From a virus, in the IMG/VR virus record IMGVR_UViG_3300045988_139350, positions 1 through 19,315 of that record: a stretch of 19,315 nt of DNA; one strand, given 5' to 3'. A program made the translations under genes and the position numbers. The notes under the pieces were generated by a model. The model was not told where the DNA came from. It saw only the letters and a list, made by a program, of their open reading frames with translations, and did no database searches. Of this stretch, positions 1 through 19,315 are shown piece by piece (position 1 is the first letter of the stretch; each line of letters begins with the position of its first letter).

Positions 1-89
1 ATCTAATTAATACTTCCCTGTTTACAAAACTTCCCCACATGGTTTCAGTAACTACATGTTATTTGTTTTATACTAGGGCAGAAGATTTT
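1..89. repeat. Left inverted terminal repeat (89 bp)
   Basis: Checked base by base. 1..89 (atctaattaatacttccctgtttacaaaac...ctagggcagaagatttt) is the exact reverse complement of 19227..19315. Identity ends at position 90 (a versus c). Confidence 0.97.
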
Positions 90-179
90 AATACTATATG
101 AAACAGTTCCAATAATATTTACATCAATTATTTGTCGAATTATTTTTATAATTATTTTCAAATATTTGTACAAAAAGTA

Positions 180-208
180 TTGCATTTTCTTTCCAAATGT
201 TATATAAT
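180..208 (+). promoter_or_regulatory. Early promoter P1 (sigma-A type), TTGCAT-17 nt-TATAAT
   Basis: TTGCAT at 180..185, 17-nt spacer, TATAAT at 203..208. The downstream TATAATTAAATCATGGAAAGGGAA is nearly identical to the sequence at P2 (3457..3480). Confidence 0.7.
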
Positions 209-312
209 TAAATCATGGAAAGGGAATTAAATATGCACTACTAAATATCATAACCTTGTAGTGGCTAAAGGTATGTATTCGGAAATAACAATAAAATGAT
301 GGAGGAATTAAA

Positions 313-438
313 ATGGACAGATTAGATTATGAATCAGAAATAATTGATATTTTAAACGAAGCATGTAGTAAGTTAAATTCACAAGAATTTGAAACACTAT
401 TAACAAGAGTTGAAGAACTACTAAATTTTTATAAATAA
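313..438 (+). CDS. Small hypothetical protein (41 aa), not in the ORF track
   Basis: ATG at 313 lies 7 nt after GGAGG (301..305). It reads MDRLDYESEIIDILNEACSKLNSQEFETLLTRVEELLNFYK then TAA at 436..438. It is the first ORF after P1. Confidence 0.5.
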   Translation: MDRLDYESEIIDILNEACSKLNSQEFETLLTRVEELLNFYK

Positions 439-454
439 AAAGGAGATTGATAAT

Positions 455-673
455 ATGACAAATAATGAAACTGATTTAATGGAAATAATAAAGAGTAGTA
501 TTGACTATAAATTAGAATGTTTAAATTGGAGAAATGAAGATATCGGTTTATGGTTAGATGGTATCATTTTTGCTTTAGGCAATCCTAGTTATGACTTTTC
601 ACATGGAATTCAAAGTTTAAGAGATTATTATTTAGGATTGGAGAGTGAAAAATATGTATCAACAAATAGCTGA
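455..673 (+). CDS. Hypothetical early protein (72 aa, acidic)
   Basis: ORF-track ORF. AGGAG at 441..445 lies 9 nt before the ATG. It is co-oriented in a tightly packed early operon. No motif recognised. Confidence 0.6.
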   Translation: MTNNETDLMEIIKSSIDYKLECLNWRNEDIGLWLDGIIFALGNPSYDFSHGIQSLRDYYLGLESEKYVSTNS

Positions 674-848
674 ATATATAAATAGTTTAAATCAAAAAGA
701 ATTAAAAAAGTTATATAAAAAATATCATGATATGTTATTTACTTTTTATATTAATTCAGATAGGGAAAAATATAATAGAACAATGCTTGTTATAAATTTA
801 ATTGATAATGCCTTAAGAGAAAAAGGTTATTGGAAGAATATGAGGTGA
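654..848 (+). CDS. Hypothetical early protein (64 aa from ATG 654; the track uses GTG 645)
   Basis: GGAGAG at 640..645 lies 8 nt before ATG 654. The track start at 645 is a GTG inside that RBS. It ends at the TGA within GAGGTGA, which also serves as the RBS of the next gene. Confidence 0.55.
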   Translation: MYQQIAEYINSLNQKELKKLYKKYHDMLFTFYINSDREKYNRTMLVINLIDNALREKGYWKNMR

Positions 849-858
849 TTAAATGAAT
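842..858 (+). repeat. 17-bp direct repeat GAGGTGATTAAATGAAT (copy 1, 5' junction of the PAPS-reductase-like gene)
   Basis: Identical 17-mer at 842..858 and 1806..1822. Each contains the upstream stop (TGA), the RBS and the next ATG. Confidence 0.9.
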
Positions 859-1812
859 GTCAATGAATTAAATAGTCTATTAGACAATATTAAAAATCCT
901 ACAATAGGAAAAGCATTATTAACTACTTATCATAAATTAAATAATTCTAACTACAATAAAGTCTTATGTTCAATAAGTGGTGGTAGTGATAGCGACATTG
1001 TATTGGATATGGTTTACAAATGTGATAATAATAAAATAGTTGATTATGTATATTTTGACACAGGATTGGAATATTTAGCAACTAAAGAGCATATAAAGTA
1101 TTTAGAAGAAAAATATAAAATAAATATAGAAATAATAAGGCCTAAAATTCCAATACCTTTATCTTGTAAAAAATTCGGGCAACCGTTTTTATCTAAACAT
1201 GTGTCTGAAATGATAGATAGGTTACAAAGGCATAATTTTAAATGGGAGGATAAGCCTTTTGATGTATTGATACAAGAATATCCAAAATGCAAATCTGCGT
1301 TAGAATGGTGGTGTAATGTTAAGCCATCGCCTGCTCATAATATTAATAGAAATAAATTGTTAAAAGAGTTTATGATTTTAAATCCTCCTAATTTTAAAAT
1401 AAGTCAACTATGTTGTAAATATGCTAAGAAAGATTTAGCTCATGATAAGCTAAAACAAGGTTATGACTTAGATGTAACAGGAATAAGAAAATCAGAAGGT
1501 GGTGTAAGGACTACTGCTTATAAATCTTGTTTTGATAATAATTTTGGAAAATATGATAGATATAGACCAATATTTTGGTTTACAGATAATGATAAATTAG
1601 AGTACAGAAAATTATTTAATGTATCTAATTCCAAATGTTATAATTTATATGGATTGCAACGTACTGGGTGTTGCGGTTGTCCTTTTGGAAGAAAATTCGA
1701 TTATGAGCTAGAAATTCTTGAAAAATTTGAACCAAAATTATATAACGCAGTTATAAATATATTTAAAGACTCGTATAATTATACTAGAATGTATAATGAA
1801 TTTAAGAGGTGA
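853..1812 (+). CDS. PAPS reductase / PP-loop ATP-pyrophosphatase family protein (319 aa)
   Basis: PP-loop CSISGGSDSDIVLD (SGGxDS). TGIRKSEGGVR and RPIFWFTDNDKLEY resemble conserved CysH/PAPS-reductase-family blocks. C-terminal Cys cluster LQRTGCCGCPFG. Confidence 0.8.
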   Translation: MNVNELNSLLDNIKNPTIGKALLTTYHKLNNSNYNKVLCSISGGSDSDIVLDMVYKCDNNKIVDYVYFDTGLEYLATKEHIKYLEEKYKINIEIIRPKIPIPLSCKKFGQPFLSKHVSEMIDRLQRHNFKWEDKPFDVLIQEYPKCKSALEWWCNVKPSPAHNINRNKLLKEFMILNPPNFKISQLCCKYAKKDLAHDKLKQGYDLDVTGIRKSEGGVRTTAYKSCFDNNFGKYDRYRPIFWFTDNDKLEYRKLFNVSNSKCYNLYGLQRTGCCGCPFGRKFDYELEILEKFEPKLYNAVINIFKDSYNYTRMYNEFKR

Positions 1813-1822
1813 TTAAATGAAT
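1806..1822 (+). repeat. 17-bp direct repeat GAGGTGATTAAATGAAT (copy 2, 3' junction of the PAPS-reductase-like gene)
   Basis: Identical to 842..858. The flanking bases differ on both sides. Confidence 0.9.
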
Positions 1823-2068
1823 TGCACATTTTCAACTTGTTTTTACTGGAACAATGGAACATGCAGAAAGAACAAAACAGATTGTTCAAAGTTGAGATAT
1901 GCACCAAAGCATAATTATGATTATTCCAAAGGTAGTTATGTTGTAGCAAAGAAAGATAAAAGAGATACTTATCATTACGCATTATATGATGAAAATGATA
2001 ATTTTATATGTAACACTAGTGAAAAGATGGTAGTATTATATAACTATAAAGTTTATTATGATGATTAG
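1817..2068 (+). CDS. Hypothetical protein with Cys-rich N-terminus (83 aa)
   Basis: GAGGTGA RBS. The N-terminus is MNCTFSTCFYWNNGTCRKNKTDC (C-x4-C-x8-C-x6-C). It shares a C-x-YW...C pattern with the N-terminus of the 2363..2677 product. Confidence 0.6.
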   Translation: MNCTFSTCFYWNNGTCRKNKTDCSKLRYAPKHNYDYSKGSYVVAKKDKRDTYHYALYDENDNFICNTSEKMVVLYNYKVYYDD

Positions 2069-2080
2069 AGGTGAATAAAA

Positions 2081-2275
2081 ATGACAAAAAGACAAATTGA
2101 ATTATTAATTGAAAGTATTAGTTATCACCAATTACATTTACAAAAAATGTATTGTCGATTTACTGATGAAAAAATATTAGAAAAAGCAGTACATGAACAT
2201 TTAGAATTATGTGAAATTTCAAAATTATTGATAGGAGTGTTAGATGTATATGATGAAGAAAATCAAAACTCATAG
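2081..2275 (+). CDS. Hypothetical early protein (64 aa)
   Basis: GAGGTGA RBS (tagaggtgaataaaaATG). Co-oriented. No motif recognised. Confidence 0.55.
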   Translation: MTKRQIELLIESISYHQLHLQKMYCRFTDEKILEKAVHEHLELCEISKLLIGVLDVYDEENQNS

Positions 2276-2378
2276 AATTAAACAATTTTATTATTGTTGT
2301 TCAAAATGTGGACGACAAATAGATAGTTACGAATATTATAAAAATGATGGGGTGTGTGATTTATGTCAATGGATGTAA
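2244..2378 (+). CDS. Small zinc-ribbon-like protein (44 aa), not in the ORF track
   Basis: AGGAG at 2233..2237 lies 6 nt before ATG 2244. It reads MYMMKKIKTHRIKQFYYCCSKCGRQIDSYEYYKNDGVCDLCQWM then TAA at 2376..2378. There are two CxxC pairs (CSKC ... CDLC). It bridges the otherwise non-coding gap between 2275 and 2363 and overlaps both neighbours. Confidence 0.45.
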   Translation: MYMMKKIKTHRIKQFYYCCSKCGRQIDSYEYYKNDGVCDLCQWM

Positions 2379-2677
2379 AATGTGAAAATTGTAAATATTG
2401 GAGGAAAATTGAAAATAGTATTTACTGTACAAGTAAATTTATGTGTGATAACTATGATAAGTTTGAAGCTAAACATTCCAAAATCAAGCCAAGTTATTAT
2501 GGTACTGGTATTGATGTAATAGAGTTTTGTTTAAGAAATAATTTAACATTTATGCAAGGTAATGTTATAAAATACGTAACAAGGTATAAAGATAAAAACG
2601 GTATTGAGGATTTACAAAAAGCAAAGGAATATATTGATAGATTAATTGAATTTGAAAAGAGGAGTGTAAATAAATGA
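2363..2677 (+). CDS. DUF3310-like phage protein with Cys-rich N-terminal extension (104 aa)
   Basis: The C-terminal YYGTGIDVIEFCLRNNLTFMQGNVIKYVTRYKDKNGIEDLQKAKEYIDRLIE matches my memory of the DUF3310 pattern (..IE.I......F..GN.IKY..R...K.G..DL.KA..Y...L). The N-terminus is CENCKYWRK...C...C. Confidence 0.65.
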   Translation: MSMDVKCENCKYWRKIENSIYCTSKFMCDNYDKFEAKHSKIKPSYYGTGIDVIEFCLRNNLTFMQGNVIKYVTRYKDKNGIEDLQKAKEYIDRLIEFEKRSVNK

Positions 2678-2895
2678 ACTATGTATATGAAATTTATAAA
2701 GTGTTAGAATCTAGAGGTTGTGAACAAATATCAATGGAGTTTGATTCTGAGTATAAAATACTGGAAGTTAAATATAAAAGAAAAAATCAAATTACTAATG
2801 AAATGACTGATGAAATGTTTACTATTGTTCCAAAGAATTATAAATCAGAAAAAGATTTAAAAGCGAAAGTAATAAGGGAGTTGTACTGTATATGA
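2674..2895 (+). CDS. Hypothetical early protein (73 aa)
   Basis: ATGA start/stop overlap with the upstream gene. GGAG at 2661..2664. No motif recognised. Confidence 0.55.
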   Translation: MNYVYEIYKVLESRGCEQISMEFDSEYKILEVKYKRKNQITNEMTDEMFTIVPKNYKSEKDLKAKVIRELYCI

Positions 2896-3092
2896 GTGAT
2901 AGATATATAGCATTTAAACTATTAGCAGATAAATGTGGAAAAGTTCTCGGTTACAGGGAACTTTATCCCGACGATATATTTTGGATAGCATATGCATATA
3001 TAAATGGTGGTTGTAAATCACGCAAAGATTATGAGTATTTAGTTAACTTTTTATTTGAAAATAATGATTGGAGAGAGGAGCTATTAAAATGA
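2892..3092 (+). CDS. Hypothetical early protein (66 aa)
   Basis: ATGA overlap with the upstream gene (translational coupling). No motif recognised. Confidence 0.55.
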   Translation: MSDRYIAFKLLADKCGKVLGYRELYPDDIFWIAYAYINGGCKSRKDYEYLVNFLFENNDWREELLK

Positions 3093-3361
3093 TTAGAGAA
3101 AGTTTACAAGATGTTAATTCAATTACTATAGAGGAATGCTCTGAACTTATACAAGCTTTGTCAAAATTAAATCGTTGGATTAGTGGTGATGTAACATTAA
3201 GAGCAAGTAAAGAAGAAATAGATAACATGGTACTTGAAGAAATGGTTGATGTATATATCTGTTTAGAAAAGTTGAACGAAAAGCTTGAAATAATACCCGA
3301 GGACTTCGATAGTATTTATATATCCAAGGTTACAAGATATAATGAATTAATGAATAAATAA
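3089..3361 (+). CDS. MazG-like all-alpha nucleoside triphosphate pyrophosphohydrolase (90 aa from ATG 3089; the track uses TTG 3068)
   Basis: GAGGAG at 3075..3080 lies 8 nt before ATG 3089, which overlaps the upstream TGA (ATGA). Paired acidic motifs EECSELIQALSK ... LEEMVDVYICLEKL are typical of small MazG/dimeric-dUTPase-like NTP-PPases. Confidence 0.65.
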   Translation: MIRESLQDVNSITIEECSELIQALSKLNRWISGDVTLRASKEEIDNMVLEEMVDVYICLEKLNEKLEIIPEDFDSIYISKVTRYNELMNK

Positions 3362-3367
3362 TAAGTG

Positions 3368-3397
3368 AAAGGACAGTCAATTATCTGTCCTTTTTTT
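3368..3397 (+). terminator. Rho-independent terminator ending early operon 1
   Basis: AAAGGACAG (3368..3376), loop tcaattat, CTGTCCTTT (3385..3393), running into a T-run through 3397. It starts 7 nt after the stop of the MazG-like gene. Confidence 0.8.
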
Positions 3398-3421
3398 GTC
3401 GAACAAAACTTTAAAATATTT

Positions 3422-3450
3422 GTTTACTAACTATTGCAAAAATCGTTTAA
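3422..3450 (+). promoter_or_regulatory. ECF-type promoter-like motif GTTTAC-N16-CGTTTAA superimposed on P2
   Basis: GTTTAC at 3422..3427, 16-nt spacer, CGT at 3444..3446. It has the same architecture as three minus-strand sites ahead of late gene blocks. The homologous P1 region lacks both elements (GTACAA ... CTTTCC). Confidence 0.45.
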
Positions 3451-3462
3451 ATGCTGTATAAT
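3434..3462 (+). promoter_or_regulatory. Early promoter P2 (sigma-A type), TTGCAA-17 nt-TATAAT
   Basis: TTGCAA at 3434..3439, 17-nt spacer, TATAAT at 3457..3462, followed by TAAATCATAGAAAAGGAA as at P1. It sits between a terminator and the next operon. Confidence 0.7.
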
Positions 3463-3509
3463 TAAATCATAGAAAAGGAACAAAATATTAAATAAAAGGA
3501 GAATGAAAA

Positions 3510-3875
3510 ATGAAAAAATTATTAATCGCTACATTAACAATGATGATGATCGGAGGAACAACTGTAAAAGCTGAAACAAATTTTAAAGTCCATAAAGAAT
3601 GTTTTGCAATGCCAGTATTGGTAAAAGTTGAAAATAATGGAGAATATGATTATAATGTATATTATGATACATTAGGAAATAAAATTGATTTATCTAAAGA
3701 AACAATTTATTTTAATGACGACAATGAAAGAGTGTATTTTCCATATGATGGTTATAAATTCCATGAAAATTATCATCTTGAACAAGAATTAGGAGAATAC
3801 ATTGATGAATTTGAAACTGCTCCATCTGCTATTACAAGGCAACTAGTAAGGGACGGTGAAAATAATGAAAATTAA
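3510..3875 (+). CDS. Secreted hypothetical protein with Sec-type signal peptide (121 aa)
   Basis: AGGAG lies 8 nt before the ATG. The N-terminus MKKLLIATLTMMMIGGTTVKA/ETNF has a basic n-region, a hydrophobic core and a VKA cleavage-like site. There is no lipobox Cys. Confidence 0.7.
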   Translation: MKKLLIATLTMMMIGGTTVKAETNFKVHKECFAMPVLVKVENNGEYDYNVYYDTLGNKIDLSKETIYFNDDNERVYFPYDGYKFHENYHLEQELGEYIDEFETAPSAITRQLVRDGENNEN

Positions 3876-4086
3876 AGATTTATTATTTAATGAATTGTTG
3901 TGGAGCAAAGAAAAAATTGAAATAATAAATTATGAAACAGATGAAATAATTTTTAATATAGACAGATTTGAAAATTTATATTTGGATGATGAATGGAATA
4001 AATATAAAGATTGGTCTATTAAATGGTTTGAAAGTAGATATAATAAAGAAACCAACGAAAGTTATATACGTTTTTATATTAATTAA
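3865..4086 (+). CDS. Hypothetical protein (73 aa from ATG 3865; the track uses GTG 3856)
   Basis: GGTGA at 3855..3859 lies 5 nt before ATG 3865. The track start is a GTG inside that purine patch. No motif recognised. Confidence 0.5.
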   Translation: MKIKDLLFNELLWSKEKIEIINYETDEIIFNIDRFENLYLDDEWNKYKDWSIKWFESRYNKETNESYIRFYIN

Positions 4087-4091
4087 TAATA

Positions 4092-4114
4092 AGGGAGTGA
4101 ACAATTCGCTCCCT
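4092..4114 (+). other. Stable hairpin without a U-tract upstream of the terminal protein gene
   Basis: AGGGAGTG (4092..4099), loop aacaatt, CGCTCCCT (4107..4114): 8 bp including one G-U pair. It is followed by aatacatataat, not a T-run. Confidence 0.5.
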
Positions 4115-4156
4115 AATACATATAATATAAATATATGAATAATGGGAGGGTATAAC

Positions 4157-4954
4157 ATGAATGCAAAAAGGCAATTATCAGGATTAAAAAGAGTTAATTG
4201 GGAAAAGAAGTCAACTAAACAAAAGGTAAAATATTTAGTTAATAAGTTACAAGTATTAGGTTATAAAATTCCAACTTATTTAAAAAATGGACAACTTAGT
4301 GATAGGCAATTAAAATCACAAATTAATAAAATTGAACGTGGGTTACAATCACAAATCAAAAAAGACAATTCTAGTAATAATAAAAAACAATTACCAATTG
4401 AAACAAGACTTAACAGGTATATAAAAAGATATAATAAACAAGTTGAATCAACTATTAACGGATTAAAAGCTATGGGACTATCAGAGCAACAAATTGATTA
4501 TTTAACTGGTAAAGATGTATTTTTTCCATCTAGGAGGAATAAAAGTTTTAGGATTGATGGTGTTGCATTAAAGAAAATTGGTGAACTAAATATATCTGAT
4601 GATGAAAGAAAATTAGCAATGTTAAATAAATTGAAGAATGATTATAAGAAGATAACACTTCAAGCAGTTTATGACAAATTAAATGATGATACTATGCAGA
4701 ATAAATGGTTTGCTGATTTTATGAGTTTAGATTTTGTTCAAAACATGGAAAGTTATCAAAGACAGGCTATATGGAAACAATGGCACACACTTTCACCACT
4801 GCAAAAAGAATTATTTATAAAAGGGGAACTTAATAATTTAAGAGATAAATATTTTGATATTGGTGAAGGTGAAATGGATAAAGCTTCTGAAAATTCTTAT
4901 GCGAGAATTGACAGGACTATTAATGAATATAGACAATTAGATAGTTTTAAATAG
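4157..4954 (+). CDS. Terminal protein candidate (265 aa from ATG 4157; the track uses ATG 4142)
   Basis: GGGAGG at 4144..4149 lies 7 nt before ATG 4157, so the track start sits in front of that RBS. The gene is immediately upstream of the protein-primed PolB, as gene 3 is in phi29. The size is close to phi29 TP (266 aa) and the N-terminal half is basic. The C-terminal INEYRQLDSFK resembles the phi29 TP end (..YLEQYRRGDFDLSLKGF, from memory). Confidence 0.65.
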   Translation: MNAKRQLSGLKRVNWEKKSTKQKVKYLVNKLQVLGYKIPTYLKNGQLSDRQLKSQINKIERGLQSQIKKDNSSNNKKQLPIETRLNRYIKRYNKQVESTINGLKAMGLSEQQIDYLTGKDVFFPSRRNKSFRIDGVALKKIGELNISDDERKLAMLNKLKNDYKKITLQAVYDKLNDDTMQNKWFADFMSLDFVQNMESYQRQAIWKQWHTLSPLQKELFIKGELNNLRDKYFDIGEGEMDKASENSYARIDRTINEYRQLDSFK

Positions 4955-4967
4955 GGAGGGTTAATAA

Positions 4968-7097
4968 ATGGATTTAAATGAGAGGTTAAAAAATATAACA
5001 GAGAATTTAGATAATTATTATTCTTATAGGTGTATTCCAAATTATGCTGAAACACAAAATTTTGCATTTGATATTGAAGCATGTTATTTAAAAGAAAAGA
5101 ATGAAATGTTGACTTATTCTATAGCATTAATGTCATGCGATAATAATACAGATATTTGTTATCATTATAAATCTGTTGATAAGTTTATGAATGATTTACT
5201 ATCTATTAAAAAGAAAACAATTAATTTATTTGCTCATAATGCATTATATGATATCAAGCCTTTTATATTATGGTTTACTGAACAAGATAATGCTAATCAA
5301 AGATTTGATGCATATTATGAAAAAGAATGTTACGATTTTTATAATAAGAAAAAAGAGAAATTAAAATTTACAGCTAAAAATAAATCAAAGTTAAAATCAT
5401 TTGAATACAACTTAATAATGAAAGATGGTGTTTTTTATAAGTTAACTTTACAAGGTGATGATGTAACTATAAATTTTTATGATACTTTCAAAATTGCTCC
5501 ATTTAGTTTACAAAAATGTTGTAGTGATTTCCTTGATTTATGTTTACCAAAAGATGGATTAGATTATGAAAAAGAAAGAAGTATTGATGATGATTTAACA
5601 ACAGAAGAATTAAGTTATATTTATAATGATGTGTTTGGGTTAAGTTATTTAGTAAAAATGTTAAAAATTGACGGACTTGATATATACGGAAAACATGTTG
5701 TGTATACTAAATTAACAAATAGTGGTCAATCATTAGAGGACTACAAAGAAACAGTTCTTGAAGATTATACTTTAAAACAAAATATGTTTAAAAATCAAGA
5801 TTTATTTGACTATGTAGATAATGGGTTAATGCGAAGTAAATTTTTTCAAACTAATAGTCCTGCGTTAAAGAAACAAATAATGTTTGAATGTTTATTCCCA
5901 AAACAAAGTTATTTTACTGACGCATGGCAAAGACATTCTTATTATGGTGGATTAAGTACAGTATGTTTTGAAAATGTAGAAAAATTTACAAAATGTAAAA
6001 ATCATAATGGTATAGTTTTAGATGTTAATTCATTATATCCTTATATAATGAGCGATAGATTATTACCATATGGTCAAGCAAACTATAAGGAAATTCCGTG
6101 GTGCAAAATGAATGAAAGTTATAAGAAATGTTTTCCACTTTATATTCAAGAAATTACTATTTATGATTTTGAAGTAAAAGAAAATAAGATGGCATTCTTA
6201 CAAGTTAAGGACAATCCAAATTTTAATGGTAGAGAAATTTTAAAGAATAATATAAAAGATGGTGAAAAGGTAACATTAACTTTTAGATTATGCAATCCAT
6301 TACTTGAATTATTATTTGAATGTTATAATGTTTACTCTTATGAACTTGGTGGTCATATGGCATTTACTGGTAGTCATGATTTATTTAAAAATTATATTGA
6401 TTTTTGGAGCGAAGTAAAAAAGAATAGTACAGGAGCAAATAGGGCAATTGCAAAACTTAGACAAAATGGGTTATATGGTAAATTTGGTATGAGTGGCTCA
6501 AATGAAATTACAGAGTTTGAAAATAAAGACGGTATATTTACAATTAATCATTTACATGATGAATATGTTTCAGATAATGTTTACTTACCTATGGCGACCT
6601 TTATAACTTCATATGCTAAACAGTATCTAGTACAAGCTATTAATGCGAATTACGACAGATTTTTATATTGTGATACTGATAGTTTACATTTATACGGAAC
6701 ACTTGAAGAAGTTAAAGGTGTGAACATTGGTGCAAAAATATATGGTTACTGGGATAATGAGTTGTGTTTTGAAGATTTTAAATATATTGGTAGCAAACGT
6801 TATGCAGAAAAGAATGCAGAAACTCATAAATGGGAAATTAAATGTTGTGGGCTAACTGATAGCATTATGAAACAAGTTGATGATATTAATGTATTTGATA
6901 ACTGCCCACATTCAAGTAAGGAATTAAAAAAGATCAAATTATACACAAAAGAAAATGATGTATATTATTATTACGACGAAGAATGTACAAAGAAAATAGT
7001 AGGATTAATTAAATCTAAGAAATCAAAGATTATAAAAGGTGGTACACTTATACAAGAGCAACCTTATAAAATTTCAAATAGTTATTATTTATTTTAG
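4968..7097 (+). CDS. Protein-primed family-B DNA polymerase (709 aa)
   Basis: Exo I FAFDIEA. Exo II LFAHNALYDIKPF. Exo III YIYNDVFGL. Motif A VLDVNSLYPYIM. Motif B KLRQNGLYGKFG. Motif C LYCDTDSLHL. GGGAGGG RBS. Confidence 0.95.
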   Translation: MDLNERLKNITENLDNYYSYRCIPNYAETQNFAFDIEACYLKEKNEMLTYSIALMSCDNNTDICYHYKSVDKFMNDLLSIKKKTINLFAHNALYDIKPFILWFTEQDNANQRFDAYYEKECYDFYNKKKEKLKFTAKNKSKLKSFEYNLIMKDGVFYKLTLQGDDVTINFYDTFKIAPFSLQKCCSDFLDLCLPKDGLDYEKERSIDDDLTTEELSYIYNDVFGLSYLVKMLKIDGLDIYGKHVVYTKLTNSGQSLEDYKETVLEDYTLKQNMFKNQDLFDYVDNGLMRSKFFQTNSPALKKQIMFECLFPKQSYFTDAWQRHSYYGGLSTVCFENVEKFTKCKNHNGIVLDVNSLYPYIMSDRLLPYGQANYKEIPWCKMNESYKKCFPLYIQEITIYDFEVKENKMAFLQVKDNPNFNGREILKNNIKDGEKVTLTFRLCNPLLELLFECYNVYSYELGGHMAFTGSHDLFKNYIDFWSEVKKNSTGANRAIAKLRQNGLYGKFGMSGSNEITEFENKDGIFTINHLHDEYVSDNVYLPMATFITSYAKQYLVQAINANYDRFLYCDTDSLHLYGTLEEVKGVNIGAKIYGYWDNELCFEDFKYIGSKRYAEKNAETHKWEIKCCGLTDSIMKQVDDINVFDNCPHSSKELKKIKLYTKENDVYYYYDEECTKKIVGLIKSKKSKIIKGGTLIQEQPYKISNSYYLF

Positions 7098-7111
7098 GGG
7101 GTAAGGGATTT

Positions 7112-7675
7112 ATGAAATATGAAGATTATATTAATCAATATGGTGATAGATATTTAAGGGGTATGACTTATAAATATTATAATAGTATTTTAGTAAAATA
7201 TCATGATAGAGTAGAGTTTGAAGACGTGCTTCAAATATGTGAAGCAAAAGTCGCATTTGCTATAAATGAATATAATAAAGATATTGCCGGGCTAAACACA
7301 TTCATAGCAAAAGTAATAAAAAATGGAGTTTATGATGTTTTAAAAGTTGAAAGAAGAGAAAAAAGAAAAGTCTATGATAACAGAGTATTTTTAGATAAAG
7401 AAGTAGTTGAAAATGAAAGTAATAATGAATTGAGTTTATACAATGTCATTCAATCCGAAGATGAATACGAAGATATAAATGAAATAATTGATAAAGTTTG
7501 CGAATTTATTAAAAACGAAAGACATAGAGAATATTTTAAAATGTATTGTCAAGGATATACAATTGAAGAAATAAGTAATAAATTCGGAGTAAAATACAAT
7601 GGAACAAAAACAATTCTTTCAAGGATAAGAAAGAGATTAAGAGAACACGAAAAAGAAATAAGAGAAATAATATAA
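7112..7675 (+). CDS. ECF-like (group 4/5) sigma-70 family factor (187 aa)
   Basis: Region-2-like FEDVLQICEAKVAFAINEYNKD...LNTFIAKVIKNGVYDVLKVERREKRK. Region-4 HTH-like REYFKMYCQGYTIEEISNKFGVKYNGTKTILSRIRKRLRE. The size and two-domain layout are typical of ECF/TcdR-like sigmas. Confidence 0.75.
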   Translation: MKYEDYINQYGDRYLRGMTYKYYNSILVKYHDRVEFEDVLQICEAKVAFAINEYNKDIAGLNTFIAKVIKNGVYDVLKVERREKRKVYDNRVFLDKEVVENESNNELSLYNVIQSEDEYEDINEIIDKVCEFIKNERHREYFKMYCQGYTIEEISNKFGVKYNGTKTILSRIRKRLREHEKEIREII

Positions 7676-7680
7676 TAATT

Positions 7681-7706
7681 GGAGGGTTTTACCCTCCTTT
7701 TATTTT
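7681..7706 (+). terminator. Rho-independent terminator at the convergence point of the early and late arms
   Basis: GGAGGG(T) at 7681..7687 and (A)CCCTCC at 7691..7697, followed by TTTTATTTT. The T-run overlaps the stop codon of the convergent ATPase gene. No comparable U-run exists on the minus strand. Confidence 0.75.
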
Positions 7707-8707
7707 ACACCTAAACTTCTAAATATATCATACATCAAATGTTTAATATTTTGGTCTGTAAATCTTACTCTTCCAACTTGGAAATATGAAATTAATTGTT
7801 TCAACATATTTAGATTAATTCCACTTGCATTTAATAATGTATTCGGATTATGGTCTTCACAACTTAATACATATTCATTACAAGTTTTCATATATTTATC
7901 ATCACAATAGAATATACCAGTTTTATAGTCAAGCCATATCATTGCTCTTTCACCATTATAAACTATACTCATAACAGGCGAAGTATTTCGTTTCGGTCTT
8001 TTCTCAATGAATACTTCACTGTCTCTAAGAGAATTGTTATATATTGAATAGTCTGCATACTTTGTTCCTTTAATAAGCTTTCCGAATTTTGTTTCAAGTT
8101 TTTCGTTGATGAAAACTGTATCTGTACACATTTCAACAACTAATTCACCATCACGAGCAATAGTAAATCTTTCTGTTTTCTTAGGTGTTACATCAAAATA
8201 AGTAAAGTATGGATTTACTATAGAAACATTATTAGCTAATAAATAAGCTTTAACATTATTTCTTTTTCTTGCTATTGTTTCGTATAAATCTAAAAATACA
8301 TCAACTTCATTTGTTAGGTATCTTATACAACCTTTGTCAACAATGAACTCATCAAAAATGATGGTAGTTACAAAAGGGTAATCAACTGATTTTAATTTTT
8401 GAGAAGTTGAGAGAGCAATTGCATAACCTGCGATTTTTCCATCTATATAAAATGTTTTTCCCTTAACTTCAAACGTATGAGTTTTAAACTTTTTCCTTAA
8501 GTCGGGAGAATCAAAAAATTTGTGAATGTCATTAAGTTCCGTTTTATATCTTCTTACATAAACAAATTGTTCACCTTTCTTTAAAAACTTTTTTATTACA
8601 TTACATTTAGCACCAAAAGTTTTCCCAAATCCTCTATTAGTCAATATGAAATTTAAAGTAGCATTATAGCTATTAATTCTATCATAATTATACCAAGCCA
8701 CGAACAA
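7700..8707 (-). CDS. DNA encapsidation ATPase (phi29 gp16-like), 335 aa, non-ATG start (TTG 8707 or GTG 8701)
   Basis: Walker A LTNRGFGKTFGAK and Walker B TTIIFDEF. The N-terminus SYNATLNFILTNRGFGKTF parallels phi29 gp16 YDRILNFVIGARGIGKSY (from memory). It is the last gene of the late arm, as in phi29. RBS GGAAAGGAAG. Confidence 0.85.
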   Translation of the reverse strand: MFVAWYNYDRINSYNATLNFILTNRGFGKTFGAKCNVIKKFLKKGEQFVYVRRYKTELNDIHKFFDSPDLRKKFKTHTFEVKGKTFYIDGKIAGYAIALSTSQKLKSVDYPFVTTIIFDEFIVDKGCIRYLTNEVDVFLDLYETIARKRNNVKAYLLANNVSIVNPYFTYFDVTPKKTERFTIARDGELVVEMCTDTVFINEKLETKFGKLIKGTKYADYSIYNNSLRDSEVFIEKRPKRNTSPVMSIVYNGERAMIWLDYKTGIFYCDDKYMKTCNEYVLSCEDHNPNTLLNASGINLNMLKQLISYFQVGRVRFTDQNIKHLMYDIFRSLGVK

Positions 8708-8732
8708 AACACTTCCTTTCCATTTATTATAA

Positions 8733-8759
8733 AGCCCTTACATCTACTTTGTAAGGGCT
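8733..8759 (-). terminator. 10-bp perfect hairpin between the endolysin and ATPase genes (attenuator or terminator-like)
   Basis: On the minus strand: AGCCCTTACA, loop aagtaga, TGTAAGGGCT, then TTTATAATAAAT (interrupted U-tract that also contains a TATAAT-like box). Confidence 0.5.
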
Positions 8760-8766
8760 AATTATT

Positions 8767-9435
8767 TTATACAATTATACTATCAATACCTAATTTCTTT
8801 AATTTTTGTTGCATTTCTTCTGCATTTGATTTAATTTTATATGCTCCAACTTGTACACGATAAATCTTATCATTTGTATTTTGACTTGGTACACTAACTG
8901 GTCTAGACATGTATACCTTACCAGTAAGCGCTTCTATAATTGCTGAACAAATACTATCAAAGTTTTCTCTATATTTTTGTACGTCGTATGAAGAATCACA
9001 AAAACATACTTCAATCAATAGCATAGGCTTGTTTGTATTTCTTAACACATAAAGTCCTTTTCTTTCCTTTCCTCCTCTATCTTTTAGTCCACTTGCTTTA
9101 CTAATCGCAGATGAAACTTGACTTGCTAGTTGTGATTGAGAATAATAACAAACTTCTGTTCCCATACTATTTGATGTATGCTGATAGGCATTAAAGTGAA
9201 TTGATATATCTATACCATCTTTAAATTTATTATGCCAGTTTGCAATATTTGCTAAATTTTGTGAACTTGAACTTGATGTGTCATGATACTTGTACACTTC
9301 AATTCCCATAGCTTTACACATTTCGTAAATTTTATCAACTACTTTTCTTGCTTCTGTTACTTCATTTATTATATCACTTGCACCTTGACAGTTAATACTA
9401 TGCCCACTACTTATATTAATTTGTGAATAAGTCAT
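8767..9435 (-). CDS. Endolysin: N-acetylmuramoyl-L-alanine amidase (Amidase_3-like) with C-terminal SPOR-like domain (222 aa)
   Basis: Amidase_3-type blocks SSGHS..., DISIHFNAY, GTEVCYY, NKPMLLIEVCF. The C-terminal YRVQVGAYKIKSNAEEMQQKLKKLGIDSIIV is a typical SPOR signature. GGGAGG RBS. Confidence 0.85.
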   Translation of the reverse strand: MTYSQINISSGHSINCQGASDIINEVTEARKVVDKIYEMCKAMGIEVYKYHDTSSSSSQNLANIANWHNKFKDGIDISIHFNAYQHTSNSMGTEVCYYSQSQLASQVSSAISKASGLKDRGGKERKGLYVLRNTNKPMLLIEVCFCDSSYDVQKYRENFDSICSAIIEALTGKVYMSRPVSVPSQNTNDKIYRVQVGAYKIKSNAEEMQQKLKKLGIDSIIV

Positions 9436-9493
9436 TTTTAATTCCTCCCTATTTTGGAAAATAAAATAATAATTAATAAAAATATAACTTTGA

Positions 9494-9505
9494 TTGATAT
9501 ATCAA
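9494..9505. repeat. 12-bp perfect palindrome TTGATATATCAA between the holin candidate and the endolysin
   Basis: Read directly. It lies in the 88-bp untranslated gap 9436..9523. Confidence 0.6.
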
Positions 9506-9523
9506 CATACATTTCCCAGTACA

Positions 9524-9697
9524 TTATTTTTTACCCTCCACTTTATCCTCAATATTTTCTAATCTTACCATGATACCCTTAAGAGTAACGTTTAACTCAT
9601 TTAATGTCTTTGTAAAATTTGAATTATTCCAAAACAATACAACACAACAAGCTATAGGGAATCCAACATTTGTAATTAAATTTGTTATATCTTCCAT
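9524..9697 (-). CDS. YvrJ-like small membrane protein, holin candidate (57 aa), not in the ORF track
   Basis: AGGAGG overlaps the upstream stop, with ATG at 9697. It reads MEDITNLITNVGFPIACCVVLFWNNSNFTKTLNELNVTLKGIMVRLENIEDKVEGKK then TAA at 9524..9526. There is one hydrophobic segment. The ..NVGFPIA..(hydrophobic)..L.EL pattern matches my memory of the YvrJ family. It is positioned directly upstream of the endolysin. Confidence 0.65.
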   Translation of the reverse strand: MEDITNLITNVGFPIACCVVLFWNNSNFTKTLNELNVTLKGIMVRLENIEDKVEGKK

Positions 9698-9706
9698 AGT
9701 AACCTC

Positions 9707-9955
9707 CTATTCATATAATTCAGTTGATAAATTTCCCTCATCATCAACTAATATTTTAAATTGTTTATTATTTGGTGATATTAAAACTATTTTATTATAT
9801 GGTAGCATTAAATTGATTGTATTATTTAAGTTTTCGCACGTGTCCTGGCATTGATATATTAAATTGTATAATTCAGCAAGAACTTCTTGCCATGTATTTT
9901 TATCCATATTATAAAGATTTTGTATTGATGAATAAATATTCTCTTTACTTGCCAT
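9707..9955 (-). CDS. Hypothetical late protein (82 aa)
   Basis: RBS context AAAAGGAAGTGAATaataATGGCA is nearly identical to that of the 14999..16558 gene. No TM segment and no motif recognised. Confidence 0.6.
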   Translation of the reverse strand: MASKENIYSSIQNLYNMDKNTWQEVLAELYNLIYQCQDTCENLNNTINLMLPYNKIVLISPNNKQFKILVDDEGNLSTELYE

Positions 9956-10036
9956 TATTATTCACTTCCTTTTTAAAATTAGGAAAGTTGATGTTGCCTC
10001 CTTACTCATTTATGAACAATATTTATAAATTGTGAG

Positions 10037-12178
10037 TTATAAATCTGTAATACCAATATTATTTTTTACATTATAAGTAACATTTTCATTTGTTATAACA
10101 CCTTGAATTGATGTATCAGTTAATCCACACTTATCGATATTTCCATTAACAACTAAATTTAATTTACTTGTTACGTTAACACCATTAAATTTTATACCGG
10201 CTCTATTTTGACTATCTCTTAAAACTAAATTGTTATTATTTATAAAAATATCTGTTACACCTTTATTTAAATATTTTATTTCTATTGCTCCGTTAACGTC
10301 TGCGTATAAAATATTATTATTATAATTAAAAGTGTTTATTTGATTATCATCAACGTTATTGTCTAATCTAAAACCTAAATATGATATAGAATTATTTAAA
10401 TTTACAATTCTGTTGTCTAGTACAATAATTTTATTATTTATATTTATACCATCTTTATGAGTTATTTTAGAATTATTATCAATTGTCAATTCATCTAAAT
10501 TTTTAATTTGTAACCAATCACAAATTGTAAAAATGGTGTTACTTAGTGATAATGTATTCTTAATGTCATATCCTCTTTTAGTTGCTTTGTCCACCCAATC
10601 TGTTGAAGGTACTGTTAATACACAATTATCACATTTTAATTGTAACAAAGGATTTAAATAAAAAACATCGCAATCTTTAAATGCTATATTTTTTGAGAAT
10701 CTATTATAACGGGTATTGTGTGATGTAAAAATAGAATTTACAAATGTTACATTTGTTACAGCATTACCAAAAGCTTCACCACTTCCGAAATTATATGATA
10801 CTCTGTTGTAATATGCTTCATTATTTGTATTTGTTCCGTTCCAATCTTCTATTATAATATCGTGTTCATAATTTCCATGAAATTGTATTTCATTTGATTT
10901 ATTGTCATAACTTCTTACATTTGTATAATGACAATAGCCACCGCTCGTAAAGTCTAATGTATGTCTACTTTCATTACCTACTATATAGTTTCCACTAACG
11001 TTGTTTGAAGATATATTTTGAATGACATATCCCTCACCACCACCATATTTTCTTGTTTTTAAATTTTCAATATTATTATATTCACAGTTATGAGCGTACT
11101 CGCTATGAATAGTAGAGAATATACCATTTTCTAATTTTGCACCATTTACTTTAATGTTGTCTCCGCAAAAAATTGCAATACCGCAAAAACATTTTGTTTG
11201 ATAATCTGATTGGTCTAAAGTGCTATCAGGTAAAACATCTTTTCCATTAAATCCGTTTATAGTTATATTTTGTTTAGCATCAACTTTTTGAATAAAGCAT
11301 GTTGTAAAATCTGCATTTAATAAATGTTCAAAATTCCATCTATCTTTAGGTAATATATAATCTAAATAAATTTTTGTTTCTTCTTTTTTTATTATTTTAC
11401 TCATTACAGAAACAGATGGAGTCAATTTTGATGCACTATATATTCCAGTATCCACTCTAACTATTACATAATTACCAACTTTTAAATCGTTGATAACACT
11501 GATATTTACATACCCTTTATCTAAAGTTAATCCGTTGATAGATAAATCAATTGGATAAGTATCTTTTAATTCACCTCTAATTGTAAAAACGCCATGATTA
11601 TTTCTACCATCATGCGGTTTTGTTGTATCATAATCCATTAAAATTAAAGCATCATTTAAATTCAAAATTCTATTACTAGGGACATTAATTGGTTGTGTTA
11701 TTCTATAAACTTTTTCTTGTTTTAGTTCAAGAATTTTACCCGTCTCCAATGCTTGAATAAATGATTGAGTATCATCTGTAATTCCATCACCTTTTCCACC
11801 AAACATTTCTGGAGTTACATATATCGCCTTATTATCCAAATGTTCATTAAATTCTAGTTTAAAATTATCAACTTTATCATTTATATTTTTAAGTAAAGTT
11901 TGATTGATTAAAGCCTCTAATGTACCATTGTTTATTAATTCTAACAACCTTTTTGCAACTTGTTCCTCCAGTCCTTGCCCTAATAAATATTGTAATTTTT
12001 CCTTCATAGCTTTATCACTATTATAACATCTATCGTCTATATACTTTAAATGTTCAATTATAATATTTATTTTTTGAGCAAATTTACACAATAATTCGTC
12101 TGTTGTTAAACTATCAAAATCATAAACTTGCGTAATTAATTTATCAAGTCCAATATTTCTTATCTTATCAATACTCAT
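10037..12178 (-). CDS. Tail appendage / tailspike with right-handed beta-helix (pectate-lyase-3-like) domain (713 aa from ATG 12178; the track starts at 12211)
   Basis: AGGAGG lies 9 nt before ATG 12178 (MSIDKIRNIG...). The track N-terminus would read through that RBS. FGGKGDGITDDTQSFIQALETGK is the classic start of phage tailspike/gp12-type beta-helix domains. The gene sits where phi29 gene 12 sits. Confidence 0.8.
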   Translation of the reverse strand: MSIDKIRNIGLDKLITQVYDFDSLTTDELLCKFAQKINIIIEHLKYIDDRCYNSDKAMKEKLQYLLGQGLEEQVAKRLLELINNGTLEALINQTLLKNINDKVDNFKLEFNEHLDNKAIYVTPEMFGGKGDGITDDTQSFIQALETGKILELKQEKVYRITQPINVPSNRILNLNDALILMDYDTTKPHDGRNNHGVFTIRGELKDTYPIDLSINGLTLDKGYVNISVINDLKVGNYVIVRVDTGIYSASKLTPSVSVMSKIIKKEETKIYLDYILPKDRWNFEHLLNADFTTCFIQKVDAKQNITINGFNGKDVLPDSTLDQSDYQTKCFCGIAIFCGDNIKVNGAKLENGIFSTIHSEYAHNCEYNNIENLKTRKYGGGEGYVIQNISSNNVSGNYIVGNESRHTLDFTSGGYCHYTNVRSYDNKSNEIQFHGNYEHDIIIEDWNGTNTNNEAYYNRVSYNFGSGEAFGNAVTNVTFVNSIFTSHNTRYNRFSKNIAFKDCDVFYLNPLLQLKCDNCVLTVPSTDWVDKATKRGYDIKNTLSLSNTIFTICDWLQIKNLDELTIDNNSKITHKDGININNKIIVLDNRIVNLNNSISYLGFRLDNNVDDNQINTFNYNNNILYADVNGAIEIKYLNKGVTDIFINNNNLVLRDSQNRAGIKFNGVNVTSKLNLVVNGNIDKCGLTDTSIQGVITNENVTYNVKNNIGITDL

Positions 12179-12200
12179 GCACATGCACCTCCTAATTATT

Positions 12201-12229
12201 ACTAACGACAAAAAAGGACTTGAGTAAAC
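12201..12229 (-). promoter_or_regulatory. ECF-type promoter-like motif GTTTAC-N16-CGTTAGT ahead of the appendage gene
   Basis: On the minus strand: GTTTAC (12229..12224), spacer tcaagtccttttttgt (16 nt), CGTTAGT (12207..12201). The -35-like hexamer lies in the loop and 3' arm of the preceding hairpin. The leader to the RBS would be very short. Confidence 0.4.
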
Positions 12230-12234
12230 AAGCC
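12208..12234 (-). terminator. Intrinsic terminator/attenuator after the lower collar gene
   Basis: On the minus strand: GGCTTG, loop tttact, CAAGTCC (6 bp with one bulged U), then TTTTTTG. It starts immediately after the TAG stop at 12235..12237. Confidence 0.6.
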
Positions 12235-12861
12235 CTAATAAATTAACATAAATAAATCATTACATTCTTCAAAAATCATTTGGTCAATATTTATTAGTAC
12301 ACTTCTCCACTTTTCTAATAATTCAGCTGATGAAGTAACACCAATATTACCTTGGGAAACTAGAGAATAAGTTTCTGTTGAATTATTTTCTGCACTATTT
12401 GTTCCATTACTATTCATTGTTGAGTTGTCTGTATTTTTACTTGCACTAGTCATAAATTGGTCAAGGTCATCAATTTTATTTTGTGGAGTATCATTATTAA
12501 TATTTAAACTAGTGTCATTTGTTGTACTTGTTGAACTTTGATTTACTGAACTATTCCCTGTTAACTCTCTTGTATATTGTTCTTTCAAATCTTTATTTAA
12601 CATAAAATCAATGTCATTACATCGTAATTCTGTTTGATAGAGTTGCTTAAAATATGGATAAATATCATTTAATTTAATTTGCAAAGCTTTTTTAAATCTA
12701 GCAATAGGAGTTAATCCGATTTCATAAAAATAAAAATGGTCAATAAATTTTTTCTCAAAAGCTGATTTTAATTCATTGTCGTACAAATTATAATTAAAAT
12801 CAAATAATGTAAAATCCACACTATTAACTATTTGATTTAATTCTAACGTATATTTACTCAT
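12235..12861 (-). CDS. Lower collar protein (phi29 gp11-like), 208 aa from ATG 12861 (the track starts at 12906)
   Basis: GGAGGGAGA RBS precedes ATG 12861, which overlaps the connector stop by 8 nt. FYFYEIGLTPIARFKKALQIKLNDIYPYFKQLYQTE matches the EIG.ET...F...L....I.PYYN.LY block I recall for picovirus lower collar proteins. It follows the connector, as in phi29. The C-terminal half is N/S/T-rich low complexity. Confidence 0.7.
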   Translation of the reverse strand: MSKYTLELNQIVNSVDFTLFDFNYNLYDNELKSAFEKKFIDHFYFYEIGLTPIARFKKALQIKLNDIYPYFKQLYQTELRCNDIDFMLNKDLKEQYTRELTGNSSVNQSSTSTTNDTSLNINNDTPQNKIDDLDQFMTSASKNTDNSTMNSNGTNSAENNSTETYSLVSQGNIGVTSSAELLEKWRSVLINIDQMIFEECNDLFMLIY

Positions 12862-13732
12862 CAACTTCTCCCTCCTCTTCTCCCTCTTGGTCATAACTAC
12901 TTTCAAAATTATTATTTTTACTTACTTTAACATTTAGTCCAAACTTTTTATTAAGTTCTTCACATGCAACTTGTCTATTAGCAAACATAATATCTACATT
13001 TCTGTTTATATAATCATTATTTGAATTAACCTCATCTACAAGCAACCTCTCTTTTTTCTCAAAAGAATTATTTAATCCAAAAAATGTCAAAATTTCTCTT
13101 TCAAGTTCATACTTATATTGATTAAGTTTATCCGCAACATATGGAGTTGTAGTTAATATTGCATTTGAATTTTCTATATTTAAATCCTTATTACCAAATA
13201 TAACTGGCTCTAAATTATCCACTTCTTCGAATAGTTTTTGCATAGTTTGTTTATTGTTAGGGGTTGTTTCAATAAACCAAGGGAACTTTTGATGATTGAT
13301 GTTTGCTCTAATACATCTTTCAACCTCCATCATCTTTGTTGCATAATCTATTACATAATCTTCTGTTCCAAATCCTAAATCATTATTAAGAATAAGCTGA
13401 GATTTATCTTTCCAGTTTTTATTTAAATAGGGTATAGTTTTTATATAATTATAACCACTTGTAATTACTTTTGTATGCTCAAAATTTACATTCATTTCTT
13501 CGGCGAATTCACAAGGCACACATATTAGCCCTAAGTTTTCATCATCAACAAATATCGCTTTTCCAAAATGAAACAAAGATTTTTCTATATATCTTGGTTT
13601 AATTGTTTCGGGTAGATTTTCCCATGTGAACATATTTAAAGCTAATAGTTTATATTTATTATACAATAAATTAAAATGTTGATTTCTGCTTTCTTGCATA
13701 AATGCTTGTTTTTGTTTATGTGTCATTCCCAT
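12854..13732 (-). CDS. Head-tail connector / upper collar (portal, phi29 gp10-like), 292 aa from ATG 13732 (the track starts at 13810)
   Basis: GGAGGTG lies 7 nt before ATG 13732, right after the upstream stop (13734..13736). [28 protein letters not shown] parallels phi29 gp10 [45 protein letters not shown] parallels [28 protein letters not shown] parallels INELYGLNVKV (phi29 sequences from memory). Confidence 0.9.
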   Translation of the reverse strand: [292 protein letters not shown]

Positions 13733-13733
13733 T

Positions 13734-14984
13734 TTAATACACCTCCACATTATTTTCGTATTCGAACATTGTTGTCCCTTCATTGTCCATGTGCCATACT
13801 GTAATGCCATTATTGAAAATTGATTTTATTTCGTCTAAGTATTCATGTGGTATTCTTGCACCCACAATATTACATACATTTGTTTTTACGTAATTATAAT
13901 GCTTTCTACATGTTAAATTTATATAATCATATCCGTTAACTTTATAACCATATCGTTTAAAATATTCTTGAGCCTTTGCCATCTGTTGGACATTACATCT
14001 ATATTCTAATAAATCTACTCTTTGATTGCTATTAATTAAATTAAAAAGTGTGTCATTCCCTGCGGTTTTAATACTATTAGGAGTTGTTAGCATATCATTA
14101 ACCTTTGCATTCTTCATGCTTATAATATTGTGTTCATTTAATTGTGAATTTTCATTTGCTTGGGTATTAGCTAATTGATTTTGCATGTAACCAAAAGCTA
14201 GGTTACTTGCATTACTAGCTAAACCACCAAAATTTAAGCTTAATAAATTACCAATAGCACTTAATGCATTGGTTGCAGTATTTTGTGCAAAATTCAAATT
14301 ATTTGATTGTGTATTATGCTTTAATGTCAAATCATTTTCTAATAAAGCATTAGTAACTGATTGATTAAATGAACTTGCGGAAGTTGCTAAAAATTGACTA
14401 TATGCTGATGAAGTTACTGGTAACATTAATGCTGTACTATTACACATCCCCTCTAAGTTTCCGTCATCATCGTATTTATAATTTTCTACATAAATATTAT
14501 ATTTACTTTCTGAACTAATAGCAGTAGTTTTTACCATAACCTTAAATTCATTACTATCATTATCTTCAATTCTTTCGGGTTTAATTAACATTGGATTAGA
14601 AGAATAATCAGTAATTAAAAAATATCTAAAAGGATAACATAATACCCTAGGCTCAAAATCATAACTATAGTCAGATTTTTTAGGGTATATTTTCTGTGTA
14701 TCACCTAATTGATAATTAATTTTATCGAATGAACATATTCTTTTTACATATGGGATTTGGCCATCAGGACTACCATAACGTGCAGTATCGAATATTGCTT
14801 TTCTTACATCTGATATATCAGCTTCATCTATAAAAGGATTATAAGTTACACTTTCAATAGTATTTACAAAACCCAAATAAGTTGCTTCAGTTGCACCATT
14901 TTTTGGTACGTAATAATAATATAATCCAACCGCAACATTATTTATTATTGTACTATCAGGCTCGTTTTTTGAAGTTGTTGCCAT
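13734..14984 (-). CDS. Tail knob protein, C-terminal two-thirds of a phi29 gp9-type protein (416 aa)
   Basis: The C-terminus FKRYGYKVNGYDYINLTCRKHYNYVKTNVCNIVG...IKSIFNNGITVWHMDN parallels phi29 gp9 [34 protein letters not shown]...IRTIFDNGITLWHTDN (from memory). CYPFRYFLITDYSSNPMLIKPE parallels MYPYCVTEITDFKGNHMNLKTE. AGGAGG RBS. Confidence 0.8.
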   Translation of the reverse strand: MATTSKNEPDSTIINNVAVGLYYYYVPKNGATEATYLGFVNTIESVTYNPFIDEADISDVRKAIFDTARYGSPDGQIPYVKRICSFDKINYQLGDTQKIYPKKSDYSYDFEPRVLCYPFRYFLITDYSSNPMLIKPERIEDNDSNEFKVMVKTTAISSESKYNIYVENYKYDDDGNLEGMCNSTALMLPVTSSAYSQFLATSASSFNQSVTNALLENDLTLKHNTQSNNLNFAQNTATNALSAIGNLLSLNFGGLASNASNLAFGYMQNQLANTQANENSQLNEHNIISMKNAKVNDMLTTPNSIKTAGNDTLFNLINSNQRVDLLEYRCNVQQMAKAQEYFKRYGYKVNGYDYINLTCRKHYNYVKTNVCNIVGARIPHEYLDEIKSIFNNGITVWHMDNEGTTMFEYENNVEVY

Positions 14985-14998
14985 TAAAATTACCTCCT

Positions 14999-16558
14999 TT
15001 AATCTCCTAATAAATTTCTATATCGATAATCACTATTTGGAGTTCTGTCATTTTCCATTATATCTGTACCAGTTTGTTTTGCTTCTATTACATGAATTGT
15101 ACCGTCATCATTAAATCTATAAAACATAACAACATGTCCATTATCAGAATTACCTCTAGTGAATACTAAATCACCCGGTTTACATTCTTCAAGTGTTATT
15201 TCTTTACCCTCTTTAATTTGTGTGTATGTTGTTCTTGAAATTGAAATTCCGTTGTCATTATATGCCCATTGACATAAACCCGAACAATCTGTTCCGCTAC
15301 TGTTACCAAGTGGAGGATAATTTCCACCATATACATAAGGCAAACCAATTAACTTTAACGCACTATTTATAATATTTTGCCTTATTTCACTTGTTGGAGT
15401 GTCATACTTATTGAACATATCAGGAATGAATCCTTTTCCGTCATTATCTGTAATAGTTCCACCATTTAGATTAGGTATTGGTTTATAATTATAATCACCG
15501 TTTAAAAATACATTTGCTTCAGCTTTTCTTCTATTCCTTAATCCCTCTTCGAATTGAGTACCACTCATTATTACTGTTTCTTTCCACACTTCAGCTATAC
15601 TTTCGGGACTATCACCATTAATATACTTTGTAAAAATTGTTTTAGAAGATAGTGAGCCAGTATTATAATAAAAACTAACAAAAGCATCAAAATGTTGTTG
15701 CTTCATTTTATTCATATCAAAACCATAATTAACAAAAGTGTCATAAACATAAGTTGAATAATTTTTCTTTAAACTTTCGGCTAATACATTACTTGCCTGT
15801 TCCTCTGTACACTCAGGAGCGAGTTGATTATAATGTTCAGGATCGTATTCACTAGTAGTACCGTAACCTATTGTGTATGTCCCATCACCTAAATTGTATG
15901 GAGTAGAACTAAATCCCTCGCCCTGTTTAATAAACCAAAAACCATTTGCTGATACTAGTTTATCTTTATATAAATTACCTTGATTTGTTGAACTGCCACC
16001 ACTTCCACTACCGCCACTGTATTTTATAGAAAGCTTATCAGAACTAGTAACAATATATCCGCCTTTATTTTCATAATCATAAAGTGGAGTTCTGTTTTGT
16101 AAGATATACTCACCTATTTCAAAATCTTCATTTTCTAACATATTATAATCTGCAACTGTTCCATCTTGATTCCAACGCCATAAATGTTGTCTGTCTATAT
16201 GAGATTTAATTTTTGTAAATTTCATTTCAAACCAATACGTTTGGATAACATCTAATTTCAGAGTAAGTTCTGTTACATTTTCTGATAAATAAGTTTTATT
16301 TAAAATAAAAAAGTATTCCATTTTACCATCAACAGAATTTTGAAATGCACAATAATTACATAATGCAAGTTCGTCAATATATTTTGGAACTTTTAATGTA
16401 CGTTCTTTTCTTAAATATGTGCAATTATCAATTTTAAACTGTAAATAATTCATAAAGAAATTAAATTGATTAGTTACATTATTGAAGTTTACTGTATGAT
16501 TGTGCCCAACATCTAAAAACCAACAGTTAAACAAATAAATTGTACTTTGTCTTGCCAT
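14999..16558 (-). CDS. Tail-associated tri-domain protein: gp9-like tail-knob N-domain + GH24 phage lysozyme + NlpC/P60 endopeptidase (519 aa)
   Basis: The N-domain LKLDVIQTYWFEMKFTKIKSHIDRQHLWRWNQDGT parallels phi29 gp9 [33 protein letters not shown] (from memory). Linker SGGSGSGGSS. Lysozyme block FIKQGEGFSSTPYNLGDGTYTIGYGTT...FDAFVSFYYNTG...GLRNRRKAE. NlpC/P60 block GLPYVYGG...GTDCSGLCQWAY...GHVVMF. Confidence 0.85.
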   Translation of the reverse strand: MARQSTIYLFNCWFLDVGHNHTVNFNNVTNQFNFFMNYLQFKIDNCTYLRKERTLKVPKYIDELALCNYCAFQNSVDGKMEYFFILNKTYLSENVTELTLKLDVIQTYWFEMKFTKIKSHIDRQHLWRWNQDGTVADYNMLENEDFEIGEYILQNRTPLYDYENKGGYIVTSSDKLSIKYSGGSGSGGSSTNQGNLYKDKLVSANGFWFIKQGEGFSSTPYNLGDGTYTIGYGTTSEYDPEHYNQLAPECTEEQASNVLAESLKKNYSTYVYDTFVNYGFDMNKMKQQHFDAFVSFYYNTGSLSSKTIFTKYINGDSPESIAEVWKETVIMSGTQFEEGLRNRRKAEANVFLNGDYNYKPIPNLNGGTITDNDGKGFIPDMFNKYDTPTSEIRQNIINSALKLIGLPYVYGGNYPPLGNSSGTDCSGLCQWAYNDNGISISRTTYTQIKEGKEITLEECKPGDLVFTRGNSDNGHVVMFYRFNDDGTIHVIEAKQTGTDIMENDRTPNSDYRYRNLLGD

Positions 16559-16583
16559 AAAAATTCACTTCCTTTCTATTTTC

Positions 16584-16612
16584 ATATACGACAAAAAAGG
16601 AGGGTTGTATAC
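16584..16612 (-). promoter_or_regulatory. ECF-type promoter-like motif GTATAC-N16-CGTATAT ahead of the tail gene block
   Basis: On the minus strand: GTATAC (16612..16607), spacer aaccctccttttttgt (16 nt), CGTATAT (16590..16584). It sits about 25 nt upstream of the RBS of the 519-aa gene. The -35-like hexamer lies in the loop of the preceding terminator. Confidence 0.5.
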
Positions 16613-16617
16613 CTCCT
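16592..16617 (-). terminator. Rho-independent terminator after the major capsid gene
   Basis: On the minus strand: AGGAGG (16617..16612), loop tatacaac, CCTCCT (16603..16598), then TTTTTG. It begins 5 nt after the capsid stop. Confidence 0.75.
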
Positions 16618-16622
16618 ATAAA

Positions 16623-17666
16623 TTATGCAGTTACTATTCTACAAACATTTGCAAAATTACAAGCAGACATTAAACCCCATCTATTGAAGAATATATTTGT
16701 ATAAATTCCTTGAGGATTTCTGAATGTTTCAGAACTATTTAATGTTTCATATATTTGTATTGCATCTTTATCACAAATAATAGCCAAACAATCAGTATCT
16801 TCTGCGTATGTTGCTTCTTCACCTGTTCCAGTTCTCTTTGTAAATTGAGGTACCGGTAATACATGAAGTGGAACTTCTGCCTTGTCTATATTGAATGCTT
16901 GTGCTAATAATTCAACATCAATGTTTGCCATCATATCGGGATCTAAGAATACAACTAAGTCTTGAGGCCTTGAGAATGTCATTACCCCTTGTCCATTATG
17001 TTTGTTGTTTAAGAATCCCATTTTGATAACTTGAGATTTTATAGTTTTAACTATTACTTTTGCTTTTTCTTCTTCTGTCATTGCACTATATGCAGTTTTA
17101 TCAATAGTAGCTTTGCCACCTTTTAGTTCAGGTAATGCATGTAATACCATTTCTTGCATATCATACTCGATAGAAGTTAGTGGAGCCTGTAATATTCTTC
17201 CTGTCATTGAAGAAAGTCCATTTTCTGCTCTGAACGCACCTTTTAATTCCTCATCAGTAATTGTTGTCTTATATTGATGACGGAAATTTTCTGAATAATA
17301 CTCAACCTTTACATTTGGATTTTCTCTTGATAATAAATCACTTGCTAAAGTAGTTGTATTAGTTTCGTGTGTTCTTTGTTTACCCTTAACAATATCAACA
17401 AAGGTAGATTCTATTGACTTACCATATGGTAACATACCTCTGTTAAATAACTTATATGGATTTTCATATGCTTTGCTAAAAAATAATTGTTTTGCAACTT
17501 GATTTGTTAAAACAGAAATAAATTCATTCTTTGCAGTTGGATAAGTTGAAATAATTTCTTCTATATTTCCAATATTGTCTTGAGTAGCTACTGGTACTCT
17601 GTCTTTATATTCTTGACTTGCTAAATCACTAACCATACTTGCAAACGTAACGTTATCTAATGCCAT
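16623..17666 (-). CDS. Major capsid protein (phi29 gp8-like, no Ig-like C-terminal domain), 347 aa
   Basis: [13 protein letters not shown] parallels phi29 gp8 [37 protein letters not shown] parallels [53 protein letters not shown] parallels [29 protein letters not shown] (phi29 from memory). It follows the scaffold gene. Confidence 0.9.
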   Translation of the reverse strand: [347 protein letters not shown]

Positions 17667-17681
17667 AATATAATCACTCTC

Positions 17682-17954
17682 CTATAATACTTTATTTAAA
17701 AACTCTTGATAACTCATTTTAGGTTGAGCATCTTGAGGTTTAGACTTATTTTGTTCGGGACTAGATGAAACTTGTTCAAATAATTCATAATTTTTTATTT
17801 TTAACTTCTTAACTTGCTCATCATATGATTTAATTGTTTCATCCTTTTCTGATAAAACTGATTTTTGACTTTCCAATTGTTGCTTTAAATCTGCTATTTC
17901 TTTTTCAGCTTTTAATTGATAGTCGTTAGCTTGTTCCAAATTTTCAAATGCCAT
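17682..17954 (-). CDS. Scaffolding protein (phi29 gp7-like), 90 aa
   Basis: Small, highly charged, heptad-rich (KAEKEIADLKQQLESQKSVLSEKDETIKSYDEQVKKLKIKNYELFEQV). It lies directly upstream of the capsid gene. AGGAGG RBS. Confidence 0.7.
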   Translation of the reverse strand: MAFENLEQANDYQLKAEKEIADLKQQLESQKSVLSEKDETIKSYDEQVKKLKIKNYELFEQVSSSPEQNKSKPQDAQPKMSYQEFLNKVL

Positions 17955-17990
17955 TATTATTTCCTCCTTTTAATTTATTAATTCTTAATA

Positions 17991-18118
17991 GAATACCCAA
18001 ATATGCACCTTGTAGTGCGTTGGGTACTCAATAAAAATGCAATTTATAAATGTTAATAACGGAAATACCACTTTCGACCTTACAACTATCGGCTCTTCAC
18101 CGTGGTGCATAGTTGTAA
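17991..18118 (-). promoter_or_regulatory. GC-enriched structured leader / candidate ncRNA: two 39-nt hairpins upstream of the scaffold gene
   Basis: Minus strand. Hairpin 1 (18118..18080): UUACAACUAU pairs with AUAGUUGUAA (10 bp), internal loop GCACCA, upper stem CGGU/GCCG, loop GAAGA. Hairpin 2 (18029..17991): GAGUACCCAA pairs with UUGGGUAUUC (10 bp, one G-U), upper stem GCAC/GUGC, loop UACAAG. An alternative 8-bp pairing exists between UAUGCACC (18111..18104) and GGUGCAUA (18009..18002). Confidence 0.5.
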
Positions 18119-18153
18119 CATTATTATTCAACGTATTATAAACTACAATTATT

Positions 18154-18182
18154 ATATACGATTGAAAAAATAAAAGGTAGAC
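18154..18182 (-). promoter_or_regulatory. ECF-type promoter-like motif GTCTAC-N16-CGTATAT, candidate main late promoter
   Basis: On the minus strand: GTCTAC (18182..18177), spacer cttttattttttcaat (16 nt), CGTATAT (18160..18154). It sits between the right-end operon terminator and the late genes. The -35-like hexamer spans the loop and 3' arm of that terminator. Confidence 0.5.
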
Positions 18183-18197
18183 AATAAAGCCTACCTT
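18164..18197 (-). terminator. Rho-independent terminator ending the right-end (SSB) operon
   Basis: On the minus strand: AAGGTAG (18197..18191), loop gctttattgt, CTACCTT (18180..18174), then TTATTTTTT. It starts 4 nt after the stop of the 93-aa gene. Confidence 0.75.
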
Positions 18198-18201
18198 AAT
18201 A

Positions 18202-18483
18202 TTATTCTTCGATCTCACCATTAGCAAATTGAATTGCCTTATTTAATCTGTATGCTATTTTCTTCATTGCATATATTTCTTTTTCTTCTGTAGCAATTTT
18301 ATCTTCTAATGTATATATTTCACAAGATAATTTTTCCATATCTATGAATTCATTGTCTGAACTAGCTAACTTTAATAATTTATTAACTTCCTTTTTATCA
18401 TTTACTTTAACTCTTTTTGCTAACTCTAATGTTTGTGTAACCTCGTCTAATAAAGTTAATAAATGAGCCTTAATACTTTCCAT
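18202..18483 (-). CDS. Hypothetical acidic helical protein (93 aa), translationally coupled to SSB
   Basis: Its ATG shares one base with the SSB stop (TAATG at 18485..18481). It is charged and heptad-like. No motif recognised. Confidence 0.6.
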   Translation of the reverse strand: MESIKAHLLTLLDEVTQTLELAKRVKVNDKKEVNKLLKLASSDNEFIDMEKLSCEIYTLEDKIATEEKEIYAMKKIAYRLNKAIQFANGEIEE

Positions 18484-18854
18484 TATTTTCTACCACCTTT
18501 TCTATAATTTCTCTTATTTTTATTATCTTCTTCAAATACATTTTCTTCTTTGAACTTAATAATTTCAATATTGTGGACAATTACACTAAAGTAATTCTTC
18601 CAATTTCCTTTATCATCTTTAACTGATTTATAATCAATTTCACCCTCTATTAAAACTTTAGCACCAGTTACTAAATACTTTTCCATTGATTCAACTCTTT
18701 GACCAAACATAGTAACAGGTACAAAATTAGTTTTAGCCTTTTCACCATAACCAACTTGATTTGCTACTGTAAAATTACCAACTATTGTCTCGTTAGCTAA
18801 TACCTTTACGTCCATGTCCTTTGTTAAATTTCCACTAATAATTACTTTGTTCAT
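18483..18854 (-). CDS. ssb: Single-stranded DNA-binding protein (bacterial OB-fold SSB type), 123 aa
   Basis: MNKVIISGNLTKDMDVKVLANETIVGNFTVANQ...TNFVPVTMFGQRVESMEKYLVTGAKVLIEGEI... follows the canonical SSB pattern (MN.V.L.G.L..D.....G....F.lA.........F......G..AE....yl.KG..v.v.G.l). GAGGT RBS. Confidence 0.85.
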   Translation of the reverse strand: MNKVIISGNLTKDMDVKVLANETIVGNFTVANQVGYGEKAKTNFVPVTMFGQRVESMEKYLVTGAKVLIEGEIDYKSVKDDKGNWKNYFSVIVHNIEIIKFKEENVFEEDNKNKRNYRKGGRK

Positions 18855-18898
18855 AAAAAATCAACCTCACTTTAAATACTTATTATTTTCTTTGTATT

Positions 18899-18910
18899 TA
18901 TATTATACTG
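18899..18910 (-). promoter_or_regulatory. -10-like box cAGTATAATATA, candidate promoter of the SSB operon
   Basis: The minus strand reads CAGTATAATATA (TATAAT at 18907..18902), about 45 nt upstream of the SSB ATG. No good -35 is present (ATACTT at 17 nt). It forms a 12-bp inverted repeat with 18962..18973. Confidence 0.45.
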
Positions 18911-18961
18911 ATATTTGAGAGCTAAAGTATACACTATTTTAAAAATATTTAAGAGTAATAC

Positions 18962-18973
18962 CAGTATAATATA
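18962..18973 (+). promoter_or_regulatory. -10-like box cAGTATAATATA facing the right genome end
   Basis: The plus strand reads CAGTATAATATA (TATAAT at 18965..18970). It is the mirror copy of the 18899..18910 box, 51 bp away. The upstream region is A/T-rich and no -35 is recognisable. Confidence 0.35.
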
Positions 18974-18984
18974 TGTAATATTGA

Positions 18985-19001
18985 GGGCGAATAAATCGCC
19001 C
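18985..19001. other. GC-clamped hairpin GGGCGA-ataaa-TCGCCC
   Basis: Perfect 6-bp G/C-rich stem in an otherwise A/T-rich non-coding end region. No clear U-tract on either strand. Confidence 0.55.
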
Positions 19002-19031
19002 ACAGGAATAAAATATGTGATTAATAAATGT

Positions 19032-19061
19032 GCGGTAATTAAAATGGTGGTTTAATTCCGC
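19032..19061. other. Long hairpin GCGG(t)AATTAAA-atggtgg-TTTAATTCCGC
   Basis: 11 bp with one bulged T (19036) and a 7-nt loop, with GC clamps at the base. It lies in the non-coding right end. Confidence 0.55.
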
Positions 19062-19118
19062 TATAAATAAAATGAAAGGAGAAAAAATGAAAAAGTGTCC
19101 GATAGAACTATGCTCAAT

Positions 19119-19129
19119 TATATTATACT
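19119..19129 (-). promoter_or_regulatory. Third AGTATAATATA box (minus strand) with TTTACC 17 nt upstream
   Basis: The minus strand reads TTTACC-aatccaactcaaaatag-TATAAT-ATA. Transcription from here would run leftward across both hairpins, convergent with the 18962..18973 box. Confidence 0.35.
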
Positions 19130-19226
19130 ATTTTGAGTTGGATTGGTAAACAATTATGATAAAGTAATTAATACTATTTAATAAATATTTATGTAAAAAT
19201 TATATGGTACTGTGTGATGTATTGTG

Positions 19227-19315
19227 AAAATCTTCTGCCCTAGTATAAAACAAATAACATGTAGTTACTGAAACCATGTGGGGAAGTTTTGTAAACAGGG
19301 AAGTATTAATTAGAT
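19227..19315. repeat. Right inverted terminal repeat (89 bp)
   Basis: Exact reverse complement of 1..89. Terminal repeats plus a protein-primed PolB and a terminal-protein candidate fit a linear genome with covalently capped ends. Confidence 0.97.

Follow-up and report, generated by a model that had tools for sequence, protein, structure and literature searches.

The locus described here raises the question of whether a phage-encoded sigma factor can sustain its own synthesis. It lies in a 19,315-nt stretch of viral DNA, referred to below as the window, in which a promoter of the sigma-A type, P2, precedes the operon encoding the sigma factor and is interleaved with one copy of a bipartite motif that recurs on the late-gene strand. 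The earlier note interpreted this arrangement as an autoregulatory promoter. For the allele carried by the window we consider a sigma-dependent start inside P2 to be plausible, and we hold that reading tentatively.

The window looks like the complete linear genome, 19.3 kb in length, of a protein-primed (phi29-like) phage from the human gut. Its G+C content is about 26% and it ends in inverted terminal repeats with arms of 149 nt that are 83% complementary, the first 88 nt or so being identical by eye. Early genes are located on the + strand (1-7675) and their products include a PAPS-reductase-like protein and a DUF3310 protein, while on the - strand an SSB gene, at the right end, precedes phi29-type late genes encoding the MCP, tail proteins, upper and lower collar proteins, appendage, holin, endolysin and packaging ATPase. 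A megablast search with the whole window against 50,697 phage records yielded no match to an isolated phage, and a tblastn search of the same records with the sigma factor yielded nothing; only PolB matches distant isolates, at about 30% identity, the closest being Guelinviridae of C. perfringens. The relatives used for comparison originate from human-gut metagenomes.

The operon downstream from P2 has the gene content that had been attributed to it, a signal-peptide protein, a putative terminal protein (TP), PolB and the sigma factor, and its genes are as follows.

3510-3875, + strand: accessory gene of the P2 cassette, encoding the signal-peptide protein
3856-4086, + strand: accessory gene of the P2 cassette, a 76-aa ORF
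4142-4954, + strand: putative TP of 270 aa, assigned by position only
4968-7097, + strand: PolB, protein-primed family B DNA polymerase (PF03175)
7112-7675, + strand: ECF-type sigma gene (PF07638, TIGR02937)

A profile search with the 270-aa ORF gave no match and its identity as TP is suggested by its position. No terminator was predicted between P2 and position 7681. The sigma gene comes last in the operon; beyond it lie a bidirectional terminator and then the gene for the packaging ATPase, which is convergent and whose start is annotated as TTG or GTG only.

On the basis of its profile matches, the protein encoded at 7112-7675 can be assigned to the ECF-type (group 4) sigma-70 family. It is a two-domain protein of 187 aa with regions 2 and 4 present and regions 1.1 and 3 absent. 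The Pfam model Sigma70_ECF (PF07638) scores 27.1 bits against a cutoff of 21.1 and TIGR02937 (sigma70-ECF) 62 bits against 42.9, and there are further matches to PHROG sigma-factor families; Pfam matches to region 2 (residues 22-82) and region 4 (residues 136-178) lie below their own cutoffs, and region 3 gave none. The specific NCBIfam models searched (SigZ, the PG0214 family, SigM, SigX and others) scored far below their cutoffs, so that none of these defined ECF subgroups applies, and a PDB sequence search retrieved no relative at E <= 0.01. No protein resembling an anti-sigma factor is encoded upstream of the sigma gene, and none is co-encoded with it.

Three copies of the motif GTNTAC-N16-CGT are found on the late-gene strand, at its three transcription-unit boundaries.

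12205..12229, - strand: late site A, GTTTAC-N16-CGT(TA), before the appendage gene and after the lower-collar gene
16588..16612, - strand: late site B, GTATAC-N16-CGT(AT), after the MCP gene and before a tail gene
18158..18182, - strand: late site C, GTCTAC-N16-CGT(ATATAAT), before a structured RNA and the first late genes

Each of them overlaps a stable hairpin with a T-tract, resembling an intrinsic terminator, and has a T-rich spacer. The hexamer is positioned in the hairpin loop at sites A and B (hairpins 12236-12215 and 16617-16598, respectively) and in the 3' arm at site C (18197-18174), which follows the right early operon. BLAST comparison of the orthologous sites showed that CGT is kept at every late site in every related genome. 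Site A is invariant in all relatives; at site B the hexamer is GTATAC, GTGTAC or GGTTAC, CGTAT is invariant and the next three loop bases vary; and at site C the hexamer is GTCTAC or GTTCAC, the spacing is either 16 or 17 nt, and TCGTATATA is invariant. In the two relatives with GTTCAC at site C, the substitution is paired with a compensating change in the 5' arm of the hairpin. The CGT of site C is directly followed by a sigma-A-like TATAAT, and the homologous position in most members of a more distant clade reads CATACAAT, with TACAAT and mostly CAT rather than CGT. Sites A and B have the tail CCTTTTTTGTCGT in common and the terminator preceding P2 ends in TTTTTTTGTCGAA.

The motif is strongly overrepresented. 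Dinucleotide shuffles predict 0.117 copies of GTNTAC-N16-CGT; the window has four, and none of 300 shuffles exceeded one copy; for the looser GTTTAC-N14-18-CGT there are two matches against 0.18 expected. All four copies are intergenic, in a genome of which only 9% is intergenic, and all are co-oriented with the downstream genes. A definition of the motif based solely on late sites A, B and C predicts about 0.12 additional occurrences by chance in the genome, and about 0.001 in the 150 nt or so preceding the sigma operon, which makes it very unlikely that the P2 copy arose by chance.

The possibility that the motif is an automatic by-product of terminators was rejected on two grounds: the hairpins at 3367-3394, 7681-7697 and 8759-8733 all lack it, and its 16-nt register is constant even though the hairpin of site C is displaced by 6 nt compared with those of A and B. 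The hairpin at 8759-8733, with a 10-bp stem, lies between the endolysin and packaging ATPase genes and has neither a proper T-tract on the - strand nor the late motif. A second short sequence, TTTGTCG, is also enriched, with five copies against 1.2 expected. Four of them are at regulatory sites, upstream of P1 (131-137, +), upstream of P2 (3395-3401, +) and in the tails of late sites A (12212-12206, -) and B (16595-16589, -); the fifth (2313-2319, -) lies inside a small zinc-ribbon ORF that is missing from the 50-aa ORF list.

The most likely interpretation of these data is that GTNTAC-N16-CGT(A/T) constitutes a promoter type that is read by RNA polymerase carrying the phage sigma factor. Firmicute ECF promoters are likewise bipartite, with an AAC-type -35 element and a CGT-type -10 element, and T-tracts in their spacers are frequent and stimulating (PMC5758882). 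By analogy, it is reasonable to regard the motif as the cognate promoter of the phage sigma, with some caution in view of the tail common to sites A and B, the recurrence of TTTGTCG, and the co-varying hexamer, variable spacing and adjoining TATAAT of site C. What we infer from the sequence is thus that the motif belongs to this sigma, that the P2 copy is used, and where transcripts from P2 would start.

The elements of P2, of the terminator preceding it and of P1, a paralogous promoter near the left end of the genome, are listed below.

162..208, + strand: P1, paralogous sigma-A promoter without the motif (GTACAA 168-173, TTGCAT 180-185, TTT 190-192, TATAAT 203-208)
3367-3394, + strand: hairpin of the intrinsic terminator upstream of P2, continuing with a T-tract and GTCG to 3401
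3422..3427, + strand: GTTTAC, proposed -35-like element of the phage-sigma-type site
3434..3462, + strand: P2, sigma-A-type promoter TTGCAA-17-TATAAT, a 10/12 match in the promoter scan
3443..3448, + strand: TCGTTT, proposed -10-like element with CGT at 3444-3446, inside the sigma-A spacer

All the coordinates given earlier for P2 proved exact (GTTTAC 3422-3427, TTGCAA 3434-3439, CGTTTAA 3444-3450 and TATAAT 3457-3462), and the two pairs are interleaved as described, with a gap of 16 nt between GTTTAC and CGT and of 17 nt between TTGCAA and TATAAT. GTTTAC precedes the sigma-A -35 element by 6 nt. P2 has the TTGACA-like -35 element, the gap of 17 +/- 1 nt and the TATAAT-like -10 element of a sigma-A promoter, and the sigma-A hexamers are kept in all P2 and P1 copies, with TTGAAA in one class of P2 alleles (type II, below) and TACAAT in L169/L170. 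Some ECF operons of B. subtilis (sigM, sigX) also have a sigma-A promoter alongside the ECF promoter.

The site in P2 is the only copy of the motif on the + strand. It precedes the operon's first gene by 88 nt, is co-oriented with the operon and has the same bipartite structure as the late sites; with site A it shares GTTTACT and TCGTT, the strictest form of the motif. It has neither a hairpin nor a T-rich spacer, the spacer being A-rich, and it includes a direct repeat of GTTTA (at 3422 and 3445, 23 nt apart). Its -10 element has the CGT of ECF promoters, and its -35 core is TAC, as at the late sites, against the canonical AAC of ECF promoters (PMC5758882). GTTTAC was also considered as an alternative -35 element for sigma-A and was rejected because the hexamers 17 nt downstream from it, TTTAAA in type I alleles and AACAAA in type II, lack the key A2 and T6.

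Comparison with P1 defines what is specific to P2. The two promoters are homologous over about 78 nt without gaps, and the homology of about 100 nt that had been claimed holds if the upstream TTTGTCGAA is included with an indel. They have in common the blocks AAATATTTG, TATTGCA, AAATG and TATAATTAAATCAT, and differ within the nine bases upstream of the -35 element and within ten bases of the spacer, which are the places where GTTTAC and CGT are found in P2. At the corresponding positions of P1 the earlier note gave GTACAA, which is correct, and CTTTCC, which is one base out of register, the matching triplet being TTT at 190-192; the shift is immaterial. The motif is absent both from the P1 of the window and from the P1 copies of 12 relatives (0/12), and its specificity for P2 is thereby upheld. 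The 14-mer TATAATTAAATCAT was also tried as a probe for P1 and P2 copies in viral contigs, and retrieved 120 unrelated loci, being unspecific in AT-rich DNA.

We then compared 26 distinct related contigs that span the region and encode sigma factors that are 81-97% identical. P2 turned out to be part of an optional cassette that consists of the terminator, P2 and one or two accessory genes. The terminator (3367-3401; fold energy -13.4 kcal/mol, z = -3.3) forms its left edge. The cassette is absent from four of the 26 contigs (L005, L007, L012/L157 and L162), where orf97 is directly followed by a conserved hairpin and then by the TP gene. Its cargo also differs, with an extra gene in L003 and a 71-aa gene only in L171. 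Relative to the genomes lacking the cassette, positions 3367-4086 of the window, comprising the terminator, P2, the secreted-protein gene and the small ORF, appear as one insertion/deletion block. The TP-PolB-sigma operon therefore did not have P2 as its ancestral promoter.

GTTTAC is the same in each of the 22 P2 copies, even in the eight that lack CGT, and this hints at a role for the hexamer that is independent of CGT. Type I copies, defined by CGT, number 14 and represent seven haplotypes, always with a spacing of 16 nt; the eight type II copies carry TGA (six copies) or TGT (two copies) in place of CGT, and at this element a single C-to-T change is all that separates one of the type II haplotypes from a type I haplotype. 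Over the seven type I haplotypes TCGTT is invariant and 7 of the 17 spacer positions vary, a difference with p of about 0.04 for a segment that was chosen post hoc. The pattern at P1 is the reverse: its spacer is nearly invariant, and the upstream hexamer varies at four of six positions (GTACAA, GTCCAA, ATCAAA, GTATAA, GTTTAA and TATCAA) against none of six in P2, where the spacer is the most variable part.

Neighbour-joining trees built from the sigma, PolB and TP genes show type I, type II and cassette-less states intermingled, and the alleles therefore look like recombining variants. The complete P2 motif is absent or broken in 12 of the 26 related contigs, its two elements are not conserved together among relatives with the same sigma factor, and no compensating motif copy was found elsewhere upstream of the sigma gene in the type II and cassette-less genomes. 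Given that CGT is lost in 8 of 22 P2 copies while the late sites keep it, and that P2 itself is missing from 4 of 26 contigs, autoregulation is neither conserved nor essential; the earlier interpretation is weakened to this extent, and the exact match to the motif and the ECF-type nature of the sigma factor stand. The feature is one allele, polymorphic and optional, of a cassette that is itself optional, and it is not a core trait of the phage family. The distant clade (L023-L030) was considered as a further test, and its TP promoter lacks the motif that resembles site C in that clade; the clade is uninformative because the sigma-like protein encoded there is a different one.

For the allele in the window, the proposed mechanism would operate in two phases. 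Early in infection, the host sigma-A polymerase would start near 3469. Once the phage sigma has accumulated, the holoenzyme containing it would be able to start about 13 nt upstream of the sigma-A start, near 3453-3455 (3452-3456 in the earlier note), and would thereby keep the accessory secreted protein, TP, PolB and the sigma factor transcribed in a positive feedback loop. Both predicted start sites fit standard distances between -10 elements and starts and are reasonable in this respect. The exactness of the match, its improbability, its specificity for P2 and the modest constraint on TCGTT in type I alleles favour a real sigma-dependent start, as far as can be judged from the DNA. The P2 copy may be a weak one because its spacer is A-rich while T-tracts stimulate ECF promoters (PMC5758882). 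The weights that we attach to this reading and to the three alternatives below are rough and overlapping, and they are not meant to sum to 1.

The alternative that survives best, which we nevertheless consider rather unlikely, is that the P2 copy is a non-functional resemblance of chance or historical origin, for example a remnant of promoter-module recombination, and that only sigma-A initiates at P2. The motif is short, with eight specified bases; it is missing or broken in nearly half of the contigs (12/26) with no compensating copy before the sigma gene; P2 lacks the hairpin and T-tract common to the three late copies; and the constraint on TCGTT in type I alleles is marginal, given its post hoc choice (p ~0.04). 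Set against this are the very low expected numbers of chance copies, about 0.12 in the genome and 0.001 in the 150 nt upstream of the operon, and the fact that P2 carries the strictest form of the motif with N16 kept in seven haplotypes across diverse genomic backgrounds.

It is also conceivable, and in our view unlikely, that GTTTAC is functional by itself, as a site for an early/late regulator that tells P2 from P1 or as an upstream promoter subsite, and that the CGT in the spacer is a neutral polymorphism by which one allele happens to complete the late-type motif. The persistence of the hexamer in all 22 copies next to the most variable part of P2, and the reversed pattern at P1, would be accounted for in this way, as would the direct repeat of GTTTA within P2. 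The distribution of the hexamer alone points in the same direction: 5 of its 18 copies are intergenic, although intergenic DNA makes up 9% of the genome, and it occurs without a CGT partner, as (T)GTTTAC, in the two terminal repeats (20-25 and 19296-19291) and where the -35 element of a right-end early promoter, TTTACC-17-TATAAT, is located (19151-19146, - strand). However, the invariance of six positions over about nine haplotypes is weak evidence (p of about 0.09 relative to the next six positions), the sigma factor is the only candidate DNA-binding regulator that was identified, and the presence of the full motif, at the exact 16-nt spacing, in the very operon that encodes the sigma factor would stay unexplained.

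Quite improbable, finally, is the proposal that the motif is no promoter at all and acts as a terminator or RNA-level signal (a hairpin loop plus a U-tract tail, TTTTTGTCGT), with late genes expressed by read-through or antitermination and the P2 copy therefore without a counterpart function: the coincidence of all three late copies with stable hairpins and T-tracts, the tail common to sites A and B, the similar end of the terminator before P2, the excess of TTTGTCG and the compensatory changes that maintain the hairpin at site C while altering its hexamer would all fit, but the constant register despite the 6-nt hairpin shift, the conservation of the site B hexamer while neighbouring loop bases vary, the three other hairpins lacking the motif, and the need of a phage sigma for cognate promoters, for which no motif ahead of the late genes looked a better candidate, speak against it.

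Returning to the sigma-dependent start in P2, the proposed design resembles, by analogy, ECF autoregulation in B. subtilis combined with late promoters driven by a phage sigma. ECF sigma factors typically have autoregulatory promoters (PMC5758882). With sigW, sigX, sigM and sigV of B. subtilis the phage system shares a two-domain sigma, a gap of 16-17 nt a CGT-type -10 element (CGTA for sigW) and a copy of the cognate promoter, presumed to be such in the phage, upstream of the sigma's own operon (PMC5758882). It differs from them in its GTNTAC -35 element, in place of (G)AAC, in the lack of an adjacent anti-sigma gene, in its location in the genome of a lytic phage and in having promoters that are interleaved and not tandem; moreover, the P2 copy is polymorphic or absent in close relatives and has no spacer T-tract.

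Among phage-encoded sigmas, gp47 of Salmonella phage 7-11 recognises late promoters of the form GTAAtg-N16-aCTA with starts 6-9 nt downstream (PMC8948821). Like 7-11 gp47 and phiEco32 gp36, the present factor would be a divergent sigma of a lytic podovirus that redirects the host core enzyme to late promoters (PMC8948821, PMC12276001). Those sigmas belong to an unrelated family of Gram-negative phages of about 70 kb, unlike the 19-kb protein-primed phage considered here, and their consensus is different; there is no detectable sequence similarity between the sigmas (tblastn, 50,697 phage records). In the accessible portions of the 7-11 and phiEco32 literature, no report was found of a sigma operon whose early promoter is interleaved with a sigma-dependent one.

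Resemblances to phi29 include the inverted terminal repeats, an early operon encoding TP and PolB, the late structural genes and the terminators between blocks (PMC11476376). Overlapping promoter elements are also known from phi29, where A2b, A2c and A3 with p4 switch expression (PMC11476376). There, unlike here, the regulator is p4 (with p6), a DNA-binding activator and repressor that works with host sigma-A, and no phage sigma is involved; sigma factors have zero occurrences in a 2024 review of phi29-like phages (PMC11476376). What sets the present arrangement apart from known designs is its TAC -35 core, the absence of an anti-sigma factor, the phi29-like virus that carries it, the true interleaving of the promoters and the polymorphism.

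A broader scenario, which we regard as doubtful, is that these phi29-like gut phages replaced the p4-type switch with an ECF-type sigma acting on promoters fused to terminators, and that about half of the sampled population carries the feedback allele as a segregating switch. With that allele, the sigma factor would sustain its own synthesis late in infection, and the replication proteins and an accessory secreted protein would also continue to be made. Sister alleles can be as little as one C-to-T change apart, and such a change would abolish the loop and so constitute a naturally segregating regulatory switch.

Should the P2 copy be used, two holoenzymes would share one 40-bp promoter and the early operon would become continuously expressed, and this would be the first clue to the wiring of the switch from early to late expression in a phi29-like phage that has its own sigma. 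If it is not used, the match would be mere coincidence, in a promoter that is accessory and belongs to an uncultured phage. The variants found in nature (CGT, TGT, TGA and the cassette-less state) provide ready-made mutants, and the bipartite motif together with the small sigma could serve as an orthogonal expression part for low-GC Firmicutes.

Several further observations concern neighbouring parts of these genomes. The spacer of P1, TTTTCTTTCCAAATGTTA (186-202), is almost invariant in the family and recognisable with few substitutions in the distant clade (L025:~60-110); that it is kept while the hexamer upstream of the P1 -35 element varies freely suggests that something may bind it. The distant clade encodes a different sigma-like protein of 229 aa after PolB and has its late genes colinear with the early ones. 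One of its members (L027:6190-6300) has seven tandem 16-nt units, GAGTATACTCATTTAC, just ahead of the first late gene, and every unit contains a perfect 10-nt palindrome.

Immediately before the ribosome-binding site of the TP gene (4098-4141, +), all relatives have a hairpin that lacks a U-tract, GGGAGTGAACAATTCGCTCCC, and then TAATACATATAATATAAATATATG. Its stem shows compensatory changes (GGGTGAACATTTTCACCC; also L005:4530-4583 and L003:2900-2965), and L003 has a second copy before the secreted-protein gene. The hairpin may serve in processing or stabilisation, or it may mark a junction of the cassette.

Finally, a non-coding stretch of about 185 nt (17965-18150, - strand) lies between site C and the first late ORF. 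An Rfam search gave no family anywhere in the window at the gathering threshold, and in this stretch the matches were at chance level. Its loop, CCNNGGTGAAGAGCC, is kept across ten relatives and seven loci of the distant clade, and the flanking helix shows compensatory changes (TTACAACTATG/CGATAGTTGTAA, TTGCAATTACA/TGTAATTGCAA and CTACAAATACG/TGTATTTGTAG). A second hairpin co-varies as well (CGCACT/GGTGCA, CGAGCT/GGCTCA and CGAGTT/GACTCA), and the structured RNA is a likely candidate for an analogue of the packaging RNA (pRNA).

Follow-up and report, generated by a model that had tools for sequence, protein, structure and literature searches.

A minimal sigma-70-family gene beside the DNA polymerase gene of an uncultured phi29-like phage

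In a 19,315-bp linear phage genome, we have identified a 187-aa open reading frame (ORF) that is a real sigma-70-family gene under selection and that ends the operon encoding the protein-primed DNA polymerase (PolB). We consider it probable (roughly 0.6) that the product is a genuine minimal sigma-70-family factor redirecting the host RNA polymerase (RNAP) to the late promoters of this uncultured phage. Namely, we infer that the protein binds the core enzyme, confers promoter specificity and acts in the early-to-late switch; the last of these roles is a reasonable reading of its linkage to the polymerase gene, the absence of a detectable gene for the phi29 activator p4, and a candidate regulon motif in the phage DNA.

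Genome organization and the place of the sigma gene

The stretch of DNA analyzed here (hereafter called the window) is, over its whole 19,315 bp, a complete linear phage genome flanked by inverted terminal repeats of 149 nt (83% identity), with a G+C content of 26% (24–32% across the window) and only ~30 genes. An earlier note on this DNA had called it a 19-kb phi29-like phage, and the description holds. When the class is taken as picoviruses of the Salasmaviridae/Guelinviridae type, the window exhibits its linear form (~15–25 kb), terminal repeats, protein-primed PolB, Gp16-type ATPase, and connector, collar, tail-knob and capsid proteins of the phi29 type; among its virion genes are those for the major head protein, both collar proteins (upper and lower) and a tail protein of the phi29 type. 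The supporting matches are phrog_1907, 2150, 2038, 5472, 16740 and 2006 in the window, and PF03175, PF05894, PF05352, PF20934 and PF25622 in its relatives. Megablast of the whole window gave no match among 50,697 phage records, and the nearest isolates are the Guelinviridae phages of Clostridium perfringens, with PolB proteins ~30% identical to that of the window. The host is probably a low-G+C bacterium of the class Clostridia, the clues being the 26% G+C, the C. perfringens hosts of the nearest isolates and one copy of the sigma gene in a metagenome-assembled genome named “Clostridiales bacterium”.

The early ORFs on the plus strand (positions 1–7675) are small and include PAPS-reductase-like, DUF3310/nucleotide-kinase-like and MazG-like genes. 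The ORF assigned to the terminal protein had no PHROG match; the same position before PolB is likewise occupied in the relatives. On the minus strand, the late module encodes, in the order of transcription, a structured RNA, the scaffold, the major capsid protein, a tail/peptidase protein, the tail knob, the upper and lower collars, the appendage, small ORFs, a holin, an amidase and the Gp16 ATPase. These structural and lysis genes are preceded by ~245 nt of non-coding DNA and, before that, by a terminator (18197–18174). Searches of the whole window and of the focused region found neither pRNA nor any other credible Rfam family for the structured RNA.

Only 14 nt separate the stop codon of PolB (7095–7097) from the start of the sigma gene, leaving no space for a separate promoter or terminator; the sigma gene is therefore co-transcribed with PolB and, having no promoter of its own, is made together with the terminal protein and the polymerase. 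Downstream, a G+C-rich hairpin separates it from the convergent packaging ATPase gene. The early and late arms of the genome meet at this hairpin, which marks the end of both transcription units. The earlier claim that the sigma gene is the last gene of the replication operon, right after that of the DNA polymerase, is thus borne out by the short gap with its ribosome-binding site and by the 3' terminator. No anti-sigma partner gene follows the sigma ORF, its neighbors being the terminator and the convergent ATPase gene on one side and PolB on the other; a co-transcribed anti-sigma gene is a typical but not universal feature of ECF sigma factors. The coordinates of these and other features are collected in Table 1.

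Table 1. Features of the 19,315-bp window that bear on the sigma gene and its candidate promoters
Feature	Position	Strand	Basis or remark
Early sigma-A-type promoter, TTGCAT-17-TATAAT	180–208	+	Sequence and repeat D4; no GTnTAC/CGT boxes
Candidate promoter, GTTTAC-N16-CGTT	3422–3447	+	Pattern search; overlaps the sigma-A-type promoter 3434–3462
Early sigma-A-type promoter, TTGCAA-17-TATAAT	3434–3462	+	Promoter scan and repeat D4
Putative terminal protein, 270 aa	4142–4954	+	Synteny only: directly 5' of PolB as in phi29
Type-B (protein-primed) DNA polymerase, PolB	4968–7097	+	phrog_1907 (4e-93); PF03175 in relatives
Ribosome-binding site, GGGGGTAAGGGA	7097–7108	+	Sequence; overlaps the PolB stop codon
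Sigma factor gene, ATG start, 187 aa, TAA stop	7112–7675	+	ORF list and translation; profile matches; dN/dS
Sigma-2 domain, residues 1–84	7112–7363	+	AF2 helices 3–84, pLDDT 91–97
Flexible acidic linker, residues 85–120 (36 residues)	7364–7471	+	pLDDT 54–63; no region 3
Sigma-4 domain, residues 121–187	7472–7672	+	AF2 helices 122–186, pLDDT 81–93; r4/r4_2 matches
G+C-rich hairpin, bidirectional intrinsic terminator	7681–7697	both	Terminator scan, scored on both strands
Gp16-type packaging ATPase	7700–8707	-	Convergent with the sigma gene
Late module, presumed regulon	7700–18201	-	PHROG and Pfam assignments
Candidate late promoter, GTTTAC-N16-CGTT	12204–12229	-	Overlaps the terminator after the lower-collar gene
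Candidate late promoter, GTATAC-N16-CGTA	16587–16612	-	Overlaps the terminator 3' of the capsid gene; the tail genes lie downstream
Candidate late promoter, GTCTAC-N16-CGTA	18157–18182	-	-35-like box is the 3' arm of the terminator 18197–18174
SSB gene	18483–18854	-	Right end; followed by a 93-aa ORF, then the terminator 18197–18174

Sequence family and predicted fold of the protein

The 187-aa protein was matched by the sigma70-ECF profile TIGR02937 with 62 bits (cut-off, 42.9; E = 5e-17) over residues 19–178 and profile positions 14–163 of 165, by PF07638 (Sigma70_ECF) with 27.1 bits (gathering score, 21.1), and by PHROG 1740, “RNA polymerase sigma factor”, with E = 8e-12. The same label, “RNA polymerase sigma factor”, had already been assigned automatically in IMG and in the TPA records DAR17508.1 and DAX00799.1. 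Of the models for single regions, Sigma70_r2 alone gave 18.6 bits (gathering score, 24), and Sigma70_r4 and r4_2 gave 17.7 bits (E = 2.5e-3) and 22.2 bits (E = 1e-4), respectively, for residues 136–178, both below their gathering scores; neither region 3 (Sigma70_r3) nor region 1 gave a Pfam match at E ≤ 10. In the search for sigma-70 regions 2 and 4 that the earlier note had proposed as a check, the matches fall at the expected places and two family-level profiles exceed their cut-offs, but the separate region 2 and region 4 models remain sub-threshold.

A word-indexed search found 53 homologues of 81–95% identity, many of them on contigs of ~18–20 kb, and the gene order of the window is common to ten relatives in IMG/VR and two metagenome contigs; members of the clade turn up repeatedly across numerous public metagenome assemblies. 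The median dN/dS of the sigma gene was 0.13 (77 pairs from 13 genomes), i.e., the gene is under purifying selection. An A+T-rich sequence readily yields long ORFs, and this is the only point in favor of a chance ORF or an annotation artefact; given the E-value to a curated family, the dN/dS, the number of homologues and the conserved synteny, we regard that explanation as ruled out for all practical purposes.

The wider family was examined with a profile built from 19 close homologues and searched against 1.84 billion representative proteins. This profile found its own cluster, then a few proteins of 182–208 aa with 26–33% identity (P0057–P0061), and then ~100 more proteins, mostly of 150–260 aa, among which the Pfam-annotated ones carry Sigma70_r2 and r4. 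Against the sequences in PDB, the close-family profile gave no sigma factor, only spurious matches to eS17 and ClpS. A deeper profile (A3) was informative there and placed SigH as the nearest cellular neighbor, a result that is partly circular because A3 already contains bona fide sigma factors. By tblastn, the window sigma had no match at E ≤ 1e-3 in the 50,697 phage records, and two more distant family members hit unrelated Listeria and faecal contigs only, or nothing.

The AlphaFold (AF2) model depended on the alignment supplied: the pLDDT was 45 with 19 near-identical sequences and 84 with 61 diverse ones, and in the latter model two helical domains are joined by a floppy linker. Together with the lack of region 1 and region 3 matches, these two domains confirm the earlier description of the protein as regions 2 and 4 and nothing else. 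The sigma-2 domain has a region 2.2-like motif, FEDVLQ, and a region 2.3/2.4-like motif, GLNTFIAKVIKNGVYDVLK, both of which align with distant sigma factors; we assigned them to regions 2.2–2.4 by our own reading of the alignment. Across the distant homologues, D38 hardly varies, and the linker is the most variable stretch of the alignment of the family (A1). The helix-turn-helix string that the earlier note had quoted corresponds to residues 148–178 (7553–7645 in the window), lies within sigma-4, and is invariant from K161 to K174 in the 19 homologues.

A structure prediction had also been suggested as a check, and it gave a sigma-2 plus sigma-4 fold with sigma factors as all of the top Foldseek matches in PDB: the B. 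subtilis SigH model 9a4r, the M. tuberculosis ECF sigma factors 9m9e and 6koo, S. aureus SigB and E. coli sigma-E, each with a probability of 1.0. Foldseek aligned ~180 columns to whole sigma factors, and its low TM-scores are accounted for by the two domains being held on a flexible linker. Among predicted viral structures, furthermore, phage sigma factors, or proteins annotated as RNAP subunits, made up nearly all of the named top matches.

These data also bear on the idea that the protein is no longer a sigma factor, acting instead as a sigma-derived DNA-binding regulator with its region-4 helix-turn-helix (an activator or repressor functionally analogous to p4), or as an anti-sigma-like decoy that stays off the core RNAP. 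Regulators with only sigma-4 do exist, and a weak match (15.4 bits) to PRK06930, “positive control sigma-like factor”, would be in line with such a role, as would the region-2 Pfam score below its gathering score and the close-family PDB search that gave no sigma factor. The TIGR02937 match, however, is full-length (residues 19–178), sigma-2 is highly conserved and is predicted better than any other part of the model (pLDDT 91–97), and the structural alignment extends over whole sigma factors; we accordingly consider a non-sigma function improbable.

As to the kind of sigma factor, the earlier note had described an ECF/TcdR-like minimal layout. The ECF half of this label is supported: the protein has the general features of ECF sigma factors (group 4), i.e., sigma-2 and sigma-4 only and an ECF profile match, without an anti-sigma gene. 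The layout without region 3 is also that of cellular ECF sigma factors and SigH (Spo0H), and the structural neighbors include M. tuberculosis SigH, SigE and SigL, E. coli sigma-E, and B. subtilis SigH and SigW. The TcdR half is not supported, since the nearest relatives are SigH-like and ECF sigma factors; a TcdR-type family was absent from the 12 Pfam matches and from the best 25 of the 30 NCBIfam matches, in libraries that may lack a dedicated model. The window sigma resembles TcdR, UviA, BotR and TetR (group 5) in that these are small clostridial proteins of the sigma-70 family with regions 2 and 4, but its surroundings contain no toxin or bacteriocin genes. None of the cut-offs for specific ECF or SigH equivalogs or subfamilies was reached (the best was 35.9 bits vs 130); no SigH family match to the window protein was present among the 25 NCBIfam matches listed of 30, and the models for SigF, SigG, SigE and SigK gave no match above noise. 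Among cellular sigma factors, the window sigma lies between the ECF group and SigH.

Candidate promoters and a possible early-to-late switch

The two early promoters of the sigma-A type (Table 1) are near-consensus and have a 40-nt block in common, and sigma-A-like promoters are also found at the right end, 5' of the SSB gene. A generic scan for sigma-70 promoters was uninformative in this genome of 26% G+C (170 matches vs 157 expected). On the late strand, each transcription block has a terminator before it, in which the T-tract is followed by (G/A)TCGT, and in all three cases the sequence GTnTAC is located exactly 16 nt upstream of CGT; relative to the hairpin, the GTnTAC box lies in the 3' arm, in the loop or at the stem-loop junction. 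The window contains GTnTAC-N16-CGTw four times vs 0.12 expected, and none of 200 dinucleotide-preserving shuffles reached four. Each of the four matches lies between genes and points in the same direction as the genes after it: 18157–18182 is upstream of the structured RNA, scaffold and major capsid genes, 12204–12229 precedes the genes for the appendage, holin, lysin and ATPase, and 3422–3447 is upstream of the operon composed of ORF 3510, the terminal protein, PolB and sigma. While three of them prompted the pattern, the match at 3422–3447 was not seen before the pattern search, and by its position it would possibly serve the autoregulation of the sigma operon.

Because this pattern was derived post hoc, we also performed an unbiased enumeration of all bipartite patterns of the form “5 of 6 bases, N14–19, 3-mer” in 1.57 kb of oriented intergenic DNA. 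Once the patterns that stem from the terminal repeats were set aside, GTNTAC-16-CGT scored highest (9.62). The scores of 200 Markov nulls had a median of 5.5, reached 6.9 at the 95th percentile and went up to 9.73; as this maximum slightly exceeds 9.62, the family-wise p is roughly 0.005–0.01. A 13-nt block, CCTTTTTTGTCGT, is common to two of the late sites (16612–16587 and 12229–12204), which may be paralogous terminators and not independent promoters; a weak sigma-A promoter, TnTACn-17-TATATA, is another possible reading of the motif. Relatives retain the boxes at the homologous positions; at site 3422, for example, GTTTAC and TCGTT are conserved in L001, L002 and L008, with varying flanks and spacer.

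B. subtilis SigW reads TGAAAC-N16-CGTA, and xxxxAC-N16-CGTx is the shape read by ECF sigma factors. The candidate promoters of the window have this form, with a CGT-type -10-like box, but their -35-like box (e.g., at 3422–3447) ends in TAC and not in the ECF-type AAC. Inspection by eye found neither the SigH consensus (AGGAwwt/GAAT) nor TcdR-type boxes; promoters of the TcdR group have boxes of the TTTACA/GTTATA type, from which the window candidates differ. Two other candidates were tried. GTAGTT-N15-WATAAT is conserved in two clades just upstream of the structured RNA and could be the actual late promoter; it was rejected as a repeated one, occurring only once on the late strand. TCGTATAT with one mismatch allowed was not enriched (19 matches vs 25 expected).

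If the protein acts as we favor, the host sigma-A holoenzyme would transcribe the left early operons from the promoters at 180–208 and 3434–3462, and sigma, made from the mRNA that also encodes the terminal protein and the DNA polymerase, would accumulate together with the replication proteins. It would then bind the host core RNAP and direct it to phage promoters that sigma-A reads poorly, for which the best candidates are the three late-strand sites (18182–18157, 16612–16587 and 12229–12204), each placed on a terminator. The fourth site, before the operon of sigma itself, might provide positive feedback, and the outcome late in infection would be that the head, tail, lysis and packaging genes are switched on.

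The regulon of a real sigma factor could also be narrower, comprising the structured (pRNA-like) RNA and the head genes only, or a “middle” class, for instance the replication operon that contains sigma itself, with the late genes using sigma-A with or without an unrecognized activator. One motif copy indeed precedes the terminal protein–PolB–sigma operon, a different promoter-like element, GTAGTT-N15-WATAAT, is conserved just 5' of the RNA in the two clades, and gp28 of phage SPO1, which is close to SigH, is a middle-gene sigma factor (bioRxiv 10.1101/2021.11.12.468384). Three of the four motif copies, however, precede blocks of late structural genes, and a genome of so few genes has no other recognizable regulator; we thus regard a narrower regulon as unlikely, albeit the least unlikely of the alternatives considered here.

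Relatives, known systems and significance

The linkage between sigma and polymerase genes is not confined to the close relatives of the window: sigma genes adjoin the polymerase gene in three divergent uncultured clades. In the second clade (L014–L021), the capsid protein is 61–64% identical to that of the window and the genome is collinear, in the order of terminal protein, PolB, sigma-like ORF, terminator, conserved structured RNA, scaffold and capsid. The sigma-like ORF of this clade has 230–240 aa, comes immediately after PolB or is separated from it by one small variable ORF, and matches our profile with E = 1e-14 to 1e-16 and TIGR02937 with 32.6 bits, below the cut-off. In the third clade (P0057), a sigma protein with 33% identity is again encoded at the end of the polymerase strand, by a gene that converges with that of the Gp16 ATPase, and in the relative P0058 a second sigma-like ORF follows. 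Searches for related loci gave one short contig with P0057 and none with P0058. The GTnTAC-N16-CGTw motif, even in the looser form GTnnAC-N16-CGTw, was absent from the loci of the second and third clades, the sigma proteins of which are very different; validation of the motif across clades thus failed.

We also considered that the sigma factor might act mainly on the host, either competing with sigma-A to shut off host transcription or redirecting RNAP to host genes such as those of stationary phase or sporulation, an action that has been proposed for sporulation-like sigma factors of phages. The distant relatives P0057 and P0058 score 29–46 bits against SigH models (cut-offs, 208–414), the homologue P0169 is encoded in a bacterial locus that we take, from its gene order, to be a sigH locus, and phages of Firmicutes are known from the literature to carry host-like sigma factors altering dormancy. 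The silence of the sporulation sigma models (SigF/G/E/K) and the confinement of the family to phage contigs of ~19 kb nonetheless argue against a host-directed role; furthermore, a 19-kb genome is unlikely to retain a dispensable gene beside the polymerase in three divergent clades, and the enriched motif is on the phage's own DNA. There is, in our view, little probability that the host is the main target, and redirection of RNAP to the phage's own late promoters is the reading that we retain.

The window shares with phi29 the set of virion, replication and packaging genes and the logic of early and late operons. In phi29, the left and right early operons and the late operon are ended by terminators (PMC11476376), and p4 with p6 acts on the sigma-A holoenzyme at the divergent A2c/A2b–A3 promoters (PMC11476376). 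In the window, by contrast, the early module converges with the late one (the two are collinear in the second clade), a terminator lies between them, and a switch region of the phi29 A2c/A3 type is hence not present. A sigma gene is found instead of p4: among the other ORFs of the window, none had a PHROG match to a p4-like or other transcription regulator. Conversely, no sigma-like ORF was found in eight deposited phi29-like genomes (susfortuna, phiQ, LPCPA6, Hungatella CH17P1, C. innocuum CI644P6, Bacillus BeachBum, PumA1 and an unannotated faecal contig), all ORFs of which had E > 0.02 with three profiles and filters off; Bacillus BeachBum and PumA1, in which no sigma was detected, have annotated p4-like “late transcriptional activators”. 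The fuller proposal, somewhat short of even odds, is that in an uncultured, widespread and probably Clostridia-infecting lineage p4/p6 have been replaced by a self-encoded sigma factor with terminator-embedded, ECF-like promoters and feedback.

The closest functional analogues are the timing sigma factors of other phages, namely SPO1 gp28 (middle) and gp34 (late) and T4 gp55 (late). Like these, the window sigma is a small, highly diverged sigma-70-family protein, expressed early by a lytic phage, that would replace the host sigma on the core RNAP and read promoters specific to the phage. SPO1 and T4 are large myoviruses (~130–170 kb) that use cascades and co-factors (gp33, and gp33 with gp45, respectively), whereas the window, a protein-primed podovirus of 19 kb, encodes one sigma factor only; the window sigma possesses a sigma-4 domain, which T4 gp55 does not have, and no sequence similarity between the window sigma and the SPO1 or T4 proteins was detectable by tblastn in the phage records. 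Published trees group SPO1 gp28 with SigH, SigD and SigI (bioRxiv 10.1101/2021.11.12.468384), a likeness to the window sigma, for which SigH is the nearest cellular neighbor as well. From cellular ECF sigma factors and SigH, the window sigma differs in having no cognate anti-sigma gene, in its place on a lytic phage and not in a host sigH locus, and in the TAC of its -35-like box.

Phage-encoded sigma factors are well known, and our claim is a modest one: no sigma factor has been described before in the phage group to which the window belongs. Our literature search found no paper linking Picovirinae, Salasmaviridae or phi29-like phages to a phage-encoded sigma factor, and the word “sigma” is absent from a 2024 review of phi29-like phages (PMC11476376).

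If the proposed function is true, a 187-aa sigma factor with a short cognate promoter would be a compact orthogonal part for gene expression in clostridia and other low-G+C Firmicutes, and the genomes described here would be the smallest of tailed phages known to carry a sigma factor. Phi29 is the model of a minimal tailed phage that times its genes by the activator p4 on the host sigma-A holoenzyme. In this lineage, the temporal switch would then behave as an interchangeable module, with neither p4 nor sigma recognizable in the C. perfringens Guelinviridae, p4 in the Bacillus phages, and sigma in three uncultured clades. Should sigma run the late program, moreover, even a phage of 19 kb would afford the sigma replacement that has so far been tied to phages several-fold larger or more, such as SPO1 and T4.

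Relatives of the phage and their sigma genes

A sister clade was found among the IMG/VR relatives (L014-L021), with a capsid protein 61-64% identical to that of the window. The layout of these loci is fully collinear, with the early genes followed by terminal protein, PolB, a 230-aa sigma-like ORF, a terminator, an RNA and the late genes, so that the late module has the opposite orientation to that of the window. At the far end of these genomes lies a short operon on the opposite strand, and some members have a variable small ORF inserted between PolB and the sigma gene. A more distant sigma relative, P0058, is 27% identical to the window sigma and is followed, 10 nt downstream, by the start of a second sigma-like ORF (181 aa, profile E = 2e-21). 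This tandem pair is located on short metagenomic contigs, and the contig start resembles the 3' end of another gene.

With regard to the host, an identical or near-identical contig of 19,023 bp, which belongs to the window-protein cluster, has been deposited within a MAG labelled 'Clostridiales bacterium' (MFU2363432.1 and others); it probably represents a phage genome that was assigned to a bacterial MAG during binning. Its membership in this MAG was the only host clue.

Sequence elements of the early and late regions

Features of the window and of its relatives
Feature	Position	Strand	Remarks
Heptamer TTTGTCG	131-137 (+), 3395-3401 (+), 12206-12212 (-), 16589-16595 (-), 2313-2319 (-)		
40-nt block common to both early sigma-A-type promoters	195-234 and 3449-3488	+	
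PAPS-reductase-like gene	853-1812	+	Early region; phrog_424, 1e-28
Inverted repeat ACAAT-TTATAAAT-ATTGT, then TCATAAA	10016-10033	-	Intergenic, after appendage gene
Mechanical ORF (appendage gene)	10037-12211	-	TTG start at 12211, within terminator/promoter region
Conserved structured RNA	17991-18119	-	Inside non-coding 17955-18201, between terminator and scaffold gene
GTAGTT-N15-(T/A)ATAAT	18120-18146	-	Directly upstream of structured RNA; equivalent position in L014-L021
P0058 and second sigma-like ORF	L024 583-1140 and 1150-1695		Also in L025

The 40-nt blocks of the two early promoters are 85% identical and continue past the -10 box for about 25 nt on its downstream side (TATAATTAAATCAtrGAAArGGAA). 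This points to an operator or leader element common to both promoters, through which early transcription would be shut off or tuned. The PAPS-reductase-like gene, furthermore, is an unusual auxiliary gene for so small a genome; the C. perfringens phage phiQ also has such a gene, adjoining PolB.

The heptamer TTTGTCG occurs five times in the window against 1.2 copies expected, a number reached in 1 of 200 shuffles. Four of the five lie between genes and point in the direction of transcription, and three are directly 3' of terminator T-tracts. Since both copies on the + strand, which read GTCGAA, have no GTnTAC box at -16, the heptamer may have a separate function; it might belong to the terminator, for instance, or be a protein-binding site.

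On the late strand, the true start of the appendage gene is likely to be the ATG at 12178 (or 12172), which is preceded by the RBS AGGAGG; the product then reads MCMSIDK... or MSIDK.... The inverted repeat together with its TCATAAA is kept in the third clade (locus L023, about 8140-8165), which is otherwise very divergent from the window clade, and may serve as an operator or promoter for the downstream block of small ORFs, holin and lysin.

A conserved structured RNA ahead of the scaffold gene

When 16 distinct sequences from two clades were analyzed with RNAalifold, 21 pairs were predicted in the structured RNA. Compensatory double changes occurred in 12 of these pairs, and the loop GGUGAAGAGCC was invariant. 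The single-sequence MFE was -39.8 kcal/mol (z = -3.6). The GTAGTT-N15-(T/A)ATAAT element is kept in both the window clade and L014-L021 despite their very different sigma proteins, and may act as a sigma-A promoter from which the RNA is transcribed, arranged in tandem with the GTCTAC-N16-CGTA site, a candidate sigma-dependent promoter.

No match to the RNA was found in Rfam, the prohead RNA (pRNA) family included. A Gp16-type packaging motor is present, and for this reason the RNA could be a pRNA; alternatively, it could be a leader of the late operon. Bacillus phages are the sole phages known to have a pRNA according to a 2024 review (PMC11476376); the RNA described here could be a pRNA outside Bacillus phages.

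What the first reader, a model, noticed from the sequence alone, without database searches (positions are those of the whole stretch)
12201..18182. Three co-oriented copies of GTnTAC-N16-CGT(A/T) precede the three late gene blocks: a candidate regulon of the phage sigma
The minus-strand sites are:
- 18182..18154, GTCTAC-N16-CGTATAT, before scaffold and capsid.
- 16612..16584, GTATAC-N16-CGTATAT, before the tail and connector genes.
- 12229..12201, GTTTAC-N16-CGTTAGT, before the appendage, lysis and ATPase genes.

All have exactly 16-nt spacers and all are intergenic and point at the downstream genes. The layout resembles known ECF promoters, such as the B. subtilis SigW/SigX type xxAAC-N16/17-CGTA. 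The TTTAC core also recalls the TTTACA -35 reported for TcdR-family sigmas, which I cite from memory.

CG-containing words are rare in this genome. I checked every ACG and most of the CGT trinucleotides by eye (some plus-strand CGTs inside minus-strand coding regions were not checked) and found no further full match apart from the plus-strand copy at 3422..3450. A rough estimate assumes about 13% each for G and C, which I did not count. On that basis the 8 fixed positions would be expected well under once on both strands of 19 kb.
Basis: seen in the sequence. Interest (0 to 1): 0.8.

Follow-up and report, generated by a model that had tools for sequence, protein, structure and literature searches.

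The report
Terminator-promoter modules in gut podophage

Summary
Observation confirmed. GTnTAC-N16-CGT occurs four times (0.07 expected) at the stated coordinates. The window is a complete 19.3-kb phi29-like genome with 89-bp inverted terminal repeats and a sigma-70-family gene (7112..7675) that ends the early operon.

All three minus-strand copies lie inside intrinsic terminators (hairpins of -8.7 to -12.9 kcal/mol followed by T tracts). GTnTAC is hairpin loop or 3' arm, and CGT follows the T tract. A terminator after the capsid gene is present in every lineage examined. The CGTATAT box downstream of it is lineage-specific and absent from the nearest outgroups.

The motif is still more than terminator anatomy. 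Relaxing C to A/C adds two co-oriented, terminator-free sites (19151, 18932). Both show conserved -35 and -10 with a variable spacer across relatives. Sense-strand GT[ACT]TAC is 52-fold enriched in non-coding DNA (p=3e-5).

Site 1 does not precede the scaffold gene directly. It precedes a covariation-supported, pRNA-like non-coding RNA.

Which holoenzyme reads the family is unresolved. The -10 (GTATAAT) is host-sigmaA-like and shared with the early promoters. Verdict: partly supported, a new member of known kinds.

The parts
18174..18197 (-). Site 1 intrinsic terminator hairpin (AAGGTAGGC/GTCTACCTT), followed by the T tract at 18164..18173. It ends the right-end SSB unit.
   Evidence: 9 pairs plus TTATTTTTTC. 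(-12.9 kcal/mol, z -4.9). (11 variants, 99/99 cells paired, compensatory changes at pairs 6 and 7).
18151..18160 (-). Site 1 -10-like box CGTATATAAT, placed 5 nt upstream of the first helix of the non-coding RNA.
   Evidence: Invariant in 15 distinct relatives, while the spacer varies in sequence and in length (16/17). Coordinates.
17981..18146 (-). Conserved structured non-coding RNA, a pRNA-like candidate. Domain I (18146..18039) has a terminal helix, a three-way junction and bulge/apical-loop complementarity. A 3' hairpin domain lies at 18033..17981.
   Evidence: 26 of 36 pairs with compensatory changes. (93.6% of cells paired against 34-47% in slid controls; the loop-loop helix covaries). 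(one copy per genome across the clade).
16598..16617 (-). Site 2 intrinsic terminator after the major capsid gene (AGGAGG/CCTCCT), with its T tract at 16592..16597. GTATAC (16612..16607) spans the last stem G plus the loop.
   Evidence: -8.7 kcal/mol. A hairpin plus T tract at this position in every lineage seen.
16584..16590 (-). Site 2 box CGTATAT, between the T tract and the RBS of the tail lysin gene (ATG 16558).
   Evidence: Invariant in 16 distinct relatives. Absent from the nearest outgroups L051 and L054 and from the distant lineage.
12215..12236 (-). Site 3 intrinsic terminator after the lower-collar gene (AGGGCTTG/CAAGTCCT), with its T tract at 12209..12214. GTTTAC (12229..12224) spans the last stem G plus the loop.
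   Evidence: -10.7 kcal/mol, z -5.0. Conserved in 13 distinct relatives. The whole site is absent in the distant lineage.
12201..12207 (-). Site 3 box CGTTAGT. Only CGTT is conserved. The SD AGGAGG starts at 12193 and the likely start ATG is at 12178.
19122..19151 (-). Further family member: the right-end promoter GTTTAC-N16-AGTATAAT (TTTACC-17-TATAAT). It lies in no terminator.
   Evidence: In relatives TTGTTTACCAAT and GTATAATATAATTGAGCAT are invariant, the spacer varies, and four genomes have CGTATAAT.
18902..18932 (-). Further family member: GTATAC-N17-AGTATAAT, upstream of the SSB gene (18483..18854).
3422..3462 (+). The plus-strand regex match (3422..3446) overlaps the class I early promoter TTGCAA-17-TATAAT (3434..3462). 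It lies 29 nt after the early terminator 3368..3393, whose tail is TTTTTTTGTCG.
   Evidence: the paralogous promoter at 180..208 lacks the motif.
7112..7675 (+). Phage sigma-70-family gene (187 aa, regions 2 and 4), the last gene of the early plus-strand operon.
   Evidence: PF07638, 27.1 bits against a cutoff of 21.1. (TIGR02937, 62 bits against 42.9). (phrog_1740). (profile hit to sigma-H 3mzy, E 8.6e-12).

Best explanation
Each of the three sites is a composite element.

1. Terminators. A Rho-independent terminator (GC-rich hairpin plus T tract) ends or attenuates the upstream transcription unit. The units are the SSB unit, then pRNA-like RNA, scaffold and capsid, then tail, connector and collar.

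2. Overlapping promoters. A promoter of one phage-specific family overlaps each terminator. Its -35-like GTnTAC lies in the hairpin loop or 3' arm. The T tract serves as the spacer. The -10-like (C/A)GTAT box follows the tract.

3. Size of the family. It has at least five co-oriented members on the minus strand: 19151, 18932, 18182, 16612 and 12229. Possibly there is a sixth at 3422+.

4. What the sites drive. Site 1 drives a pRNA-like RNA and, behind it, the scaffold and capsid genes. Sites 2 and 3 would re-start transcription after partial termination.

5. Which polymerase. The family is distinct from the TTGCAA-17-TATAAT early promoters that drive the operon ending in the sigma gene. The phage sigma is therefore the natural candidate reader (inferred, about 40%). 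Host sigmaA is about equally likely.

Shown: the motif, the hairpins, the covariation and the conservation pattern. Inferred: promoter activity at sites 2 and 3, and the identity of the sigma.
For: The motif is non-random.

Hairpins:
- Hairpins and T tracts are present at all three sites and are stable.
- The site-1 hairpin keeps 99 of 99 pairs through compensatory changes.
- A terminator follows the capsid gene in every lineage examined.

Family members outside terminators:
- The relaxed motif GT.TAC-N16/17-[AC]GT[AT] gives 8 hits against 0.76 expected (0 of 500 simulations reach 8). These include 19151 and 18932, which lie outside terminators.
- Those two sites show invariant -35 and -10 with a variable spacer across about 14 relatives.

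Enrichment and conservation:
- Sense-strand GT[ACT]TAC falls 5 times in 1005 non-coding nt against once in 10522 coding nt (Fisher p 2.8e-5).
- In the site-2 loop, T(A/G)TAC is kept while the next three loop bases vary. A 1-nt deletion in L003 preserves TAC-N16-CGT.
- The boxes after the T tracts are invariant in 13-16 distinct relatives, while sequence upstream of the hairpins is free to vary.

Site 1 as a promoter:
- A covariation-supported RNA starts 5 nt after the site-1 box, so a promoter must be there.

Other lineages:
- They show the same design with their own shared boxes. G3 has TGTAC-N20/21-TATAWW four times. L042 has TTTTGT(C/T)GTATAATATA three times.

The sigma gene:
- Every lineage for which the region downstream of the polymerase gene was recovered (window, distant, G3) has a sigma-like gene there.

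Precedent:
- The phage 7-11 sigma reads the bipartite late promoters GTAAtg-(16)-aCTA (PMC8948821).
Against: - The -10 core GTATAAT is sigmaA-like. It is shared with the class I early promoter at 3434 (TGTATAAT), which must be read by host sigmaA.
- The C of 'CGT' is polymorphic (A/C) at 19151 within the lineage. It is not kept in other lineages.
- The GTCG tail also follows the early plus-strand terminator at 3393. The tail may therefore belong to the terminator module.
- The nearest outgroups (L051, L054) and the distant lineage express the genes after the capsid terminator with no room for a promoter. Read-through therefore suffices.
- At site 3 the predicted start would fall at the first base of the Shine-Dalgarno sequence (12193/12194), and the -10 is poor (TTAGTA). 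The same tight geometry is seen at G3 site 3 and L042 site 2.
- At site 1 the two variable hexamer letters are dictated by hairpin pairing.
- There are no transcript data.
Confidence: 0.55

Rival explanations
1. The GTnTAC...GTATAAT family consists of ordinary host sigmaA promoters, read as TnTACn-17/18-TATAAT-like. Their strengths differ: the right-end and SSB promoters are strong, site 1 is moderate, and sites 2 and 3 are weak or dead. The phage sigma has other, unrecognised targets or a different role.
For: - The sites at 19150 and 18931 score 10/12 against TTGACA-17-TATAAT.
- The G-TATAAT core is shared with the class I early promoters.
- The distant lineage has TTTACA-17-TACAAT before SSB and TTAACC-17-TACAAT before the RNA.
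- In phi29, pRNA and SSB are early, sigmaA-dependent transcripts (established knowledge; PMC11476376).
- The A/C polymorphism at -14.
Against: - None of the six hexamers has the G of TTG, and all have a G three bases upstream of TAC. That is not a sigmaA feature.
- Sites 2 and 3 lack the -7 T, and site 3 also lacks the -11 A, of a sigmaA -10.
- In lineage G3 the shared TGTAC lies 20-21 nt from TATAAT, too far for sigmaA spacing.
- A phage-encoded sigma conserved across the clade needs promoters, and no other repeated motif was seen.
Confidence: 0.35
2. Sites 2 and 3 are only leaky intrinsic terminators. They act as attenuators that set the ratio of capsid to tail to appendage gene expression. 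Their resemblance to promoters comes from shared terminator ancestry (the TTTTTTGTCG tail) and AT-rich sequence. Only 19151, 18932 and 18182 are promoters.
For: - The terminator after the capsid gene is universal, while the box is missing in 5 of 9 lineages. In those the T tract abuts the RBS.
- The GTCG tail also occurs at the early terminator.
- The predicted start at site 3 collides with the SD.
- A fourth hairpin (8759..8726) has a TATAAT that is not conserved in relatives (output).
Against: - The two stems are unrelated in sequence, yet both loops keep GT(A/T)TAC in the same register to CGT.
- The loop bases are conserved while neighbouring loop bases vary.
- TTGTTTAC at site 3 is identical to the -35 of the bona fide right-end promoter.
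- The boxes are invariant in 13-16 relatives.
Confidence: 0.3
3. The three matches are a chance coincidence in an AT-rich genome.
For: The motif was defined post hoc from three sites.
Against: - 0 of 200 and 0 of 500 randomisations reach the observed count.
- All three sites are conserved across relatives.
- Intergenic enrichment has p 2.8e-5.
Confidence: 0.02

Closest known systems
Late promoters of phage-encoded sigma factors in podophages: Salmonella phage 7-11 gp47 (GTAAtg-(16)-aCTA) and phiEco32 gp36 (tAATGTAtA) (PMC8948821)
   Same: A small lytic podophage encodes its own divergent sigma-70-family protein. A short bipartite motif with a 16-nt spacer recurs upstream of late gene blocks.
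   Different: - Those promoters were mapped and reconstituted in vitro; here nothing has been mapped.
- The host is Gram-negative and the phage family (Kuravirus-like) is unrelated.
- The motif here has a sigmaA-like -10 and overlaps terminators.
Bacillus subtilis ECF promoters (SigW TGAAAC-N16-CGTA; SigX TGTAAC-N17-CGAC) - from established knowledge
   Same: An xxxxAC hexamer, a 16-17 nt spacer and CGT(A/T) in the window lineage. The sigma scores as a sigma70-ECF superfamily member.
   Different: - The core is TAC/CAC, not AAC.
- CG is not conserved outside the lineage.
- No anti-sigma gene is evident.
- The best solved relative by profile is a sigma-H-type protein (3mzy), not a classical ECF.
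TcdR/UviA/BotR/TetR group-5 clostridial sigma factors (-35 TTTACA, -10 GTTATA; PMC4031146)
   Same: - A TTTAC -35 core, as in TTTACC, TTTACT and TATACA.
- A -10 that starts with GT, as in GTATAA and GTTAGT.
- Small two-domain sigmas of low-GC Firmicutes, some of them phage- or plasmid-borne.
   Different: - The family marker SRQ in region 4.2 is absent (the window protein has ...ILSRIRK...).
- tblastn against all phage records found no match at E <= 1e-3.
- The -10 consensus differs.
phi29 transcription map: late promoter A3 activated by p4 with sigmaA, plus Rho-independent terminators (PMC11476376)
   Same: The same virion and replication module set, namely terminal protein, PolB, gp16 ATPase, connector and phi29-type capsid. 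Both use intrinsic terminators to bound early and late units.
   Different: - phi29 has no sigma gene, and the word 'sigma' does not occur in the 2024 review.
- phi29 transcribes all late genes from a single promoter.
- In phi29 the pRNA gene sits at the genome end behind early promoter A1, not in front of the scaffold gene.
phi29 prohead RNA (pRNA; Rfam RF00044; PMC5066667)
   Same: For the RNA behind site 1:
- The 5' and 3' ends pair.
- There is a three-way junction.
- A bulge loop on one arm is complementary to the apical loop of the other arm, like the CE and D loops, and this pairing covaries.
- It co-occurs with the gp16-type ATPase and the connector.
   Different: - There is no Rfam match even at E <= 10.
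- The genomic position differs.
- Its function is untested.

Membership tests
Rho-independent (intrinsic) terminator | GC-rich hairpin directly followed by a T/U tract, on the transcribed strand at a gene end | tested here: met
   One search finds all three sites (stems of 6-9 pairs, at least 5 T in the next 8 nt). One search gives -12.9, -8.7 and -10.7 kcal/mol. Each lies 5-6 nt or less after a stop codon.
Rho-independent (intrinsic) terminator | Structure rather than sequence is conserved (compensatory changes, or positional conservation with unrelated stems) | tested here: met
   Site 1: 11 variants, 99/99 cells paired, pair 6 = AT/GC/TA. Site 2: a hairpin plus T tract after the capsid gene in all 9 lineages seen, with different stems.
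Rho-independent (intrinsic) terminator | RNA 3' ends form in the U tract in vivo or in vitro | not testable with these tools
   Needs Term-seq or in vitro termination assays.
ECF (group 4) sigma factor and its promoters | The protein has only regions 2 and 4 and matches ECF profiles above threshold | tested here: met
   PF07638 scores 27.1 against a cutoff of 21.1. TIGR02937 scores 62 against 42.9. No equivalog reaches its cutoff. The profile's best PDB hit is a sigma-H-type protein. The AF2 model is too poor to use (pLDDT 40).
ECF (group 4) sigma factor and its promoters | Promoter with an AAC-type -35 and a CGT-type -10, conserved where the sigma is conserved | tested here: inconclusive
   TAC/CAC-N16/17-CGT holds within the window lineage. 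However, C is A/C polymorphic at 19151, and CG is replaced in other sigma-bearing lineages.
ECF (group 4) sigma factor and its promoters | Co-encoded anti-sigma factor and autoregulated promoter | tested here: not met
   No anti-sigma-like gene lies next to 7112..7675; the neighbours are PolB and the convergent ATPase. The only family copy upstream of the operon is the doubtful 3422 site.
TcdR-like (group 5) sigma factors | SRQ motif in region 4.2 | tested here: not met
   The window protein ends ...GTKTILSRIRKRLRE. The marker is defined in PMC4031146.
TcdR-like (group 5) sigma factors | Promoters with -35 TTTACA and -10 GTTATA | tested here: inconclusive
   The -35 cores TTTACC, TTTACT and TATACA resemble the consensus. 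The -10 is GTATAA, GTATAT or GTTAGT rather than GTTATA (PMC4031146).
Host sigmaA-type promoter | TTGACA-like and TATAAT-like hexamers 16-18 nt apart | tested here: inconclusive
   19150 and 18931 score 10/12. Site 1 is TCTACC-17-TATATA, site 2 is TATACA-17-TATATG and site 3 is TTTACT-17-TTAGTA. None has the TTG of the -35.
Functional promoter (any sigma) | Conserved -35 and -10 with a freely varying spacer across relatives | tested here: met
   Met for 19151, 18932 and site 1. Not informative for sites 2 and 3, because the spacer there is the constrained hairpin arm plus T tract.
Functional promoter (any sigma) | Primary transcript 5' end 5-9 nt downstream of the -10 | not testable with these tools
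   The only indirect support is at site 1, where the first helix of the conserved RNA starts 5 nt after the box.
phi29 pRNA (RF00044) | Match to the Rfam covariance model | tested here: not met
   No hit at E <= 1 on the whole window, nor at E <= 10 on 17950..18200.
phi29 pRNA (RF00044) | Terminal helix, three-way junction, and complementary bulge and apical loops that covary | tested here: met
   40 pairs, 93.6% of cells paired, 29 pairs with a change on both sides. The loop-loop helix (columns 50-53 with 86-89) is 96.7% paired, and 3 of its 4 pairs covary.

The most novel reading that the evidence does not exclude
A whole clade of human-gut phi29-like phages has replaced the phi29 p4/sigmaA switch with its own sigma factor(s).

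The sigma would read a dedicated promoter class (GTnTAC-N16/17-(C/A)GTAT in this lineage, with lineage-specific variants elsewhere). The -35 elements of that class are built into the hairpins of the preceding terminators, so each late unit ends and the next one starts within about 45 nt.

The first of these promoters makes a previously undescribed pRNA-type packaging RNA. That RNA is fused to the 5' end of the scaffold/capsid transcript.
Probability: 0.35. Interest if true: 0.65.

Novelty: new member of a known kind. Interest (0 to 1): 0.45.

Why it matters
Transcription of phi29-like phages is a textbook case in which host sigmaA plus the activator p4 makes the early-to-late switch. A 2024 review of the group does not mention a phage sigma at all.

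Here a large uncultured gut clade carries one or two sigma genes next to the polymerase. The polymerase search alone gave 391 homologues at E <= 1e-20. The clade also has a compact, repeated terminator/promoter design.

If the sigma reads these sites, this gives a second, independent solution to the temporal switch in the smallest tailed phages. It would also give a ready-made orthogonal promoter/sigma pair for low-GC Firmicutes.

Independently of that, the RNA behind site 1 extends pRNA-like packaging RNAs beyond the Bacillus phages. It gives 25 natural variants with covarying kissing loops.

Tried and rejected
- Megablast of the whole window and tblastn of the sigma against 50,697 phage records found nothing. 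The closest cultured relatives are C. perfringens and C. symbiosum podophages at about 31% capsid identity. They have no annotated sigma and no hit to the RNA model.
- Rfam found no family for the RNA or for the sites. A mir-283 hit at E 0.42 is the site-2 hairpin by chance.
- phmmer of the sigma against PDB gave only spurious eS17 hits. A profile was needed to reach sigma structures.
- The AlphaFold model of the sigma was built from a shallow alignment and reached only pLDDT 40, so no fold search was run.
- The word-based protein search for sigma homologues returned only relatives at 81% identity or more. It gave no intermediate lineages, so those were reached through capsid-based locus searches instead.
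- I tried to show that the -35 variant co-varies with the sigma across lineages. Lineage-specific sets exist, but the test is not decisive.
- A fourth hairpin with CTTACA-18-TATAAT (8759..8726) was considered as a family member. I rejected it because neither hexamer is kept in relatives (output).
- I considered that the plus-strand match at 3422 is a sixth member and left this open. It overlaps a sigmaA-type promoter whose paralogue at 180..208 lacks it.

Full report
WHAT THE WINDOW IS

The 19,315-nt window is a complete linear phage genome with 89-nt perfect inverted terminal repeats. G+C is 26.9%.

The plus strand (about 300..7675) carries the early genes:
- a PAPS-reductase-like gene;
- a candidate terminal protein (4142..4954);
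- a protein-primed family-B DNA polymerase (4968..7097);
- as the last gene, a 187-aa sigma-70-family protein (7112..7675).

The minus strand carries, from the right end inwards:
- a non-coding stretch, SSB (18483..18854) and a small ORF;
- a 247-nt gap;
- scaffold, the phi29-type major capsid protein (16623..17666) and a tail lysin;
- the tail protein, connector and lower collar (12235..12906);
- the pre-neck appendage, holin, amidase and the gp16-type packaging ATPase (7700..8707).

These assignments rest.

No cultured phage is close. Megablast finds nothing, and the best capsid matches are about 31% identical (C. perfringens and C. symbiosum podophages). Dozens of relatives exist in human-gut metagenomes.

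GTNTAC-N16-CGT matches four times, at 3422+, 12229-, 16612- and 18182-. Shuffles expect 0.07-0.09 matches, and none of 200 or 500 randomisations reaches four. The three minus-strand copies are kept in all 13-16 distinct sequences of the window's own lineage.

A terminator scan returns all three sites:
- 18197..18174, AAGGTAGGC-loop-GTCTACCTT followed by TTATTTTTTC;
- 16617..16598, AGGAGG-loop-CCTCCT followed by TTTTT;
- 12236..12215, AGGGCTTG-loop-CAAGTCCT followed by TTTTT.

As RNA they fold at -12.9, -8.7 and -10.7 kcal/mol.

GTnTAC is the 3' arm at site 1. At sites 2 and 3 it is the last stem G plus the first five loop bases. The 'N16 spacer' is a hairpin arm plus T tract, and CGT comes right after the tract.

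The site-1 hairpin is proven by covariation. Eleven variants from three lineages keep 99 of 99 pairs, and pair 6 appears as A-T, G-C and T-A. Those covarying positions are exactly the two variable letters of the 'hexamer' (GTCTAC, GTTCAC, GTTAAC).

A hairpin plus T tract directly after the capsid gene is present in all nine lineages examined, with unrelated stems. In five of them the T tract runs straight into the ribosome-binding site. These include the two closest outgroups to the window lineage: L051 and L054, at 78% and 73% capsid identity, with the homologous stem GGAGGG/CCCTCC. Downstream genes there must be expressed by read-through. The ancestral function of site 2 is therefore attenuation. 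The GTCGTATATGAAAA box is an insertion specific to the window lineage. Site 3 is absent altogether in the distant lineage.

THE MOTIF IS NEVERTHELESS A PROMOTER FAMILY, AND A LARGER ONE

Allowing A or C before GT, and a 16-17 nt spacer, gives eight hits against 0.76 expected (0 of 500 simulations reach eight). Five are co-oriented, intergenic and on the minus strand. These are the three sites plus two new ones:
- 19151..19122, GTTTAC-N16-AGTATAAT;
- 18932..18902, GTATAC-N17-AGTATAAT, in front of SSB.

The two new members are not in terminators. Across about 14 relatives they show invariant TTGTTTACCAAT or GTGTATAC, an invariant GTATAATATAA, and a spacer that varies in sequence and length. Four relatives even have CGTATAAT at 19151.

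On the sense strand of the minus-strand block, GT[ACT]TAC occurs five times in 1,005 non-coding nt and once in 10,522 coding nt (odds ratio 52.6, p = 2.8e-5).

At site 2 the loop bases T(A/G)TAC are kept while the following three loop bases vary. A 1-nt deletion in L003 preserves TAC-N16-CGT. At site 3, TTGTTTAC is identical to the -35 of the right-end promoter.

So GTnTAC is a genuine -35-like element. It has been accommodated in, or recruited from, terminator hairpins.

SITE 1 DRIVES AN RNA, NOT THE SCAFFOLD GENE DIRECTLY

Between the box (18160..18151) and the scaffold start (17954) lies a conserved structured RNA.
- RNAalifold on 15 sequences from six lineages predicts 36 pairs, 26 with compensatory changes.
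- With a loop-loop helix added, 93.6% of cells pair, against 34-47% when partners are slid, and 29 of 40 pairs change on both sides.
- The 5' end (GTAGTTTATAA, from 18146) pairs with 18049..18039.
- A three-way junction carries one arm with a bulge (ACCA) and an apical GUGAAGAG loop. The second arm has an apical loop (UGGU) complementary to the bulge.
- This complementarity covaries: ACCA/UGGU, GCCA/UGGU, UGCAAA/UUUGCA, UAUC/GAUA, AUCA/UGAU.

That is the architecture of phi29 pRNA: helix A, a three-way junction, and CE and D loops (PMC5066667). Rfam's pRNA model nevertheless does not match.

A covariance model built here finds exactly one copy per genome, always upstream of the scaffold gene, in every lineage of the clade. 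It finds none in cultured CPS2 or CS229P2.

Because the first helix starts 5 nt after the box, and a terminator lies immediately upstream, a promoter must sit at site 1.

WHICH RNA POLYMERASE HOLOENZYME?

The sigma-gene product is a bona fide sigma-70-family protein:
- PF07638, 27.1 bits against a cutoff of 21.1;
- TIGR02937, 62 bits against 42.9;
- phrog_1740;
- a clade profile that hits the sigma-H-type structure 3mzy at E 8.6e-12.

It is very divergent, and no equivalog model reaches its cutoff. A sigma-like gene follows the polymerase in the window lineage, in the distant lineage (229-232 aa, 22-25% identical) and in lineage G3 (two paralogues, 35% and 22% identical).

The early operon that ends in the sigma gene is driven by a distinct promoter type, TATTGCA(A/T)-17-TATAAT-TAAATCAT. 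It occurs at 180..208 and 3434..3462, and also at both ends of G3.

Two promoter classes plus a sigma at the end of the class I operon fit a cascade: host sigmaA on class I, then phage sigma, then class II. Phages 7-11 and phiEco32 are precedents (PMC8948821).

The counter-arguments are as strong:
- The class II -10 core, GTATAAT, is sigmaA-like and shared with class I (TGTATAAT at 3454).
- The C of CGT is dispensable at 19151.
- CG is replaced in other sigma-bearing lineages, which have TGTATAAT, CTATATAG or CATACAAT.
- GTCG also trails the early terminator at 3393.
- In phi29, pRNA and SSB are sigmaA transcripts.
- At site 3 the predicted start coincides with the first base of the Shine-Dalgarno sequence.

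Against a pure sigmaA reading:
- None of the six hexamers has TTG, and all have the extra upstream G.
- The -10s of sites 2 and 3 lack key bases.
- G3's shared TGTAC lies too far (20-21 nt) from TATAAT.

I therefore rate 'phage sigma reads the family' at about 0.4 and 'host sigmaA reads it' at about 0.35.

The TcdR idea fails its marker test, because there is no SRQ motif (PMC4031146). It also found no BLAST support.

THE PLUS-STRAND COPY

The copy at 3422..3446 lies 29 nt after an early terminator. It overlaps the class I promoter, with its CGT inside that promoter's spacer. It is conserved in L005, but the paralogous promoter at 180..208 lacks it. It may be a tandem class II promoter or a coincidence. 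This is left open.

VERDICT

The best description is three intrinsic terminators, each fused to a member of a promoter family with at least five members. The first of them makes a pRNA-like RNA.

The link to the phage sigma is a reasonable hypothesis resting on gene order and on the existence of two promoter classes, not on any direct test.

This is a new member of known kinds (phage promoters, attenuating terminators, possibly a phage-sigma regulon) in a phage group where no sigma has been described.

Noticed in passing
window 18146..17981, minus strand (domain I 18146..18039): A conserved structured non-coding RNA lies between site 1 and the scaffold gene. It has phi29-pRNA-like architecture: a terminal helix, a three-way junction, and bulge/apical-loop complementarity that covaries in five lineages. 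Rfam has no match. There is one copy per genome throughout the clade, and none was detected in cultured CPS2 or CS229P2. This may be the most interesting thing in the window.
   Followed up: partly
window 1..89 and 19227..19315: Perfect 89-nt inverted terminal repeats. The window is therefore a complete linear, presumably protein-primed genome.
   Followed up: yes
window 19119..18949, minus strand: About 170 nt with no ORF lies between the right-end promoter and the SSB promoter. It is more conserved than coding DNA in nine relatives. It has two hairpins with a few compensatory changes (GCGG/CCGC to GUGG/CCAC; GGGCGA/UCGCCC to AGGCGA/UCGCCU). It may be a second small RNA or an origin-proximal element.
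   Followed up: partly
window 180..208 and 3434..3462, plus strand; also both ends of L049/L050: A repeated early promoter module, TATTGCA(A/T)-17-TATAAT-TAAATCAT(A/G)GAAA(A/G)GG, is conserved across lineages and located near the genome ends.
   Followed up: partly
L050:11025-11570 and 11586-12152 (minus); L013:4801-5490: Sigma-like genes follow the polymerase gene in the other lineages where that region was recovered. One lineage has two tandem paralogues. Another has a 229-aa version only 22% identical to the window protein, and in that lineage the replication block is inverted relative to the late genes.
   Followed up: partly
window 8759..8726 (minus) and 4092..4126 (plus): Two further stable hairpins (-15 kcal/mol each) lack a good T tract and are each followed at once by TATAAT. 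The sequences are AGCCCTTACA..TGTAAGGGCT before the ATPase gene and AGGGAGTGAACAATTCGCTCCCT before the terminal-protein gene. The TATAAT of the first is not kept in relatives.
   Followed up: partly
window 9436..9523, minus strand: The 'intergenic' gap between holin and amidase contains a possible 28-codon ORF (MYWEMYVDISIKVIFLLIIILFSKIGRN) that looks like a small membrane protein.
   Followed up: no
L015 about 6230..6330 (upstream of the scaffold gene): A tandem array of about 22-nt units (TATACTCATTTACGAGTATACTTATTTACGAG...) is inserted between the RNA and the scaffold gene in one distant-lineage genome. L017 and L033 carry a single unit.
   Followed up: no
L049/L050 contig ends: The IMG/VR contig 3300045988_136042 begins with Illumina adapter sequence (GCGACCACCGAGATCTACACTCTTTCCCTACACGACGCTCTTCCGATCT). 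Its apparent 269-nt terminal repeat is therefore partly an artefact.
   Followed up: no
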